Shown here: in pieces, positions 1 through 64,000 of the stretch
How positions within the stretch are numbered: the stretch's first letter is position 1
Layout of the letters: every line of letters starts with the position of its first letter
Source of the DNA: Clostridia bacterium
GTDB lineage: Bacteria; Bacillota; Clostridia; Christensenellales; Aristaeellaceae
Length of the DNA: 64,000 nt
Assembly: GCA_017448975.1 (NCBI GenBank)
Contig: JAFSKN010000028.1
Span: forward strand, 2,035 to 66,034
Direction of reading: 5' to 3'
The notes under the pieces: model-generated
What the model saw: the letters and a program-made list of their open reading frames with translations, nothing else
The model's database searches: none
Told to the model about the DNA's origin: nothing
Program-made: the position numbers and the translations under genes

Positions 1-231
1 GCAGTTGAAGTTATTCTGAACATTTTGATGGTTATTTCCGCGTTGGTCATGATCGTCACCGTGCTGATGCAGTCCAGCGACAGCGACGGCATGGGCGCCC
101 TGACCGGCGGCAGCGAAACCTTCTTTGGGAAGAATAAGAATAATACTTTGGAAGGAAAGCTGAGCAACGCTACCAAGATTTCTGCCATCGTATTTGTTCT
201 GCTGGCCATCGTGATGCTGATTGTGGCGTAA
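1..231 (+). CDS. secG: preprotein translocase subunit SecG (5' end probably outside window)
   Basis: The frame is open from base 1. Small protein with two hydrophobic segments flanking a Gly/Ser-rich loop (LMQSSDSDGMGALTGGSETFFG). Stop TAA. Confidence 0.6.
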   Translation, partial: AVEVILNILMVISALVMIVTVLMQSSDSDGMGALTGGSETFFGKNKNNTLEGKLSNATKISAIVFVLLAIVMLIVA

Positions 232-312
232 CCCATCGGCATTTGCTGGGAGGACGTTTGGGGCTGGCAACGGTTTGTCAGCCCCTTCTTTGCGTAAAAA
301 GGGAGCCAAATC

Positions 313-2241
313 GTGATTATTCTTTCGATACAGAACCTGCATAAAGCTTTCGGCGGCAACGTGGTGTTAAAGGACGTAAACCTTACGCTTCAGGATCATC
401 AGCGCATGGGCCTGGTGGGCGTGAACGGCTGCGGAAAAACCACGCTGCTCAAAATCCTGGCAGGCCAGGAGCATGAAGACGGCGGCAGCATTTCCCTCAT
501 GAAGGGCATCCGCGTGGGGTATATGGAGCAGCAGTACGCAGTCCAGGGGGACAGCACCGTTTTCGAGGAATTGAAGCGGGTGTTTGACCCCGTGTTCATG
601 CTGGAAGAAAAGCTGCGCGCCCTGGAAGAACAGATGGCCCACGCCAGCGAGGCGGAGCTGAAACGCTTGGGGGAGACCTATACGCGCCTCAGCGACGCCT
701 TTGAAAAGGCGGACGGCTACGCCTGGAAATCCTCCATTCAGGGGGTGCTGGCGGGCCTCGGCTTTCAGAAGGAACAGTACGATCAGCCCGCCCGGCTGCT
801 TTCCGGCGGGGAACTGACCCGCCTGTGCCTTGCAAAGCTGCTTTTGCAGAAGCCCGATTTATTGCTCCTGGACGAACCCACCAACCATTTGGATCTGCAG
901 GCCCTGGACTGGCTGGAGCATTATCTTTCCGATTACCGGGGCACCCTGCTGGTGGTCAGCCACGACCGGTACTTCCTGGATCACGTATGCACCCATATTT
1001 CCGAGCTGCTGCTCGGCACCCTGGAACAGTACGAGGGCAATTATTCCGCGTACATGGGCCAGCGGGCGGAGCGGTTCGAGATCCGCATGCGCGCCTGGGA
1101 GCAGCAGCAGAAAATGATCGCCCGGGAGGAAGCCATCATCGCCCGGTATAAATCCTTCAACCGGGAAAAATCCATCCGGGCGGCGGAAAGCCGGGAAAAG
1201 CGGCTGGAAAAGGTAGAACGATTGGAACGGCCCCAGGACGAGCATCAGGTGCGCTTCCGCTTCCAGGCCAAGCGCCGCACGGGGGACGACGTGCTGTTCA
1301 TCAAGGATTACAGCAAATCCTTCGGCAATCGCACCCTGTTTGAAAACGTGAACCTGCATCTGCGCGCCGGAGACAGGGTGGCGCTGCTGGGCCCTAACGG
1401 CATCGGAAAATCCACCTTATTAAAGTGCTTGGTCGGCGAGGAAGCTCCCGACGGCGGCGTGGTGCGCTGGGGAGCCAACGTGGATACGGGCTATTACGAT
1501 CAGAAGCAGGAAAGCCTGCATCCCAACAAAACCGTGCTGGACGAAGTATGGGACGCTTTCCCGCGCATGGAGCAGAGCGACGTGCGGGGAGCCTTGGGCC
1601 TGTTCCTGTTTACGGGGGAGGATGTCTTCATGCCCATCCATACCCTGTCCGGCGGGGAAAAGGGAAGGGTGGCGCTCACCAAGCTGATGCTGCGGAAGGA
1701 CAATTTCCTGCTCCTGGACGAACCCACCAACCATCTGGACATGGACAGCCGCGAGGTGCTGGAGGACGCGTTGGAAAACTTCGAGGGCACCATTTTGGCC
1801 GTTTCCCATGACCGTTACTTCATCAACCGCTTCGCCTCCAAGGTGGCGGTGCTGTCCGAAAACGGCATAAAAGAATATTTGGGCAACTACGACGATTACC
1901 AGGCCAAGCTGCAATGGGAACTGGCCCAGCAGGGGCAGGATCCCCGCTTTGCGGATATGACCCGCACCGAAGCGGATAAGGAAAAGAAAAAGGTGCGCCT
2001 GGCGAAAGAACAGTTCAAGGCCCTCAAGGATGCGGTGCGCCGTGCGGAACAGGCCATTACCGATACGGAAAACGCCATCGCCGCCCAGGAAGCGCGCATG
2101 GCGCTGCCGGAGGTGTACGCCATTCCTGAAAAAGCCGCCGCCGCCGCGAAAGAGTATCAAAGGCTGAAAGATGCACTTTCTCAGGCATACGCCGATTGGG
2201 AAACGGCGGAAGAAGCGCTGGCGGAAGCGGGGGAGAACTAA
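313..2241 (+). CDS. ABC-F family ATPase (two ABC domains plus coiled-coil C-terminus)
   Basis: Two Walker A sites (GVNGCGKTT, GPNGIGKST), two LSGGE signatures and no TM domain. GTG start after a GGGAG RBS. Confidence 0.9.
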   Translation: MIILSIQNLHKAFGGNVVLKDVNLTLQDHQRMGLVGVNGCGKTTLLKILAGQEHEDGGSISLMKGIRVGYMEQQYAVQGDSTVFEELKRVFDPVFMLEEKLRALEEQMAHASEAELKRLGETYTRLSDAFEKADGYAWKSSIQGVLAGLGFQKEQYDQPARLLSGGELTRLCLAKLLLQKPDLLLLDEPTNHLDLQALDWLEHYLSDYRGTLLVVSHDRYFLDHVCTHISELLLGTLEQYEGNYSAYMGQRAERFEIRMRAWEQQQKMIAREEAIIARYKSFNREKSIRAAESREKRLEKVERLERPQDEHQVRFRFQAKRRTGDDVLFIKDYSKSFGNRTLFENVNLHLRAGDRVALLGPNGIGKSTLLKCLVGEEAPDGGVVRWGANVDTGYYDQKQESLHPNKTVLDEVWDAFPRMEQSDVRGALGLFLFTGEDVFMPIHTLSGGEKGRVALTKLMLRKDNFLLLDEPTNHLDMDSREVLEDALENFEGTILAVSHDRYFINRFASKVAVLSENGIKEYLGNYDDYQAKLQWELAQQGQDPRFADMTRTEADKEKKKVRLAKEQFKALKDAVRRAEQAITDTENAIAAQEARMALPEVYAIPEKAAAAAKEYQRLKDALSQAYADWETAEEALAEAGEN

Positions 2242-2244
2242 AGC

Positions 2245-2808
2245 ATGAAGCTGGAATATGACGGGATTTTGCTGCGGAACGCGGAAGAAAGCGACTGCGC
2301 GCGGCTTGCCGCCTGGTGGAACGACGGGGCGGTGATGGCCCACGCGGGCTTCCCCCTGGGCCTTGGCACCACGCCGGAAAAGATTGCCGCCCAAATCTCC
2401 GCGGACAGCGACGACACCCGCCGCCGTCTGATTTTGGCCTATCAGGAACAGCCCATCGGGGAAATGAGCTTTCGCATTTTGGAAGACGGGTCTGCCGAAA
2501 TCGGCATTAAAATCTGCGACGCCGCTTATCAGGAACGGGGCGTTGGGCGAAAGGCCCTGAGCATGCTCATCGGGGCGCTGTTCCAGAAGGGGTGCGGGAA
2601 GATCATCCTGGACACCAACCTGAACAACACCCGCGCCCAGCACGTGTATGAACTGCTTGGCTTTCAAAAGACAGGGGTGCGCTGTGACGCCTGGACGGAT
2701 CAGGTGGGCCGCCTCCAAAGCGCCGTGGATTATGAACTGACGCCGGAGTATTTCGTGGATTATACGAAGAACGGGGGAAAAGCGCCATGCAGATCATCGA
2801 ACAATTGA
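2245..2808 (+). CDS. GNAT family N-acetyltransferase
   Basis: Acetyl-CoA binding-like motif QERGVGRKAL. Size and layout are typical of GNAT. Confidence 0.7.
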   Translation: MKLEYDGILLRNAEESDCARLAAWWNDGAVMAHAGFPLGLGTTPEKIAAQISADSDDTRRRLILAYQEQPIGEMSFRILEDGSAEIGIKICDAAYQERGVGRKALSMLIGALFQKGCGKIILDTNLNNTRAQHVYELLGFQKTGVRCDAWTDQVGRLQSAVDYELTPEYFVDYTKNGGKAPCRSSNN

Positions 2809-3467
2809 ACGCCCTGCGCGATCCCGCCTACGCGGAATTTCAAAGGAAGCTGATCCCCACCGTCGCGCCGGAAAGCATCCTGGGCGTCCGCACGCCGGAT
2901 TTGCGGAAATTCGCCAAGGAATTGATTCAAACCGGCGAAGCGGAGGCTTTTATCAATCAATTGCCCCACGGGTTTTTTGACGAAAACCAGCTCCACGCCT
3001 TCATCCTGTCGGAGGACAAGGATTTTGAACGGTGCCTTTCCCGGGTGCCCGCCTTTTTGCCCCATGTGGACAATTGGGCCACCTGCGACCAGATGTCGCC
3101 CAAGGTGTTCAAAAAGCACAGGGCGGAACTGCTGCCCGCGATCGAAAACTGGCTGCGTGCGGAGCACGTATATACCGTCCGTTTTGCCGTGGGCATGCTC
3201 ATGGAGCATTTCCTGGACGGGGACTTTGATCCCCGGTATTTAGAATGGGTATCGGCGGTGCGATCCGGGGAATACTACGTGAATATGATGGCAGCCTGGT
3301 ATTTCGCCACGGCCTTAGCCAAGCAGTATGACGCCGCTTTCCCGTATATCCGGGACCGCCGTTTGCCAGTTTGGACTCATAACAAAGCCATCCAGAAGGC
3401 GGCGGAAAGCTTCCGGGTGCCGCCGGAGCATAAGGCGGCGCTGAAAGCCTGCAAGGCCCGCGATTGA
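2787..3467 (+). CDS. DNA alkylation repair protein (AlkD-like HEAT repeat)
   Basis: 226 aa helical-repeat protein that resembles the DNA alkylation repair enzyme family from memory. Overlaps the upstream gene by 22 nt. Confidence 0.6.
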   Translation: MQIIEQLNALRDPAYAEFQRKLIPTVAPESILGVRTPDLRKFAKELIQTGEAEAFINQLPHGFFDENQLHAFILSEDKDFERCLSRVPAFLPHVDNWATCDQMSPKVFKKHRAELLPAIENWLRAEHVYTVRFAVGMLMEHFLDGDFDPRYLEWVSAVRSGEYYVNMMAAWYFATALAKQYDAAFPYIRDRRLPVWTHNKAIQKAAESFRVPPEHKAALKACKARD

Positions 3468-3492
3468 CAAAGAAAAGAAATCAGGTTAGAAT
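3464..3492 (+). promoter_or_regulatory. sigma-70 type promoter (TTGACA-17-TAGAAT)
   Basis: Hexamers read directly, about 40 nt upstream of the VanW-family gene. Confidence 0.55.
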
Positions 3493-3530
3493 CAGAATAC
3501 GGTATGTTTTGAAAGAAAGGGGGGCTGTTC

Positions 3531-5117
3531 ATGCGGCAAAGAAGGGCAGAAAAGCATCAGCATCGGGCGGCGTTTCCCCCGGATAACGAACGGGCGCCCC
3601 TGTACCAAACGGGGCAGGACGCCGGTTATCCCGACTGGGTGGCCCAAAGCGAAGCGTCGGTCCCGACGGGAGGCGGAAGCTGGGCCGCGGGCGGGAAGCC
3701 CAACTGGCAGCGGCATCGGCCGGAATGGACGGTCATCGCGGTGGTATGCGCCGCGCTGCTGCTCCTGCTCTGCGGCGCTGTCGCCTCCCTGTATCAGGCC
3801 TATAAGCCTTTTCAGCAGAAAAAAGCCATTGTGGAGCAGAATACCATCGCCCAGGGCGTGCTGGTGGACGGCGTGCACGTGGGCGGCATGAGCCGCGCGG
3901 ACGCGGCGGCGGCCCTGCAAAAGCAGGAAACGGTGTCCGGGGGCCTGTGGCTCACCGTACAGGTGGACGGGGAAACCTGGGTGATCACCCCCAACGAACT
4001 TCCCCTGGAAAGAAACACCCAGGCGGTGCTGGAAACGGCCTACGCCGTGGGGCGGCAGGGTTCCCGGGAAACCATCGCCTCCGCCCTTACGCCCTTTGAA
4101 TACCGATACCAGCATTTGTATCACACGGTCACGTCCCCCGTACAGCTGCATACCTCCGTCACCTACAGCGCCGAAAAGCTGTGGGAGCTGGTGCGGATCA
4201 TTGAAAACCGGGTCAACCGGGAGGCCGTGGACGCCCAGGTGGCCACCTTTGATTTCACTTCCCGGTCCTTTACCTTTACCGAGGACCGCCAGGGCGCGAA
4301 GCTGGACGCCGACGCCCTGTACCGGAAGATTGCGGACCTGTTGGATCGCCAGCAGTACACGGCCACCGTTTCCATGAATTCTGAGGCTATCATGCCCAGG
4401 GTGACCAAGGCGGAGCTCATGAACACCTTTGTCCGCATCTCCGCCTATACCACCCAAACCACCTCCGACGCCAACCGGAACAACAACATCAATTTGGCCT
4501 GTCAGGCCGTTACCGGCACGGCTGTGATGCCGGGGGAGACCTTTTCCTTCAATCAGACCACAGGCCAGCGTACCCTGGAAAAGGGCTACCGGATGGCCGC
4601 CGCCATCGCCGGGGGCGCCACCGTGGACGAAGTGGGCGGCGGCGTGTGCCAGGTGTCCAGCACCCTGTTCAACGCCGCGGCCATGGCGGACCTGACCATC
4701 GTGAAACGCTCGCCCCACACCTGGCCCAGCAATTACGTGGAAAAGGGCCGGGACGCCACCGTGAACTGGCCCAACCTGGATTTTGTTTTCCGCAATGATA
4801 AGGACACACCCGTTTTTATCGTGGCCTATTACCAGCAGCGGCAATGCACCGTGGAGATTTACGGCGCGTCCTTAGGCGCGGGGCTGAGCATCGAGCTTTC
4901 CACCCAACTGACCTCCCGCACCGACCCGCCCAGCGAGCCGATCTATGAAAACAATCCCCAGCTGGACCCCGGCACCATGCAGGAAAAGAAAAAGGCCCGC
5001 ACCGGCTACGTGGTGGAAACCTACAAGGTGTACAAACAAAACGGCGTGGAAACCCGCTGGGAATGGCTGTGCACCTCCGAATATCCCATGATCCAGCAGG
5101 TCATTGAGTATAATTAA
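3531..5117 (+). CDS. VanW family protein with N-terminal TM anchor
   Basis: VanW-type core (GGGVCQVSSTLFNAA .. HTWPSNYV), an N-terminal TM segment and a G5-like C-terminus. Confidence 0.8.
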   Translation: MRQRRAEKHQHRAAFPPDNERAPLYQTGQDAGYPDWVAQSEASVPTGGGSWAAGGKPNWQRHRPEWTVIAVVCAALLLLLCGAVASLYQAYKPFQQKKAIVEQNTIAQGVLVDGVHVGGMSRADAAAALQKQETVSGGLWLTVQVDGETWVITPNELPLERNTQAVLETAYAVGRQGSRETIASALTPFEYRYQHLYHTVTSPVQLHTSVTYSAEKLWELVRIIENRVNREAVDAQVATFDFTSRSFTFTEDRQGAKLDADALYRKIADLLDRQQYTATVSMNSEAIMPRVTKAELMNTFVRISAYTTQTTSDANRNNNINLACQAVTGTAVMPGETFSFNQTTGQRTLEKGYRMAAAIAGGATVDEVGGGVCQVSSTLFNAAAMADLTIVKRSPHTWPSNYVEKGRDATVNWPNLDFVFRNDKDTPVFIVAYYQQRQCTVEIYGASLGAGLSIELSTQLTSRTDPPSEPIYENNPQLDPGTMQEKKKARTGYVVETYKVYKQNGVETRWEWLCTSEYPMIQQVIEYN

Positions 5118-5239
5118 GCGTTGAGAGCGGAGAGTTGAGCGTGGAGATCATTAAGTTTTCCGCTTTTCCTTATTCAATGTGCGTAAAGCATGAACTATAA
5201 TATCTCAACTCTCAACTCCCAACTCCCAACTCTTCACGC
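5118..5239. repeat. heptad-armed inverted repeat element, copy 1
   Basis: Arms are built of GAGTTGA/GAGTTGG heptads (5118-5148) and their complement (5202-5239). They flank an AT-rich core of about 53 nt. Confidence 0.7.
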
Positions 5240-5268
5240 TTTGCACACACAGAAAGGACACGAATAAG

Positions 5269-5961
5269 ATGCTCAAAGGCGATATTCGCAAACAGGCGAT
5301 CCTGGACACGGCGGAAGCCCTGTTCTTTGAAAAAGGCTACGGCAAGGCCACCATTCAGGATTTTCTGGACGCCCTGGATTGCAGCAAGGGCAGCTTTTAC
5401 CATCATTTTGAATCCAAGCTGCAGGTGCTGACGGAGCTGTGCCGCCAGAAAACGGCGAAAAGCTTTGCGGCCTACCGGGAAAAGCAGTACGAAACGCCCC
5501 TGGAGCAGCTGAACGGGCTGATCTATTACGCCATGCCCTTCCGGGACGGGGAGGAACAGACCGTGGCCCTGCTTTTGCCCCTGGTGGATCTTCCAGACGG
5601 CAAGCTGGTGATGGACGCCGTGCTGGACGCCCAGAAGGAGCAGTTTTTCCCGGAGCTCTGCCAATTGCTGGACATTCTTCGGGAACAGAAAACCGTGTAT
5701 TTCACCCAGGAGCTGCTGCCCGAAATCCTGTGGGACAGCTATACCGCCGTTTACCGCCGCATGATGCGGGAAGCCGACGCCATCCGTCAGGGCGGCGGCA
5801 CCGTCACGGCGGTGCGCCTCATCGAAACGGAACGCTTCCTGTGGGAACGGCTCCTGGACGCGCCCTTTGCCTCCCTGGAACTGATTCGCGCCGACGAAGC
5901 CCTGCGCACCATCTCCCACGCCGTTTTCCGCGTGAAGCAGATGGAAACAGAGGAAAAATAA
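5269..5961 (+). CDS. TetR/AcrR family transcriptional regulator
   Basis: N-terminal HTH (AEALFFEKGYGKATIQDFLDALDCSKGSFYHHFESK). Confidence 0.85.
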   Translation: MLKGDIRKQAILDTAEALFFEKGYGKATIQDFLDALDCSKGSFYHHFESKLQVLTELCRQKTAKSFAAYREKQYETPLEQLNGLIYYAMPFRDGEEQTVALLLPLVDLPDGKLVMDAVLDAQKEQFFPELCQLLDILREQKTVYFTQELLPEILWDSYTAVYRRMMREADAIRQGGGTVTAVRLIETERFLWERLLDAPFASLELIRADEALRTISHAVFRVKQMETEEK

Positions 5962-5967
5962 TTTCTG

Positions 5968-6010
5968 TGGGGAAAACCGCTCTTTGGAGGCCAAAGAGCG
6001 GTTTTCCCCA
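5968..6010. repeat. perfect 20-bp palindrome TGGGGAAAACCGCTCTTTGG/agg/CCAAAGAGCGGTTTTCCCCA (possible terminator)
   Basis: Read directly. The same arm sequence recurs at 8447-8554. Confidence 0.7.
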
Positions 6011-6121
6011 CACCCCTTTCCGAGAAAGCCACAAGGGGGAATATGTTTTTTCATTATTATGGAACAAAATGGAGATCAGCCGCGTTTTATAGATGAAGGT
6101 ATTTTATGGGAGGCGAGAACC

Positions 6122-7564
6122 GTGAAAAAGCGGGGAATGATCTTGCTGCTGATTCTGGCGCTGCTGGCGCTGGCCGCGCCCGCCCAGGCGGGGTGGAATC
6201 CCCTGGACGTGGCAACGGACGGCGTTGGCATTGCCGTATATACTTCCAACTCCGGCGGGAAGCAGGCGGGCGTCCTGTACAATGGGTACAGGGATGAACT
6301 GTCTTTGGAAGATACCAACGGCCTGTATTCCTGCAATCTGACAAGCGAATACGAAGTATGGCTGAACCAGAGCAAAGCGGAAAAAAATCAGCCCAAGGAC
6401 GATAGCATTAGTTGGTATAGCCCGGAGTGGGACGCCCTCATGCCAAGCAATATTTTCTTGGCGGAGGTCGTTCAGCAGGACGCGCCCTTCTACACCACCC
6501 CCGGCCACAAGCATTTATCCGCCAAGCACGCCGCGGGCACCCTGGTGAAGGTGTGCGGGGAGTTCGGGAACGATTATTTCGTCAAGTATGGCGGCTATCA
6601 GCAGACGGGCTTCATGCCCAAATCCGCCCTGCGGAAGGTACAGGACATCACCTATATGCAGGCCAACCGCGATTCCGAGCATTGGGGCCTTTCGGGCGTT
6701 CAGGAAATGACGGTGTACACCGGCGGCACGCCCCTGGCTGTTGGCGGCTCCGCCACGGGGTACAGCGATATGAGCCCTGCCGTGATCGAGGACGGAAAAA
6801 CGGTGACGGTGCTGAAAACGGCGGGGGACTGGGCGCAGCTTCTGGATGGATATTTTGTAGAGGCCCGTTTTCTTTCGCCGGAGGGCGATCACAGCGTCAC
6901 CTACGCCACGGTGAAAACCACCGGCGTGCTGAACCGACTGAACGTGCGTTCCATGGCCAGTACGGACGCCTGGGTGTATGCCAAGCTCTGCTCCGGGGTA
7001 CGGGTGCAGGTGCCCGCCCACACGGAGGATTGGGCTTCCGTATTCGTCACCGGCCCCAGCGGCGGAGAAAGATGGACCGGCAGCGTCCAGATGCAGTACC
7101 TTGTCTTTGGGGATGCTGCAACTCAGGTGAAATCCGGCTCCGTCCGGGTGCGGACGACGCAACCCCTGTACGGAACTTATACATCAACCATGCATACAGA
7201 ACAGAGCAGAGCCGATCAAGTGACTGTGCCAGCAGGAACCGAAATGACTGTCATCGGCGTAAACAACGGCTTTAACATCAATCTGGATGATTACGATTAT
7301 TTCTTATGCGTGCTGGACGACGGCAAAGCAATCACCGTCAGCAACAAAGGCGGTATTTTAGAGCCCCTGGAATCCACAGGCGTCACGGTCAAAACGGCTT
7401 CCAGCGTGCGCATGCGGGAAAAGCCCAGCAAGGAAGCCAAATCATTGCGCACGCTGGAGGCGGGCACCAAGGTGGAGGTGCTGCTCCGGGGCGAGGGGTG
7501 GACCATCGTAAAATACAAGAACCAAACGGGCTATGTCATGAGCCGGTATCTGCAATTCCCCTGA
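6122..7564 (+). CDS. secreted SH3b-domain protein
   Basis: GTG start, signal peptide KKRGMILLLILALLALAAPAQA, and a C-terminal SH3_3-like segment (VRMREKPSKEAKSLRTLEAGTKVEVLLRGEGWTIVKY). Confidence 0.65.
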   Translation: MKKRGMILLLILALLALAAPAQAGWNPLDVATDGVGIAVYTSNSGGKQAGVLYNGYRDELSLEDTNGLYSCNLTSEYEVWLNQSKAEKNQPKDDSISWYSPEWDALMPSNIFLAEVVQQDAPFYTTPGHKHLSAKHAAGTLVKVCGEFGNDYFVKYGGYQQTGFMPKSALRKVQDITYMQANRDSEHWGLSGVQEMTVYTGGTPLAVGGSATGYSDMSPAVIEDGKTVTVLKTAGDWAQLLDGYFVEARFLSPEGDHSVTYATVKTTGVLNRLNVRSMASTDAWVYAKLCSGVRVQVPAHTEDWASVFVTGPSGGERWTGSVQMQYLVFGDAATQVKSGSVRVRTTQPLYGTYTSTMHTEQSRADQVTVPAGTEMTVIGVNNGFNINLDDYDYFLCVLDDGKAITVSNKGGILEPLESTGVTVKTASSVRMREKPSKEAKSLRTLEAGTKVEVLLRGEGWTIVKYKNQTGYVMSRYLQFP

Positions 7565-7649
7565 CCCCTCAGGCGCTTCGCGCCAGCAGGGGAGCCAAAA
7601 AACGCCGCTGTCCGATTGATTCCGGCACAGCGGCGCATTTATTGTTGCT

Positions 7650-8150
7650 TTATGGGTCCACGTATTCCATTCCGGCGGGCAGGGCGGGGCGGCCAAAGAG
7701 GCCGACGTTCTGGGCTTCCCGGCGCTCCCGAAGGGCGCGAAGCCTGTCCGTCCGTTCCCGGACGCGGAGGCCTAAAGTGGATTTGCTCTTGTAATGGGAC
7801 AGAATCACCCGCGTGCCCATGGCGGCGGGCACGGCGGCAAGGGGACCGGCGGCGATCCCGGCCAGCGCGCCCACGCCCATGGCCGCGCCGGTTTTGATCA
7901 TCCGCTGCACGGCGTCGCTGAACCCGGCCTTGCCCGTTTTCCGGCCCATGATCACCTGCACATGTTCGGTCACGGCAATCACGGCGAAGGGGGCGGCGGC
8001 GGTCAGGGCGTCCACCATGCCGATATCGTCCAGCAGGCCCAAATCCACCGCCACGTTATCGGCGTAGGAAAGCCCGGCGGCCACGGTATCCATCAGGGTA
8101 TCCTTTTTGCGCTTTGTATACTTGTTCACCAAATCCCGATAAGCGGGCAT
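7650..8150 (-). CDS. hypothetical protein (Gly/Ala-rich glycine-zipper-like segment)
   Basis: 166-aa ORF with a GGGAGG RBS and a promoter upstream. Confidence 0.5.
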   Translation of the reverse strand: MPAYRDLVNKYTKRKKDTLMDTVAAGLSYADNVAVDLGLLDDIGMVDALTAAAPFAVIAVTEHVQVIMGRKTGKAGFSDAVQRMIKTGAAMGVGALAGIAAGPLAAVPAAMGTRVILSHYKSKSTLGLRVRERTDRLRALRERREAQNVGLFGRPALPAGMEYVDP

Positions 8151-8209
8151 TTCAACACACCTCCCGTGCTGGAATTGAACCAGCCGTCTTTTGATTTCTT
8201 TTCATCCGT

Positions 8210-8237
8210 ATTATACTACAAAAGGGAAAAAACGCAA
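8210..8237 (-). promoter_or_regulatory. sigma-70 type promoter (TTGCGT-16-TATAAT, TG-extended)
   Basis: Read on the minus strand, about 55 nt upstream of the 7650-8150 gene. Confidence 0.5.
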
Positions 8238-8574
8238 GCGTTTCGCCGGGAGGCCCTTTTTGTGACACATTTAAAAAAGCGCGGTAACGAAACCACGCGC
8301 GTCTTTTTTTCCTTTCTTTTGCTGTTTTCTCGGAAGGGGACGAATCGCCGATGACCGCCTGTGGCGGGAATATCATCGGCGGTGAGATCAGCCGAAAGGG
8401 AGCAATCTCTCCATGAAGGAGAGCTGCGACCATTGAGGCTGCGGAAGGGGGAAACCGCTCTTTGGGGCCGAAGCGCCCGGAAAACCTGCCCTTGGGCCGG
8501 TTTTCAGCGGAGGCCGGGCCGGAAGGCCCCGGAAAGCAAAGAGCGGTTTCCCCCACAAATCTTATAATGCTCCG

Positions 8575-9042
8575 TTATTTCAGGGCGTTGATCACGGTAA
8601 CGATGATCCACGCGCCGCAGGCGATGGCCACCAGCCAGGTAGCCTGGCGCAGGATGCCCATGAGGCCCTCGCCTTTTTTGGCTTTCTGTTCCCGCTTATC
8701 CAACTGCTTTTCGGCTTTTTCCAGTCGGGAACGGAGGTCGGAAATCTCCTTGCGAAGCTCGTCGGCGGTCACATCCGCGTCGTGAAAACCGTCCAGCATG
8801 TGCTGCTCCAGCTCGGTCTGCTGGGCGGAGAGCCGGTCGGTCTCCTGGGAAATGCGCTGCTGATCCTCGCTCAATCCCTCGGCCACCAGGGTCATTTCAG
8901 CGGTGAAATTCTCCACCAACTGGCCCACGTCCTGGCCTTTCAGGGGAGAAAGCACCCCGTTCATAAAATCCTTGGCGGACTGAACGATGGTCTTTTTATC
9001 AGCGGGTTCGGGGATCAATTGGTTTTCTTCGGGCTTGTTCAT
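8575..9042 (-). CDS. hypothetical coiled-coil protein with C-terminal TM anchor
   Basis: 155-aa ORF with heptad-like charged repeats and a terminal hydrophobic helix (ATWLVAIACGAWIIVTVINAL). Confidence 0.5.
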   Translation of the reverse strand: MNKPEENQLIPEPADKKTIVQSAKDFMNGVLSPLKGQDVGQLVENFTAEMTLVAEGLSEDQQRISQETDRLSAQQTELEQHMLDGFHDADVTADELRKEISDLRSRLEKAEKQLDKREQKAKKGEGLMGILRQATWLVAIACGAWIIVTVINALK

Positions 9043-9045
9043 CGT

Positions 9046-10257
9046 TTACACCAGGCGGATTCCCTCCGCCGCCTGTTCGGTTTGATAGTGTTCCAGCAGC
9101 TTTTTGATGCGGTTGTAGGGGCTCAGCAGGCTGGACAGGGAACGGTCGTGGTTCAGGGTGGCGATCATATAGGAAATATACTTGCTCATATCCGCTTCCA
9201 CGAACCAGGGCGCGTTGGTCACTTCGGGGCGGCGGTAGGTGAGGTTGGAGGAGATCACCTTGGAAAGAATGCCTTCTTCATAGGCGCGGTTGAAATCATC
9301 CACGCCGTTGGTAAAGAATGCGAAGGTGCAGATGGCGAAAATGCGGTTGGCCCGGCGGGCTTTCAGCTCACGGCACAGGTCTAAGATGCTTTCGCCGGAG
9401 GAGATCATATCGTCCACCACGATCACGTCCTTGCCTTCCACGGAGGAGCCCAAGTATTCGTGGGCCACGATGGGGTTGCGGCCGTTGATGACGGTGGTAT
9501 AGTCCCGGCGCTTGTAGAACATGCCCAAGTCCAGCCCCAGCACGGAGGAATAGAAGATGTTGCGCTGCATGGCTCCTTCGTCAGGGGACACCACCATCAT
9601 GTTTTCCTTATCAATAGCCAGTCCCTTTTCTGTGCGGCACAGGGCTTTGATCATCTGGTAGGTGGGCATCACGTTTTCAAAGCCGATCAGGGGCACCGCG
9701 TTGGCCACGCGGGGATCGTGAGCGTCGAAGGTGATGATGTTGGATACGCCGTAGTCCTGCAATTCCTGCAGTGCCAGGGCGCAGTCTAAGCTTTCCCGGG
9801 AGGAGCGCTTATGCTGGCGGCTTTCGTACAGCATGGGCATGATCACGTTGATGCGCTTGGCCTTGCCGCCGATGGCGGCGATGATGCGCTTCAAATCCTG
9901 GAAATGGTCGTCGGGGGACATGGGCACTTCCATATCGTACATCTTGAAGGTTTTGTTGTAGGCGCAAACGTCCACGATGATGTAGATATCGTATCCGCGC
10001 ACGCTTTCCTTGATCACGCCCTTGCTTTCGCCGGTGCCGAAGCGGGGGCAGTAGGTTTTGATCAGGAAGGAATCCCGGTTCACGCCGGGGAGGGTGTAGA
10101 ATTCCTCGTCCTGCGATTCCTGGAGGGAATTCCATTTCTGCAGCCAGCCGTTCACTTTCCTGCCCATTTCCTCGCAGCCCGCCATGGCGATGATGCCAAG
10201 AGGACCCACGGGAATGCTTTTCAGATCCTTGCCCCACTCTGTCAGAAAGCTGTTCAT
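9046..10257 (-). CDS. prs: ribose-phosphate pyrophosphokinase (long form)
   Basis: PRPP-binding loop DVIVVDDMISSGESI. Start chosen at MNSFLTE behind a GAAGGGG RBS. Confidence 0.7.
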   Translation of the reverse strand: MNSFLTEWGKDLKSIPVGPLGIIAMAGCEEMGRKVNGWLQKWNSLQESQDEEFYTLPGVNRDSFLIKTYCPRFGTGESKGVIKESVRGYDIYIIVDVCAYNKTFKMYDMEVPMSPDDHFQDLKRIIAAIGGKAKRINVIMPMLYESRQHKRSSRESLDCALALQELQDYGVSNIITFDAHDPRVANAVPLIGFENVMPTYQMIKALCRTEKGLAIDKENMMVVSPDEGAMQRNIFYSSVLGLDLGMFYKRRDYTTVINGRNPIVAHEYLGSSVEGKDVIVVDDMISSGESILDLCRELKARRANRIFAICTFAFFTNGVDDFNRAYEEGILSKVISSNLTYRRPEVTNAPWFVEADMSKYISYMIATLNHDRSLSSLLSPYNRIKKLLEHYQTEQAAEGIRLV

Positions 10258-10433
10258 CGGATACCACCCCTTCGTAAGATGCGTCCGGCCTTTGGCGGAC
10301 ACGTTCATATTATACATGATTTTCGCGCCGGTGGGAAGAGATCAGGCTTGCATTTTGCACTTTTTGTCAAAAACGCAAAAAATCTGTCAAAGAAAAATCG
10401 TGTTTTCAAGGAATGGGTCGAATTTCGGGCGTT

Positions 10434-11153
10434 TTAGATAAGGAAACCTCCGTTGACCCCCACCGCCTGGCCGGTAATGAAGGATGCTTCCTCCCCGCAG
10501 AGGAAGTATGCGGCCTGGGCCACGTCCCTGGGCGTGCCCAAACGCAGCAGGGGCGTTTCTTCCTTCAGGGCGTCCAAAGCGGCTTCATCGTATTCCCGCA
10601 GCATGTCCGTTTGGATCACGCCGGGGCACAGGCAGTTTACCCGCACGCCGGAGGGGCCCGCCTCCTTGGCAAGCGCTTTGCCAAGCCCGATCAGCGCCGC
10701 CTTGCAGGCGGAATAGGCCGCTTCGCAGGAAGCTCCCGTCTGCCCCCACATGGAGGAAACATACAGGATGCTGCCGCTTTTTTGGGAGATTATGCCCGGC
10801 AGAAAGGCGCGGGTGGCAAGGAACGCGCCCCGCACGTGCACGTTGAACAAATCGTCCCACTGCGCGGCGCTCATGTCCTGCAAAAGCCCGGTATAGGATG
10901 TGCCCGCGTTGCAGATCAGGGCGTCCACATGCCGGAAGGCGCGGAGCACTTCCCCGGCCATCCGCTCGGTTTCCTGTTCGCTGGCCGCGTCGCAGGAGAG
11001 GGCCAGGGCGCCTGTTTCCTTTGCCAGGGCCAGAGCCTGATCCCGGCTTTTTTTGTAGGTAAAGGCCACGCGCCAGCCTTTTTGGGAGAACAGGCGCACC
11101 ATGGCTTCTCCGATCCCACGGGAACCGCCGGTGATCAGAACGGTTTGCGGCAA
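10434..11153 (-). CDS. SDR family oxidoreductase (FabG-like)
   Basis: TGGSRGIG cofactor motif and YSACK catalytic motif. Confidence 0.85.
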   Translation of the reverse strand: MPQTVLITGGSRGIGEAMVRLFSQKGWRVAFTYKKSRDQALALAKETGALALSCDAASEQETERMAGEVLRAFRHVDALICNAGTSYTGLLQDMSAAQWDDLFNVHVRGAFLATRAFLPGIISQKSGSILYVSSMWGQTGASCEAAYSACKAALIGLGKALAKEAGPSGVRVNCLCPGVIQTDMLREYDEAALDALKEETPLLRLGTPRDVAQAAYFLCGEEASFITGQAVGVNGGFLI

Positions 11154-11478
11154 AACGGCATCCCCCCTTTTTCAATGAAAAAACGGGCCTGTCCCTTGGA
11201 GAGGACGCGCCCGTTTCCACAAAAAGCCGGAGGCCATACAGCCCCAGCGCTTCGCTTTTTCACTTTTTCTGATCCTGCGGCTGACGCGCGTATACGGAAA
11301 AGACACGGCGAGAACCTCCTTCCCAAAGGGCGGAACAGATACAAAATGATTATATCATAAAGATACCCAAATTGTAAATCCTTTATAAAAATGTTGTTCT
11401 CGGCAGGATTTTACCGTTTTGTTGCGAAATAATAAAAGAATTGTGTCTTTTCATGGGACGCAGCCAGGAGGGTGAACG

Positions 11479-13269
11479 ATGAAGTGTCCGAAATGCGGTT
11501 ATTGGAACCGCGATTCATTTCCCAAGTGCTTCCGCTGCGGAGAGGAGCTTAAAAAACCCGAGGCGCCCGTTCATACCCGCGTAAAGCCCGAAATGCCCAA
11601 GGACGGCGCGCCGAAAACCTATATCCAGATCAACGATATGGGGAAGGCCACTTCCGCCGTGGACAGCCGGGATCAATTGGCGCGGGAAATGGAAGATTTG
11701 CTGGCCCGCAAAAAACGGGGCGAAGCGGAACAGCGGCAATTAAGGGAAAACAGCGCCAAGCAGGGTTTTCATCCTTCCGCCCGCATCGCCCAAACCATGA
11801 CGGGGCGACGGACTTTTCCCGTTCCCCAGAACACCTCCTATATCGGCGAGAACAACGAGGTGGAGGGCAACGTGCGCCCGGACGCCATTCCCGTTGCCCC
11901 CCGACACGTGATCGGCTATGACGAGGAAGTGTTCCCAGAACCCGCGGCGGGCTATGGGCAAAGCGCGGACGGACGGCGGCGGGGCAAGCGGATCAAAATA
12001 TACCGCCGCAGTTTTCTTCGGCGCTACGGCAAAATGATCGCCGCCCTGCTGGTGATCGCGGCCCTGGGAGCGGCGGGCTACGAATACTGGTACAAGCCGT
12101 ACACGGAAAAACAGAAAGCGGATGCCCGGGTAAGCTATGGAGAACCCATGCCTTGCATCTACAATGATAGGCCCGCCCACATGATCCAACTGCCGGGAAA
12201 AGACGGCGATTCTTATTGGATCACGGAACTGAAAAAATCCTTTACTGTGACCGGCGGTTTAGCTACCATTCAAGTGGAGGACTATAAATGGTACGAACAT
12301 TTGGAAAACATCTCGGAAGAAACCGTGATCGCTACCATGACCCCTTATCTGGTCACTGCCGCGGGGGAACGGAAGCGCATGGCGCAGATCAGCTTTCCGG
12401 TGGACGTGCTTGAATCCAAGCTGGAACTGGTAACGCCTTCCACCCTCACCACCACCACTTATCGCCAGCTGTATGAAATTCAGGTGCGCGTGGACATAGG
12501 CAGCACGGTCACCGTCAACGGCCAGGATTACAGCCCGCTGGTGAATGCCGACGGATTGCTGACCTTCCAAGCCCAAATCAACCCCATTGGGGATAATACC
12601 TTCGTCATTACAACCCGCGCCCAGTATTGCCGGGAGAAATCGGAAACCATCATCATAAACCGGCCGAAGCAGGAAATCCACCTGGATTTAGCGGTGGATA
12701 TCGCCACCCGGTATTCTTCCCAGACCATGAAAATCACCGGCACAACCGTCACCTGGGCCACGATTTCCATTGAATCGCCTTATCAGAATCTGGATACCTC
12801 GGAGCTGGAAACCAAGGGCACCTTCTCCTTTGAGGCGGTATTCAACAAGATCGGCACAAACACCATCAAAATCATCGCTTCCGACGGGATCCATACGCCC
12901 ACCACCGTGGAACACGATGTGTATTACGTGCCCGTCGCCGACGTGTACACCCGCAAGGCGTGGAGCATGAAGGATCAGTACACCGATTACCTGAACAACG
13001 CGGAAAAGCGCATCATGAACACCCAAATCTACCAGTGCGACGGCACCATCGTGGAGATCATTTCAAAAAATCCCCAAATGGCCGTAATGGAGCTGAGCGG
13101 CACATCGGGCCGCAAGCTGCTGCTCACCAACAACACCTACGATACCTGGGAGAAGGATTCCGTGTACCGCATTTTCGGGGACGCCTACGGTCTGTACGAC
13201 GGCGCGCCCTGGCTGAACGCCCGGTACAGCTATATCCAGCGGCCCAAGGAAGAAACAGCAAAAGAATAA
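11479..13269 (+). CDS. zinc-ribbon membrane protein, function unknown
   Basis: N-terminal CPKCGY..CFRCG ribbon, one TM segment (MIAALLVIAALGAAGY) and a large extracytoplasmic domain. Confidence 0.5.
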   Translation: MKCPKCGYWNRDSFPKCFRCGEELKKPEAPVHTRVKPEMPKDGAPKTYIQINDMGKATSAVDSRDQLAREMEDLLARKKRGEAEQRQLRENSAKQGFHPSARIAQTMTGRRTFPVPQNTSYIGENNEVEGNVRPDAIPVAPRHVIGYDEEVFPEPAAGYGQSADGRRRGKRIKIYRRSFLRRYGKMIAALLVIAALGAAGYEYWYKPYTEKQKADARVSYGEPMPCIYNDRPAHMIQLPGKDGDSYWITELKKSFTVTGGLATIQVEDYKWYEHLENISEETVIATMTPYLVTAAGERKRMAQISFPVDVLESKLELVTPSTLTTTTYRQLYEIQVRVDIGSTVTVNGQDYSPLVNADGLLTFQAQINPIGDNTFVITTRAQYCREKSETIIINRPKQEIHLDLAVDIATRYSSQTMKITGTTVTWATISIESPYQNLDTSELETKGTFSFEAVFNKIGTNTIKIIASDGIHTPTTVEHDVYYVPVADVYTRKAWSMKDQYTDYLNNAEKRIMNTQIYQCDGTIVEIISKNPQMAVMELSGTSGRKLLLTNNTYDTWEKDSVYRIFGDAYGLYDGAPWLNARYSYIQRPKEETAKE

Positions 13270-13289
13270 TCAGTCAACCGCTTTTGAGA

Positions 13290-13407
13290 GCAAAAAGAGT
13301 TCAGAGTACAGAGTTCAGAGTGCAGTTTTATATAGTTATGCTGTCGGAATCCGGCATGCGATGACTAAATAATCTGAACTCTAAACTCTGTACTCTGAAC
13401 TCTTTGC
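13290..13407. repeat. heptad-armed inverted repeat element, copy 2
   Basis: Arms of about 34 bp (AGAGTTC/AGAGTAC heptads; 13290-13325 versus 13373-13407) flank a 47-nt AT-rich core. Confidence 0.75.
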
Positions 13408-13416
13408 TATCAAGCG

Positions 13417-15156
13417 TCAGAGTCTTTTCATGGCGGCGATTTCGCCTTCCGTGGCGGAAACCATGACGGTTTTCTGGTTGGTATAGATCACGAAGCCCGC
13501 GGGGGAGCCGCCGGGCTTTTTCACGTTTTTGCGCAGGGTGTAGTCCACAGGCACCGCCGCGCCCTTGCCCCTGGAATACCACGCGGCGAGGCGCAGGGCC
13601 ATCCCCAAAGTATCGGGGGCGGGATGCTCGGCTTTCACGATCACATGGGAGCCGGGCATGTCCTTGGCGTGAAGCCAGGTATCGTTTCCCCTCGCGCTGC
13701 CTGTGACCCGGTCGTTCTGGGCGCTGTTTTTGCCCACGATGATTTCCGTGCCGTCCGGGGCCTCAAAGCGCAGGGGCGCGCTTTCGGGCTGCTTCGGTTT
13801 CTTTTTGCCGCCTTTTCCGGCGCCGGCGGGCTTCACGATGCCCCCGTCCTCCAGGGCTTTGCGCACGTCGGCCATGTCCTGCTCGGTTTCGCTTTCCTCC
13901 AGGTCAAAGAGAGCCTGCTCCAGCAGCGCCATTTCTTTCAGGGTCTTTTCTTTCTGTTCCTTGGCTAAATCCTGGGCGACGCGGGCTTTGCGGTAGCGCT
14001 TGAAATACTTCTGGGCGTTCTGGGCGGGATTCAGGGCTACGTCCAGGGCAATTTCCATGGTGCCGCCCTGGGGATCATAGAAATTGGGAAGCTCGATCGT
14101 TTCCGCGCCCCGGGGCACCAAATAGCCTTGGGCGGTGAGCAATTCGCCCGCGATGCGGTATTCCTCCATCTTGGCGCTGGCGGTCAATTCTTCCTCCTGA
14201 AGGGCCAGCTTCTTTTCGTCCCGCTCCAAATGGGTTTTGATGAGCCGCTTTAAGGATTGGCTTTTCTGGTTCATCCGATCCCGCCGGTCCCGGCCAAAAT
14301 AGAACGCGTCCAGGGCGGCGGACAGGGTGGGACAGGGCTTTTGCAGATCGGGGTTCAGGCTCAGATAGGGGAAGGGCAGCACGTCCGCCATCAGGCCGTC
14401 CGGCCCCATCTGGGCGGTGGGCTTTGCGATTTCAGGCAGCCTCCGGAAAAAGGCGCACACCACCTGTGCCAGAGAAGCAAGGTTCAGATCCGCCAAATCC
14501 GTCCGGTGCATGCCCGTAGCCCGGAAAGCGATTTCCCGGGCGGCCACGGGGGAAAGGCCCCGGATGGACGCGGCCAGGGCCTTGTCCAGGGGACCGGCCA
14601 AAGCGGTCAGCTTGTCCGAAAGGGCTTCTTCCGTCAGCTCCGCCGGGTCGATCTTATCCTGGGCGGGAGGCGGCACGAAGGGCAGCCCCGGCAGGGCCTG
14701 GCGCACCCGGCTCATGTCCCCGGACACGTGGCGGATGGCGTCGATGATGCGGCCGTCCTTCACCAGTGTCAGGTTGCTGTGGCGGCCCATCAATTCCAAA
14801 TACAGTTCACGGGGCGCGGTGTCGCCCAGTTCGTCCTTGCTTTCCACGGTGATTTTCAGCACCCGGTCGCCGCCGAGCTGTTCCAGTCCGGTGATACGGC
14901 CCGCCTGCAAATGCTTGCGCATGAGCATGCAGAACATGGGCGCGTCGGCGGGGTTCTGGTAGGAAGCGTTCGTCAAATGCGCCCGGGCGAAGGAGGGCGC
15001 GGCGGACAAAAGCAGCTTATGGTTTTTCCCCTGGGCGTGGATCAAAAGCACCAGCATGTCCTTTTCGGGCTGGTTCACCTTTTCGATTTTCCCGCCGTTC
15101 AGCGTTTCCTTGAGTTCCCGGGCCATAAAGCCCAGGGTCAGGCCGTCCATTGGCAT
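13417..15156 (-). CDS. rqcH: NFACT-family ribosome quality control protein (RqcH/FbpA-like)
   Basis: 579 aa with an N-terminal NFACT-N region (MPMDGLTLGFMARELKE..), coiled coil, and C-terminal WLHAKDMPGSHVIV. Confidence 0.85.
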   Translation of the reverse strand: MPMDGLTLGFMARELKETLNGGKIEKVNQPEKDMLVLLIHAQGKNHKLLLSAAPSFARAHLTNASYQNPADAPMFCMLMRKHLQAGRITGLEQLGGDRVLKITVESKDELGDTAPRELYLELMGRHSNLTLVKDGRIIDAIRHVSGDMSRVRQALPGLPFVPPPAQDKIDPAELTEEALSDKLTALAGPLDKALAASIRGLSPVAAREIAFRATGMHRTDLADLNLASLAQVVCAFFRRLPEIAKPTAQMGPDGLMADVLPFPYLSLNPDLQKPCPTLSAALDAFYFGRDRRDRMNQKSQSLKRLIKTHLERDEKKLALQEEELTASAKMEEYRIAGELLTAQGYLVPRGAETIELPNFYDPQGGTMEIALDVALNPAQNAQKYFKRYRKARVAQDLAKEQKEKTLKEMALLEQALFDLEESETEQDMADVRKALEDGGIVKPAGAGKGGKKKPKQPESAPLRFEAPDGTEIIVGKNSAQNDRVTGSARGNDTWLHAKDMPGSHVIVKAEHPAPDTLGMALRLAAWYSRGKGAAVPVDYTLRKNVKKPGGSPAGFVIYTNQKTVMVSATEGEIAAMKRL

Positions 15157-15174
15157 ATAATCGATTCTCCTTGG

Positions 15175-15987
15175 TTATTCTTTGTACACTTTGGCGTACA
15201 CGATGGCAAGCCCCGCGCCGCCAAGGATGTTGCCCAGGGTGACGGGCAGCAGGTTGTTCAGCAGAAAAGAAACCCAGCTTACGTTTTCCGCGAAGCCCTC
15301 CGGCAGCGCGGTCACGTTATAGCGGTACAGGATAAACGAGCTTTCCCAGGTATTCCGAATGGTGATCCCCAGTGGCACGTAATACATATTGGCCACGGAG
15401 TGTTCAAAGCCGCAGAGCACGAACAGCATCACCGGGAAAAAGCAGCAAACCGCTTTTCCTGCCGCGTTATCAGCGCCGGAAGCCATCCAGACCGCGCCGC
15501 ACACCAGGATATTGCAGCCGATGCCGCGAAGCAGCGCCGCGTCGAAGGGCAGGGAGCATTTGTTCACGGCGGCGGTCATGACGGCGGACAGCAGATCGGC
15601 GTTCCACAAAAAGCCGCTGGCGCACACCAAACGGGCCATGAAATACGACCCCGCGAAGTTGCCCAAATAGACGAACAGCCAGTTTCGCAGCAGGCCTGTT
15701 CCCTTGATTTTTCTGTTGGTCAAGGGCCCGGCCATGAGGCAGTTGCCGGTGAACAGCTCCGCCCCGGCCATCACCACCAAGATCAGCCCCGCAGGGAACA
15801 CGCAGGCCCCGGCCAGCTTGCCCAGGCCTCCGCCGATGGCCGTCTGGGCGACGGTGCTGCCCAGCGCGCCGAAGGCGATGAACATACCTGCCAGTATGCC
15901 CAGCAGCAGGCATTTCACGATGGAAAGGGAGGCTTTCCCTTGGGCGATCCCTTCCCACTTTTTAGCGATTTCCTTGGATGAAAGCAT
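15175..15987 (-). CDS. formate/nitrite transporter family protein
   Basis: 270-aa polytopic membrane protein with FNT-like motifs (GAELFTGN, GFEHSVANM). Confidence 0.85.
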   Translation of the reverse strand: MLSSKEIAKKWEGIAQGKASLSIVKCLLLGILAGMFIAFGALGSTVAQTAIGGGLGKLAGACVFPAGLILVVMAGAELFTGNCLMAGPLTNRKIKGTGLLRNWLFVYLGNFAGSYFMARLVCASGFLWNADLLSAVMTAAVNKCSLPFDAALLRGIGCNILVCGAVWMASGADNAAGKAVCCFFPVMLFVLCGFEHSVANMYYVPLGITIRNTWESSFILYRYNVTALPEGFAENVSWVSFLLNNLLPVTLGNILGGAGLAIVYAKVYKE

Positions 15988-16012
15988 GATTTTTCCTCCC
16001 GCTTGTATGCTT

Positions 16013-16894
16013 TTACAGGATGCCTTCCTGAATGAAGCTGCTCTGTCCCACCGCTTCCCGCCAGGCGTCTAAAAATGCCTGCATGGAAGGATAGCGATCG
16101 TCCTTGCTTTCGGACACGGCTTTCCGGGCCACCTCCCACAGGCGGCCGGGGGCGTTCCAGGCCTGACGGCTGCGGTTGCCCCGGACGCTGTAAAACGTGA
16201 AGGCAAGGGCAGCCATGTTGTATTCCGTGGTAGTTTCATCCAGCACCGCGCCCAGCTCGTATTCTTCCGGGGCCATGAAACGGGAAGAACCCCACATGCG
16301 GCCCCGGTCGTTAAAGGCGGGCTTGTGGCGATACAGGTCAATATCGCAAACGAGGGCTTCATCCCGATCAAAATCGATCAGCACATTGCCGTCGTAAAAA
16401 TCCACGGCCACAATGCCGTCCTGGGCAAGATTCAAGTGCAGATCGAACACGCTGTCCAGCATGCGCAGGGTCTTTTCCAGGGGCAGACGGCGCAGCCGGT
16501 TCATGGCGGAAGGCCCGCTGGCGGCGCGCAGCGGCAGGGCGTCGCGCCAGGCGAAAATGGCGGCGTATCCGTCCCCTGCCGGGCCGTGGGCAAGGAGCTT
16601 GGTCAGGGCGGGATGCTGCCGGTCATACAGGGGCATGGCGTCCTTCAGCGCCGCCACGGCGTTTTCGGGCTTGCCTCGGTAATTGACCGGCCGCGCCCCG
16701 GCGAATTTGATGAACAGCCTGCCAAAGCGCCCCTCCACGCCGAAGCACAGATTGCCGGAATTCTGCTGATCAAACACCCGGAACACCGTGCCGTAAGGGC
16801 GCAGCCAGCTTAGGTCCGGCTCTTCCAGGGCCAAATAGGGAACGCCGCCGATCTGATATTCGTTCCCGATGTTTTCCATTTCCCGATCCCGCAT
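16013..16894 (-). CDS. protein kinase-like / phosphotransferase family protein
   Basis: Start at MRDREME behind AAAGGAGGGAG. Kinase-like catalytic region (VAVDFYDGNVLIDF.., DIDLY). Confidence 0.5.
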   Translation of the reverse strand: MRDREMENIGNEYQIGGVPYLALEEPDLSWLRPYGTVFRVFDQQNSGNLCFGVEGRFGRLFIKFAGARPVNYRGKPENAVAALKDAMPLYDRQHPALTKLLAHGPAGDGYAAIFAWRDALPLRAASGPSAMNRLRRLPLEKTLRMLDSVFDLHLNLAQDGIVAVDFYDGNVLIDFDRDEALVCDIDLYRHKPAFNDRGRMWGSSRFMAPEEYELGAVLDETTTEYNMAALAFTFYSVRGNRSRQAWNAPGRLWEVARKAVSESKDDRYPSMQAFLDAWREAVGQSSFIQEGIL

Positions 16895-16982
16895 GGCGCT
16901 CCCTCCTTTGTAGGCTTTCATTATACAACAAAATCCTTTTTCCGCATAGTGTGCGAAGATGAATATTTCTTTGCGTAATTTT

Positions 16983-17011
16983 TTGCATTTTGGCGTCGGA
17001 TATGGTATAAT
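16983..17011 (+). promoter_or_regulatory. sigma-70 promoter TTGCAT-17-TATAAT
   Basis: Read directly, upstream of dxs. Confidence 0.6.
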
Positions 17012-17043
17012 TTTTCCGGTAACAAGCTGGAAGGGGACCATGC

Positions 17044-18900
17044 ATGAATCTTTCAGAGATCACATCGCCCAAAGCGATCAAAAATATGTCCGAAACCGAG
17101 CTTCAAACGCTGGCTCAGGAAATCCGGGAAAAGATCATTCGCACGGTGGCGCTCAACGGCGGCCATCTGGCTTCCAACATGGGGGCGGTGGAACTGACCA
17201 TTGCCCTGCACCGCGCCCTGGACTGCCCGAAGGACAAGCTGGTTTTCGACGTAGGGCACCAATGCTATACCCATAAGATCCTTACGGGCCGCATCGACCG
17301 CTTTTCCACCCTGCGGAAAACGGACGGCATCTGCGGTTTTCCCCGGCGGGATGAAAGCCCCTACGACGCTTTCGATACCGGCCACGCCTCCACCGCCATT
17401 TCCGCCGCCTTGGGCATGGCCCGGGCGCGGGATATGAAGGGTGAAAAATGGCATGTGGCTGCCGTAGTGGGGGACGGGGCCATGACGGGCGGCATGTGCT
17501 ACGAAGCACTCAACGACGCGGGCAGCAGCCAGATCCCCATGATGGTGGTGCTTAACGACAACGGCATGTCCATTTCCCGCAACGTGGGGGCGCTTTCCGG
17601 CCAGCTTACCAAATTGCGCGTCAGCCGGGGCTGGCTGGGGGCCAAGAAAAAGATTTCCGAGGCCCTCCGGCATATCCCTCTGGCGGGACCCCATCTGCAA
17701 AACGTGTTTCAGCGCTTCAAGGATCACGTGCGCAACGTGCTGGTGAAGGATCGGTTCTTCACCGCTTTGGGTTTTCGGTATTTCGGCCCCATCGACGGTC
17801 ACGACATCGCCGGAATGGAACGGGTGTTCCGCCGCTGCTTAGAAATCGACGAGCCTGTGCTGGTGCATGTGGTCACGAAAAAGGGCTTAGGCTTTACCCA
17901 GGCCGAGGAAAAACCGGAAAAATATCACGGCGTCGCGCCCTTTGAACTGGAAAACGGCAAGAACCGTGGTTCGGAAGGGCCCTCCATGGGCAAGCGCGCC
18001 GGTGCCTTCGTGACGGAATTGGCGGAAAAGGACAAAAAAATCTGCGTGATCACCGCCGCCATGACGGACAGCGCCGGCTTTGGGGAATTTGCCAAGCGCT
18101 ATCCCGCCCGGCTGTACGACGTGGGCATCGCCGAGGAGCACGCCGTCACCATGGCCGCCGGGATGGCCGCCGCCGGGATGCGGCCTTTCGTGGCGATTTA
18201 CGAAACGTTTCTCCAGCGGGCCTACGACCAGATGATGGAGGACGTGTGTTTGCAGCGCCTGCCGGTGTGCTTCCTCATGGACCGGGCGGGCTTGGGCGCG
18301 GAGGACGGCTCCACCCACCACGGCATTTACGGCATATCGATGCTGCGCACCCTGCCCCATATGACCGTGCTGTGCCCCCGGTGCGAGGAAGAATTGAGGG
18401 GGATGATCGCGTGGGCGCTTTCCCAGGACGGCCCCGTGGCGATCCGCTATCCCCGGAGCATCCCGGACATGGCGGCGCCGGCGTGTAAAGGCTATTTTCC
18501 CGGAAAATGGGAAACCCTGCGGCAGGGGGAACACGCCTGCCTGTTGGCTTGCTCCTTCATCCTGCGGGAGTGCTTAGCTGCCGCCGACCTGCTGGAAAAG
18601 GAAGGAATCCGCGCGGCGGTGGTCAACGCCTCCGCCCTGCGGCCCCTGGATGAAGAAATGCTGAAGCGGCTTTCCGAAAAGGGCACGCCGATCATCACGG
18701 TGGAGGAACATGCCGCGTCAGGCGGATTTGGCCAGGCCGTGGCAGCCTGGTGCGCGGGGCGTCATTTTTCCGGCCCTGCGGCCATGATCGCCCTGCCGGA
18801 CGACTTTATCCCCCACGGCAGCCGGTGCGTGCTGCTTTCGCGCTATGGCCTGGACGGGGCGAGTATCGCGGCACGGGTAAGGGAGGCCATACAGGGATGA
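17044..18900 (+). CDS. dxs: 1-deoxy-D-xylulose-5-phosphate synthase
   Basis: 618 aa with TPP motif GDGAMTGGM and a conserved DXS N-terminus (GGHLASNMGAVELT). Confidence 0.95.
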   Translation: MNLSEITSPKAIKNMSETELQTLAQEIREKIIRTVALNGGHLASNMGAVELTIALHRALDCPKDKLVFDVGHQCYTHKILTGRIDRFSTLRKTDGICGFPRRDESPYDAFDTGHASTAISAALGMARARDMKGEKWHVAAVVGDGAMTGGMCYEALNDAGSSQIPMMVVLNDNGMSISRNVGALSGQLTKLRVSRGWLGAKKKISEALRHIPLAGPHLQNVFQRFKDHVRNVLVKDRFFTALGFRYFGPIDGHDIAGMERVFRRCLEIDEPVLVHVVTKKGLGFTQAEEKPEKYHGVAPFELENGKNRGSEGPSMGKRAGAFVTELAEKDKKICVITAAMTDSAGFGEFAKRYPARLYDVGIAEEHAVTMAAGMAAAGMRPFVAIYETFLQRAYDQMMEDVCLQRLPVCFLMDRAGLGAEDGSTHHGIYGISMLRTLPHMTVLCPRCEEELRGMIAWALSQDGPVAIRYPRSIPDMAAPACKGYFPGKWETLRQGEHACLLACSFILRECLAAADLLEKEGIRAAVVNASALRPLDEEMLKRLSEKGTPIITVEEHAASGGFGQAVAAWCAGRHFSGPAAMIALPDDFIPHGSRCVLLSRYGLDGASIAARVREAIQG

Positions 18901-19694
18901 AACAGCGGGCGGACGTTTGGCTGACCGTACGGGGCATGGCGGAAAGCCGGGAAAAGGCTCAGGCCCTCATTATGGCCGGGCAGGTATACGTGGGGGAAAA
19001 GAAGGTGCTGAAAGCCTCCGAGCAGGTGGAGGAGGACGCGCCGCTGCACGTGCGCGGCGAACAGAACCAGTTCGCCAGCCGAGGCGGCCATAAGCTGGAA
19101 AAGGCCATCACCGCTTTCGGGGCGGACGTTTCCGGCAAGGTTTCTATGGACATCGGCGCGGCTGCCGGCGGTTTTACGGACGTGCTGCTGCGCCACGGGG
19201 CAAAGCACGTGTACGCCATCGACGTGGGCTACGGTCAATTGGACTGGCGGCTGCGCAACGACGGGCGCGTCACCGTCATGGAGCGCACCAACGCAAGGAC
19301 CCTCACCTTGGAGCAGTTCCCCCTGCGGCCTGATTTGACGGTGATGGACGTTTCTTTTATTTCCATTCGCCTCATTCTGCCGGTGGCCGCCGCCATCATG
19401 GGGGAGAAGGGCCGGTTCCTCACCCTCATCAAGCCCCAGTTCGAGGCGGGCAAGGGGCAGGTGGGCAAAAACGGCGTGGTGCGGGAAAAGGAAATCCATG
19501 AACGGGTGCTGGAGGAAATCTGCGCGTTTGCCCCGTCATTCGGCTGGCACATCGAAAATCTCACCTTTTCGCCCATCAAGGGCCCGGCGGGCAACATCGA
19601 ATTCCTGGCGGATATCCGTCCCGACGAAGGAAACGCCCCCTCCATGGAGCAGATTTCCGCACTGGTGGCAGAAGCGCATCGGGAACTGAAGTAA
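18897..19694 (+). CDS. tlyA: TlyA family rRNA 2'-O-methyltransferase
   Basis: ATGA overlap with the dxs stop. S4 domain (RADVWLTVRGMAESREKAQ) and SAM motif DIGAAAGGFTD. Confidence 0.85.
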   Translation: MKQRADVWLTVRGMAESREKAQALIMAGQVYVGEKKVLKASEQVEEDAPLHVRGEQNQFASRGGHKLEKAITAFGADVSGKVSMDIGAAAGGFTDVLLRHGAKHVYAIDVGYGQLDWRLRNDGRVTVMERTNARTLTLEQFPLRPDLTVMDVSFISIRLILPVAAAIMGEKGRFLTLIKPQFEAGKGQVGKNGVVREKEIHERVLEEICAFAPSFGWHIENLTFSPIKGPAGNIEFLADIRPDEGNAPSMEQISALVAEAHRELK

Positions 19695-19783
19695 AAAGAG
19701 AGGAGCGGAGAGTTGAGATTTATAGAGTCGGCCCAATATGTGTAAGACATTATATCATCTTCACTCTCCACTCTCACTTCAAG
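19695..19783. repeat. heptad-armed inverted repeat element, copy 3 (shorter, degenerate)
   Basis: GGAGCGGAGAGTTGAGAT .. ATCTTCACTCTCCACTCTC around a 37-nt AT-rich core. Confidence 0.55.
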
Positions 19784-19930
19784 TTTCTTCAAGCTGATTT
19801 GGCCGTCCATCTGCGAAAATCTGTTTTTTTCCCGCTGGGGGCTGGTCAAAAAAAGAAAGATCGTGTATAATAGGTGTTGGAATAAAAGGGGTTGGAAAAA
19901 AAGCCCTTTTGATGAAGGAGGATGATTCCT

Positions 19931-20896
19931 ATGGCTCTGGTTACTTCCAAGGAAATGTTCAAGAAGGCTTATGAAGGCGGCTACGCCATCGGCGCGTTCA
20001 ACGTGAACAACATGGAGATCGTGCAGGGCATCACCGAAGCGGCCAAGATGGAAAACGCTCCCGTGATTCTGCAGGTGAGCAAGGGCGCCCGCGCCTACGC
20101 CAACCACACCTACCTGGTGAAGCTGGTGGAAGCGGCGGTCAAGGAAACCGATCTGCCCATCGTGCTGCATCTGGATCACGGCCCCGACTTTGAAACCTGC
20201 AAGAGCTGCATCGACGGCGGCTTCACCTCTGTTATGATCGACAAGAGCGGCCTGCCCTTTGAAGAAAACATCAAGGAAACCCGCCGCGTGGTGGAATACG
20301 CCCATGACCACGGCGTGGTCGTGGAAGCCGAATTGGGCACCCTGGCCGGCGTGGAGGACGACGTGAAGGTCTCCGCCGAGGATTCCAGCTACACCCATCC
20401 CGAAGAAGTGGAAGAATTCGTGAACCGCACCGGCTGCGACTCCCTGGCCATCGCCATCGGCACCAGCCACGGCGCGTACAAGTTCACCCCCGCCCAGTGC
20501 ACCCGCAACGCCGACGGCATCCTGGTGCCCCCGCCCCTGCGCTTTGACGTGCTGGAAGAAGTGAGCAAGCGTCTGCCCGGCTTCCCCATCGTGCTGCACG
20601 GTTCCTCCTCCGTGCCCCAGGAATTCGTGAAGATCATCAACGAATACGGCGGCAAAATGCCTGACGCCGTAGGCATCCCCGAGGAACAGCTCCGCAAGGC
20701 CGCTTCCCTGTCCGTTTGCAAGATCAACATCGACAGCGACCTGCGTCTGGCCTTCACCGCCATGATCCGCAAGCACTTCGCCGAGCATCCCGATCACTTT
20801 GATCCCCGTCAGTACCTCACCGACGCCCGCGCCGCGCTGCGCGACATGGTGCGCCACAAGATCGTGGACGTGCTGGGCTGCAACGGCAAAGCCTAA
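19931..20896 (+). CDS. fba: class II fructose-1,6-bisphosphate aldolase
   Basis: Class II FBA motifs (LHLDHG, AIGTSHGAYKF). Start chosen 9 nt after GAAGGAGG. Confidence 0.9.
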   Translation: MALVTSKEMFKKAYEGGYAIGAFNVNNMEIVQGITEAAKMENAPVILQVSKGARAYANHTYLVKLVEAAVKETDLPIVLHLDHGPDFETCKSCIDGGFTSVMIDKSGLPFEENIKETRRVVEYAHDHGVVVEAELGTLAGVEDDVKVSAEDSSYTHPEEVEEFVNRTGCDSLAIAIGTSHGAYKFTPAQCTRNADGILVPPPLRFDVLEEVSKRLPGFPIVLHGSSSVPQEFVKIINEYGGKMPDAVGIPEEQLRKAASLSVCKINIDSDLRLAFTAMIRKHFAEHPDHFDPRQYLTDARAALRDMVRHKIVDVLGCNGKA

Positions 20897-20915
20897 TTGA
20901 TCATCATTCCTTGGA

Positions 20916-20945
20916 GCGGGCCGCAAAGCGCGGCCCGCGCTTTTT
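20916..20945 (+). terminator. rho-independent terminator after fba
   Basis: GCGGGCCGC/GCGGCCCGC stem followed by a T-run. Confidence 0.65.
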
Positions 20946-21058
20946 GCACCCGGTCCTATTGGCCGAACGAAGAATTTTTCTTTAGGTTTTGTCTTTACAA
21001 ACAGGGGAAAATAAGATAAAGTTATGTCTGTTAATCGCGACGAAAGAGGGAAGCAACG

Positions 21059-21925
21059 TTGATTTACGCTATTTGCAACCCGACCGCCGGCAGCGGCAGA
21101 GGAAAAATCATTGGCGAAATCATTACAAAGATATTGATCGAAAAAAATCTGCCTTTCCGCATGGTTATGACGGAACGGCCGGGCCAGGCCACCGAGTTTG
21201 CCAGGGAAGCCTGCGACATGCAGGCGGACACCGTGCTGGCCATCGGCGGCGACGGCACTTCCCTGGAGGTGGCCCGGGGCATGATCGGCCGGGACAGCGC
21301 CCTTGGCATCATTCCTGCCGGAACGGGCAATGATTTTGTAAAAACCTTAGGCGTCCCTCTTCAGCCCATTGACGCTCTGGAATACATTTTGGCCCATCCT
21401 CCCCAAAGCACCGACGCGGGGGAAATCAACGGCGAGATCTTTCTAAATGAAATTGGCACCGGCTTTGACGTATCGGTGCTGGATTACGCGGCCAAGGCCA
21501 AGAAAACCTTCCGGGGCATTATTCCCTATCTGTACGGCGTGCTGATGACGCTGTTCCGCTTTCATTCCATTTCCCTCACCTATTCCATCGACGGCGGCGA
21601 AAAAACGACCATGGACGCCTTTGTGGTCAGTGCGGCCAACGGGGGAAAGATCGGCGGCGGCATCCCCATCGCACCCCAGGCCAAGGTGGACGACGGCAAG
21701 CTGGACGTGACCATCGTGGGCAAAATCAAAACAACCAAACTGATCAGCCGCCTGATCGGGCTCATGCGCGGAAAGATCCTGTCCTTTCCGGAAACCCAGT
21801 ATTACCGCGCCGGATCCGTCACCTTTACCGTGCCCGAAATGCGGGTGAATATCGATGGTGAAATCGTGCGGGAAAAAACGGTCACCGCCCGGGTGCTGCC
21901 CGGCGCGCTGATGATCCACCGATGA
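21059..21925 (+). CDS. diacylglycerol/lipid kinase family protein (YegS/DagK-like)
   Basis: TTG start. Motifs NPTAGSGRG, GGDGT and PAGTGNDF. Confidence 0.85.
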   Translation: MIYAICNPTAGSGRGKIIGEIITKILIEKNLPFRMVMTERPGQATEFAREACDMQADTVLAIGGDGTSLEVARGMIGRDSALGIIPAGTGNDFVKTLGVPLQPIDALEYILAHPPQSTDAGEINGEIFLNEIGTGFDVSVLDYAAKAKKTFRGIIPYLYGVLMTLFRFHSISLTYSIDGGEKTTMDAFVVSAANGGKIGGGIPIAPQAKVDDGKLDVTIVGKIKTTKLISRLIGLMRGKILSFPETQYYRAGSVTFTVPEMRVNIDGEIVREKTVTARVLPGALMIHR

Positions 21926-21942
21926 CAGAAGTATCGTTACAT

Positions 21943-21965
21943 GCCGCCCTTCGGGGCGGTTTTTT
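21943..21965 (+). terminator. rho-independent terminator
   Basis: GCCGCCC-ttcg-GGGCGGT followed by TTTTT. Confidence 0.75.
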
Positions 21966-21967
21966 AT

Positions 21968-22090
21968 GAGAGTTGAGAGGCAGGAGTTGAGAGTTGAGAT
22001 ATATTTCCTATACGCGCTTTTTTCGACGGATTAACAGGGAGAAAGTGAAAAACATAATAAATCTCAACTCTCTGCTCCCAACTCTAAACG
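21968..22090. repeat. heptad-armed inverted repeat element, copy 4
   Basis: GAGAGTTGAGAGGCAGGAGTTGAGAGTTGAGAT (21968-22000) versus ATCTCAACTCTCTGCTCCCAACTCTAAAC (22061-22090), with a 60-nt AT-rich core. Confidence 0.7.
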
Positions 22091-22215
22091 AGTGCGTCCA
22101 AGTATTTCTCTCGCAAGTTCAGCTTTTATCACCTTTTCCGAAGCGCGACATAGGATGAAATTGAGCGGCGGGAATTGCCGCCGCCGGATCACCCTGGAAA
22201 AGCGAGGGAAAAAAG

Positions 22216-22692
<477 letters not shown>

Positions 22693-22738
22693 CCAACCGG
22701 GGGCGGCACACAAGCCGCCCCCATTTTCGGAGGGCGTT

Positions 22739-23842
22739 ATGAAAATCGCGGTTTATGCCATTGCCAAGGACGAAAGCAAATTTGCGCTCCGCTGGGCCGA
22801 TTCCATGGCAGAGGCGGATGAAATCTATGTATTGGATACCGGCTCCGCCGACGATACGGCGGATTTGCTGCGCAGCCGCGGCGTGATCGTAGAAGAGGAA
22901 AGGATCGATCCCTGGCGGTTCGACGCGGCGCGGAATCGGTCGCTGGAGCTGGTGCCGGAGGATACGGATATTTGTGTGTGCACCGATTTGGACGAGGAAT
23001 TTGAACCGGGCTGGCGGAAAAAGTTAGAGGCCGCCTGGCAGCCGGACGCTACCCGGGCTTCCTATCGGTACACCTGGAATTTTGAAGCGGACGGCGCGGA
23101 GGGACATGTGTTCTGGCTGGATAAAATCCATATCCGGAACGGTTATCAATGGACCCATCCCGTGCACGAAGTGCTTTCCTGGCAGGGGCCGGGGGCGGAA
23201 AAGAGGATAAACGCGGAGGGCATGCAGCTCAACCATCGGGCCGACCCGGAAAAATCCCGGGCCCAATACCTGCCCCTGCTGGAGCTCTCCGTGCGGGAAG
23301 CGCCGCAGGACGACCGGAACATGCACTACTTAGGCCGGGAATACCTGTTTCACGCACGGTGGGACGACTGCATCAACACGTTAAAAAAACACCTCGCCCT
23401 GCCCTCGGCCGTCTGGCGGGATGAGCGCTGCGCCTCCATGCGGTATATTGCCAAGGCTTACGCTGCCAAGGGCGATTTTTCTTCCGCCGAAGCCTGGGGC
23501 TGGCGGGCCATCGCCGAAGCGCCCCACCTGCGGGAGCCGTTCATGGATTTGGCCTTTCAGCTGTATCAAAAAATGGATTGGGAAGGCGTGGTGTACCTGA
23601 CGGGCCGGGCCCTCAAAATCACCGAGCGCCCCGGCACCTACATCACGGAAAGCGCGGCCTGGGGCAGCCTGCCCTGGGATTTGCGCAGCCTGGGCTTCTA
23701 TTATACCGGACAAATGCAAAAAGCCGCCGAAGCCATTGACGAAGCGATTCGTCTTTCGCCCAATGACGAACGGCTGAAAAGCAATCGGGAACTGATAGAT
23801 TCTGGGGCCTCCGCGGCCCCAGACCCCGCGCCAGGGAGATGA
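22739..23842 (+). CDS. family-2-like glycosyltransferase with C-terminal TPR region
   Basis: N-terminal GT-A-like segment (KIAVYAIAKDE.., DTGSADDT, CTDLDE) and a TPR-like helical C-terminus. Confidence 0.6.
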   Translation: MKIAVYAIAKDESKFALRWADSMAEADEIYVLDTGSADDTADLLRSRGVIVEEERIDPWRFDAARNRSLELVPEDTDICVCTDLDEEFEPGWRKKLEAAWQPDATRASYRYTWNFEADGAEGHVFWLDKIHIRNGYQWTHPVHEVLSWQGPGAEKRINAEGMQLNHRADPEKSRAQYLPLLELSVREAPQDDRNMHYLGREYLFHARWDDCINTLKKHLALPSAVWRDERCASMRYIAKAYAAKGDFSSAEAWGWRAIAEAPHLREPFMDLAFQLYQKMDWEGVVYLTGRALKITERPGTYITESAAWGSLPWDLRSLGFYYTGQMQKAAEAIDEAIRLSPNDERLKSNRELIDSGASAAPDPAPGR

Positions 23843-24150
23843 TCTCCCTGGACCCTCTCTTGGCGAAGCGGCTTGCAAGGATATACCGAACAAAGGCCGC
23901 CCGCCTCGCTGGGGTTCACGGAAGTTTGATGGCTTCTGGCCCAAGAAAGCCGCCAAAGGCGGCCGGGCCAGAAGCAAAAAGCCGTCAAGTTTTGCTATCC
24001 TTTTCAATGCAACAGCGGGAACCAAGCCGTCTCGAAGCACGAAGAAACATCCGCAGGAGCGGGGTCCAGGGGATTCAATCCCCTGGTAGGGCGCGGGGCA
24101 AAGCCCCGCTTGGTTCTATGCGTAAACCCCGGAAAAAAGAATCGTGCTGA

Positions 24151-24179
24151 TTGCTGAAATTGTCATTGTATGGTACAAT
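24151..24179 (+). promoter_or_regulatory. sigma-70 promoter TTGCTG-17-TACAAT (TG-extended)
   Basis: Read directly, upstream of the HAD-tmk gene. Confidence 0.5.
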
Positions 24180-24216
24180 AGCATCCTAACGAATACTTTC
24201 GGAAGGATGCTTTGCT

Positions 24217-25500
24217 GTGCTTACTTACGACGCTGTGATTTTTGATCTGGACGGAACGCTGACCGATTCCCGGCCCGGTATTTATGCCTGTACGGAATAC
24301 GCCCTGAAAAAGATGGGCCTGCCTGTGCCCCCGGAAGACACCCTGCGCCGCTTCCTGGGGCCGCCCCTGGCGGAGAGCTTTACGAAGTACTGCGGCATGA
24401 CGGAGGAACAGGCTTCCTACGCCACCGATCTGTACCGGGAGCGGTATATCCCCATCGGCTGGAAGGAAAACAGCGTGTATCCCCGCATCCGGGCTTTGCT
24501 TTCGGCGCTGAAGGAACGGGGCGCGTATCTGGCCGTTGCCACCGGCAAGCCGGAGCATACGTCGGTGGAAATCCTGCGCTATTTCGGCCTGCTGCAATAC
24601 TTTGACAAGGTGGCGGGCCCCACGCCGGGCGATCTGCACGCTGACAAGGGCATGCTCATCCGCCGGGTGCTGCCGGAGGGACAGAAAGCCGTTATGATCG
24701 GGGACATCGCGGGGGACATCAAGGGCGCGCAGGACGCGGGCGTCGATTCCATTGCCGCCCTGTACGGTTACGGGAACAGGGAAGAAACCCTGGCCCGGCG
24801 CCCCACCCACGCGGCGGAAACCACGCAGGCGCTGTGTGATTTGCTGTGCCCCGATATGCCCGCGCCCAAGGGGTATTTTATCGCCCTGGAGGGCGGCGAC
24901 GGCTGCGGCAAATCCACCCAGGGCAAGGCCCTGGCGGAGCGGCTTGCCCAGTTTGGCTACACCGTGCGCCGCACCCGGGAGCCCGGCGGCTGCCCCATTG
25001 CGGAGGAAATCCGGAAGATCGTGCTGGCCAAGGAGGACGGGGGCATGTGCGCCGAAACGGAAGCGCTGCTGTTCGCCGCCGCCCGTGCCCAGCACGTAAA
25101 AGAAGTGATCCTGCCCGCCGTGAAAAACGGCGAAATCGTGCTGTGCGACCGGTTTGTGGATTCTTCCCTGGTGTATCAGGGCATCGCGAGGGGCTTGGGG
25201 CTTGATTGGGTGCGGGAAATCAACCGGGTGGCCTACCGGGAGGGCGTGCCCGACGTGACGCTGTACCTGCGCATGGATCACGAGGCCGCTATGGCCCGGC
25301 GTTTAGCCGTTTCCCAGCCCGACCGCATCGAAAAGGCGGGGGATTCCTTCCACGCCCGCACGGAAGCGGGTTTCGAGCAATTGTACAGAGAAGCGCCGGA
25401 TCGCTTCCTGACCGTCAACGCCGCGCAGAAGCCGGAGGAAGTGACGGAAGAAATATTCGGGAAACTGTTCGATCGCATGACCGGGGAGGGCGTTTTATAA
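24217..25500 (+). CDS. tmk: fusion protein: HAD phosphatase (Gph-like) + thymidylate kinase
   Basis: The N-terminal half has HAD motifs (VIFDLDGTLTDS .. GDIAGDIKGA). The C-terminal half has the dTMP kinase P-loop (FIALEGGDGCGKSTQ) and DRFVDSSLVYQG. Confidence 0.85.
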   Translation: MLTYDAVIFDLDGTLTDSRPGIYACTEYALKKMGLPVPPEDTLRRFLGPPLAESFTKYCGMTEEQASYATDLYRERYIPIGWKENSVYPRIRALLSALKERGAYLAVATGKPEHTSVEILRYFGLLQYFDKVAGPTPGDLHADKGMLIRRVLPEGQKAVMIGDIAGDIKGAQDAGVDSIAALYGYGNREETLARRPTHAAETTQALCDLLCPDMPAPKGYFIALEGGDGCGKSTQGKALAERLAQFGYTVRRTREPGGCPIAEEIRKIVLAKEDGGMCAETEALLFAAARAQHVKEVILPAVKNGEIVLCDRFVDSSLVYQGIARGLGLDWVREINRVAYREGVPDVTLYLRMDHEAAMARRLAVSQPDRIEKAGDSFHARTEAGFEQLYREAPDRFLTVNAAQKPEEVTEEIFGKLFDRMTGEGVL

Positions 25501-26565
<1,065 letters not shown>

Positions 26566-26582
26566 GTTTCCGTGTTTTTTTC

Positions 26583-26607
26583 CGGCATGCGTGCTGCATG
26601 CCGTTTT
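26583..26607 (+). terminator. rho-independent terminator after mnmA
   Basis: CGGCATGC/GCATGCCG stem followed by TTTT. Confidence 0.6.
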
Positions 26608-26651
26608 ATTTCGGAATTGAAATATAATTGTAACAATTCCTCCGGTCACAG

Positions 26652-26681
26652 TTGACAAAATTGAAACTCTTTCGTTATAAT
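26652..26681 (+). promoter_or_regulatory. sigma-70 promoter TTGACA-18-TATAAT
   Basis: Read directly. Confidence 0.6.
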
Positions 26682-26723
26682 ACGGAGTGGCAGAAATGCC
26701 AAATCCAGCATATGAGGAATACA

Positions 26724-28121
26724 ATGAAAACGGATATCGTGATCGTCGGCGCGGGCCCGGCGGGCATTTTTACCGCGCTGGAAATGCTGCGGGCGGGCAG
26801 CAAAAAGAAAATCACCATCGTGGAAAAAGGCGCGGCCATTGAAAACCGCCGCTGCCCCAAGGTGAAAACGGGCAAGTGCATGAATTGCAGGCCCTATTGC
26901 CATATCACCACCGGCTTTTCCGGTGCGGGCGCTTTTTCGGACGGCAAGCTGAGCCTTTCCTACGAGGTGGGCGGCCAGCTTCCCGAGCTGATCGGCGAAA
27001 ACTACGCCCAGGAAATGATCGACTACACGGACAAGATTTATCTGGATTTCGGGGCCGACAGCCACGTGGAGGGCATCGGCCAGAGCGAGGAAATCAAGCA
27101 GATCCGCCTGCGCGCCATCAAGGCGGGGCTCAAGCTGGTGGACTGTCCCATCCGGCATTTGGGTACGGAAAAGGCGCAAATCATTTACGGGGAAATTGAA
27201 AAGTATCTGCTGGCCCACGGGGTGGAAATCCTTTTTGGGTGCAGCTGCGAAAACCTGATTTTAGACGGCGCGCGCTGTATCGGCGTTTCCGTGGAGGAAA
27301 AGGGCGTTTCCAAGGAAATCCTGGCCGACCGCACCGTGGTGGCAACGGGCCGCCGGGGCGCGGACTGGCTGGAAAAGCTGTGCGAGGAGCACGGTATTGC
27401 CCATCAGCCCGGCACGGTGGATATCGGCGTGCGGGTGGAAGTGCGCAGCGAAGTGATGGAAATCGTGAACCGGGCCCTGTACGAAAGCAAGCTGGTGGGC
27501 TATCCCGAGCCCTTCCGCAACAAGGTGCGCACCTTCTGCCAGAATCCAGGCGGCTTCGTGAGCCAGGAAAACTACGACAACGAACTGGCCGTGGTGAACG
27601 GACATTCCTATAAGGAACTGAAAACGGAAAACACCAACCTGGCCATCCTCTGCTCCCACAATTTCACCGAGCCCTTCAATCAGCCCATTGCCTACGCCCA
27701 GAAGGTGGGCGAGCTGACCAACATGCTGGGCGACGGCCGCATCCTGGTGCAGCGCTTCGGCGATATCCTGAACGGCAAGCGCACCTGGCAGAAGGAGCTT
27801 TGCCGCGCCAACGTGCGCCCCACCCTGCCCGACGCCGTGGCGGGGGACATTACCGCCGCCATGCCCTACCGCGCCATGACCAATATCATCCATTTTATGC
27901 AGGCCATGGATCAGGTGGTGCCCGGCTTCGCGGCTTCGGAAACGCTGCTCTATTCCCCCGAGCTCAAATTCTATTCCAACCGGGTGAAGATGGATCAGGA
28001 TTTCCGCACCAATATTCTGGGCCTGCACTGCTTAGGCGATTCCAGCGGCTGGACGCGGGGCCTGATGATGGCCTCCGTCATGGGCGTGATCATGGGGCAG
28101 AAGCTGGCAAAAGAAGGCTGA
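26724..28121 (+). CDS. NAD(P)/FAD-dependent oxidoreductase (COG2509-like)
   Basis: Dinucleotide fold DIVIVGAGPAGIF at the N-terminus; 465 aa. Confidence 0.7.
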   Translation: MKTDIVIVGAGPAGIFTALEMLRAGSKKKITIVEKGAAIENRRCPKVKTGKCMNCRPYCHITTGFSGAGAFSDGKLSLSYEVGGQLPELIGENYAQEMIDYTDKIYLDFGADSHVEGIGQSEEIKQIRLRAIKAGLKLVDCPIRHLGTEKAQIIYGEIEKYLLAHGVEILFGCSCENLILDGARCIGVSVEEKGVSKEILADRTVVATGRRGADWLEKLCEEHGIAHQPGTVDIGVRVEVRSEVMEIVNRALYESKLVGYPEPFRNKVRTFCQNPGGFVSQENYDNELAVVNGHSYKELKTENTNLAILCSHNFTEPFNQPIAYAQKVGELTNMLGDGRILVQRFGDILNGKRTWQKELCRANVRPTLPDAVAGDITAAMPYRAMTNIIHFMQAMDQVVPGFAASETLLYSPELKFYSNRVKMDQDFRTNILGLHCLGDSSGWTRGLMMASVMGVIMGQKLAKEG

Positions 28122-28210
28122 GCTGCCTTTGATTCACCATTGATTTTTACCCGAATCGCGTTGTACAATCATCACACATCCGATACCACGAAGGCACAGA
28201 GGTGAACACC

Positions 28211-29887
28211 ATGAAAAAATGGATGGGACTGCTTTTGATCACAGCCGTTTTGTGCTTATGCTTCGGCGCGGCCCTGGCGGAAGATGGGCTGAAACCCGGC
28301 GATTCCGGCGAAGCGGTGCTGGAACTGAACACCCGGCTGCGGCAATTGAATTATACCACCGTCCGGGCCACCGACCAGTACGCCGACGCCACAAAAGCGG
28401 CGGTTTCCGCCGTGCAGGAGGCTTACGGCCTGGAAAAAACGGGCATTGCCGACGAAAGAACCCTGGAAATCATTTACGGCGACTGCTACCGGCCCCTGAC
28501 CCACGGCGCGACGGGCGAGGACGTGAAGGCACTCCAGGAAAAAATGGCGGAGCTGGGTTATTATTCCGGCAACATCACCGGCAGCTACTTAGAGGGCACC
28601 GAAGCGGCGGTGAAGATTCTCCAGGGGGAAAACAGCATGGAGATCACCGGGATCGCCGACGTAGCGACCCAGGAAAAGCTGTTTTCTCTCTCCATCCGGC
28701 CTACGGCTACTCCCACACCCGTTCCCACCCCTTCGCCCATTCCCACGCCGTCGCCCACGCCGGGGCCTTATCAGCCCTTCCCGGGCACCCTGAAAAAAGG
28801 CTCTGCCGGCAGCAATGTGCCCAAGGTGCAGCAGCGGCTGATGGATTTAGGCTTCTTCACTTTTTATAAAACGACCAACAATTATCAGGATAAAACCGTT
28901 CAGGCCGTCAAGGATTTCCAGAAGCACAACGGCCTGGAGGTCACCGGCGTGGTGAACGAGGACACCTGGAACGCCCTCTTTAACGATACCACCACCGTGG
29001 ACGTGCACAGCGCGGCCAAGCCCGCCTTTGAACCCACGCCCCTGCCTTACTTCTTTGAAGTGGACGTGAAAAACCAGGTGGTGAAGGTGTGGAAATACAA
29101 CCGGGAAACTGAGGATTACACCGATCTGGACCGGGCCTTCATCTGCGCCACCGGCACCACCAAATATCCTTCGCCCCTGGGCACCTTCACCCTGTCCGGA
29201 CGGCGGGCCGCCCACTGCAAATTCCCCACCTGGGGCGGCGGCGAAGCCCGGTGGTGGACCAAGATCACCGATGAAATCGCTTTCCACAGCGTGCTGTACG
29301 GCGACAGCAGCGACGCCTCTACCCTGAAAGTGTCCTCCCTGACCGGCCTTGGCAGGCGCGGGTCCCACGGGTGCATCCGCCTGACGGTGGCCGACGCCAA
29401 ATGGATTTACGACAACGCCACAGCGGGCATGAAGGTGTGGATCCACGACGACGCGGCGGACGATCCCGAGATGCGCTACAAGGTAAAGCCCGGCGAGCTG
29501 AACACCAAATCCATGATGCCGGTGGAAACCCCCGCGCCGCCCCTGTATACCTACGACGGCAAAACGGCCCCGGAAACGGCGGAGCGCAATTTGAAGTCGG
29601 GCGATGAGGGCCAGGATGTATACTGGCTGCAAATGAAGCTGAAAGAGCTGGGCTTCTATACCGGCACCGCCACCGGCCAGTACCGGGAGGGCACCAAGAA
29701 AGCCGTGGCCGCTTATCAGCGCAGCCGGGGCCTGGACAGCAGCGGCACCGCCAACAAAAAGACCCTGGAAACCCTGTACAAGGAAGTCCGGGAAGCCAAC
29801 AAAACCCCCGAACCCACTTTAGCGCCCACCCCAACCCCCGCGCCCACCCAAACCCTGGTCCCCGATACCCAAACGCCCAAACCCTGA
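28211..29887 (+). CDS. L,D-transpeptidase with multiple peptidoglycan-binding domains
   Basis: Signal peptide, four PG_binding_1-like repeats (GDSGEAV..LQ..L), a Pro/Thr linker, and the YkuD catalytic motif GSHGCIRL. Confidence 0.85.
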   Translation: MKKWMGLLLITAVLCLCFGAALAEDGLKPGDSGEAVLELNTRLRQLNYTTVRATDQYADATKAAVSAVQEAYGLEKTGIADERTLEIIYGDCYRPLTHGATGEDVKALQEKMAELGYYSGNITGSYLEGTEAAVKILQGENSMEITGIADVATQEKLFSLSIRPTATPTPVPTPSPIPTPSPTPGPYQPFPGTLKKGSAGSNVPKVQQRLMDLGFFTFYKTTNNYQDKTVQAVKDFQKHNGLEVTGVVNEDTWNALFNDTTTVDVHSAAKPAFEPTPLPYFFEVDVKNQVVKVWKYNRETEDYTDLDRAFICATGTTKYPSPLGTFTLSGRRAAHCKFPTWGGGEARWWTKITDEIAFHSVLYGDSSDASTLKVSSLTGLGRRGSHGCIRLTVADAKWIYDNATAGMKVWIHDDAADDPEMRYKVKPGELNTKSMMPVETPAPPLYTYDGKTAPETAERNLKSGDEGQDVYWLQMKLKELGFYTGTATGQYREGTKKAVAAYQRSRGLDSSGTANKKTLETLYKEVREANKTPEPTLAPTPTPAPTQTLVPDTQTPKP

Positions 29888-29897
29888 ATCATTTTTG

Positions 29898-29935
29898 CGA
29901 TGCTCCTTTCGCTGTGCGGGGAGCATCGTTTTTTT
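29898..29935 (+). terminator. rho-independent terminator
   Basis: CGATGCTCC/GGAGCATCG stem followed by TTTTTTT. Confidence 0.7.
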
Positions 29936-29942
29936 CCGCCGA

Positions 29943-29971
29943 TTGACAAACGGGTGCGGAATCGGTATAAT
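29943..29971 (+). promoter_or_regulatory. sigma-70 promoter TTGACA-17-TATAAT
   Basis: Read directly, upstream of the DRTGG/PHP gene pair. Confidence 0.65.
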
Positions 29972-30021
29972 TTGAAGCAATTGAAACGACGTTTTTTGAC
30001 GGTGACAGGGAGGAATGAACA

Positions 30022-30369
30022 TTGAAGGTATCCGAATTGGCGCAATTGATCGAAGCGGAAAATTTGACCCCCGGCGTGGAAGAAGACAAGGAAATTTCCT
30101 GCGGCTATACCTGCGATCTGCTGTCCTGGGTGATGGCCCACGGCTGCGAGGGCATGGCGTGGATCACCGTGCAGACCCATATGAACGTGGTGGCGGTGGC
30201 GGCGCTGGCGGAAATGGCCTGCGTGGTGCTGCCGGAGGGCATCGACATGCCGGAGGCCATCCTGCAAAAGGCTGCCGACGAAGGGCTGTGCGTGCTGAAA
30301 AGCCCCCTGTCCGCCTATGCCATCTGCGGGCGCATGATGGAAAAGGGCGTGCCGGAAAAGGCAGAGTAA
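30022..30369 (+). CDS. DRTGG domain protein
   Basis: 115 aa with a TTG start after GGGAGG. Family assignment is from memory of DRTGG-type small proteins that pair with PHP proteins. Confidence 0.55.
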   Translation: MKVSELAQLIEAENLTPGVEEDKEISCGYTCDLLSWVMAHGCEGMAWITVQTHMNVVAVAALAEMACVVLPEGIDMPEAILQKAADEGLCVLKSPLSAYAICGRMMEKGVPEKAE

Positions 30370-30371
30370 AG

Positions 30372-31082
30372 ATGAACCTGTTTGCCGATCTGCATATCCA
30401 CTCCTGCCTTTCGCCCTGCGGGGACAACGACATGACGCCGGGGAACATTTTGGGCATGGCGGTGGTGAAGGGCCTGGACGCCGTGGCTATTGCCGATCAC
30501 AACGCCGCGCGGAACCTGCCCACGGCGCAAAAAATCGCCGACGCCTACGGCCTTCTTTTGGTGCCCGCTATCGAAATCACAACAAAAGAAGAAGTGCATA
30601 TGCTGGGCTATTTCCCGGATGTGCCCACCGCCGTGGAGTTTGGGGCCATGCTGAAAGAGCACCTGCCCAAAAAGAAAAACAAGCCCTCCTTTTTCGGGGA
30701 GCAGCTGGTGATGGACGAGGACGATCAGGTGATCGATACGGAGGACGCCCTGCTGATCGGCGCCACCGACCTGCCCCTGGAGGTATGCGCGGAAAAAGTG
30801 CGCGCCGTGGGCGGCGTGCCGGTGCCCGCCCACATCAACCGGGGCAACAACGGGCTGCTGATCAATTTGGGCTTCATGCCCCCGGAGCCCGCGTTTACCA
30901 CCGTGGAGGTATGGCGGGATCTGCCCTGCCCCCTGGAGCCGCTGGAAAATAAGCATGTGCTTCATTCCTCCGACGCCCATTATTTGGGGGATATTCAGGA
31001 GCAGGTGTTTTCCCTGCGCCTGCCGGAAAAGAGCGTGGAAGCGCTGCTTTCCTGGATGCGCAGCCAGCAGAAAACGGCTTGA
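30372..31082 (+). CDS. PHP domain metal-dependent phosphoesterase
   Basis: DLHIHSCLSPCGD N-terminal motif, later ADHN and AHINR. Confidence 0.75.
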   Translation: MNLFADLHIHSCLSPCGDNDMTPGNILGMAVVKGLDAVAIADHNAARNLPTAQKIADAYGLLLVPAIEITTKEEVHMLGYFPDVPTAVEFGAMLKEHLPKKKNKPSFFGEQLVMDEDDQVIDTEDALLIGATDLPLEVCAEKVRAVGGVPVPAHINRGNNGLLINLGFMPPEPAFTTVEVWRDLPCPLEPLENKHVLHSSDAHYLGDIQEQVFSLRLPEKSVEALLSWMRSQQKTA

Positions 31083-31107
31083 TATTGCTTGAAGAGGGGA
31101 TGATCGC

Positions 31108-31740
31108 ATGACGTTTTCCGATGACGCTTCCGGCTTTGTGCTGGTGAGCGAAGCGGTGCCGGATGTGATCCTGGAGATTCGCTACTATTCCACCTACAAT
31201 TTTATCGGCGGCCGCATCGACGGCTACGAGGAGCCCGTGGCGCTGCTGACGAGGGAAGCGGCGGCAGCCCTGCACACGGTCAGCGACGACGCGGTAAGGC
31301 AGGGCTATCGGCTGAAAGTGTTCGACGCTTACCGCCCGCAAAAGGCGGTGACCCACTTCATGCGCTGGGCGCGGGACGAAAAGGACGCCAGCATGAAGGA
31401 TTGTTTCTATCCCGGCCTTGATAAAAAAGACCTGATCCCCGACGGCTACATCGCGGAGCATTCCGGCCACAGCCGGGGCAGCACGGTGGACCTGACCCTG
31501 TTTGACATGAAAACCGGGAAAGAAACCGATATGGGCGGGCCCTTTGATTTCTTCGGCGTGCGAAGCCACTTTGATTTTCCTTCCCTTACCCCGGAGCAGC
31601 GCGCGAATCGCGTGCTTTTACAAAGGATGATGACGGCGCGGGGGTTTGCGCCGTATTCGGAGGAATGGTGGCATTTTACCCTGGCAAACGAACCGTACCC
31701 GGATACCTATTTTACCTTTCCCGTCAGTTCCCGCCCGTGA
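31108..31740 (+). CDS. D-alanyl-D-alanine dipeptidase (VanX/DdpX-like, M15)
   Basis: SEHSRG-type motif (AEHSGHSRGSTVDLTL) and EWWHF. Confidence 0.85.
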   Translation: MTFSDDASGFVLVSEAVPDVILEIRYYSTYNFIGGRIDGYEEPVALLTREAAAALHTVSDDAVRQGYRLKVFDAYRPQKAVTHFMRWARDEKDASMKDCFYPGLDKKDLIPDGYIAEHSGHSRGSTVDLTLFDMKTGKETDMGGPFDFFGVRSHFDFPSLTPEQRANRVLLQRMMTARGFAPYSEEWWHFTLANEPYPDTYFTFPVSSRP

Positions 31741-31783
31741 AACACGGCTGAAACCAAATTGGTTACAATTTTATGAAAAAGGA

Positions 31784-31811
31784 AAAAGAGAAAAGAGAAA
31801 AGAGAAAAGAG
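31784..31811. repeat. tandem heptamer AAAAGAG x4
   Basis: Read directly upstream of the tRNA promoter. Confidence 0.8.
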
Positions 31812-31831
31812 AAAAATATTCAAAAAAGGTG

Positions 31832-31860
31832 TTGACAAATGAGCGTCGTGCGGTTATAAT
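31832..31860 (+). promoter_or_regulatory. consensus sigma-70 promoter TTGACA-17-TATAAT for tRNA-Pro
   Basis: Perfect hexamers 36 nt upstream of the tRNA 5' end. Confidence 0.75.
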
Positions 31861-31895
31861 ACCACTTGTGCCTGAGAGATCAGCACAAAAAGTAT

Positions 31896-31972
31896 CTGGG
31901 TGTAGCGCAGCTTGGTAGCGTGCTTGAATGGGGTTCAAGAGGCCGAGAGTTCAAATCTCTCCACCCAGACCA
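31896..31972 (+). tRNA. tRNA-Pro (anticodon GGG)
   Basis: Hand-folded cloverleaf of 77 nt. Acceptor CTGGGTG/CACCCAG, anticodon arm CTTGA-ATGGGGT-TCAAG, T-arm GAGAG-TTCAAAT-CTCTC, encoded CCA. Confidence 0.9.
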
Positions 31973-31973
31973 C

Positions 31974-32008
31974 GGGAAGCCTTATGAAATAAGGCTTCCC
32001 GATTTTTT
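31974..32008 (+). terminator. rho-independent terminator after tRNA-Pro
   Basis: GGGAAGCCTTA/TAAGGCTTCCC stem followed by TTTTTT. Confidence 0.75.
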
Positions 32009-32032
32009 ATGCCCCAACGATGCCCCAACGCG

Positions 32033-33169
32033 TTACAAAGACTGTATGAAAGACTCCATTTTTGAGGCACTGTCTTTCTGCATAGTCATAGTAACTGTTG
32101 CATAAACATCCATCGTGAATGCCACCGTTGCATGGCCGAGATTATTGGAAATCGTTTTGTAATCTACACCGTTTTGGATTGCCAAAGTAGCATAAGTATG
32201 CCGGAGATCATGCAGACGCACTTCCGGTAACCCCATCTTTTTCACAATGGATTTAAACCTGTTGAATACTGTTCGAGTTGCCAGATGGTGGCCGAACTCG
32301 TTTGTAAAGACAAAGTTTTCCTCATTGTGGTAGAGCGTTCCGTAATAGAGTTTCCACTCGGCTTGCTTAAGCTTCATCTTTTTCAGGGCTTTAACAACGC
32401 TGGGTGGTATAGAGAACGAGCGTTCCTGCTTATTCTTCAGCGTAGTGAAGGTGTAGGTTTTACTTTTACCGCGAAGCGCTTTGAACTGCCGATACAGATG
32501 GATCGTGCCTTTGTCTAAGTCCACACAGTCCCAAGTCAAGCCGATGAGTTCGGATTCCCTCATGCCGGTAAAGATCGCCACATAGTAGAATTCCTCAAAA
32601 GGATGCCCGTTGATGAGCCGAAGAAACTCAGGCACTTCGTTGTCCAGCAACGGGCGCATTTCCTTTTTCGGCGTCTCATACATAGGAATCTCCGCATCAG
32701 CACAGGGATTCTTTTTGACAAGGCCGTCTTTTTGCGCCCTGGTTATCGCCTTATTCAGAACAAGGTAGATATTCTTCAAAGACTTTTCGGACAATCCCTT
32801 TACATCTTTACAGCGCTTGAGGAAGCGCTGCACAGTAAGCAGCTTCAAGTCCTGGATTTGAATTTGTCCCAAATCAGGTTTGATGTGTACCCGGATATCC
32901 TGCATATATCGCTCAAGTGTGGAGCTTTTTACGCCTGATGTATAGCATTCTGCCCAGGTATCCATCCACTCACCCACGGTGATGTTGTTTTCATCCACCA
33001 AAGTCCCATTGGAATAGTCATTCTGTAATTCAGCTACTTTTTGCCGCACTTCACTTTTTGTTTTTCCATATACATTGAAACGCTTTTCATCAAGAACGAT
33101 ACGGCCTTCCCAGGAATTTGAAGTACGCTTTCTGAAGCTGCCCTCACCGTTTGCTCTTTTTGTTCCCAT
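32033..33169 (-). CDS. int: tyrosine-type site-specific integrase
   Basis: Start MGTKRANGEGS after GGAGG. C-terminal catalytic residues (..RLHDLRHTYAT.., LGHATVAFTMDVY). No TAG codons. GC lower than the flanks. Confidence 0.9.
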   Translation of the reverse strand: MGTKRANGEGSFRKRTSNSWEGRIVLDEKRFNVYGKTKSEVRQKVAELQNDYSNGTLVDENNITVGEWMDTWAECYTSGVKSSTLERYMQDIRVHIKPDLGQIQIQDLKLLTVQRFLKRCKDVKGLSEKSLKNIYLVLNKAITRAQKDGLVKKNPCADAEIPMYETPKKEMRPLLDNEVPEFLRLINGHPFEEFYYVAIFTGMRESELIGLTWDCVDLDKGTIHLYRQFKALRGKSKTYTFTTLKNKQERSFSIPPSVVKALKKMKLKQAEWKLYYGTLYHNEENFVFTNEFGHHLATRTVFNRFKSIVKKMGLPEVRLHDLRHTYATLAIQNGVDYKTISNNLGHATVAFTMDVYATVTMTMQKDSASKMESFIQSL

Positions 33170-33185
33170 GATTATTTCCTCCGTC

Positions 33186-33353
33186 TTAGAGTTGGCATTG
33201 TTCTTCCAGCCATCTGTGCAGCGCCTGAACGCTGACAATCGTTCTTTTCCCCAAGCGAAAAGCCGGGTAAAAACTCTTTTGACGTGTCAGGTTATACGCA
33301 GTTGCTCTGGAAATGTTCTACTGTTTCGCCTATTCTTCGACGGTTAGGGTCAT
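33186..33353 (-). CDS. excisionase-like HTH protein (read through 2 TAG codons)
   Basis: MTLTVEE[TAG]AKQ[TAG]NISRATAYNLTRQKSFYPAFRLGKRTIVSVQALHRWLEEQCQL. TAGs at 33330-33332 and 33318-33320. Classic Xis/AlpA-type HTH directly upstream of int. Confidence 0.7.
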
Positions 33354-33554
33354 TTTTGTTTCTTCTGTCGGAGTTATTCTGCTTTCAAGGTTCACATCGG
33401 AGTTTTCTCCGACAATTCTTTTCTATTCTGCCACTTTTATCAATCTCCTTTTCGCATTTTTGTTGACCTATAGCGCCAAAAACAATGAAATTTATGTTAT
33501 GACGCTTTTCCTTTCAAGAAAAGGGAACATAACATAAAAATCATTGTCAGGTTG

Positions 33555-34088
33555 TTACAAAGTTCTTTTCAAAATTTCTCTGTCCGTTTTCTTCAGCCAA
33601 GCTACCCCCACGGCAACAGCGTCACTCTCGTCGTTGGTGGCGTAATCCTGTTTTCCCACATACTGCTCCTATGCTGCGGCGACGTCTTCTTTGGTCGCTT
33701 TTCCCGATCCGGTCAGCAGCTTTTTCACGGTGGTCGGCGCGATTTCCTCAAACTGTGTTTTGCACATGCGCCAGGCAGCCAGGTCTGCGATGCCCACCAC
33801 CTTGAAAAGAGCCTGAGTTTCGTGCGGGAATCGGGAAAAGCCCTTTTCCCGTACGAACACCGCAACATCCGCGGAAAGTTCCGTGATCAGATCATAGATA
33901 GCCGCCAGAATTTCCCCGTGACAGAAATTCTGCCCGCGATGGTTCAGGTGACAGAGCCTTTCCACGGTGATTTTGCCGTTCTCATACCGCAAGACGGCAA
34001 AACCGGGACACCGCAAGGAGAGATCGGCGCAGAGGATGCGGAGAGAGTCTCCTTTTTTCAGCTCCTTATTGCTCATACGCCGTTTCAT
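33555..34088 (-). CDS. RuvC-like Holliday junction resolvase (1 in-frame TAG)
   Basis: ILCADLSLRCPGFAVL (catalytic Asp) .. VAAA[TAG 33669-33671]EQYVGKQDYATNDESDAVAVGVAWL. The start may instead be 34076. Confidence 0.7.
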
Positions 34089-34386
34089 AGGCGAACATGC
34101 CCCGCAGGATGGCGTGCGCCAGATGATCGTCTGTCTGATCTCCGGCCAAATAAGCGTACAGGTGCTGGATGGCGTGGTTTACATGCTCCTCGGTCGGGAT
34201 TTTCTTGTAGTTCCGATCCTGGAGAGACTCGTGATACTTTTCCGCGCCGTATTTGGCCGTTTCCGCCGCGGCAAACATGGCGTTGGGCGGCAGGAAGTGA
34301 AAGGCGTATGGCGTGGCAGACTGTGCGCCGCCTCTTTCGTTGACCACGGTGGGCGCGTCGGGCTGAACGCCGGTGATGATGGGCAT
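34066..34386 (-). CDS. dATP/dGTP pyrophosphohydrolase-domain (MazG-like) protein
   Basis: FLPPNAM..AKYGAEKY..HLYAYLAGD..DHLAHA pattern recalled from the phage dNTP pyrophosphohydrolase family. No TAG. Confidence 0.55.
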   Translation of the reverse strand: MPIITGVQPDAPTVVNERGGAQSATPYAFHFLPPNAMFAAAETAKYGAEKYHESLQDRNYKKIPTEEHVNHAIQHLYAYLAGDQTDDHLAHAILRGMFAYETAYEQ

Positions 34387-35042
34387 TATTCCGCCGCCTC
34401 CCCTCTCAGCAGGCTGTCAAAGCAAATCGCGCTCCAGGATTCCATGTGACCAGCTTTTCTGGCTTCCTGTAACTGCTTCACCGTGAACCAGTCGCCCATC
34501 AGCTTGTCTTTTTCCAGACAGGAAATATCCTCCCGATCAGTAGAAGTATGATAGATGAGGCCCAGATGAACGTGGTCAACCTCCGTCAGGGTGCTGGACA
34601 GAAAGCCGCACAGGGCAGCATCCGTGATTTCGTCCCGATGGAGTCCCACTTCTTCTTCCAGTTCCCGGTAAAGGGTGTCCAGAACGCTTTCTCCCTCGTC
34701 CATGTGTCCGCCCAGACCGATGCTGTTCTGGCCCAGCAGACGCTCATCCCCACCGATCCGGGTAGTCATGTAGATGCGGCCTGTAGGACGGTGCTCCACG
34801 ATCACATAGGGAATGACCTGCTTGAATTCCGGGTCAGATTCCGCTTTCCAGCGCGGCATAGCGGTCAAATGCTGTTCAATCACTTCCTGAAGCGCACAGT
34901 ACTCGTTTCCATCCTCGTCCGGCTCCAGGATTTTGGGATTGAAACCTTCTTCCTATAGCCCGTCCACCCATTTGGCTTCGATACCCATGATGACCGTGTC
35001 TCTGTATTTCGCTTTGTATTCGTCAGGCGTCATGTTCTTCTT
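34386..35042 (-). CDS. NUDIX hydrolase (1 in-frame TAG)
   Basis: Nudix box GLGGHMDEGESVLDTLYRELEEEVG. N-terminal extension MTPDEY..WVDGL[TAG 34953-34955]EEGFNP. Confidence 0.75.
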
Positions 35043-35511
35043 TCCTCCTCTGAAAATGCTCGGTTTCGTCGATCAGTTTTCCATGTTCTACCCGGTAAAA
35101 CCGCTGATTTGTCGTCCCGCTGTCCAGCCCGCCCAGGTTTTCATCATAGTGACCGATTTTCAGGTAATCCAGTAACGATAGGAACTGCTCAAACGACTGA
35201 ATGCTGTCGCAGCCGCTGTACAGGCAGGTTTTCTATCCAAATCCTCTGACGATTTCCAATGCCTGCCGCTATTCCGAGGGATTCTGACCTTCCCCCATGA
35301 AACACACGCAGGAGATAAGCCCTGCATACGTGCGGATCAATCCCGGCAGGGCTGGCAGCAGCAGTTCTCCCTTGTCCTCCCACAAATAGGGTGAATGGCA
35401 GCCGGAGCAGCGGAAGACGCAGTTGGAAACAGCGATCGTCAGGCTGACTTCCTTTGGCGCCTCCGCCAGCGTCACGGCGTATTCCATGTACCGCAGGGGT
35501 GTCTCAGTCAT
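35032..35511 (-). CDS. nrdG: anaerobic ribonucleotide reductase activating protein (2 in-frame TAGs)
   Basis: Radical-SAM-like Cys cluster (CVFRCSGCHSP), ..GEGQNPSE[TAG 35269-35271]RQALEIVRGFG[TAG 35233-35235]KTCLYSG..LDYLKIGHY..TNQRFY. Confidence 0.8.
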
Positions 35512-35749
35512 CCGGCCCCTCATAGCGGATATAACAGCCATCGCAAATGCGCTGCCCGTCCAGCGTGATGATGTGGCTGCCGGTGATCCAGCCGCCGCAG
35601 ATGGAGCAGGGATAAGCGTTGCGCAGGCTCACCCCGCCGCAGTAGGGACACATGCTGATTTTTTCGTAGGGCGGCGTGTCCAGCCCATGCTTTTCTTCCG
35701 CCTCTTGGGGCTGTTCAAATGTCCGCCCGCATTCCGTACAGATCAGCAT
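35504..35749 (-). CDS. zinc-ribbon protein, unknown function
   Basis: Four CxxC-type pairs (CTECG, CPYCG, CSICG, CDGC). Start MLICTEC 9 nt after GGAGGA. No TAG. Confidence 0.5.
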   Translation of the reverse strand: MLICTECGRTFEQPQEAEEKHGLDTPPYEKISMCPYCGGVSLRNAYPCSICGGWITGSHIITLDGQRICDGCYIRYEGPDD

Positions 35750-35940
35750 ACGGTCACATCCTCCGGCTATTCGATGTACTGCCCGCAGTCGCAGCCCTTC
35801 CCCTCCCGGAACGTCTGGCAGGGACATTTGTTTTCCGGGATGTGGCGCGGCTTGTTGGGACAGTAGCCGTTGTTCTGCCGGATGCGGCGTTTCAGATTCT
35901 TCAGAAACACCGTATCGGGATTCTTAATCACCCTGCCCAT
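35743..35940 (-). CDS. small Cys-rich protein, ferredoxin-thioredoxin-reductase-catalytic-like (tentative); TAG 8 codons before TGA
   Basis: YCPNKPRHIPENKCPCQTFREGKGCDC has CPC-x8-CxC spacing, as recalled for the FTR catalytic subunit. TAG at 35767-35769. Overlaps the nrdD 3' end. Confidence 0.4.
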
Positions 35941-37801
35941 GACTTGCCTCCAGACCCTTTGCGTAGTACCGCTGGTGTTCTTCCTCCTGCCGTGCCTCCG
36001 CGAACCGGGATACCAGCTTCAGATAGCCAATGACCCGCGTGGCGTAATCCAGGCTTCGGCTGTGACACTTGGGGCACTCGTCCAGGCGGTGCTTGCTGAT
36101 GTAGCCGCACTTTTTACAGAGGGTGTTGGGGATGTTGAAGGTCAGGTAATTGCAGCCGGTTCGGATGGCGGCCTTCAGCAGCAGGGCGTACTGTTCATTG
36201 GTCAGATGCTCGTCCAGGTTGATATGGCAGGCGGAACCGCCGTCCAGATATTTGGTAAATGCGCGGCCGTGCAGCTTTAATTTGTCCAGCACATTCACCT
36301 TGGGATCTTCTACCCGGAAGAAATAGCTGTTGTAGCAGTCCCGGAGCACGAACAGCTTGTCCGCCTTATCCCAGGCGGCATTTTTGACGCCCAAGGATTC
36401 CGCAGGTACGAGTTCGGTATTGAACAGGATGCCATCCTTCCGTGCCTTGCGGTTAGCCTCGTAGATCGGCTGCAATACCGCTTCGGCATAAGCGATATAC
36501 TGGGGACTGTCCGCGTCGATCTCGATGCCCAGGGCTTCCGCGCCTTCCAGGAAACCGTTGACGCCCACGGTCAGATACTGCTTCTCCGGGGAAACGAAGC
36601 CCGCGTCATAGACCGGCAGCAGGCCGGCGGCCTGACGCTCCTTCAGGATGGCGTTGAAGGCCAGCAGGTACTTGTGAACCTTCTCCACCATCTGCGTCAT
36701 GTCGTCCCGGACGTCCTGCAAGCTATTGTCCCAGACGGCGTTCTGCACCAAACGATTGACATTGATGGTCATGACGCACTTGCTGCCCGTGGCAACGCCG
36801 CCAGCGCCTAATGTGTAAGAAAAGGTATTGTCCGGCAGTTCATTTTTCTACCGACAGCACGATGCCAGCGAATCCACCGAATCGGAGCGGTACACGAAGA
36901 AGCTGTGTCCTTCCGCCCACATTTCCGCCACGAAGTCAGCCCATTCCTGATCCACGAAATCCTCGCCGTTGTCCAGCAGGTTCACCGTTTCCACCGGGAA
37001 GGTCAGCAGCTTGCGCTTCCGTTCCTGATTGAACCAGCGCATGAACCGCTTTTGAAGCCAGGACACCGATTCCCAGTGCATCTTGGTGCCATCCGGAAAG
37101 AAAAAACTCTCAAACATCCCATAGAAGTACGGCTGGTCAAAATAGGCGATATTCCAGAAGCAGGACTGATTTCCGCGGGCGGCAGCAGGCTGATTGATGG
37201 AATATACCACCTGCTCAAAGGCGTCGGTGATCACCTTATCCATGGTGCGGTGGCGAGTGGATAAATCTACGACCTCATCAGGGCGTTGGTAATAATCGTC
37301 ACCGTACTCCTTGCGGATGAAATAATCCATGTAGCTGAGGAACTCCGGTGTGGAAATGGCCCCGCAGAACTGGCTGGCCAGGGCGAATACCAGGTTGATG
37401 AACGCGCCGCAGAAGGAGGAAAGGTTCTTGGGCGCTTCGCTGGTGCCGCCGATACAGGTATTGCCATAGAACAGAAAGGGATACAGGGTCACGCTGGCAC
37501 AGTAGGGCTTGCCTAAAATACCTACTTCGTCGTGCCGATACAGTTCATGCTCCTCCAGCTGCCGCAGGTATTCCTCGGCGGTGTTGGTACCGTACATCTC
37601 CTGGAGCTTCCGGTACATTCCCAGGCGGTTGATGGCGACGGCGTCCGCCTTGTAGATTTCCGTTTCCAGGGTGGCGATGTTCTTGTTTTCCACGTTGGCA
37701 TTGGGATCGACCTCGCTGCCGGTGGCGGCATTGGATGCCTTTCCATAGCGGTCAATGAAGCTCTAATGCCGGCTGTGATCGGTATATTTGTCAATTCTCA
37801 T
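35924..37801 (-). CDS. nrdD: anaerobic ribonucleoside-triphosphate reductase (2 in-frame TAGs)
   Basis: 625 codons once ORFs 36848-37693 and 35924-36772 are joined: ..SLASCCR[TAG 36848-36850]KNELPDNTFSYTLGAGGVATGS.. Glycyl-radical C-terminus ATRVIGYL. N-terminal TAG at 37763-37765. Confidence 0.9.
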
Positions 37802-38432
37802 TTTGCCCATCCTTTCTGCTGTCCTCGATGGAAATGCCATCGAAAATAATCGGTATTCTTTCTTTGGCCTGCTCCAGCAGCAGCGCCATCTACGCCCGCA
37901 TTTCCGGGTAAGCCGCCGGATCGGTGCGGAGCGTGAAGATGTGCAGCCACTCCCGCAGGTTGGCCTTCATGATGATTCTTGTTGCGGTGGAATTGGGCTA
38001 CACCTTCCGGGCGTCCTCCGGCTTAATGCCGTGAGCCAGCATATCGTGATAAACCTTTTCCGCGTCCTCCATGCACTTCCGCCAAAGCCCGGAAGCCCAG
38101 GAGCCTTCCCGATAGAACAGGGGCCGCACAAAGGAAATCTCCCCGCTCATGTTCACATACCGCTGGCTTTCGATGCAGAAGCTGGCCAGCCTGTGCCGGG
38201 TAAGCTCCGCCATCACATCCCGGGACGTGATCTATTCCACCGTCATGCCTGCAAACTCCACAGGCGATAGATGGCCCCGTTTCAACAATGCTTCTACAAA
38301 ACGCGGCGCGCTGTCCTCGGTGATTTTGGCTTCCGAACGGTAACAGTTTCGGCCTGCCTGCTCAATCTGGCGCAGCGCCTGCATTCCGTCCTCCGGGGTG
38401 AGGATACGGGCAGATTGCTGAATGATCTTCAT
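37791..38432 (-). CDS. thyX: FAD-dependent thymidylate synthase ThyX (3 in-frame TAGs)
   Basis: RHRLASFCIESQRY ThyX motif. TAGs at 38232-38234, 37998-38000 (ARKV[TAG]PNSTAT) and 37890-37892. Confidence 0.85.
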
Positions 38433-38785
38433 TCCGCTTCCTCCGTTTCCGACGCTTCTTCTGCTTCAGTGCTCATGCTGGCCTCCTCATCCTATTTCGC
38501 TTCTGCCTCTGCTTCCGCTTCGGATGGCATATCGCCATTCAGCCGCGACATCATGGTGCGGTAGGTCAGCCCGCAGCCGATCACCGTGCCGCCGTCCAGC
38601 ACCAGCACGCTTTTCGTGGCCCGGCCAAAGGTCATATCTACAAACTGGCAGGGCTTGGCTTCCTTAGCCGCCCGGATCTATCGCCGGGCGCTGGCGGTCT
38701 GTGGATTGAGTACCATGGAAACCCGGTTGGCGCAGACCACATGGCCAAAGCCGGCATGGATAAACCGTAATGGGATCGTGTTCAT
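38429..38785 (-). CDS. RemA/DUF370-like protein with acidic tail (2 in-frame TAGs)
   Basis: IHAGFGHVVCANRVSMVLNPQTASARR[TAG 38678-38680]IRAAKEAKPCQFVDMTFGRATKSVLVLDGG matches the RemA pattern recalled from Bacillus. Second TAG at 38492-38494, before the Glu/Ala tail. Confidence 0.6.
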
Positions 38786-38823
38786 TTCTTGCCTCCTTCA
38801 TATTTTTCGCGCGGGAAGCGCGT

Positions 38824-38908
38824 TGGTAGGAGCAGCGGGATTTGAACCCGCACGCCGTAAGGCAAAGGTTTTAGAGACCTCCGCGTCTGCCAGTTCCGCC
38901 ATGCTCCC
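38824..38908 (-). tRNA. amber suppressor tRNA, anticodon CUA, on a tRNA-Leu (type II) scaffold
   Basis: Hand-folded, 85 nt. Acceptor GGGAGCA/TGCTCCT, D-arm TGGCGGAACTGGCAGACGC, anticodon arm GAGGT-CTCTAAA-ACCTT, long variable arm TGCCTTACGGCGT, T-arm GCGGG-TTCAAAT-CCCGC, discriminator A73, encoded CCA. Confidence 0.9.
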
Positions 38909-38944
38909 CCGGTTCAGCCAGAGATGGACCCTGGCTGACGCGGA

Positions 38945-41900
38945 TCACGGGATCAGCTCATAATCTGTGATCCACAGGTCGAACATATCGGAACGGGGAC
39001 GCGCCTTGCCGTCGATAAACTGATACGCGGGCCGCCGATCCCAGGAAATCAGGCGGAGGATGGCTCCCTCCGCAATGGGCTTTGCCTGGAACAGCGCCTT
39101 TTTGAGCTTCATGACGCCCGTGTGTCCCGTGGACAGGCTGCACAGCTTCACCTTGGGGCTGTAGCGCTCGTCCACCTCCAGCACGGCGTACTCGCTTTTC
39201 AATTTCGGGAACAGGGAGACCGGAGTACCGCAGTGGTCGATCTCAAACCGCGCCTGCTCATGGGGCGGAATGGTTTCCTCCGGCAAACTTCTCTCGATTC
39301 CGCGAAGAACGCGCAGCCGCGCTTCCCGGGTCTTAGGGATATGGGCTTTGGAGAAGTGCGATTCCCCTTCCCGGAATTCCCGGTACATCTTCTATAGCTT
39401 TCCGTTCCCGCCGAACTCCCGGAAGTAATCCAGCCGGATGAGAATTTCGATCACCTGGGAATCCAGGGCGGGATGCAGCTCCATATCGTACAGCAGATCG
39501 GTAAAGCAGGCATAGAAGCCATCGCGCATGGCGTACAGCGCCTCGGCCGCCTTGCGGCTGATGTGCTTTACCGACGTCTATGCGTCGGAAATCGTCCGGG
39601 CTTCATGGTCGATGTAAAAATCCCGGTTATCCTGCCTGAATTTGCAGGGAACGATGCGGATGCCGAAGCCCTTCCGCATTTCTTCCTTGGCAAGGGATAT
39701 GCGGTCTTTGTCTCCCTTGGCGGCATAGCCGGAGAGCAGGGTGGTGTAGTATTCCAGGGGATGATGGGCTTTCAGCCATGCGCCGTAGAGGCTGTCCAGG
39801 GCGACGCAGACGGCATGGCTGGAATTATATAAATAGCTGGTCGCGTCCTCTATGATCCTCCAGACCCTCTCAGCGGCCTCCGGATCGCTCTTGGCCGCAA
39901 AACCCTCCAGAAATCGCTGCTTCAGGGGCAGCACCTTTTCCGGGTGCTTTTTCCCAATGGCCTTGATGGCCGCATAGGATTCCGGCGCAGAAAACCCGGC
40001 GTGCTGAAGCGTTTTCATCAGCTGCTCCTGAAACAGGATGAAGCTGGACGACATTTCCCGGGTCTGGATCAGGGTGTCGAAGGCCGGAATGCCGTAATCA
40101 AAGTGCTTCCGGGCCAGAAAGATGGGCAGCATGGATTTGAAGGCAGGACGTACCGCCGCCACAAAGGCAGCCAGCTCCGTAATGTTTTTCGGCTTGTACT
40201 GCATCACCTTTTCCCGCGTTTTTGGCTGCTCCACCTGGTTCAGCCCCATAGTCAGTCCTTCCGCGTACATACGCCACGTCTCCTTATCCTGGGCTGTGAG
40301 CCGCAAAAGCTCGTTCACATCCGGCTGCTCCATCCCAATGCGTTTGAAAGCTTCGTTATTGGTTTTCACCACTTCCACCAGAAGCAGGTCATTCTTTAGA
40401 TATCCGAACTGCTCCGCCGTCGCGCCGTCGATGAAGGCAGCGTAGACCGTCTTTTTCCTGGTTCCCTTGCTGTTGATGCGGATGATCCCGATTTCCCTGC
40501 GGATGTCCTCCCTGCACAGCAGATAGGCGCAGGGATGCGGGGAAATGGAGTCGATCACGCCCATGTACTGCTCGCTGGCGGCGGCCAATTCCCGGTATTC
40601 CTCCGGGATATAGTCGGAAAGGGCGATTTCCTCGTCGTCCTCCGCATATTTGACCGCTGATTCGTAGGCTTTCAGCTTGTCCCCGATGCTGTTGGCGATA
40701 TCGAAGGAAAGATTGGAAGCCCGGCAGTACATTTTCCAGGCGGAAAGCCGCTTCAGGGTGCCATAGGCGATCATAGGAGCGCTGCGCCACTCTCCTAAAA
40801 CCTCTGCCTGGGCTTCCTCAAAGGCTTCCCGGTTGGCTACGTTCATGTCGATATCCGGCAGGCTGCCGGACAGGATTCTGTCCGCCGAAATGAACCGATC
40901 CGGGAACATTTCCACAGGGATGGCGAAGCGGTCAATGGAGGACAGGCCCAGCAGGGAGTTGGTGTAGTAGCTGGGTGCGCTGCCGCGTCCCGTTTTGGTG
41001 ATGATGCCGCCTTTTTCTACGGAGCGGCGCACCAACTCGTGATCCAGTAGGAAATAATCGCTCATGCCGGTGGAGGTGACCACATCCGTTTCGTATTTCA
41101 CACCTTTCGCACGGACACTCTTTTCTTCCTTCGTCATACCAGCGGTTTGCTGTTCAAAAGCGGCGTTCACCAGATCGAGATACTTATGATTCCGTTCCTC
41201 CTGTGTCAGTTCAGGATAGATGGTGGGCAGCTTTTTGCTCTTGTCGAATTCCACATCCTCGAATGATTCAAAGATGCGGGTATTCTCCATGGCCTCCCGG
41301 ATTTGCGCGTCGGAAAGAACGCCCTGCCGCTGAAAGCGCTGAAACGCTTCCGCGCCGGAGGGATAATCCATATACCAGCCGCCTTCGTCCTCGTAGAGAA
41401 TGTGGTTGGCTTCCAGCCGCTGCTGCCGAAGGGTGGCGTCCCGCGGATGGATATAATGACTGTCGGTTCCCATGATGAGGGGAATGCCGTGTTTCCTGTA
41501 CAGGCCCAGCAAGAATTGGTTGACCTCTCGCTGCTTGTCCGTGTCGTGATACTGCACTTCCTACATGAAGCTGTCCCGAAAGTGCTTTGCGAAACGGAGG
41601 ATCAGGCGTTCCGCCTCCTCCCAGCCGTACTTGAACACCCCGGCAATGCAGGCCGTGGTCACAAACACATCCTGCGGGTCAAGGGCCAAAAGCAAATCCA
41701 GATCGACACGGGGGCGGTAATAGTACCCGCTGATGTTGGCTTCGGAGAGGGCGAAATTCAGGTCGCCGACACCCTTCCGCGTTTTAGCGGCCAGGATGAT
41801 GTGACAGTTGGCGTTATCCTTTTCCCGCCTGTCCTTCACGAAATAGGCTTCGCTCACATACCGCCACCGCAGGCCGTATTTCTTCGCCAGCTCGGAGCAC

Positions 41901-42109
41901 TGCCAGTAATTGCCCTGGGTGCCGTGCTCGCAGGAGGAAAGAATGGTATGCCCCAATTCTACGGCGCGCTTAACGTAATCTTCGTTGGTCACCACGCTGT
42001 CGGTCAGCATCACGTTGCTGTAACAGGAATGCCGGTGATAGCAGGCGTAGGGAATTTCCTTTTCTTCTGACGCTGCGGACAGAGGGACGGGCTTTTCCTA
42101 AAGTGTCAT
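38945..42109 (-). CDS. dnaE: DNA polymerase III alpha subunit (4 in-frame TAGs)
   Basis: 1054 codons once three ORF fragments are joined. PHP domain (YHRHSCYSN..), ..RDSFM[TAG 41561-41563]EVQYHDTD.., pol core, ..TISDA[TAG 39578-39580]TSVKH.., ..GNGKL[TAG 39392-39394]KMYREF. A TAG at codon 4 (42098-42100) applies if the ATG at 42109 behind AAAGGAG is the start. Confidence 0.9.
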
Positions 42110-42115
42110 AACGGA

Positions 42116-42889
42116 TTACTCCTTTATCCCGGAATGAATGATTTCTTCGCCCACAGGACAATGCAGGCGGGTGGAGCAGATGAAACGGCAGAAATAGCCG
42201 GAGGAAGAAACCAACCAATCTTTTTCTTCTTTTATCGCTCGGATCGTCTGATCGATCCAGTCCATGGTTTCATCGTACCGGTCCATGGAAAAGGGCTCGT
42301 CGATGAATGTACCGTAGCGGAACATATTGAACCGCAGCATGGATGGGTATTCTCCGAACCGTTCCTTCACATACGCGGCGTAAGTGTATAGCTGCCGGGT
42401 ATTGGCGAACAGCTCCTTTTTCATGGACTGCATGGACTTGGATTTGTGGTCGATGACGATGATGCCGCCATCACGCCTGTCCCTCAGTACCAGATCAGCG
42501 ATGCCCACAAAGGGATTGCCACGGATATCCAGTTCAAACCTTTCCTCCACGGACAGGATTTCCATATCCTCCCCAAAGCCGTCGAAGGACAGGAAATACT
42601 GCTTCCCTTCCTCAAAGTATTTTCCGGCCAAGCCCCGGGGAAAGGGCGGAAAGTAATGCCTGACCGCCTCGTCGTACTCCGCTTCATACCTGTCCGCCAG
42701 TTCAAAGGACAAGAGCTCCCCTTTTGCCCAGCGCTCCAACAGGCTGTGGCAATGCGAACCGTACTCCGCGTAAGCGTTTTGCTCCTGGGGAACATGATCA
42801 ATGTATTGCAGCTTGAACGCCAAAGAACATTGATCAAATAGCTGCTACTTGCTGAATGACCATTTCATGTCATGCGGTATATCACACAT
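42116..42889 (-). CDS. PD-(D/E)XK nuclease, Cas4/RecB-like with 4-Cys cluster (1 in-frame TAG)
   Basis: MCDIPHDMKWSFSK[TAG 42845-42847]QLFDQCSLAFKLQYI.., IADLV..VIDHKSK, C-terminal CRFICSTRLHC. Confidence 0.75.
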
Positions 42890-42899
42890 ACTACCTCCG

Positions 42900-44690
42900 T
42901 TAAAAGGGATGCGCCGCCTCCGCCATCTGCACTGCGTATTCCGGCAGGCTGTCCGCCCGGGGATTCGGTGGTGTGACGCCCTCCCTGTTCCACGAGAATG
43001 TATTCCTGTCGCCCTTGTCCGCCTGATAGATCCTGCGGCTGTCCGGGCAATAGCAGCACTCGATCAGCCTGCACACGCCGCCTTCCCGGTTTTTCAGCAC
43101 CCGCAGGTTGGGACGCTCCACGACGATGGCGCTGTCCGCCTATCGGATGGTGGCGCTGCTGCCGCCGATGTCATCCTGGCCCAGCTTTTCGCCCTGCTTC
43201 ACCTTGCGGGGATGGGCCACCAGCAGCACATGGACGTGATACCGTGTGGCGAACTTTTTGAGGGCGTTGGCGAACTTGCCCTGGGCTTTTGTTTCCTCGT
43301 CCGAATCGGACAAAGCGGTCATCAGGTTGTCCGCCAGGAACAGCTTGCAGCCGTACCGCCGCGCCGCCATCTGGAAAACCTTCAGGATGCTTTCCGATTG
43401 GTTCACTTCAAAGATTTCCTGGTTGTCAAAGAGATAGAATTTGTCCCGATAGTAATCCATCTACCGTTCCTGCACGGCATACGGCACGGTGGGCACTTTG
43501 ATGCCGCGCACCGGGTCATACCGAAGCCCAATGTATTCCGAACCCGCAGCCTGGAGATTGATCCACTCCTGGAATTTCTCTTTGGTCAGTTCTCCGCTGT
43601 AGGCGCAGACGGAATATCCTTGTTCGATAGCGGTGAGCAGCAGTTGACCGGATAAGACGCTTTTTCCTGCCCCTGGCCGGCCTGTGAATACCGTCATTGC
43701 CCCTTCCGCCTATCCGCCAATCAATTCATCCAGCGCCGGGATCATGGTTTTGATTCGTGGAACGGTGGTAGGATCGTAAGGAACCACATCCGACTACTGA
43801 ATGATTCCCTTGACAGGCACCGGCTGAGCGGCGTCCAAGGTCTCCTGAAGCGTTTCCGGCCCATAATAGAACAGGATTTCGTTGGCGTCCTTGCAGGGTG
43901 TGCCGTCCGGTTTGTCTGGGTATTCCTCCACCACCATACACCGTGCTTCATCCAGCCGCCGCACAGCCTCCCGCACCATTTTTCTGCCCGGCTCGTCGCT
44001 GTCCCCGAACAGGATGATCGTCTGAAACTTCTCCAGCCAGTCCCAGCAATGGTCGATCCAATCCAGATTGGTGCAGCCGCAGGGAACGGACACCGCGTTG
44101 CGGATTCCCACCTCATACAGGGAGAGCGTGTCGATCTGGCCTTCCGTGATGATCAGGGGCTGGGAGAAGGAGCATAAATCCATGCCGAACAGAATGGGCC
44201 GGGTGTTGGAAGCCTGCCACTCCTTTTTCTCCTTGGGCTGGGGCTTGCGCGGCGCCCGGTATTTCACATATTCCTATGTTCCGTCCCGGAAGAAAGGAAA
44301 AACAATGTTGCCCTTTTCATCCGCCCCCAGCCGGAAGGTTTCCAGCGTCGCTTTTGATATCTTCCGTTTCTCAAAGTACAGGATGATTTCTTCTGTCAGC
44401 GGCTTTAGTTCCACATCCGGGAGCGCAAACTGTTTTCTTGGGGAGGCGGCGGGACGGAGAAGCTCCGCCCGCTCGCCAAAGTGTTCCGCCAGGGTCTCGA
44501 ACCGTCCCTTGACCCCGCATCCGCCACGCTTGCACACATACACGCCATCCCGCAGGTTCAGTGCGAAGGTGTACCGGTCATGGCTGTCGCCGCCGTGACA
44601 GAAGGGGCAGTAATCCGGGATGAGCTCGTCCCCGCGCAGCCGGTATGGGGTCAGGTGCGCCGCGGCGAACCTCAGAATGTCAGCCTGCAC
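42900..44690 (-). CDS. bifunctional primase-helicase, T7 gp4-like (5 in-frame TAGs)
   Basis: Zn finger CPFCHGG..CKRGGCG, TOPRIM (ITEGQIDTLS, FGDSDEPG), and helicase Walker A LDELIGG[TAG]AEGAMTVFTGRPGAGKS. TAGs at 44274-76, 43794-96, 43710-12, 43461-63 and 43140-42. Confidence 0.85.
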
Positions 44691-45234
44691 AGGGACACGC
44701 CTCCGAACAGCATTGATAGCGCCGTCCCATTTGAAAAATGCGGCGGGATATCTGGCTTTCGCTCAAGCCCACGGCCTGGCTGATTTCCTTCTAAGAGCAG
44801 CCATCCAGCCGCATAACAAGGATTTCGCAATCTTGGCCGGATAAATCATGCAAGAAACGTTCCGTGTCCACGTCGCCGATCACCTGATCCTCCATCTGCA
44901 CCGCTTCATGCTGCACGGCTGGTACATCCAGGGACAGAATGAACACCTTCCTGATTTCTACCCGGAATCTGCGCTGTGGAATGCTCACGGCCGCCATCCT
45001 GCGCACATACTCTCCCAGGGCGTGGATAACGGCATAATAGCAGTTTTCCGCTTCCTCCAGGGTATCGGCGGCACGGAGCAGGAGCAGCAGCGCCTACCGC
45101 GCTTCCTGGCGTAGATCCTCCGTATTGTCGGGATACCGCCTGCCCGCTTTTTGCTGATACCGGCGCACGAGCCTTTGAATATCCCTCTCATGCTCCTTCA
45201 GGAATTGGGCTTCCTGTTCCATTGTCATGTTCAT
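44680..45234 (-). CDS. sigma-70 family (ECF/phage-type) sigma factor (2 in-frame TAGs)
   Basis: Region-2-like EDLRQEAR[TAG 45094-45096]ALLLL and region-4 HTH LSGQDCEILVMRLDGCS[TAG 44791-44793]KEISQAVGLSESQISRRI. Confidence 0.55.
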
Positions 45235-45247
45235 GCGCTCCCTCCTG

Positions 45248-45613
45248 TCAAATGGGCAGATCGTCTTCGGGTGGGGCGGGCGGAGCAGCCTGCGTCTTTT
45301 GCGCCGGAAGCTCCATGTCCGTGATACTCACCTGAACGGAGGTACGCTCCACACCGTTTTTGTCCAGATAGGGACGGATGACCAGATCGCCCACCACGGT
45401 GATCTTATCGCCCTTGTGCAGGTACTGCATGGCGATCTCGGACAGCCGGCGCCAGGCGCTGCACCGATAGAAATTGGTGATGTATTCGCCCTTGGCGTCC
45501 TTAGTGCGGGTATCCGCCGCCTATGTGAAGGATGCGCAGGGAACGTCGCTCACCTGGGAAAGAACAGGATCAGCCGTCAGACGCCCTGCGGCAGTCAGTT
45601 TGTTTACGCTCAT
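45248..45613 (-). CDS. ssb: single-stranded DNA-binding protein (1 in-frame TAG)
   Basis: OB-fold N-terminus MSVNKLTAAGRLTADPVLSQVSDVPCASFT[TAG 45521-45523]AADTR.. and an acidic tail ..PPEDDLPI. ATGA overlap with the upstream gene. Confidence 0.8.
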
Positions 45614-46641
45614 GCTTCAGCCCCCTTGAATTCGTCATAAATCGCCTGGAGAACCCTTTCGTCAACGATTGCCCGGTAATTGGCGGTGCCGCCGGTAATG
45701 GCCCGCATCCGCTGGGCGATCTTCTCCCTTTCCTCCTGGGTAATATCCGTGCAGCAGGCTTTCATCACCGCGTCCACCTTTTCAGCCAGGGTCCGGGTAT
45801 CCTCCTCTGAAGAAGGCGGTTCAGGGTTCGATTCAGACGGCTCCTTGTTTTGTTGCTTCACTTGCGGCTTTTCCGCCGACGGCGCAGGCGCGTTCTTGTC
45901 CGCGTCGCCCAGCCAGCCCGCGATTTTCGCGCCGGTGTCCGGGGTGATCACGAAATACTGGCCGTCGAACAGGCCGGTACGATCCTTGGTGGCGGCTGCG
46001 GAATGATCCTGGGCCAGCTCAAAGAACACGCTGAACTCGTACTCCAGCCCTTCTCGGAAAATAGGTGCCATACCCACCTTGCGGGGCGCTTTCTTGCCCT
46101 GCCCGTTGTCCTCGATGACGTACTCCGTCTTGGTGCGCAGGGTAGCCGCCACGTGCATGGGGCATTGCAGGATCTTGTCCACCAGCTTATTGTGCAGCGG
46201 GGTCACATCCCGCCAGGCGGTATAGCCGTTGCCGCTGCGTTTGGCGATGTTGGCCTGCATATCCAGCAAGCCGCCCTCGCCGGACCAGGCGTGGGACAGG
46301 GAGTCGATGATCAGGAACTCCACCCCCGCGTCCTCCGCCGCTTCGATGGCTTCCAGATACCTGGCTGCGCTGAACGGCGCTTCCAGGGCGATGGCCAGGT
46401 ATTCTCCGATCCGGGTACCGCCCACCACAGTGCCCACATATAGGCTGCCGGAGCCGTTCTCCGTGTCGATGACGCAGATTTTCTCCCATACCGCCTCATT
46501 GGAGATGCCGGGATGCACCGCCCGAACCTACCCGAAGCCCATGAGCAGGGTGCTCTACGTTTTCCCGCTGCCGGAGCTTCCCGCCACGCCGATCTTGAGG
46601 CGCGCCATCTGCCGTTTCGCTTTGACGATTTGAATAGCCAT
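45610..46641 (-). CDS. RecA-like AAA ATPase (Sak4-type recombination protein) (2 in-frame TAGs)
   Basis: Start after GGAGGG. Walker A GSSGSGKT[TAG 46555-46557]STLLMGFG[TAG 46528-46530]V.., Walker B FLIIDSLS. Confidence 0.7.
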
Positions 46642-46852
46642 TTTCAATCCCTCCATTCATTTTGGCCTTCATAATATAAGAGATGCAATTTTCGCGATTT
46701 CTTGCATCGCCGGCCAAAAATATTTTTTGCACACTCACCGTGAGTCTGCATCTGATGGGCCCCATTATAACAAAGGCGGAAATCCGCCGCAATGTGGAAC
46801 TTTTTTCGCGGAGGAAGTGAAAGTGTCATATGGTAAGCATTTCTTCTCAACG

Positions 46853-46888
46853 AAAAAAAGCCCCGCCCCACAGCTTGTGGAGCGGGAT
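46853..46888 (-). terminator. rho-independent terminator after the hydrolase gene
   Basis: On the minus strand, an ATCCCGCTCCACA/TGTGGGGCGGGGC stem followed by TTTTTTT. Confidence 0.6.
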
Positions 46889-46917
46889 GTAGCTTTCCAA
46901 GAGATCATAAATCTCTT

Positions 46918-47886
46918 TTACCTCACCGGCATATACCGCTCAAGATACGTTTCGATGGCTTCCATCCACTGTCTGTTCACCGTGTCGTCGTTTTGCAGTC
47001 CATGCCCGGAATGGGGCAACTCAAAGTACTGAAAATCCACATTGTTTTCTTCCAGCGCTGCTTTCAGGCGCAGAGAACCAAGATAGGGCTGAACCTTATC
47101 GCAGGTTCCATAAGCGACAACGGAGGGAACAGGATTGCTGCTGACCCATTCCGCGGCAGCAATGGGCTTGACCTTTTCCAGATACGTTTTATCCTGAATC
47201 TCCTGTGCCGTGATTTCAACGCCCGCCATGACGCTGAACATCCCAGCGCAGGCTTCATCGTTCTGATCCAGCCCGTAAATGCCCCAATCTTCCTGATAGA
47301 AGCAGGAGGGACCGACCGCCCCGAACGTCAGGACAACAGGGACAGGCGCTTGGGCGCCGTCACGATAGGTGTAAATCATGGCAAGGCAATGTCCTGCTGA
47401 ACCGCCTGCCATGGTCAGCTTATCAATGTGATACCCGGCCTTTTCAGCTTCCTCGATCACAATTGGAATAGCCGCTTTTATCTCGTTGGACTGAGAAAGG
47501 ACGCTGGCGCTGTTGACATCTGTCCGTAAGGTGTAGTTGATACCGGCGGCCACATAGCCCTTACTGCACAGCCAGGAAAGCATCTCTTTGTCGCCTGCCT
47601 TGTCCCCGGAAGTAAAACCACCAGCATGAAGATAAACCACCAGTCCGTAGCTGGCATGTGTATTGTCCTTCGGCAGATACAAGTCAAACTTGTTCGCTGC
47701 CCCTTCGCCGTAATCAAGATCGGTTTTCCGTGTTCCGATCTCGTCGCTCCACTGGATAGCGTACTGCTTTGCCCAGGCAGGTTTGATGAAGACTTTCGAG
47801 GCTGCTCCGACAATAACAGCCAGAATAAAAACCAGAATTCCCAGCCAAATGGGCACGGCTTTCACCTTCTTCTCTCTTTTGCTCAC
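46918..47886 (-). CDS. alpha/beta hydrolase (esterase/lipase type) with N-terminal TM anchor
   Basis: HGGG-like YLHAGGFTSGD and nucleophile elbow AGGSAGH. Lower GC than neighbours. Confidence 0.75.
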   Translation of the reverse strand: MSKREKKVKAVPIWLGILVFILAVIVGAASKVFIKPAWAKQYAIQWSDEIGTRKTDLDYGEGAANKFDLYLPKDNTHASYGLVVYLHAGGFTSGDKAGDKEMLSWLCSKGYVAAGINYTLRTDVNSASVLSQSNEIKAAIPIVIEEAEKAGYHIDKLTMAGGSAGHCLAMIYTYRDGAQAPVPVVLTFGAVGPSCFYQEDWGIYGLDQNDEACAGMFSVMAGVEITAQEIQDKTYLEKVKPIAAAEWVSSNPVPSVVAYGTCDKVQPYLGSLRLKAALEENNVDFQYFELPHSGHGLQNDDTVNRQWMEAIETYLERYMPVR

Positions 47887-48146
47887 AGGAAATTCCCTCC
47901 AAACAGCATACCGCCCAGCAGCATATTCATGAAAGCCCTGACCGCCAACCGTCCGAGAACAAATCCGATAACGACCAGCGCCGCGATTACAATGATTCGT
48001 TTTGCCTCAATTGACATTTTGCACTCTCCTCCCATTTGATTCTTGACAGATTCAGCACTGTGTGCTATTCTTGATTTGCTAAAACATTTGTTTTAGCGAT
48101 AATGATTGTATCAGCAAGTGGCGCTGTTGTCAATGGGAGGAGCAAA

Positions 48147-48683
48147 ATGGAACAAAAACGCAAAACTGTATCACCGTTCAGCAATGAAGCCAGGAACGCC
48201 TATGTGGTAGAACATATTACGGATTCACTATTGACAAGACTGAAAGAAAAGCCGCTGGCGGATATTGCCATCAGCGAGCTTTGCGATGCGGCGGGGGTCG
48301 GCAGAACGTCCTTTTACCGCAACTTTGAATCCAGAGAGGATATTGTTAGAAAATATATTCGCGGGCTCCTGAACGGCTGGAAGCACAATTGGGATGCCAC
48401 GGGCGAAGAATCTAACGCTAAAATGTACGGAAGCCTGTTTCAGTATTTGAAGGAGAATGCGGATTTATTTCTCATGCTAAAGACACGCGGCTTGATGTAC
48501 CTTTTCCTCGAAGTCTTTATGGAAATCTGGGGGCCAAGGCCGGAATATGAAAACATTTGGGCCTATACTACAGCCTTCATCGCCTATGGAACCTATGGCT
48601 GGATTGAGGAATGGATCAATCGTGGTATGCAGGAATCCGCTGAGACGATGTCGGAGATGCTTTTTTCGCATGGTATGAAGTAA
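48147..48683 (+). CDS. TetR family transcriptional regulator
   Basis: HTH ISELCDAAGVGRTSFYRNFESRED. Start 7 nt after GGGAGGAG. Confidence 0.8.
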   Translation: MEQKRKTVSPFSNEARNAYVVEHITDSLLTRLKEKPLADIAISELCDAAGVGRTSFYRNFESREDIVRKYIRGLLNGWKHNWDATGEESNAKMYGSLFQYLKENADLFLMLKTRGLMYLFLEVFMEIWGPRPEYENIWAYTTAFIAYGTYGWIEEWINRGMQESAETMSEMLFSHGMK

Positions 48684-48786
48684 AATATATCGTTGTTAAA
48701 CCGCAAATATGAAATACATTTTCCTTGTAATTCCTATATGCTTTATGTATAATGGACGTGGAAGAATAATGGGAGGTTGACGTTCG

Positions 48787-49245
48787 ATGCCGAAAAAGAA
48801 AATCACTACGATCAAAGAGCTTCGCGCCGCGCAGAAGCTGTCTCAGGCTGCCTTCGCAAAAACGATAGGCGTAAGCACAGCCTCCGTAACCGCCTATGAA
48901 GCAGGCCGGGTGAATCCCAGCGAGAAGGTTCTGGAAAAGATCAGAGAAGTCTATAACGTGGATTTGTCTCCCAAGCCAGTAAAGAAAGCGAAAGCGGCAA
49001 AGCCTGCCGCAGAAAAGCTCAAGGCACCCAAGGCAAAACGCGCAGGCAAGGCAAAGGCCGAAAAGAGCGCGCCTGCGCAATCAGAAAAGACTGAAATCAT
49101 CATCCAGTCTCCGATGGGCGGAACCATTACGCCGGAGGAAATCATCGCCAGGATCGGGGCTGCCGATAAGATTTATATCCGCGTGGACGAGAACAAAGCC
49201 TATTGGGTAAAGGGCGAGGAGACCGGCAGTATTGATCTGTGGTAA
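48787..49245 (+). CDS. XRE-type HTH protein with Lys/Ala-rich (histone H1-like) linker
   Basis: HTH LSQAAFAKTIGVSTASVTAYEAG, then KPVKKAKAAKPAAEKLKAPKAKRAGKAKAEK and a small C-terminal domain. Confidence 0.65.
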   Translation: MPKKKITTIKELRAAQKLSQAAFAKTIGVSTASVTAYEAGRVNPSEKVLEKIREVYNVDLSPKPVKKAKAAKPAAEKLKAPKAKRAGKAKAEKSAPAQSEKTEIIIQSPMGGTITPEEIIARIGAADKIYIRVDENKAYWVKGEETGSIDLW

Positions 49246-49283
49246 GTAAAAAAACAAAAGAAAAAACAGAAAGGGGCATCACC

Positions 49284-49562
49284 ATGAACAAGCGCGAACT
49301 CATCGAAACAGTATCCTCCAAAGCGGAAATCACAAAGAAAGAAGCTGATGCGGTCGTCAATGCGACCCTGGACGCGATCATTGAAGGACTTGCCTCCGAA
49401 GGCAAGGTGATCATCCCCGGCTTCGGTTCCTTTGAAGTGCGGAACAAGACCGCCCGTGAGGCCCGCAATCCCCGTACTGGCGAAAAGATCAAAATTGCCG
49501 CGAAGAGAGCGCCTGCGTTCAAGCCCGGCAAAGCGATGAAAGACGCCGTGGAAAAGAAATAA
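49284..49562 (+). CDS. hup: HU family DNA-binding protein
   Basis: MNKRELIETVS.., ..FGSFEVRNKTAREARNPRTGEKIKIAAKRAPAFKPGKA. Confidence 0.9.
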   Translation: MNKRELIETVSSKAEITKKEADAVVNATLDAIIEGLASEGKVIIPGFGSFEVRNKTAREARNPRTGEKIKIAAKRAPAFKPGKAMKDAVEKK

Positions 49563-49577
49563 GGAGCGGGCATAGGA

Positions 49578-50129
49578 ATGGAAATCGAAGGAAAGCATGC
49601 CGTCATTACCCCCGAAGGCGTATTCATCATCGGCACCTACGATGAAAATGGCATTCCTAACGCCATGAACGCAGCTTGGGGTATGCAGAGCGACATGGGT
49701 GAAATCACCCTGATGCTGTCCAAGCACAAGACCACCGAAAACTTTGAAAAGACCGGGGCGTTCACCGTTGCGTTTGGCACAGCAGACACTGTTCTGATTT
49801 CCGATTATTTTGGCGTGGAAACCGGCAGCAAGGTCAACAAGATCGAAAAAGCCGGGTGTCATGTCCATAAGAGCGCTCATGTAAACGCCCCGATCATCGA
49901 AGAATACCCTCTGACGCTGGAATGTAAGGTGCGTTCCTGGAACCCGGAAACGGGTTATCTGATCGGAGAAATCGTGGCGTCTCAAGCTGATGAGTCCATT
50001 TTAACCGACGGCAAGGTGGATCTGAGCAAGCTGCGTCCTATTATCTTCGATCCTGCCGCTGGAGCTTACCGCGTGGTTGGAGAAATTGTCGGGAAAGCAT
50101 TTCATGACGGTTTGAAGTTAAAGCAGTGA
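49578..50129 (+). CDS. flavin reductase family protein
   Basis: 183-aa split-barrel-like protein. Assignment from recalled family features (PNAMNAAWG..). Confidence 0.65.
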   Translation: MEIEGKHAVITPEGVFIIGTYDENGIPNAMNAAWGMQSDMGEITLMLSKHKTTENFEKTGAFTVAFGTADTVLISDYFGVETGSKVNKIEKAGCHVHKSAHVNAPIIEEYPLTLECKVRSWNPETGYLIGEIVASQADESILTDGKVDLSKLRPIIFDPAAGAYRVVGEIVGKAFHDGLKLKQ

Positions 50130-50195
50130 CATATTTCGGTTAATCAAAGGGCTGCCGCAGAAAAAAACATCTGCGGCGGTTCGTTCATTTCCCAC

Positions 50196-51146
50196 TCATG
50201 ACGCCCTTTTCTGCGGAATGGAGGCCATGATCGTTTCCGCAAAGGGCGTATCGCTGACTGCCTGCTGACGTTCCTCCATGCTGGTGTGGACATAGCGGTT
50301 GGTGACGTACACGGTGGAATGGCCGCCGACGTCCCGGGCCATGGCGGAGCCGCCCGCTTGATCCACGGCGGTCAGCAGGGTGTGGCGGAAGATATGCACG
50401 CCTGTTTTCAGGTTCAGGCGCTGCTGCTTGGCCGCGAGGGATTTCCATAATGTTTTCCGATCCAGTCGGTTCCCCTTTTGCGACAGGAACAGCGGATCGT
50501 CCGGCTTCGCATCCTGCCGCCCGTTCAGATACCGATCGATGCAGGGAGCCACGAAGTCCGCGACGCTGACATGGGCCCAGTTTCCCCCTTTACGGAGGCA
50601 GAACAGGTCGCCCTGGCGGATTCCCTCCATTTGGCTGATGTTCAGGGCGCAGACCTCAAATGCCCTGAGGCCGCTGCCCAGGATCAGGGCGATAATGGCG
50701 GCGTCCCGAAGATCGTTATGCTTGGGACGGGGACCGGATACCGCCTCGATCAGCGCTTTGACCTCCTCTGCGGTATACCGCTTCTGGGCCTGCTTTTCAA
50801 GGACTTCCGGCGTCTTTTTTTCCTTGACGCAGTGCAGGACTTGCGAAGGGTCTTTTTTGATCATCCCGATGCCCTTCATGCAGGAAAAGAAGCGTTTCAG
50901 GATGACGATATAATTGTTCCGGGTGCTGACCGTCCTGTCTTCGGCAGCCAATTCCTGCAAATAGGCTGAAAGGTGAAGGCCCTTGATGCGGCCGATATCC
51001 TCCGGCTTCAGGCTCAGGCCATGCTGCTCCTGCAAATAGCGGTCAAACCGCCGCAGAAAGGAACCGTACTGCTGTACGGTAGCGGGACGCTTTTCCTCAG
51101 CGGACACATGCGCCTCAAAAAAGGCAACCAGATCCTGAACGGTCAT
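50196..51146 (-). CDS. tyrosine recombinase (XerC/D-like), second recombinase of the element
   Basis: Start MTVQDLV after GGAAGGAGG. Catalytic region ..RAFEVCAL.., HIFRHTLLT, GGHSTVYVTNRYVH. Confidence 0.85.
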   Translation of the reverse strand: MTVQDLVAFFEAHVSAEEKRPATVQQYGSFLRRFDRYLQEQHGLSLKPEDIGRIKGLHLSAYLQELAAEDRTVSTRNNYIVILKRFFSCMKGIGMIKKDPSQVLHCVKEKKTPEVLEKQAQKRYTAEEVKALIEAVSGPRPKHNDLRDAAIIALILGSGLRAFEVCALNISQMEGIRQGDLFCLRKGGNWAHVSVADFVAPCIDRYLNGRQDAKPDDPLFLSQKGNRLDRKTLWKSLAAKQQRLNLKTGVHIFRHTLLTAVDQAGGSAMARDVGGHSTVYVTNRYVHTSMEERQQAVSDTPFAETIMASIPQKRAS

Positions 51147-51337
51147 GCCGCGCCTCCTTCCGTCTGCGGAAGCTCCATGTACTCCCGCAGAATGTCCAGC
51201 ATCCGCAGTGTGATGGGATAAACCCAATGCGTGAGGCCCTTCTCGTAATATTGCCGGAGAAAGGGAATCCGGTGCGCATAGAAGAACTGCTCCAGATAGC
51301 GGTCAGCGGTCACAAAGAAAGTTTTGTTCACCTTCAT
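51143..51337 (-). CDS. hypothetical small protein
   Basis: 64-aa ORF with an ATGA junction to the recombinase gene. Confidence 0.45.
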   Translation of the reverse strand: MKVNKTFFVTADRYLEQFFYAHRIPFLRQYYEKGLTHWVYPITLRMLDILREYMELPQTEGGAA

Positions 51338-51347
51338 CCCTCCTGCG

Positions 51348-51962
51348 TCAGTGTTCGTGAAAAACTACAGCTTCTCCCTGCTTCAAATCCCAGCAGCTCA
51401 TCCCGGTGATCACGCAGTCGCCGCAGTAGGACGGGCAGAGGCGGGCGTTTTCGGGGATCGGGGCCGCTTCATGCCTGAAACGGATGTGAGCGACGGGCAG
51501 ATCATACGGATTTTCCGGCTGGAAAGAGCCCCAGGCGCTCAGTACCACGGTCAGGTTATCGGGCAGCGCGCCATGAGCCGTGATATAGGCGTTGACCAGT
51601 TCGTATTTCTTGGTAAAGCACAAAAACCGGGTGTTATGCAGGTTCCGGGCGATCCGCACCATCATGGCCAGATAATCCGCGTCCGGGATGTCGCCGGAGG
51701 AATGCCAGCGGAAGAAGCGGGAACGGAACGCGGCGATGGTCACCTCCTGCTCAAAGAACTGGGGATCACAGTGCCAAAGCTCCAGATTGGTTTCCAGATA
51801 GGCGCGGTTCCGCATAAAGCTGAACCGTCCCCGGCGGGCATAGCATTTCTTAAAGCAAGGCGCGTCCTTCCGGCAAGTGCAGCCCACCGGAAGATTCACA
51901 GAAGGAATATCCGCACCCAGCTTGGAAACGCCGTAGGAAATATGCACATGATCGTGAACCAT
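51348..51962 (-). CDS. GP88-family-like Cys-rich protein
   Basis: HISYGVSKLGADIPSVNLPVGCTCRKDAPCFKKCYA resembles the phage Gp88 family, from memory. Confidence 0.45.
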   Translation of the reverse strand: MVHDHVHISYGVSKLGADIPSVNLPVGCTCRKDAPCFKKCYARRGRFSFMRNRAYLETNLELWHCDPQFFEQEVTIAAFRSRFFRWHSSGDIPDADYLAMMVRIARNLHNTRFLCFTKKYELVNAYITAHGALPDNLTVVLSAWGSFQPENPYDLPVAHIRFRHEAAPIPENARLCPSYCGDCVITGMSCWDLKQGEAVVFHEH

Positions 51963-52039
51963 ACTGCCTCCTTTGCGCGAAAAAAGCGGCTCCCGTGATC
52001 GAGAGCCGCCTGTGCGGTGTGTGTCTGCAAAAGGAGCCG

Positions 52040-52342
52040 TTATGCCGCCGTTTCCTCCTCCTCCGCCGGATAGCAGCCGGGCAGCACTTCCTCAAAGCCG
52101 CAAAAATACTGCCACAGGTAATCCGCTGTATCATAAGCGGGAAGGTGTCGGAAAAAATCGCTGTCCGTAAAGCCGGGAATATCCTCCTTCATTTCTTCTT
52201 CCACAAATTCCAGGAAACCGTCAAAGAACGCGGCGACGATCCTGCGATCCAGTCCCAGGGAGTTTTCGTAATCGCTGTAATAGAGAGAGTTCAGCACGAT
52301 TTCCAGCCGGAGCTTCCATAATTGTGCCTGTGTGAGGGGCAT
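52040..52342 (-). CDS. hypothetical protein
   Basis: 100-aa ORF, tightly packed in the minus-strand operon. Confidence 0.4.
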   Translation of the reverse strand: MPLTQAQLWKLRLEIVLNSLYYSDYENSLGLDRRIVAAFFDGFLEFVEEEMKEDIPGFTDSDFFRHLPAYDTADYLWQYFCGFEEVLPGCYPAEEEETAA

Positions 52343-52371
52343 TTATCTTCCTCCTTCCTGTGCGGTTTTAC

Positions 52372-52674
52372 TCAATGCTGATATAAGGCATCCACCGCAT
52401 CCCGCAGCGCCTGTGCGGAGGGCGGCATACCGGAATCCCGGTAAGCCAGCAGCGGAAAATAGCTGCCGTTTGCCCACACCAGTTCATCTTCCTGAAAGGA
52501 CGGGTGCCAGGCCACGACATACTGAACCGGATCGCCTTCCTTGAAGAGCGTTTCGTCCGTACCGGCCAGCTGCAGGAGCAGCAGCGCATCCCTGCCCACG
52601 GCAATACAGAGATGCGGAATCTCCCGAATTACGAGCTTTTTACCAACCAACTGATTCAGTTCATCCTGCGTCAT
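52372..52674 (-). CDS. hypothetical protein
   Basis: Start placed at MTQDELNQL. The longer track ORF upstream looks like non-coding read-in. Confidence 0.4.
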   Translation of the reverse strand: MTQDELNQLVGKKLVIREIPHLCIAVGRDALLLLQLAGTDETLFKEGDPVQYVVAWHPSFQEDELVWANGSYFPLLAYRDSGMPPSAQALRDAVDALYQH

Positions 52675-52987
52675 ATTCTCCTCCTTCGTATGCCAGGCTG
52701 TATACCCCGCCCGGCCAGCGGACGTCAAACCAAAGCCAAACATCAAAGCGATAGGTTCCAGCGGGAAAGCCCAGGTATTCTTCTTCGATACAGTCTTCAT
52801 CGGCGATGGAAACATCGCTGAAAAGCAGCCAGAGACCGCGCAGTTCTTCCTTGGTATACGCCATGTCCTGACCGCACACTTCCAGACCTTCATATTCCTG
52901 ACATTCGGGGCAATGGCCGGGAATGGTGATTTCCTCTTCCCGGCCAAGCCACCCGCAGCGATTGCAGCGGCAGATTTTCAAGTTCAT
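52661..52987 (-). CDS. zinc-ribbon hypothetical protein
   Basis: MNLKICRCNRCGW..GHCPECQ. Start uncertain; 53023 is possible. Confidence 0.4.
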   Translation of the reverse strand: MNLKICRCNRCGWLGREEEITIPGHCPECQEYEGLEVCGQDMAYTKEELRGLWLLFSDVSIADEDCIEEEYLGFPAGTYRFDVWLWFDVRWPGGVYSLAYEGGEYDAG

Positions 52988-52997
52988 CCCTCCCTCT

Positions 52998-55430
52998 TTA
53001 CGCTGCCTGCAGCATGAAAACATTGTTGTAATAGCTGCCTTCCTTGCTGGCGCCCTGGGAACCGCCCAGACTGTCCAAATATTGTTCGCCGGCTTTGGAT
53101 TTGGAGATATAGAGATAGTAGTTCATGGCGGTAAAGTCCATATCGGCGGCAACAGGCCGGTAATCATGGCTCAGCACAACACGGGCGCCCATTTCCTTCG
53201 CTTTCTCCGCCGCCAGCTCAGCAAACAGCTTCTGCACGGTCTTTTTGGCCAGATCGTCGATGCCGTTGGTGTACAGGCGCTCCAGGAAAACGGCCAGCTC
53301 TTCGCTTTTCTTTTCCGGCTCAACGGCGTCGGGATGGAGCACGTCCGCAAATTCCAGGGACTTGACCGCCCTGCCTCCCGGCGCGGTAAAGCTGCCCTTG
53401 GTCAGGCGCAGCATGGCCCTGGCCACGGGCCTTCCGCCCATGGTGGCGTAGATGATCTTTTTGTTGCTGTCGAAGCAGGCCAGCAGGCAATGGCGGTATG
53501 CGCCATCCTTATAATTCAGGCAAGTGCGCTGGGGAATCTGGCCGATCCGCATGGTGGAGAAGAAATCGTCCCGTTCCTCAGCGTGGATTTTTCCCTGCGT
53601 GATTTCCGTGTTCTCCATCCACCGCCGCTTCTGCTGCTCCGTGATGGGAAAGGACAGCTCCCGCTGAAGATCGTCGCTGTGATACTTTACCTGTTCGTAC
53701 TGCCCCATGAGCAGCGCCCGCACGATCCGGTAAAAGCCCTTGGGATCATGCAGGCCCCGGGAATAATCCATGGAAATGGACGCGCCTTCTTTGCAGAGGA
53801 AGGAAATGATCTCCTGTTCATGCTCCCGCGTAAAATCACCGTCCAGCTGGAGCGCTTCCCGCAGCGCGGCCCAATCCCTGTCCAGACGCTGAATATCCTT
53901 CAGCACCTCCGGCCATGCCGTATATGTTTTCAGCGCTTCATGTTGGCGAAGCATAAAATCCGCTTCGTCGCTGGTGCAGATATCCGGCAGGAACCGCTCA
54001 ACCTGATCGTATACGGACAGGATGCGGACGCAGAGGCGCAGCGTCAGTCCCTTGATGTGCGCAAACTCCTGATCCCGCCAGTCCATCAGATTCTTTGCGG
54101 AGAGGCGGCGGGCCAGCTGGCTGATCTGATCTTCGTTCATTTCTTCATCCAGCAGATCGTGCTTGAGCAGCTGCCGGATGGTCAGCAGCCGGTCGTCCGT
54201 CCGGGGAATATCCAGCAGGTCATACAGCCGCGCATAGCATTCTTCCGCCTGAAACAGCGTTTTCAGTTCGTCGAAGGTGAACATCCTCCGGCTGAGACGG
54301 TTCAGGCTGCGTCCGTTCTTTTTTCCGCCGATGATTTTCTGGCATTCCGCCAGGTTTTTGAGAGTCAGGGCGTTCAGCCGCGTCCTGGAATAGAAATCCT
54401 GATAGAAGAGCATGGAACTGTCAGAAATGGATTGATAGAGCGGGAAGTTTTCTTCGATCAGGCGCAGGAAAGCTTTCTGCTTATGCGTTAAGGCATAGGC
54501 CAGCAGCTGGAACGCGCCGCCGTGTACCTCCCGGAAGGGAATGCCGATTCCAAAGCTGCCATACAGCGCGTTCAAATAGGCCAGGTAGTTATTGAGCGCC
54601 GCGTCGATTTCTTCCATTGTCCGATTTCGTGTCCAGCGGATAAAGGCTTCCAGTTCTTCCGCTAACGCGCCATTGTCCAGCCAGTATCGGATGAAGATGC
54701 CGGTTCGGTCGCCGTCGGTACCAAGGATGGAATGGATTTTTTCGAGCTTTTCCTTCATTTCCTCAGTAAGAGCATACAGGCTCGTCCAGTCCGCTTCATC
54801 CAGGGAAAGCTCGATCCCAGCGGCGCACCAGGCATCCAGAAGTGACAGACAAATGGGATGGGCGGCAAGCCGAGGCAGCACTTCGGAAAAGGCCGCGCCA
54901 TTGATATACGCTCCTAGACACGGATGGGAAAACAATTCCCGTTCCTCCTCCGGCAATGCGGCCAGCCCGCCCTCCAATTCGTGATAGCAGGCAAACACAT
55001 TATCCGCGGCGGCCTGCAGCGCCTGTTCTGTCCAGCCCCTGTGCAGATAATACCGGGCAAATTCCTGCTTGCCGCGCATGTCCGCCAGCCGCAGGGAAAA
55101 GACATACAGCAATTCCTCCCCGGAATAATCCATGATCCCGCAGCCCGTTTCGTTCGCCGTCGAAAGCCATTGCTCGACCTGATAGGCCGAAACGCCGTTT
55201 CCCAGGAGAAAGCGCAGCCTTTCAGAAAAACCGGGAACGGTGATCAGCGCCGCCTGAATGGAGAAGCATTTCTGATAGGCGTTTTTATCAAGCGCGCCAT
55301 CCTCCAGCTGTTCACAGCAGGCATTGATCTGCTGCTCTGTGTACTCCGCTGTCAGCTTGAGGGCCAGGCCGCTCTGTTCCATTTGGCCGAGAGTTTTCAT
55401 CCGTTCAGTCATCATCAGCATGGTTCGCAT
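52998..55430 (-). CDS. large uncharacterised protein (810 aa)
   Basis: Uninterrupted helical-looking ORF. I recognise no family. Confidence 0.6.
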   Translation of the reverse strand: MRTMLMMTERMKTLGQMEQSGLALKLTAEYTEQQINACCEQLEDGALDKNAYQKCFSIQAALITVPGFSERLRFLLGNGVSAYQVEQWLSTANETGCGIMDYSGEELLYVFSLRLADMRGKQEFARYYLHRGWTEQALQAAADNVFACYHELEGGLAALPEEERELFSHPCLGAYINGAAFSEVLPRLAAHPICLSLLDAWCAAGIELSLDEADWTSLYALTEEMKEKLEKIHSILGTDGDRTGIFIRYWLDNGALAEELEAFIRWTRNRTMEEIDAALNNYLAYLNALYGSFGIGIPFREVHGGAFQLLAYALTHKQKAFLRLIEENFPLYQSISDSSMLFYQDFYSRTRLNALTLKNLAECQKIIGGKKNGRSLNRLSRRMFTFDELKTLFQAEECYARLYDLLDIPRTDDRLLTIRQLLKHDLLDEEMNEDQISQLARRLSAKNLMDWRDQEFAHIKGLTLRLCVRILSVYDQVERFLPDICTSDEADFMLRQHEALKTYTAWPEVLKDIQRLDRDWAALREALQLDGDFTREHEQEIISFLCKEGASISMDYSRGLHDPKGFYRIVRALLMGQYEQVKYHSDDLQRELSFPITEQQKRRWMENTEITQGKIHAEERDDFFSTMRIGQIPQRTCLNYKDGAYRHCLLACFDSNKKIIYATMGGRPVARAMLRLTKGSFTAPGGRAVKSLEFADVLHPDAVEPEKKSEELAVFLERLYTNGIDDLAKKTVQKLFAELAAEKAKEMGARVVLSHDYRPVAADMDFTAMNYYLYISKSKAGEQYLDSLGGSQGASKEGSYYNNVFMLQAA

Positions 55431-57570
55431 CCTCCTCTTCCAGCATCGTCACTTCATTCAGCGTGTTCTGCACATCCGCCTGTTTCATTTCGTCGTACTG
55501 AACGAGCGTGCCCATCAATTCCAGCAGCGTTCCGAATTCCTTTTTATTGAATGTGCGCTGCTTCATGAGAATGCCGGCCAAAAGGCACACGGCGTGCTGG
55601 ACAGCGTAACGCTTGACGCTGGAATAGAAGCAGCGGTCCAGATACTTCATGATGGATTCCAGCGTGCCGTCAAAACGCTCATCCATTTCCTTGCAGGTTT
55701 TGATCCGTTCCGCTTCGGCTTCGGCCACCTTTTTCCGCTGTTTCCTTTCCTCCTCCGCCTGGCGCTCCGCTTCCAGTTCATCAGCGGAAAGAAAGACCCT
55801 TTTCAGGGCGGGGATGTCCGAATGATTCGGCTTTCTTTCCTGGATGGAATCAAAGATGGGCCGTAATTCTGCCCGGTCATACAGATCCAGGGTTTCCGGG
55901 GCGGTCAGGAAGGCAAATACCATATCGTCATAGTCCGAAGGCGCGAACAGGAACACGGATTCGTCGATCCACTCATACAGCCTGCGGTTTTCCTCCCGGG
56001 TAAGGAAAGCCCGCTGATAGCGCACCTCCTTCTTGTGATTGGAATACCCATAAATGCCCCTGGAGGCGGAAGAAAACGCTTCATGAAAGGATTTGTCTTG
56101 AAAGAAGGAGCGAAGCTGCCGCATCTCGAACGTGGAAAAGAACGACTGCCAGAAGTCAAAGGCGGGACGGGTCTTGACGCCGGAAACCATATCCCAGACA
56201 TACCGCAAGGGCGAATACTGGTATCTGGTGTCCTGCTCATCCTTGTGTTCATTGAAGAAATCCCACAGGGTGACAGCGCAGAACCGCACGCAGATGGCAA
56301 AGATATCTTCCTCGTTATATGAAAAAACCCGGAATGAATCCGTATAACCATCACCCGTCAGTTTTTCATATTTATCCAGCCATGCGCGGAAGCTCTCGGC
56401 TGTAAGGCCTTTCTGCGCCTGGAGCTGCTCCCTGAATACTTCATGGTATTTTTCCTTCGGCAGTTCCCTGGCCAGCGCATCCCAGCGGTCATCCAACGCA
56501 TCGAAAGGCAGGCTGTCCTTCCATTCCAGATCCCGGAGCATCCAGACCATGATTTTCGGACAGACAATGTGAACAGCCTTGGCCAGCGCCATGCGCATGC
56601 CGGAGTTGCCCTCGTATTTGATTTTATACTCCTGATAGCGTTCCAGCAGCCAGGCCGCGTATTCCAGCATAGAATCGTCTGGCGGAACCTGCGCGTTCAT
56701 GCAGGAGAGGACAAAGGCGGATGCCAGCTTTTCCGCCGGGATAGAATCCGGCATCACATGATAGTATTGCAGCTTCCTGTCCCACACGAACAGCGAATTG
56801 AGGTAAAGGATGTCCAGCTTGGTATATCCCGCCTGAAACAGATCGCTGTGGGCGGTGTCCTTTTCCCGCACATAGCCCTTGGCCAGCGCAAAAAGCGCCC
56901 GCATGAGCGCGTTGTCCTTCTTGCGGCATTTCTTGATCGCTTTCGCGCAGCGCTCCAGCAGCCATCCGAAGATACCGCCGTTGCCCGCCGCATTCAGCGT
57001 CCTGCCTTTGCCCAGCAGCGCCGTCAGGAGAAGAAGGATCTGCTCATAGTACGGTTCAGCGCGTTCCAGGGAACAGAGGAAGAAGATCAGTTCTTCCGTC
57101 CGCTGATAGGTTCGATTCAGCAAAGCTTGAAGCCTCGCTTCCTTCTCTTCACCCTCCGAAAGCAGGAACAGGGAAACGGCGATATAGACGTCATTCTTTT
57201 CTTTTTTCAGAATCGCCTTCATAAAGCTGGCCCGCTGCTTGCCCACAAACATATTGGGCGTCAGGATCGGCGCGGTCCAGGCCAGTGCCAGAGCCAGGGC
57301 GCGGGTGTTTTCCGGTGTATCGCCCAGTTTTTCCCCATACCGTTCCAGCAATTCGCCTACATAGCGGATGCTGTAGGGTTCAAAAAACGCCGCGCTGTCA
57401 GCCTTCTCATACCAGGGAAGATCACATAAAACATTCTGAACCTGCGATATCTGCTTGGGCGCTTCCGTGGTTGTGATGGCCAGCTGTACGGCAGCGTTGA
57501 ACAATGGGATGTTGAACTGTTCTTCATAGGCGCTGCACCTTCCGGCAGCGGGACAAGGGTTTTGCTTCAT
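55405..57570 (-). CDS. large uncharacterised protein (721 aa)
   Basis: Uninterrupted ORF overlapping the next gene by 26 nt. I recognise no family. Confidence 0.6.
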   Translation of the reverse strand: MKQNPCPAAGRCSAYEEQFNIPLFNAAVQLAITTTEAPKQISQVQNVLCDLPWYEKADSAAFFEPYSIRYVGELLERYGEKLGDTPENTRALALALAWTAPILTPNMFVGKQRASFMKAILKKEKNDVYIAVSLFLLSEGEEKEARLQALLNRTYQRTEELIFFLCSLERAEPYYEQILLLLTALLGKGRTLNAAGNGGIFGWLLERCAKAIKKCRKKDNALMRALFALAKGYVREKDTAHSDLFQAGYTKLDILYLNSLFVWDRKLQYYHVMPDSIPAEKLASAFVLSCMNAQVPPDDSMLEYAAWLLERYQEYKIKYEGNSGMRMALAKAVHIVCPKIMVWMLRDLEWKDSLPFDALDDRWDALARELPKEKYHEVFREQLQAQKGLTAESFRAWLDKYEKLTGDGYTDSFRVFSYNEEDIFAICVRFCAVTLWDFFNEHKDEQDTRYQYSPLRYVWDMVSGVKTRPAFDFWQSFFSTFEMRQLRSFFQDKSFHEAFSSASRGIYGYSNHKKEVRYQRAFLTREENRRLYEWIDESVFLFAPSDYDDMVFAFLTAPETLDLYDRAELRPIFDSIQERKPNHSDIPALKRVFLSADELEAERQAEEERKQRKKVAEAEAERIKTCKEMDERFDGTLESIMKYLDRCFYSSVKRYAVQHAVCLLAGILMKQRTFNKKEFGTLLELMGTLVQYDEMKQADVQNTLNEVTMLEEEDANHADDD

Positions 57571-57600
57571 AAGCGCCTCCTTCGTGTTTGTTCAGTCCGA

Positions 57601-58461
57601 TCAGGCAGGCATATGCTCCATCAGATAAGCTTCCTCGCTGTCATCGCATTCCTCCAGCCTGCCAATCAGCCCAGCGCACTCATCCGGCAGATAGGAGGGA
57701 AGCTCCTTGAGCATATCGTCCACATCGCCCAGGAAGCCCCAGCAGGAGTCCTCCTCCTCTCCGTCTTTATATAGGCGGAAGCCGTAGCACTCGCCCCGGA
57801 GATACATATCGTAACTTTTGACTTCCGCTTCCAGGACTTCTTCCGCCTTTTTGACCGTTTCCTTGTTCACGGCCCCGTAGTTCTTTTGGATTTCCTCCCG
57901 ATCCGCGTAGGTGTAGCCCACCTGCCCGGAATCCCACCTATCCCCAAAGTCGTGGGTTGACATGGTAATTCCGCTGTGGTCAAAGAGGAAAAGCGGGAGG
58001 ATGACCAGATCCTCCCGTTCTCCCAACAGTTCCTTCAGGTCGTCGATGGTCAAAGCGTTCAGCATATCGTCGAAGAACCAGCCGCCGTCATTGAGCTGGC
58101 TTTTCGGGGCGGAGCTTTCCAAATCCCATCTGGGCTTGGAATCTCCAATGATCGTGCGAAGGCACCAGTAGGTATACAGCTCCCATTCGTGGGTGTGCCG
58201 GTTGTATTCCAGCCTCGCGCCCCGGGCTTTACCGGATTTCAGGAAGGAAATCAGCCGCTTGGCGTTGTCGTTCACAGATTTCCGATAAAGATCACGCAGG
58301 AAGTCTTCGGGATCGTCGTAGTTGTGCTTATCTCCCAGGCTGTACCGGCTGTGCCAGCAGACCATTTTTCCAAAGGGGTCGCAGTCTTCCCGGGGGTTCA
58401 GGGGAAAATCATCGTCCTCCACAAACAGCGTGTACGGCGCTTCATGGGCGGCCAAAATCAT
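57601..58461 (-). CDS. hypothetical protein (286 aa)
   Basis: ORF with an acidic N-terminus (FVEDDDFPLNPREDCDPFG). Confidence 0.5.
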   Translation of the reverse strand: MILAAHEAPYTLFVEDDDFPLNPREDCDPFGKMVCWHSRYSLGDKHNYDDPEDFLRDLYRKSVNDNAKRLISFLKSGKARGARLEYNRHTHEWELYTYWCLRTIIGDSKPRWDLESSAPKSQLNDGGWFFDDMLNALTIDDLKELLGEREDLVILPLFLFDHSGITMSTHDFGDRWDSGQVGYTYADREEIQKNYGAVNKETVKKAEEVLEAEVKSYDMYLRGECYGFRLYKDGEEEDSCWGFLGDVDDMLKELPSYLPDECAGLIGRLEECDDSEEAYLMEHMPA

Positions 58462-58496
58462 GCGCTCATCTCCTTCTGTGCATATTGCGAGTATAA

Positions 58497-59363
58497 TTAT
58501 GCAGCTTCCGTCTGCTCTGCCGCGTCCAGGTTCAGGATCAGGCGGGCAGCCTTTTCCGCTTTGCCCGCGGCTGAAACGATCAGGCGGCTGTCGTTCTTCA
58601 ATGCCGACAGCCAGTTCTGGATATAGGCAGTACTGTTTTTAAAGGTAGCGGGCGATTCAATGCCCAAGTCGTTCATGAGGAGGGCCGCGCCGATCTCGGC
58701 AACCAGTTCTTCCTTGGAATAATCGCTGTCTCCAAAGAAAGCGCCTTTGGTCAGGCGGTTCAGGCGCTTTTCATGGCCGGTGGAATGAGTGCATTCATGG
58801 AAGGCGGTGGAATAGTATTCCCGGATATCGGGAAACTGTTCCCGCAGTGGAAGGTGGACTTCATCCAAACTGGGCGAATAGTAGGCCTTGTCCTGCTTGG
58901 CGTGGAGGATGCGGCACCCGGAACGGAGACTGTAATCCGAAAGCACCTTTTCCGCTTCCTGGATGGGATCGGAAAAGGTCAGCTTGGGTTCGGTGTATTT
59001 GGGCTTCACATTTTCACACTGGTCGATATGGAACACATGGTAGTACCGCAGCAACGGAACGATTTTCGTGACTTCCTTGCCTTCCTTATTCGTCTCCTTC
59101 ACAGGCAGCGGCTTCCAAAAGACCACAAAGCTGGCCTTTTCTCCCTTGCGGATACTGCCGCCTGCGTCCAGGGCCTGCTTGAAGGTGAGATACTCCCCGG
59201 GCTTGAACAGCAGGAGCTGATTCAGCACCGAATACGGCCTGCCGGTGGAACGGCTGTAAGCGCCGGTGCGCACGCCTGTCCAGGGCTTCTGCCAGGGGAT
59301 CAGGCCCTTTTCCAGCTCCTCCAGGATGCGGTTCGTAACGATCTCATACACGTTGACGCCCAT
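58497..59363 (-). CDS. ArdC-like antirestriction protein (ssDNA-binding N-domain + zincin metalloprotease)
   Basis: N-terminal IVTNRILEELEKGLIPWQKPW and HECTHSTGH metalloprotease motif. Confidence 0.7.
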   Translation of the reverse strand: MGVNVYEIVTNRILEELEKGLIPWQKPWTGVRTGAYSRSTGRPYSVLNQLLLFKPGEYLTFKQALDAGGSIRKGEKASFVVFWKPLPVKETNKEGKEVTKIVPLLRYYHVFHIDQCENVKPKYTEPKLTFSDPIQEAEKVLSDYSLRSGCRILHAKQDKAYYSPSLDEVHLPLREQFPDIREYYSTAFHECTHSTGHEKRLNRLTKGAFFGDSDYSKEELVAEIGAALLMNDLGIESPATFKNSTAYIQNWLSALKNDSRLIVSAAGKAEKAARLILNLDAAEQTEAA

Positions 59364-59387
59364 GCGCGATCCCTCCTTCTGTGATTG

Positions 59388-59717
59388 TCAGTCCTGCTTT
59401 TTCGGCAGCTCCCCGGTGATGAAAGCGTTATACAGCCTGCCGCCGTCCTGCACACCCTGAAGATACGTCTGAATTGCCAATGCCGCGTTGACAGCATTGA
59501 AAGCGCATTCCAGTCCATCGAAATCAAAAGGGGCGCAATGGAGCTTGTCCATCAGGGCTTGTTCCTGCTCGGCGATGTTCTCCCGCGCCGCCGTGTATTC
59601 CGGGTAATCGTCAGGGCTGCGCTGCATCATTTGCTCCACGTCGCCCATTCTGCGATCAGCAATATCCACGGCGTATTCCCGCAATTTCTCCGGCCAGTTA
59701 TCAAGGTACAAAGTCAC
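59388..59717 (-). CDS. hypothetical protein
   Basis: 109-aa ORF. Confidence 0.4.
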   Translation of the reverse strand: MTLYLDNWPEKLREYAVDIADRRMGDVEQMMQRSPDDYPEYTAARENIAEQEQALMDKLHCAPFDFDGLECAFNAVNAALAIQTYLQGVQDGGRLYNAFITGELPKKQD

Positions 59718-59920
59718 GCCTCCTTTTCATCCGTCAGTTCTTCATACTCTTTGCCGCAGCCCGTACAAGTGAAGGGGCCATAGGGCTTTTCTGCGTCATA
59801 GATCGCGCTCTCCAGAGAAGGGCCGCAGTTCTCCAGAAATTCGCCGTTCCCATCCACCACCACGTCCGCCCGGATCAGCTGATGCCCGATAAAGCGGGTA
59901 CATCCGCAGGTACAACGCAT
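59714..59920 (-). CDS. zinc-ribbon hypothetical protein
   Basis: CTCGC..CTGCG pairs; 68 aa. Confidence 0.4.
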   Translation of the reverse strand: MRCTCGCTRFIGHQLIRADVVVDGNGEFLENCGPSLESAIYDAEKPYGPFTCTGCGKEYEELTDEKEA

Positions 59921-59937
59921 ATATCTCCCTCCCGGAA

Positions 59938-60555
59938 TCAGATATAAAAGGTCGTCTGCGGCGTAAGCAGCCAGTAGCCAATATCCGTGGCGTTCATCAC
60001 ATCCCGAACGGCCTGCTCATAATCCACCGCCGCCGCGTTCTCCATATAGGAAGAAATGGAATCCTCCAGACTGCCGATTTCCTGTTCCTTCAGTCGCCGT
60101 TCCGTCAGCACCAGGATACGGGCTTCCGGCATATCCTCCATAGCGACGAAATGAAACGTCAGGACAGGCAGTTCGTCATTTTCGCCGGGATGCGTCAGGC
60201 GGGTAAAGGGCGGGAAAACGGAAATCTGATCGTATTCCTCCGTGTCTGTGCCGTGAAAACGAATATGCTGACGATCCTCGTCATCCGGGCATTCATACTG
60301 CAATTCCAACAGATAGCCCGTATGCTGTCCAGCGTACTCGGAAAGAGCTTCCCGGATGGTGTCATAGGCATGAAAGCTCTCATTTCCAAAGCTCATGATA
60401 TAGGACTGGTTCTCGCCAGTATTGGAATCAAATTCTTCAAATCCGAGTTCATTGATCATGTCCTGCAGGGCTTCCTTTTCAGGAACGGAAAGCCCTTTTC
60501 CGAAAGAATCCCAGCCGAACAGTTCATAGTTCGTGCGTTTGCCCATTCTTTTCAC
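59938..60555 (-). CDS. hypothetical protein
   Basis: 205-aa ORF. Confidence 0.45.
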   Translation of the reverse strand: MKRMGKRTNYELFGWDSFGKGLSVPEKEALQDMINELGFEEFDSNTGENQSYIMSFGNESFHAYDTIREALSEYAGQHTGYLLELQYECPDDEDRQHIRFHGTDTEEYDQISVFPPFTRLTHPGENDELPVLTFHFVAMEDMPEARILVLTERRLKEQEIGSLEDSISSYMENAAAVDYEQAVRDVMNATDIGYWLLTPQTTFYI

Positions 60556-60776
60556 CTCGATTCAATCATCAGCAGCGGAATGATTTTTCCATCCGCTTCA
60601 TGCTGTTCAACGTTCAGTCCATGAACAGGAGCGTTGAGATAGGCGTCGTACCCCTTCCGTTCCAGCATGAAATGCGGATACGGAATGAACAGGGTGCTGT
60701 TGTCCTGACGGACGAGGATGATTTGCAGATCGCTGTCAGGAGCAAACAGCGAAAGCAACTGCTTTACGGTCAGCAC
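60552..60776 (-). CDS. hypothetical protein
   Basis: 74-aa ORF with a 4-nt overlap to its neighbour. Confidence 0.4.
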   Translation of the reverse strand: MLTVKQLLSLFAPDSDLQIILVRQDNSTLFIPYPHFMLERKGYDAYLNAPVHGLNVEQHEADGKIIPLLMIESR

Positions 60777-61069
60777 GGCCGCGCCTCCTCATCTTCAGTT
60801 TTCCTGGGCGGAATATACCGGCCATTCAAAAGCACGCCGCGCTCCCGGGCGGTCATGCAGAAGGGATCATGATTCTCGTCAATGAACTGAAAAATACCCT
60901 CTGGCGTCAGACCGGCTTCGTGCATTTCTTCAATGGAATCATAGCAGTTGTTATAGTCAGCGCCGTAGTCGTCGTAGATGCGGTAGCCAAGCGTAGGCTC
61001 TCCATTCGGGCTCCCATCGCTGTCCAGATCCTGAAAGCGGGTAAACTGAACAGAAACGATATTACTCAT
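60770..61069 (-). CDS. hypothetical protein
   Basis: Start placed at MSNIVSVQF. The upstream part of the track ORF is out of context. Confidence 0.4.
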   Translation of the reverse strand: MSNIVSVQFTRFQDLDSDGSPNGEPTLGYRIYDDYGADYNNCYDSIEEMHEAGLTPEGIFQFIDENHDPFCMTARERGVLLNGRYIPPRKTEDEEARPC

Positions 61070-62030
61070 GGCAAAGCTCCTCTTCCTCCGGCAGAAATAC
61101 GATTTCCGCCCTGACAATGGCCCTGGCGTCGTTGGTATAATAGAAGCAGTCGTAGCTGCCGTCACCGTATCCGCTGGAGGAAACCACGCCGAAGGGCAGC
61201 ACCCCGGCGCCGATGGGCGAAAGCGTAATATCACAGCAATAGTGATACCATGGCTCGGAGGGATCATCCGCAGGGGCGGGCTTCGCGTCGGGAATAACGG
61301 AGGAATCCTGATAATGCGCTGCATCAAAGAACCCGGCCTGGCCGCTGTCTACGCCAACCTCAAAGGGCGCTTTCTGCCGGGTCAGGTCCTGGGTGTTTTC
61401 GCAGGATTCGTGAACGATGGTCAGCTTGGCGACGCGCTGCCCCCAATCTCCGCAATCATGCTTGACGATGGAAGCATACCAGGAGCCATTCTCGACATTG
61501 GTAAGCTCTCCGCGGCACCAAACGTCAGGATCATAGCAGGGGTCGGAAACGGTGAGCTTCCCGGAGGTAACCTCAAAGGAGCCAAGCTCCAGCGTTTCGC
61601 GGACGATCCGGGCCAGCTGCGCCTGATGGGTAATGGCGGCGGACTGGTTCAGTACATCGCAGAGTTCTTTGGCGTAAGACATAAAATCCTCCGCCATGAT
61701 TTCGCAGGCATCCTCGGTAAGCAGCTCCGCGTCGTCCAGCAGCAGGATTTCGCCCATCTCCTTTTCCATTTCATCATAGGGAATCCACAGGATGCCTTCC
61801 CGCACCGGCATGATAAAGCCGCCCGCCGATTCCCCTTCACTGATGGGAAAACGCCAGATCAGTTCGTTCCCGTACTTCTCATGCTGTTTTTCACGCAGAT
61901 CGGCCAGAGCGAAATCTGTCCCGCCGCCGTCCCAGATCATTTCGATCAGTTCGTCCTTAGTGGGCAGTTCCGCCGGGTTGAGCGAAAAGTTCATATACTT
62001 CCAGGTTTTCTCCATTTTCATCCTCCTCAC
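61062..62030 (-). CDS. DUF4241-like protein
   Basis: SGKLTVSDPCYDP and SSSGYGDGSYDCFY motifs recalled from DUF4241. Confidence 0.4.
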   Translation of the reverse strand: MRRMKMEKTWKYMNFSLNPAELPTKDELIEMIWDGGGTDFALADLREKQHEKYGNELIWRFPISEGESAGGFIMPVREGILWIPYDEMEKEMGEILLLDDAELLTEDACEIMAEDFMSYAKELCDVLNQSAAITHQAQLARIVRETLELGSFEVTSGKLTVSDPCYDPDVWCRGELTNVENGSWYASIVKHDCGDWGQRVAKLTIVHESCENTQDLTRQKAPFEVGVDSGQAGFFDAAHYQDSSVIPDAKPAPADDPSEPWYHYCCDITLSPIGAGVLPFGVVSSSGYGDGSYDCFYYTNDARAIVRAEIVFLPEEEELCHE

Positions 62031-62172
62031 GCCGCCTGTTCATTGGTTTCCGCAAGATATTCCATGTATTCTTCCTCCGTGGAAAAGAGTATACGCCTGC
62101 CATCCGGCAGAAAACCGATATAGCCTTGACTGGTCAGATAGCCATGGGGACGGAACATACCATCATCCTCCA

Positions 62173-62694
62173 TCAGCAAGTGCATTGGGTTGACCATTGA
62201 TCGTTCTGAAGCATTTTGGCGGCGGTTTTGCAGGCAGTATCCAGCAGGTCAATATACCGCACCTCTTTCGCGGTAATCACCGTCGCTCCGCCACCCACAT
62301 AACGCAGCTTTTCATGTCCCGACTCAAAAATCAGGATCGCGTCATCATCTGCCACATGCTGCTGGAGCCCGGTAACGAAAGCGTCGTAATCATTTTCAAC
62401 ATCTTCGCTTTCTTCTTCGTCTTCATCTTCTTCATCTGTGGTGGAAACAGAAACAGTGTCCGTGTCTTCCGTTTTTGTTTCATCTTCATCCGTGACAGGA
62501 ACTGGAATCCCGGCAATGCAGCCATAAAGACCGAAACCGAAGAGGGTATTGCCCTGATCGTCCTTTTCATCGTCCCACAGGTCAATGCCATCTTCATCCC
62601 CCGCCACTTTCCCCATAAATTCCCGGAAAGCAGCTTCATCCTTCACGTGGAAATAGTTCGTGCGGGTATTGCCATAATAGTTTGACATGCTCAT
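62173..62694 (-). CDS. hypothetical highly acidic protein
   Basis: 173 aa with a long Asp/Glu tract (DEDETKTEDTD..DEEDEDEEESED). Confidence 0.45.
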   Translation of the reverse strand: MSMSNYYGNTRTNYFHVKDEAAFREFMGKVAGDEDGIDLWDDEKDDQGNTLFGFGLYGCIAGIPVPVTDEDETKTEDTDTVSVSTTDEEDEDEEESEDVENDYDAFVTGLQQHVADDDAILIFESGHEKLRYVGGGATVITAKEVRYIDLLDTACKTAAKMLQNDQWSTQCTC

Positions 62695-62918
62695 TCCTCC
62701 TCGTCGTCTGATCTCAGCGGCGCGTCGGGATTGTAGACCTGATTAACTTCCGGCTCATAGCAGGAAAGATCAAAGGAACCGTCCACATAGTCCGAATCAG
62801 TCGGAAGCGGGATGTGATCGGATGTTTCCTGAAAAATGTCCATCGCGTCGTCGATGGAGGCGGCATCCACTTCCACAAAGCCGCAAACTTCCCAGCAAAC
62901 GGGCAATTTGATTTTCAC
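62691..62918 (-). CDS. hypothetical small acidic protein
   Basis: 75 aa with a GTG start. Confidence 0.4.
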   Translation of the reverse strand: MKIKLPVCWEVCGFVEVDAASIDDAMDIFQETSDHIPLPTDSDYVDGSFDLSCYEPEVNQVYNPDAPLRSDDEEE

Positions 62919-62938
62919 TGTACGTCCATACCTCCCAT

Positions 62939-63157
62939 CTATTCCGTCAATTCACCGGTTTCTTTCAGGTTGTTTACCGCTTCCTCGATTGCTGCCCATC
63001 CAGCTTCGGTCATGCCGTCGGTAAAATGATGATCGTTCTCACAGGCACACCGAACTGCCTGAATGTTGTCGTCGTTCGCCGGAATACCCATTTCTTCCAG
63101 CTTCACAGCGATATCACCATTACACCATCTGACGACACCAAACCAGTCTTCTTCCAT
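62939..63157 (-). CDS. hypothetical small acidic protein; the only gene in the window that ends in TAG
   Basis: 72 aa with stop TAG at 62939-62941. Read-through would add 8 residues before a TGA. Confidence 0.4.
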   Translation of the reverse strand: MEEDWFGVVRWCNGDIAVKLEEMGIPANDDNIQAVRCACENDHHFTDGMTEAGWAAIEEAVNNLKETGELTE

Positions 63158-63158
63158 T

Positions 63159-63464
63159 TCATTCTCCTTCAGAACATTGATTTAATATATCCCCAATGGC
63201 TTCATCCAGTGCCGCTGTCCAAGCCATATCGTATTTGTCGATGTTGCGGCGCATCTCATAGGCGATATCATCAAACAACGTCTCGATTTCGGCCATTGTT
63301 TTTCCATAGGAAGCGATCAGATCCGACTCCTCCATAAACGCAAAAAGATCCTGCACGTCGGTTCTGTCATACTCATGCTGTTGTTCCTCATAGGCGTTCA
63401 GGCGCTCATCATCTGTAAGCTCGAACTCATGAATTGCACCATTCACTTCACGCGTAATAACCAT
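63159..63464 (-). CDS. hypothetical small acidic protein
   Basis: 101-aa ORF. Confidence 0.4.
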   Translation of the reverse strand: MVITREVNGAIHEFELTDDERLNAYEEQQHEYDRTDVQDLFAFMEESDLIASYGKTMAEIETLFDDIAYEMRRNIDKYDMAWTAALDEAIGDILNQCSEGE

Positions 63465-63490
63465 AGCCTCACCTCCCTGTGCGAAAAGTG

Positions 63491-63874
63491 TTATTCCTCC
63501 AGTTGCGCGTTCGTGGGATGCCAGTCTTCATCCCAGGAAACGTCATCCACCTTCATGGTTTCGTCGGCAATCCGCATCGCTTCATCCGCAGAGACCGCCT
63601 TGATCTCCGCATATCCGCCGCGGCTGAAGAACACACCGTAGTTCCGGAGTACGGTAAAGGTGCCATCGCCGTTTTCCTGGAGCTCATACTTTTTCTCCCC
63701 AACCAGCACATACTGATCCGTCAGGATGTCCAGCGATTCCAGGATGCTTTCCGGCAGGTTGGCCTGCTCAATATCGCTGACGATGCCGGTTTCTTCGTCA
63801 AAGAGCGCAACGGTCGGAATTGCCATACCATTGTCCCAAACGGAAACAAAGGTCGCCTGAATCTGTTTGCTCAC
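63491..63874 (-). CDS. hypothetical protein
   Basis: 127 aa with a GTG start after GGAGGAGG. Confidence 0.45.
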   Translation of the reverse strand: MSKQIQATFVSVWDNGMAIPTVALFDEETGIVSDIEQANLPESILESLDILTDQYVLVGEKKYELQENGDGTFTVLRNYGVFFSRGGYAEIKAVSADEAMRIADETMKVDDVSWDEDWHPTNAQLEE

Positions 63875-64000
63875 TGTTTTTCCTCCTCCATCAAATAGGC
63901 ATAAACATAGAAATCATAGTTGCCGGGGGTGGGCGTACAGCGGATGCAGAAGAGATACGTGGAATTGGTTACGGTGTAGCCCACAGTTCCGCTGTCTCCT
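63871..64000 (-). CDS. hypothetical protein, 3' end only (continues beyond window)
   Basis: Open minus-strand frame ending ..YAYLMEEEKQ with a TGA that overlaps the next GTG start. Confidence 0.3.
   Translation of the reverse strand, partial: GDSGTVGYTVTNSTYLFCIRCTPTPGNYDFYVYAYLMEEEKQ

Follow-up and report, generated by a model that had tools for sequence, protein, structure and literature searches.

A predicted leucine-inserting amber suppressor tRNA within the TAG-bearing replication module of a temperate tailed phage

Introduction

If a phage carries TAG inside its conserved genes, and beside them a tRNA that pairs with TAG, which amino acid does the codon stand for? The question is raised by a contig of a Clostridia bacterium, of which we analysed a stretch of 64,000 nucleotides (the "window"). 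Phages recoded at TAG and supplied with suppressor tRNAs ("code 15") are known from the crAss-like, Garnet, Topaz and phAss-1 groups (10.1101/2021.08.26.457843; PMC9523058; PMC10607447), and glutamine is the default at such codons in both the literature and gene callers. We asked what the body of the tRNA, the codons around it and their counterparts in related phages say about the locus in the window.

Results

The tRNA gene and its surroundings

Two RNA features lie between the phage gene for DnaE and a remA-like gene:

38824–38908 (−): amber suppressor tRNA, leucine-type, anticodon CUA, class II (ARAGORN; Rfam RF00005)
38909–38943 (−), core 38914–38938: stable hairpin in the spacer between dnaE and the tRNA, without a U-tract (ΔG −20.9 kcal/mol, z −4.3)

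ARAGORN places the tRNA at exactly these 85 nt and reads its anticodon, cta, at position 35. Rfam scores the region at 54.4 bits (gathering score 29, E = 6e-9), with a match that covers the full model, 1–71, and has an insertion for the long variable arm. A sequence-only reading had described here a complete type II cloverleaf with anticodon CUA, on the same strand as both neighbours, and had proposed a tRNA predictor and a covariance score as the check; fold, anticodon and position are all borne out, and the sequence shows each arm that it listed. The acceptor stem (GGGAGCA/TGCTCCT) is topped by a G1:U72 wobble pair, as it is in most copies of the tRNA. The D-stem is GCG/CGC, and the anticodon stem (GAGGT/ACCTT, 5 bp) closes a 7-nt loop, CUCUAAA, with U33, CUA at 34–36 and a purine at 37, which is unchanged across all copies. 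The variable region of 13 nt includes the arm GCC-TTAC-GGC, and the T-arm is GCGGG-TTCAAAT-CCCGC; A73 and an encoded CCA complete the gene, again in every copy.

The thermodynamic minimum free energy (MFE) fold of the sequence by itself is not a cloverleaf, as often happens with unmodified tRNA sequences, so the structural argument rests on the covariance-model score and on the alignment of the family. All five further loci that reach this slot have the tRNA in it, as do the related loci L003, L061, L065 and L068. Every stem substitution among the copies keeps the pairing: over the 23 helix pairs, 100% of cells are paired, compared with 45–59% for slid controls, and the pair changes amount to one compensatory and three wobble changes among only three distinct sequences. 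This is modest support for helices that appear to have been kept by evolution.

On the minus strand, the dnaE stop codon is followed by 36 nt, the tRNA, 38 nt and the start of the remA-like gene. The spacer hairpin has a different stem sequence in L003 and L065, with the pairing still kept, and is not present in the L024 lineage; any role for it is speculative. No ribozyme or other RNA was found beside the tRNA, and a blast of the tRNA against E. coli gave no match. On the strand of the tRNA, a scan for sigma-70-type sites detected no promoter, in a phage that encodes its own sigma-like protein, and no terminator was detected either.

Leucine identity of the tRNA body

The identity elements of tRNA-Leu have been defined in E. 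coli and include the discriminator A73 (PMC9976931). With D-loop positions numbered by hand, all of them are found here: A73, U8:A14, A15:U48, G18G19, A20a, U54:A58, U55 and C56. A ranking by identity over the whole tRNA is biased by the way the loci were selected and was set aside; in its place we compared the D-arm and the discriminator. The D-arm is identical to that of tRNA-Leu at 18/20 positions (a phage tRNA-Leu(UAG)) and 16/20, versus at most 15/20 for tRNA-Ser and 12–13/20 for tRNA-Tyr. All five of the annotated phage tRNAs that the sequence matches in blast are tRNA-Leu. Judged by its long variable arm, A73, Leu-like D-arm and identity elements, the tRNA is of the leucine type.

Other tRNAs with CUA exist. 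The L057 and L063 contigs, which show no clear recoding and look chromosomal, carry further Leu-type ones, and Ser-type CUA tRNAs with a long variable arm occur in many other viral contigs.

The element that carries the tRNA

The tRNA sits within a long block of minus-strand genes to the right of a host tRNA-Pro. The features of the element, with the in-frame TAG codons of each gene, are:

31896–31972 (+): host tRNA-Pro(GGG), left edge of the prophage (ARAGORN, Rfam); GC content falls just to its right
32033–33169 (−): tyrosine integrase, no TAG (Pfam PF00589, PF14659)
33186–33353 (−): excisionase-like HTH_17 protein, 2 TAG (Pfam PF12728, E = 5e-13 with TAG read as L)
33555–34088 (−): RuvC-like resolvase, 1 TAG (Pfam PF02075)
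34066–34386 (−): dATP/dGTP diphosphohydrolase-like protein, 0 TAG (Pfam PF18909)
34386–35033 (−): Nudix hydrolase, 1 TAG (Pfam PF00293)
35023–35541 (−): NrdG-like radical-SAM activase, 2 TAG (CxxxCxxC motif only, no Pfam hit)
35924–37840 (−): anaerobic ribonucleotide reductase NrdD, 2 TAG (PDB 4coi, E = 1.5e-70)
37791–38432 (−): ThyX, 3 TAG (Pfam PF02511, E = 2e-48)
38429–38785 (−): RemA-like protein, 2 TAG (Pfam PF04025, E = 2.6e-15)
38945–42109 (−): phage DnaE (Pol III alpha), 4 TAG (TAG-sense ORF, tblastn)
42116–42889 (−): PD-(D/E)XK nuclease-like protein, 1 TAG (L023 orthologue matches PF12705)
42900–44690 (−): primase-helicase (Toprim + DnaB_C), 5 TAG (2,746 homologues found)
44680–45234 (−): sigma-70 region-4 protein, 2 TAG (weak PF08281, 24.6 bits against a cut-off of 25.7; weak PF04545)
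45248–45613 (−): SSB, 1 TAG (orthologue matches PF00436)
45610–46656 (−): AAA_24 ATPase, the first recoded gene, TAG at codons 34 and 43 (orthologue matches PF13479)
46700–48700 (strand not assigned): TAG-free insertion of two genes, esterase-like and TetR-like by eye only (L003 alignment)
48708–64000 (−): TAG-free phage early region, running past the window edge (Pfam, PHROGs)

By tblastn, DnaE matches 405 phage records and is 41% identical to its counterparts in Tsamsa-like Bacillus phages; its TAG at codon 4 may precede the true start. The excisionase-like gene has an identical sequence in all lysogen copies. The insertion is missing from L003, a free-phage relative, and the alignment with L003 jumps from position 46695 of the window to 48708. 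Beyond it, the early region encodes an HTH regulator, a XerC-like recombinase, GP88, an ArdC-like protein and unknown proteins of 721 and 810 residues, and is collinear with L031 and L043.

The region is also collinear, at 84–87% identity, with the 80-kb IMG/VR viral contig IMGVR_UViG_3300028833_005988, which encodes a terminase large subunit, a portal and a virion protein. The virion module of the prophage itself lies outside the window, and the virion genes described are those of this relative. On these sequences the element is a temperate tailed phage integrated beside the host tRNA-Pro, which agrees with the earlier proposal of a mobile element: the integrase adjoins the tRNA-Pro, and the collinear contig has the genes of a virion. 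An ICE or a satellite, with an ArdC-like gene and no virion genes in about 50 kb, was ruled out by the terminase, portal and capsid module of the relative. No att repeats were found, either from the tRNA-Pro region or as direct repeats across 31.5–52.5 kb, and the prophage extends to the right past the end of the window. No empty integration site was found among the contigs; every one with the neighbouring host gene also has the prophage.

TAG codons: distribution and selection

In the module around the tRNA, 28 TAG codons lie in frame in 13 of 15 replication and nucleotide-metabolism genes, which have no in-frame TAA or TGA; the 29 given in the sequence-only reading is reached with one doubtful ORF of 65 residues. 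TAG takes 28 of the 393 leucine positions of the module, compared with 0/860 in host genes and 0/373 in the early genes and integrase (P about 1e-12). At the phage's rate, the 25 host genes, with their 860 leucine positions, would be expected to hold 61. As a stop codon, TAG ends one of the 31 early genes and integrase, and none of the 25 flanking host genes, a small sample. The recoding extends to the virion genes of the relative, where 30 TAG codons in terminase, portal and virion protein make up about 11% of leucine codons. To speak of a recoded operon is too narrow, since the virion module of the relative is recoded too.

Could the TAGs simply be nonsense mutations in a decaying prophage, with a tRNA that is mutated, irrelevant or non-functional? 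Standard-code gene calling does break up the TAG genes in every public assembly seen, as decay would. Read with TAG as sense, however, the ORFs extend over the full length of their homologues, and TAG alone interrupts them. Downstream of the first TAG, dN/dS is 0.09 against L003 over 3,179 codons and 0.12 against L024, so the genes are under strong purifying selection past their TAGs and are not pseudogenes, as the sequence-only reading had argued. The window and L003, 84% identical in nucleotide sequence, both have TAG at 19 of the 25 aligned sites. The conservation of the tRNA, with its compensatory change, and the absence of TAG from the early genes likewise count against decay, which we consider very unlikely.

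The number of TAGs climbs along the lineage, from 1 to 5–8 in the primase-helicase and from 1 to 4–5 in DnaE, and the TAG-poor group of relatives already has the tRNA.

The residue at TAG

Where the window and L003 differ at an aligned TAG site, the partner is a leucine codon at five of six sites and CAG at one. Across the clade, a census of 36 TAG columns gives 42 alternatives to TAG, of which 32 are leucine codons, with all six types represented; the other ten are I (2), M (2), E (2), R (1), Q (1), A (1) and N (1). Neither TAT/TAC nor any Ser codon is found in place of TAG. Individual genes give the same picture: the TAG columns are leucine codons in relatives for the NrdG-like protein, CTG/TTG for DnaE, and CTC/CTG for both sites of the AAA_24 ATPase. 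Three of the five TAG columns of the primase-helicase have Leu in 120/120, 118/120 and 116/120 homologues (97–100%), and the other two, with I/L/V and N/L, are not Leu-dominated in distant homologues; Gln accounts for 0 of the 600 residues in the five columns, and Tyr is likewise absent. TAG331 of NrdD stands opposite the L of ASCCRL in 4coi, and TAG145 of ThyX opposite L/M in solved ThyX structures. A pairwise census of the contigs with Ser-type CUA tRNAs gave mixed partners, at few sites, so the codon census does not return leucine by default.

The sequence-only reading named no amino acid; the evidence says that TAG stands for leucine in this phage, and not for the usually assumed glutamine. 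The non-Leu columns fit ordinary amino-acid turnover and do not prove that leucine is inserted exclusively. Taking body and codons together, we consider it very probable that the tRNA is a functional amber suppressor that inserts leucine at the TAG codons of the phage.

Other amino acids have to be weighed against both lines of evidence. Glutamine, as assumed for the crAss-like, Garnet and Topaz phages, can claim one site, TAG 374 of the primase-helicase, which is CAG in all relatives; it makes up just 1/42 of the alternatives in the census, and the class II body, Leu-type D-arm and A73 are unlike the Gln type, bacterial tRNA-Gln being class I and GlnRS reading a weak 1:72 pair as well as the anticodon. 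We therefore regard a glutamine-inserting suppressor as highly improbable. A tyrosine-inserting, supF-like suppressor suits the body better, in that class II and A73 are also found in bacterial tRNA-Tyr, a single change turns GUA into CUA, and C34 is tolerated by TyrRS in the classical supF suppressor. Yet the D-arm is closer to tRNA-Leu, every annotated blast match is a tRNA-Leu, and tyrosine is seen neither in the homologue columns nor in the census, although TAT and TAC are single-step neighbours of TAG; tyrosine, too, is most unlikely. For serine it can be said that SerRS also ignores the anticodon and that Ser-type CUA tRNAs occur in many other viral contigs; against it, Ser identity requires G73, where this tRNA has A73, and no Ser codon replaces TAG. 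ARAGORN prints "tRNA-Pyl", its default name for CUA. A tRNA-Pyl, accompanied by pylS/pylBCD, is marked by a variable loop of only 3 nt, 6 bp in the anticodon stem and a tiny D-loop that lacks G18G19. Apart from the anticodon, the tRNA described here is built differently: its variable arm measures 13 nt and its anticodon stem 5 bp, and it has G18G19 and the T-loop TTCAAAT. Moreover, no pyl gene was recognised among the part of the window's proteins scanned with Pfam or PHROGs. Serine or pyrrolysine is thus hardly credible as the inserted residue.

Discussion

Origin, charging and a possible lytic gate

One anticodon substitution, A35 to U, in a tRNA-Leu(CAA) was probably the origin of the suppressor. 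Since the anticodon is not read by host LeuRS, that enzyme should charge the tRNA with leucine, although the G1:U72 wobble at the top of the acceptor stem may bear on charging or on EF-Tu binding. The tRNA would then decode UAG as leucine in competition with RF1. With no promoter or terminator detected and spacers of 36 and 38 nt, co-transcription with the operon is most likely, after which RNase P and 3′ processing would release the tRNA. The phage has swapped about 7% of the leucine codons of its replication and nucleotide module for TAG, with the integrase, early and cargo genes TAG-free. Full-length lytic proteins may then be made only after strong transcription of the operon and build-up of the tRNA, a natural coherent feed-forward "leak dampener" under which the genes for replication, excision and the virion would not be expressed in the lysogen.

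We offer this gating role tentatively, as a possibility somewhat short of probable. A chicken-and-egg layout speaks against it, since five genes with TAG precede the tRNA in their shared direction of transcription, and leaky transcription would make some tRNA too, since the tRNA is in the same operon as its targets. Leucine may also be inserted with no regulatory role at all, if changes such as TTG to TAG drifted in neutrally once a suppressor existed, or if recoding mainly stops competitors or the wrong cell from expressing the phage genes; such a reading opposes only the gating, not the identity of the tRNA. The rise in TAG number along a lineage whose TAG-poor members already have the tRNA, and the ordinary leucine positions at which the TAGs lie, would suit drift. 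Pure drift, however, leaves unexplained both the 0/373 TAGs in the early genes and integrase and the single TAG stop among 31, an absence and a near-absence that suggest selection tied to the timing of expression, and we think a reading with no regulatory role rather unlikely.

On balance we lean towards the full reading: a new natural phage code in which TAG is leucine, with the reassignment still in progress; a tRNA-Leu changed from CAA to CUA; a feed-forward gate on the lytic programme; and a widespread temperate lineage of roughly 75–80 kb in animal-gut metagenomes. In this reading, TAG would spread via leucine positions in the genes for replication, excision and the virion without entering the early and lysogeny genes.

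Comparison with known systems

As in code 15 phages and prophages, the phage has its own tRNA with CUA, in-frame TAG in conserved genes and, in the relative, recoded virion genes; likewise shared are the absence of in-frame TAG from the integrase and from the adjacent host genes, and the proposal of a lytic gate. It differs from them in the amino acid, Leu rather than Gln, and in the class II, Leu-type tRNA. The replication and nucleotide module and the excisionase-like gene are recoded here as heavily as the late genes, and the tRNA lies inside the recoded operon rather than in a standard-code "code-change" cassette or a tRNA array. In addition, no ribozyme, release-factor or aminoacyl-tRNA synthetase gene was seen in the parts examined.

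A bacterial parallel to the tRNA is E. coli supP (Su+6), the leuX tRNA-Leu with CAA changed to CUA, which inserts leucine at TAG (PMC7969014). It too combines a Leu body with the loop CU-CUA-AA, and yields leucine at UAG because LeuRS ignores the anticodon. However, supP is a laboratory mutant of a gene on the host chromosome, and nothing in that genome depends on it, whereas the tRNA gene described here belongs to a phage, occurs naturally and is conserved, and dozens of essential codons of the phage would depend on it. A supP-based feed-forward circuit, also called a leak dampener, has been used to suppress leaky expression, with a reported optimum of 2–3 TAGs per gene in a strain containing RF1 (PMC7969014). 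There, one promoter drives the Leu amber suppressor and genes with silent Leu-to-TAG swaps, the number of TAGs tuning the leak; the phage has 1–5 TAG per gene, close to that optimum. The circuit is engineered and experimentally tested, and a ribozyme does its 5′ processing, while the phage layout is natural and its logic inferred.

UAG is leucine elsewhere in chlorophycean and Scenedesmus mitochondria, chytrid mitochondria and phyllopharyngean ciliates (PMC6551751, PMC6131824, PMC11687900). The codon reassignment is the same as here and proceeds via a tRNA-Leu with CUA, but those codes apply to whole genomes, of organelles or of eukaryotic nuclei, while that of the phage covers part of a virus genome flanked by host genes without sense TAG. 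The chlorophycean and Scenedesmus mitochondrial codes are NCBI tables 16 and 22. A literature search, with most subscription journals outside its reach, found no report of TAG as leucine in a phage or a bacterium.

Significance

A leucine-inserting amber suppressor would let the replication and virion genes of this phage use TAG as a leucine codon. Code 15 pipelines (Prodigal-type callers, IMG/VR, geNomad-style tools) put glutamine at TAG, which in this lineage would give the wrong residue at about 7–11% of leucine positions, including those in catalytic motifs such as CCRL of NrdD and ARxxLP of ThyX. More generally, the amino acid of TAG is not fixed, since a new code can be seeded by any synthetase for which the anticodon does not matter (Leu, Ser, Ala); the Ser-type CUA tRNAs seen elsewhere among viral contigs hint that there is a third variant. 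TAG-poor and TAG-rich relatives offer a rare stepwise view of codon capture. A natural leucine amber suppressor from Bacillota-type phages could be a useful tool in those hosts, and a natural layout that mirrors a synthetic leak-suppressing circuit makes the hypothesis of a gate between lysis and lysogeny directly testable.

The tRNA gene and its setting

ARAGORN finds two tRNA genes in the window, a tRNA-Pro(GGG) and a tRNA with anticodon CUA, the latter at exactly the position (38824–38908, minus strand) where the sequence-only reading had folded an amber suppressor by hand. The Rfam tRNA model aligns to the same interval over its whole length, with an insertion for the long variable arm, at 54.4 bits (E 6e-9; gathering score 29), and each arm proposed earlier is readable in the sequence. 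The "tRNA-Pyl" printed by ARAGORN is the name it gives by default to any tRNA with CUA. Folded by minimum free energy alone, the sequence makes no cloverleaf, which is usual among tRNAs and is no counterweight to two independent detectors: the observation is confirmed, and the interpretation given to it is supported and sharpened. The gene and its surroundings are as follows.

1–31.8 kb, host genes, ~58% GC, no in-frame TAG
31896–31972, +, tRNA-Pro(GGG) (ARAGORN)
32033–33169, right of tRNA-Pro, tyrosine integrase, no TAG
right of tRNA-Pro, excisionase-like HTH_17 gene, two TAG
33.2–46.7 kb, −, right of tRNA-Pro, block of 15 genes
38824–38908, −, tRNA with anticodon CUA (ARAGORN, Rfam tRNA model)
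48.7–64 kb, TAG-free run: HTH regulator, XerC-like recombinase, GP88, ArdC-like protein and two large unknown proteins

The 15-gene block encodes RuvC-like, dNTP diphosphohydrolase, Nudix and NrdG-like proteins, a Zn-ribbon ORF, NrdD, ThyX and a RemA-like protein, followed by the tRNA, DnaE, a PD-(D/E)XK nuclease, a primase-helicase, a sigma-like protein, SSB and an AAA_24 ATPase. In-frame TAG occurs in 13 of these genes, 28 times in total (29, as first counted, with one doubtful small ORF), and in-frame TAA or TGA in none of the 15. As had been read from the sequence, the tRNA lies between dnaE and the remA-like gene on the same strand, 36 nt past the dnaE stop and 38 nt before the remA-like start codon.

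The tRNA occupies this slot in 5/5 further related loci that reach it, in L003 (on the IMG/VR contig IMGVR_UViG_3300028833_005988) and in three more metagenome contigs. The T-stem carries a compensatory change (C:G to U:A), the anticodon stem and variable-arm stem carry wobble changes (A:U to G:U and C:G to U:G), an indel is restricted to the variable loop, and the anticodon loop, A73 and CCA are invariant in the aligned copies. All 69 of 69 pair cells are paired, versus 45–59% in slid controls; covariation support is modest, because the family comprises only three distinct sequences. At the top acceptor pair (tRNA positions 1 and 72; 38908/38828) the window, the related locus L065 and the L023–L029 group have a G:U wobble, and L003, L061 and L068 have G:C.

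The dnaE–tRNA spacer is itself filled by a hairpin (38909–38943, minus strand; ΔG −20.9 kcal/mol, z −4.3), which ends 1–5 nt ahead of the tRNA 5′ end and has no U-tract. In L003 and L065 its stem has another sequence with pairing kept; the lineage of L024 has no hairpin. One possible role is to shield the 3′ end of the dnaE message once RNase P has cut.

The element is a phage

The element carrying tRNA(CUA) is a phage. The 80,003-bp contig IMGVR_UViG_3300028833_005988, walked via seven loci (L003, L031, L032, L034, L046, L047 and L048), is collinear with window 34979–46695 at 84% nucleotide identity, and consists of the recoded replication operon, ~30 kb of TAG-free small early genes, a TAG-free 20-kb low-GC cargo island, and a virion module in which the large terminase has eight TAG, the portal six, and capsid-region and tail genes also have them in frame. 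DnaE of the window is phage-type, matching 405 phage records (nearest, at 41% identity, Tsamsa-like Bacillus phages). The same lysogen recurs in many metagenome assemblies made independently, on contigs up to 212 kb, with the same integrase and module after the same host gene. Judging from the relative, ~46 kb of prophage would lie beyond the right edge of the window; L043, which extends the window's own copy by 10 kb, holds further small same-strand genes.

Past 46695 the IMG/VR contig lacks a 2-kb TAG-free insertion (46700–48700; two genes, esterase-like and TetR-like by eye) found in the window only, where it separates the AAA ATPase gene from the phage HTH regulator; at the equivalent spot other relatives carry arsenic/thioredoxin-type genes, DarT-Macro or IS66 as cargo. 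The cargo island (~14.4–34 kb of the contig; L034, L046, L047; GC 35–45%) encodes an IS transposase, ECF-type sigma factors and secreted proteins with peptidoglycan-binding domains. In the early region of L043 (419–2470, ~8–10 kb beyond the right end of the window), next after a DUF2958 gene, comes an RVT_1 reverse transcriptase, which could be a retron, DGR or group II intron remnant. Hint and LAGLIDADG domains in a DNA-methylase gene downstream of thyX in one relative (L026, 9652–10614) suggest an intein or homing endonuclease, and the Pfam domains of two primase-helicase homologues of >900 aa (P0053, P0069) include LAGLIDADG (PF14528).

Selection and the distribution of TAG

Past each gene's first TAG, dN/dS is 0.09 between the window and L003 (3,179 codons) and 0.12 against the more distant L024, and 19 of 25 aligned TAG sites have TAG in both the window and L003. 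With TAG read as an amino acid, the NrdD ORF has the full length of its homologue PDB 4coi, and the ORFs cover 100% (primase-helicase) and 94–98% (DnaE) of theirs. Judged by these comparisons, the TAG-bearing genes are not pseudogenes, as the sequence-only reading had argued.

TAG as a share of leucine plus TAG codons, TAG/(Leu + TAG)
Replication module (window): 28/393 (7.1%)
Virion module (relative, L048): 30/267 (11.2%)
Host genes (25): 0/860
Integrase plus early genes: 0/373

Were TAG used at the module rate, the host genes would lack it with a probability of 2e-28, and the integrase and early genes with one of 1e-12. As a stop, TAG is nearly unused in early phage genes (1/31). Of the host genes in 1–31800 with 150 aa or more, a small sample of 25, 14 end in TGA, 11 in TAA and none in TAG; the host may be TAG-poor, and an amber suppressor would then cost it less.

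Amino acid assignment

Three independent lines, namely codon exchange within the clade, distant homologues and the tRNA itself, agree in pointing to leucine as the amino acid encoded by TAG. At the six TAG sites where the window and L003 disagree, the other codons are TTG (three), CTG, CTT and CAG, i.e., leucine at five of six. Across nine related loci, the alternatives in the 36 columns with TAG in at least one genome are 32 leucine codons, of all six types, with I2, M2, E2, R1, Q1, A1 and N1; tyrosine codons, though single-step neighbors of TAG, are absent from these columns. A similar census (quick and pairwise) of unrelated phages with Ser-type CUA tRNAs gave no leucine signal. Among 120 distant, non-recoded primase-helicase homologues (background leucine 7.8%), leucine fills three of the five TAG columns in 120/120, 118/120 and 116/120 sequences, and the other two columns read I/L/V and N/L; glutamine occurs in none. 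Solved structures place L opposite NrdD TAG331 (ASCCR-L) and L/M opposite ThyX TAG145 (AR-V-L-PN).

The tRNA belongs to class II and has A73. Over its D-arm, UGGCGGAACUGGCAGACGCG, it is identical at 18/20 and 16/20 positions to phage tRNA-Leu genes, at no more than 15/20 to tRNA-Ser (whose discriminator is G73) and at no more than 13/20 to tRNA-Tyr. Its blastn matches among annotated phage tRNAs, five in number, are all tRNA-Leu. The anticodon is not read by LeuRS. Read by hand, the sequence has all the E. coli leucine identity elements listed in PMC9976931 (A73, U8:A14, A15:U48, G18G19, A20a, U54:A58, U55 and C56). A tRNA-Leu body with CUA is likewise what makes up supP, the E. coli leuX suppressor, in which CAA has become CUA and leucine is inserted at TAG (PMC7969014). 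We consider 38824–38908 very probably a functional leucine-inserting amber suppressor serving the phage TAG codons.

Other long-arm CUA tRNAs were seen. Ser-type bodies, with G73 where CCA is encoded, a GGCAGAGTGGTT D-arm and often an adjoining tRNA-Ser(UGA), occur on IMG/VR contigs (L001, L005, L006, L007, L011, L013–L017), which may be TAG-to-Ser phages, and in one bacterial genome (L019, Anaerovibrio slackiae NZ_VUNR01000005.1, 4517–4604). Leu-type bodies with unrelated acceptor stems occur in other metagenome contigs, namely L063 (189–275, OUNJ010000014.1), L057 (2403–2491, Ga0182024_10008382) and L069 (346–434), with no clear recoding seen near these three; L063 adjoins prs, ctc and ychF-like housekeeping genes and therefore appears to lie on a bacterial chromosome.

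Implications for phage gene expression and code change

TAG is confined to replication, excision-like and virion genes, falls at leucine positions, and is followed by codons that remain under selection. The tRNA would be charged by host LeuRS and probably co-transcribed with the operon, since no sigma-70-type promoter or intrinsic terminator was found on its strand in 38300–39400, its flanks hold no known ribozyme or other RNA family, and the spacers are so short; RNase P and 3′ trimming would release it. The need for the tRNA would then make full-length lytic proteins steeply dependent on operon transcription. The synthetic supP "leak dampener," with an optimum of 2–3 TAGs per gene in an RF1-containing strain (PMC7969014), follows the same logic, and the dependence fits the model of Borges et al. 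of recoding as a lysis/lysogeny gate. We give a gating role somewhat less than even odds. Its weak points are that the tRNA has five TAG-bearing genes upstream of it, that leaky operon transcription would also yield some tRNA, and that the tRNA would have to compete with RF1. Neutral codon capture is a possible cause of the spread of TAG, but leaves its complete exclusion from early genes unexplained.

It is established that phages and prophages of standard-code hosts can be TAG-recoded and carry suppressor tRNAs (PMC9523058). The literature searched takes their inserted residue as glutamine, a survey of 180 phage suppressors has only Gln, Trp, Ile and Tyr isotypes (PMC10879173), and UAG as leucine appears only in ciliates and in algal and chytrid mitochondria. 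That literature, mostly outside subscription journals and so no proof of priority, contains no report of TAG as leucine in phage or bacteria. The window phage shares the strategy of the known ones and differs from them in its apparent amino acid and tRNA class, as well as in the embedding of the tRNA in the recoded replication operon. Its more distant relatives (L023–L030) have the tRNA and far fewer TAGs (primase-helicase 1 vs 5–8; DnaE 1 vs 4–5), so that, on this comparison, TAG appears to be spreading within the lineage, in which a growing TAG reassignment can be followed.

Follow-up and report, generated by a model that had tools for sequence, protein, structure and literature searches.

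The window analyzed here (64,000 nt of contig JAFSKN010000028.1 of assembly GCA_017448975.1, positions 2,035-66,034, forward strand) comes from a rumen Clostridia bacterium, and with high confidence we interpret it as holding the left part of a single large temperate phage that is integrated at a tRNA-Pro gene, reads TAG as leucine and has a genome divided by code. The phage spans at least 42 kb in the window and its extension, and probably 73 kb or more overall. None of the 23 host genes (1-31.8 kb) contained an in-frame TAG or used TAG as terminal stop, which places the host on the standard code. The integration site, the integrase and the recoded block that follows it (block A) comprise these features:

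31896-31972, plus strand: host tRNA-Pro(GGG), integration site, attL side (ARAGORN and Rfam)
32033-33238, minus strand: tyrosine integrase (Pfam Phage_integrase 7e-25; PHROG_1 7e-74)
33555-46656, minus strand: block A, recoded replication and nucleotide metabolism, 15 ORFs (Pfam), including the next 13 genes
33555-34088, minus strand: RuvC
34066-34386, minus strand: MazZ-like protein
34386-35033, minus strand: NUDIX protein
35023-35541, minus strand: NrdG-like protein
35924-37840, minus strand: NrdD
37791-38432, minus strand: ThyX
38429-38785, minus strand: RemA-like protein
38945-42109, minus strand: DnaE
42116-42889, minus strand: PD-(D/E)XK protein
42900-44690, minus strand: primase-helicase
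44680-45234, minus strand: sigma-like factor
45248-45613, minus strand: SSB
45610-46656, minus strand: AAA_24 protein
38824-38908, minus strand: amber suppressor tRNA, anticodon CUA (ARAGORN; Rfam tRNA, 54 bits)
46861-46887, minus strand: strong terminator-like hairpin just upstream of the first block A gene, 12 pairs followed by a T run (consensus scan only)

Gene models with TAG read through contained 27 in-frame TAG codons in the 15 minus-strand ORFs of block A (33555-46656) and none in the 20 minus-strand ORFs of the neighboring block B (50196-64000), among them those for an 810-aa and a 721-aa protein. Expressed as TAG over the sum of leucine and TAG codons, the values were 27/388 in A and 0/441 in B (Fisher p = 7.6e-10); 16 further genes in the 9.9 kb to the right of the window also lacked in-frame TAG, giving 0/651 for the extended block (p = 1.6e-12). 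The sharp TAG boundary proposed in the sequence-only reading was thus borne out, as was its TAG-rich neighbor, for which that reading counted 29 codons, a difference that lies within start-codon choice. Block A was interrupted by TAG exclusively, never by TAA or TGA, and TAG positions were common to the relatives L013, L014 and L015; a stop-recoded phage is expected to show just this, one type of in-frame stop in essential, conserved genes at sites shared among relatives. The recoded set had been described as replication, nucleotide metabolism and excision: the first two were recovered and virion genes join them in relatives, while no excision gene was found. Standard-code gene callers broke up the block A genes in every public contig looked at.

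The suppressor tRNA is 85 nt long and of type II, with a long variable arm, a tRNA-Leu-like D arm, A73 and an encoded CCA end, and in an alignment with four orthologous suppressors and tRNA-Leu sequences it resembled tRNA-Leu. A tRNA(CUA) occurs at the same position in L013, L014, L015 and L050, and the anticodon of this phage-encoded tRNA matches the recoded stop; the orthologues carry compensatory changes in the anticodon stem, and in the fully scanned 80-kb relative the suppressor in A was the sole tRNA found. When block A TAG sites were compared with residues in homologues, which came from loci without a detected suppressor tRNA or from loci not scanned for one, leucine was present at 216 of 293, isoleucine at 26, valine at 24 and glutamine at none. 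Portal TAG sites 72, 102 and 222 were compared with about 115 standard-code homologues, of which more than 93% have leucine there. These alignments and the tRNA indicate that TAG is leucine in this phage.

Genetic code 15, in which TAG is glutamine and which is the common amber recoding of phages, did not fit the same counts (glutamine 0/293, leucine 216/293), the portal sites or the type II tRNA-Leu-like suppressor. Pyrrolysine decoding did not match either, as tRNA-Pyl has a short variable loop and TAG would be expected at Pyl or Lys-like sites but aligned here to leucine, isoleucine and valine. The label 'Pyl' that ARAGORN gave to the suppressor is owed to the anticodon alone.

The TAG-free block and the islet that separates it from block A comprise these features:

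46918-47886, minus strand: esterase, variable cargo (Pfam)
48043-48133, no strand assigned: back-to-back sigma-70-like promoters between the esterase and TetR genes (promoter scan)
48102-48683, plus strand: TetR regulator, divergent from the esterase, variable cargo (Pfam)
48787-49245, plus strand: XRE-type HTH protein, candidate repressor (Pfam)
49239-49562, plus strand: HU (Pfam)
49578-50129, plus strand: flavin reductase (Pfam)
50149-50182, no strand assigned: terminator-like hairpin after the flavin reductase gene (terminator scan)
50196-51227, minus strand: Xer-like tyrosine recombinase, last gene of block B (Pfam Phage_integrase 1.7e-21)
51143-64000, minus strand: block B, continuing at least 9.9 kb past the window (profile searches and TAG count)
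51348-51962, minus strand: GP88-like protein
52998-55430, minus strand: 810-aa protein
55405-57570, minus strand: 721-aa protein
57601-58461, minus strand: 286-aa protein
58497-59363, minus strand: ArdC anti-restriction protein
61062-62030, minus strand: DUF4241 protein
62939-63157, minus strand: the sole block B ORF ending in TAG, with 7 residues added by readthrough (readthrough gene models)

As had been noted from the sequence, a lower-GC islet and a second recombinase lie at the boundary: the islet (46657-50195) has a GC content of 0.494, compared with 0.54-0.57 to either side, and the recombinase gene forms the edge of B. Variable cargo in the islet is limited to the TetR/esterase part; window positions 46695-48708 have no counterpart in the 85%-identical relative. 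The opposite-strand cassette of XRE, HU and flavin reductase genes (48787-50129) is TAG-free and is kept in the IMG/VR 80-kb relative. The code boundary owes its sharpness to its position at a break between transcription units, with this convergent cassette and terminator-like hairpins separating B from A.

Besides its named genes, block B contains many small ORFs, and searches gave no known function for most of its proteins, including the 810-aa and 721-aa proteins. A terminal TAG was confirmed for the ORF at 62939-63157, as first read, with the next in-frame stop 7 codons on; together with its neighbor (63159-63464) it is absent from the 85%-identical relative. The block was followed past the window on L001 (positions 1-9874), which is 100% identical to the window across a 10.5-kb overlap. 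This extension carries DUF2958, a reverse transcriptase of group UG27 (RT_UG27, 3.8e-97) and RT-associated genes (RTas337 and RTas346), without an in-frame TAG. The predicted functions of ArdC and RT_UG27 would fit suppressor-independent roles for B.

Comparison with relatives revealed a conserved partition. Over positions 73851 to 33595, the window and its extension align collinearly with the IMG/VR 80-kb contig at about 85% nucleotide identity, equal in A and B, even though that contig has a serine recombinase as integrase. Three related viral contigs (80 kb, 38 kb and 64 kb) share the order B, A, integrase and the same TAG partition with differing integrases, and the 38-kb and 64-kb relatives keep order and partition at 41-65% amino acid identity in B. 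In contigs of 64 and 69 kb, the late genes (TerL, exonuclease, sigma-like) contain in-frame TAG and lie on the opposite strand, some 5 kb away from where B starts, so that in these two relatives the TAG-free block sits between two recoded blocks. It had been suggested that the boundary would blur if genes further right were interrupted by TAG; TAG is absent from the next 9.9 kb, and the recoded late genes of the relatives form a second sharp boundary with no blurring. Across five genomes, TAG per 1000 codons was 3.4-9.0 in late genes, 0-1.3 in B and 4.3-6.3 in A; where late, B and A follow one another on single contigs, the values were 8-9, 0-0.3 and 5-6, a block-wise dual coding. A point against the proposed layout is that in the closest relative (85% identity) a 21-kb low-GC block with IS transposase and ECF sigma genes separates B from the late genes, and assembly L073 has a glycosyltransferase-like ORF where homology to the 85%-identical relative stops. 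The phage in the window was covered to 9.9 kb past the end of the window, and its late module and attR were deduced from the relatives; by analogy, its late module would resemble theirs.

Block B might be TAG-free by history and not by selection, as a fast-exchanging accessory or mosaic region drawn repeatedly from standard-code phages or plasmids that is too recent to have acquired TAG or is kept portable between codes. We consider this unlikely. The 38-kb relative indeed lacks the 810-aa, 721-aa, ArdC and RT genes, both ArdC and DUF2958 are typical of conjugative elements, and B is more plastic than A, with indels between the window and its 85%-identical relative and with shared proteins 41-65% identical, compared with 65-77% in A. 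However, core B genes (b67, b226, b123, b286, b68, b191 and b64) and the Xer-like recombinase are kept in order and TAG-free across deeply diverged relatives, a span over which A gained and lost TAG sites (DnaE 4/183/844/906 versus 353/542/833/895, for example). The equal divergence of A and B from the closest relative also speaks against this reading, and the codon use of B correlates better with that of A (0.94) than with that of the host (0.86).

The sequence-only reading had left a choice between two elements in tandem and a single element with code-compatible and suppressor-dependent gene sets. In our judgment it is very improbable that B is a standard-code integrative element that uses the recombinase at 50196-51227 as integrase and sits beside or within a recoded prophage, even though the boundary is marked exactly by a second tyrosine recombinase and a low-GC islet, and ArdC and RT genes are common island cargo. 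No att-like direct repeats were found at the A/B junction. The 28-mer at the tRNA-Pro 3' end is single-copy in the window and absent from the 9.9-kb extension, so that no second att or attR was found in that part of the contig. The synteny comparison called for at the outset showed B and A traveling together in all three related contigs despite their differing terminal integrases, with recoded late genes on the other side of B in relatives. The best PDB relatives of the supposed second integrase are XerC-like, XerA and XerD proteins; it is kept between B and A in two of the three relatives, including the 38-kb contig, and its orthologues, at 88% and 45% amino acid identity, diverge in step with their neighbors. 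It belongs to the conserved core of the lineage as an Xer-like gene and is not the integrase of a second island. Blocks A and B therefore belong to one phage. That block A is a decaying prophage remnant with nonsense mutations is hardly credible, since the fragmentation of every A gene by standard-code gene callers is accompanied by interruption by TAG alone, by TAG sites at conserved leucine positions, many of them common to relatives 70-92% identical, and by a tRNA(CUA) with compensatory stem changes kept alongside them.

We favor, with moderate confidence, a large temperate phage lineage of rumen and gut Clostridia in which a natural TAG-to-leucine code, provided by a phage tRNA-Leu, would be used as a switch of three blocks: 12-25 kb of contiguous TAG-free sequence (early, anti-defense and lysogeny genes) would lie between recoded replication and virion genes, and the gate would not be confined to lysis but would take effect as early as genome replication and the sigma-like factors of the phage. 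The layout begins with the TAG-free integrase, which has no in-frame TAG and a TAA stop, followed by block A, with about 6 TAG per 1000 codons and the suppressor gene, and by the TAG-free opposite-strand islet of regulator and cargo genes. Block B then provides at least 24 kb without TAG, with the Xer-like recombinase, ArdC, the UG27 reverse transcriptase and its partner genes, and many small ORFs; the fifth block, seen in relatives, comprises the virion and packaging genes, which are transcribed divergently and contain 8-9 TAG per 1000 codons.

TAG-free genes would be those that need translation without the suppressor, right after DNA entry or from the resting prophage. Full-length products of the replication and virion genes and of two sigma-like factor genes would be made only after the suppressor tRNA builds up, and the code change may therefore act as a translational gate on the lytic program. 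Most likely, B, the integrase and the islet form the suppressor-independent set (early, anti-restriction, defense and lysogeny), with middle and late genes gated by the suppressor. 'Early' for B and 'middle' for A are candidate classes; sigma-70-type promoter scans gave no enrichment in either block. The suppressor gene lies downstream of six recoded block A genes, and a simple 'tRNA first' order is not evident.

SPbeta-like phages are large temperate siphoviruses of Firmicutes that encode ribonucleotide reductase and thymidylate synthase and have a terminal integrase gene, of the serine or tyrosine type, and divergent early and late clusters. The phage described here is similar to them in its DnaE-type polymerase, nucleotide genes, terminal integrase and divergent clusters. 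The similarity is remote: the best phage matches of DnaE were in large Bacillus and Geobacillus phages (39-41% identity), and the virion module of relative L061 has precomputed Pfam hits to YonB and YomX_C. To our knowledge, no stop-codon recoding occurs in SPbeta-like phages. NCBI translation table 16, of chlorophycean mitochondria, also assigns TAG to leucine; it is the same codon reassignment in an unrelated system, where the code applies across the organelle and does not depend on a conditional suppressor encoded by a phage.

Gut phages and prophages that recode TAG in standard-code hosts have been described (code 15; Garnet, Topaz, crAss-like and Lak clades), and it was proposed that the host code serves their early and lysogeny genes, with the lytic genes gated (Borges et al., bioRxiv 10.1101/2021.08.26.457843; Nat Microbiol 2022). 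Our phage resembles them in its phage-borne suppressor tRNA(CUA), standard-code host, recoding of only part of the genes, integrase free of in-frame stops and virion genes as the most heavily recoded. It differs in that TAG is leucine instead of glutamine, the prophage is much larger than their 24-kb prophages, and its code-compatible genes form a single contiguous block, at least 24 kb long, with recoded blocks on both sides. In crAss-like phages, several genetic codes have been found to be used block by block with Mgcod (bioRxiv 10.1101/2022.06.29.495998), with contiguous blocks compatible or incompatible with the standard code, as here; ours is another lineage, temperate, with a DnaE-type replication module, Clostridia hosts and leucine. 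No report of TAG as leucine in phages was found in the literature searched.

In practical terms, all public annotations of these contigs split the recoded genes into fragments, and the tRNA carries the wrong ARAGORN label, tRNA-Pyl; the tRNA-Leu(CUA) could serve as a natural amber suppressor in Clostridia genetics. Partial block-wise recoding of phages was already known, and its logic rests mostly on TAG-to-glutamine and TGA-to-tryptophan phages with recoded late and lysis genes. What this lineage would add is a different amino acid assignment, leucine, a temperate phage whose replication machinery itself would depend on the suppressor, and a very clean three-block layout that is kept over deep divergence, which makes selection on the partition testable.

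Host genes fill the first ~31.8 kb of the window (GC 0.585) and are followed by a tRNA gene, an integrase and the phage genes proper. From the integrase to the window end, nearly all genes lie on the minus strand, in the following arrangement:

31896-31972, tRNA-Pro(GGG), after the host genes
32033-33238, minus strand, tyrosine integrase, 60 nt past the tRNA-Pro gene
33555-46656, minus strand, block A, genes for replication and nucleotide metabolism
38824-38908, minus strand, suppressor tRNA inside block A
46657-50195, islet between blocks A and B
46861-46887, terminator-like hairpin just upstream of the first block A gene
46918-48683, divergent TetR/esterase cassette in the islet
50149-50182, terminator-like hairpin
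50196-51227, Xer-like recombinase
50196-64000, minus strand, block B, continuing beyond the window

Exact-sequence matches were found in the NCBI MAG "Clostridia bacterium" (locus tags IJP78_05795 to IJP78_06080 in the window) and in ruminant gut assemblies. The ENA contig scaffold_501 of ERZ28654336 (L001) was 100% identical to window positions 53491-64000 and reached 9,874 b further right.

When gene models were made with TAG read through, block A resolved into 15 full-length genes: RuvC, a MazZ-like dATP/dGTP diphosphohydrolase, NUDIX, NrdG-like, two small ORFs, NrdD and ThyX, together with RemA-like, DnaE, a PD-(D/E)XK nuclease, a primase-helicase, a sigma-like protein, SSB and an AAA_24 ATPase. 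These genes contained 27 in-frame TAG codons and no in-frame TAA or TGA, whereas the 20 minus-strand ORFs of 50196-64000 contained no in-frame TAG (27/388 Leu plus TAG codons in block A vs 0/441 in block B; Fisher p = 7.6e-10). The 16 further same-strand genes of the L001 extension had none either. The sequence-only reading had described this partition correctly; its count of 29 TAG codons became 27 here, a gap within start-codon choice. It was also right that the ORF at 62939-63157 in block B ends in TAG, the next in-frame stop lying 7 codons on. As 0/23 host genes in the window ended in TAG, depletion of TAG stops in block B was uninformative as a test of co-adaptation.

Out-of-frame TAG was counted separately. 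Frame +1 contained 9 TAG per 6,978 codons in block B plus the extension, lower than in block A (16 per 4,371; p = 0.012) and in the host genes (39 per 9,091; p = 0.0004), and the coding strand of window 50196-64000 held only 7 TAG trinucleotides in 13.8 kb. The tetranucleotide CTAG occurred once in 73.9 kb (window 1-64000 plus L001 1-9874), against ~30 expected from trinucleotide counts; the host part (13.9 expected) and block A (10.4 expected) had none, and no TAG codon of block A was preceded by C. The TAG codons of block A crowded the 5' ends of genes, with 9/27 within the first 50 codons (p = 0.03), as did those in the late genes of a relative (L080; 23/38 within the first 100 codons, p = 0.005); start codons set too far upstream may account for part of the clustering.

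The suppressor tRNA, 85 nt long and with the anticodon CUA, is of type II. Its variable arm is long, its D arm resembles the one in bacterial tRNA-Leu, and it has A73 as discriminator and a CCA end that is encoded. ARAGORN labelled it tRNA-Pyl because of the CUA anticodon only, and decoding as Pyl failed when tested, as did code 15 (Gln). Compensatory changes in the anticodon stem distinguish four orthologues of the suppressor in related viral contigs. Where block A has TAG, homologues from loci without a detected suppressor tRNA, or not scanned for one, carried Leu in 216/293 cases, Ile in 26, Val in 24 and Gln in 0, and in suppressor-bearing relatives TAG and Leu codons alternated at these sites. 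The portal protein of the closest relative, an 80-kb IMG/VR contig (3300028833_005988), had TAG at sites 72, 102 and 222, which were Leu in >93% of ~115 standard-code homologues. These sequence comparisons lead us to conclude that TAG would be read as Leu in the phage.

The suppressor gene sits downstream of the first recoded genes of block A. No promoter was identifiable for it, and an Rfam search for a ribozyme beside it returned only the two tRNAs above threshold. In a more distant phage, a tRNA-Leu(UAA) (L041 8109-8190) lies ~1.8 kb upstream of NrdD, roughly where this lineage has its CUA suppressor; no suppressor was found in the fetched L041 locus. The suppressor may have derived from a phage-borne tRNA-Leu.

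Two explanations of the partition had been offered from sequence: two elements in tandem, or one element whose genes are divided by code. The relatives support the second. From 73851 down to 33595, the window plus extension and the 80-kb relative were collinear, with ~85% nucleotide identity in blocks B and A alike; the terminal integrase of the relative is a serine recombinase. The relative had essentially no in-frame TAG in the B-like genes and ~25 in the A-like genes, many at the same codons; across the whole contig, the only tRNA was the suppressor in block A, and 38 TAG were spread over 16 packaging and virion genes. A far more distant relative of 38 kb (B proteins 41-65% identical), considered a fragment because terminal repeats were sought and none found, showed the order B-core, Xer-like recombinase, A and the same partition. 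A 64-kb relative (3300045988_180464) carried a recoded A block with the suppressor (L014) and, on the opposite strand, TerL, a 309-aa protein, an exonuclease and a sigma-like gene, all TAG-interrupted; these late genes lay ~5 kb from the start of B. A 69-kb contig was arranged in the same way, with TerL lying beyond the stretch fetched. Over five genomes, in-frame TAG per 1000 codons amounted to 3.4-9.0 in late genes, 4.3-6.3 in block A and 0-1.3 in block B, the nonzero B value of the 38-kb contig being largely due to TAG stops that the read-through ORF caller had merged. The TAG-free block thus forms a conserved inner compartment of one phage, with recoded compartments on either side. We infer the late module of the window's own phage, and likewise its attR, from the relatives.

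In the 80-kb relative, a 21-kb block at ~13.8-35.3 kb (L060, L010, L008), with 34-43% GC in a phage of ~54% GC, separates the B-like block from the late genes. Its genes include those for an MBL-fold protein, an IS transposase, a PepSY protein and ECF sigma/anti-sigma pairs (three ECF-type sigma factors, with a DUF4367 anti-sigma-like protein). The 7.5 kb of it that were compared were identical in two JGI assemblies, and another assembly had a glycosyltransferase-like ORF at the same point. The block may have been inserted as an island, or it may be an accessory region; block B is tied to the late genes by the 64-kb and 69-kb relatives, which have no such spacer.

At the boundary itself, the islet has a GC content of 0.494. 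Its TetR/esterase cassette has a back-to-back 11/12 sigma-70-like promoter pair, and this 2-kb unit (TetR plus an alpha/beta-hydrolase) is missing from the 85%-identical 80-kb relative, and so seems to have been inserted as cargo at the A/B junction only recently. The islet's opposite-strand cassette, with an XRE-type HTH protein, HU and a flavin reductase, is kept in that relative. The recombinase next to the islet occupies the same position in relatives, and this conservation marks it as a core gene, not the integrase of a second island. Among solved structures, Xer-type enzymes were closest, and the motifs of the usual tyrosine-recombinase catalytic residues were readable in its sequence. 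A reading as an SPbeta MrpR-like repressor was disfavoured, since the best solved relatives were Xer recombinases. The enzyme may resolve multimers, catalyse inversion or play a regulatory role.

The 3' end of tRNA-Pro occurred once in the window and 0 times in the 9.9 kb beyond it; other junction-type repeats were not found. When the MazZ-like protein was used to look for excised or circular copies, every place showed the same integrated context. Rightward of the window, the last complete gene led to L001, and the next gene to a cluster representative with 98% identity that lies on a 2.5-kb contig; a GTDB scan yielded only relatives at 31-36% identity, and a JGI scan the parent contigs of the IMG/VR relative plus one 15-kb contig.

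Block B encodes an ArdC anti-restriction protein and many small ORFs by the divergent region facing the late genes. A reverse transcriptase in the extension (L001 2418-3656) matched PADLOC RT_UG27 (3.8e-97), and downstream of it L001 6304-6861 and 6912-7805 matched the RT-associated families RTas346 and RTas337; together, these look like a candidate defence-type RT system in the TAG-free block. The 810-aa and 721-aa proteins had no match in Pfam, PHROGs, PADLOC or PDB sequence searches; a role as phage RNA polymerase was considered and dropped, with nothing in its support. Downstream of the RT, an ORF-poor stretch of 2.5 kb (L001 3763-6284, ~3.6-6.1 kb past 64000) contained a motif of 35-40 nt (cATCGTAAA..TGaAG....GCGCAaAg.GGaACGGC) in at least 9 scattered copies, 185-630 nt apart, along with three long inverted repeats, and had no Rfam match. 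The repeats may serve as operators or as phage-specific promoters, or belong to RT-associated non-coding RNA units. In block A, window 34066-34386 matched Pfam PF18909, the N-terminal domain of dATP/dGTP diphosphohydrolase (MazZ-like), and adjoins the NUDIX, ThyX and NrdD/NrdG-like genes, a neighbourhood that may point to changes in the nucleotide pools or to base modification in the phage DNA.

It has been proposed that phages start out with the code of the host and change codes later (10.1101/2021.08.26.457843). The same idea would fit here, except that the switch already covers replication. The TAG-free set would comprise the integrase, the islet regulators and block B, functions expected on entry or in the lysogen, when the suppressor would be absent; the suppressor would be needed for the replication genes, two sigma-like proteins and the virion genes. 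We infer these timing classes from gene content and position only; sigma-70 promoter scans of block A, block B and the extension showed no enrichment over shuffles and were uninformative on timing. The absence of TAG-ended genes among the 23 host genes may lower the cost of leaky suppression to the lysogen. In relatives, two recombinases of the TAG-free class end in TAG: the serine integrase of the 80-kb relative (L013 14491-16092), to which suppression would add 8 residues, and the Xer-like recombinase of the 38-kb relative (img38 18854-20002), to which it would add ~20. The code switch might also modify such lysogeny proteins.

The phage falls within a known class, in which stop codons are recoded and codes are used block by block (Borges et al.; Mgcod, 10.1101/2022.06.29.495998; phAss-1, PMC10607447, with TAG = Gln). 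The literature searched, with incomplete coverage, reported phage recoding of TAG to Gln and TGA to Trp and no phage with TAG = Leu, an absence that does not by itself prove novelty. Relative to the known class, the new features of this large temperate phage of Clostridia are the assignment of TAG to Leu, a replication module that is itself recoded, and a TAG-free block with recoded blocks on both sides.
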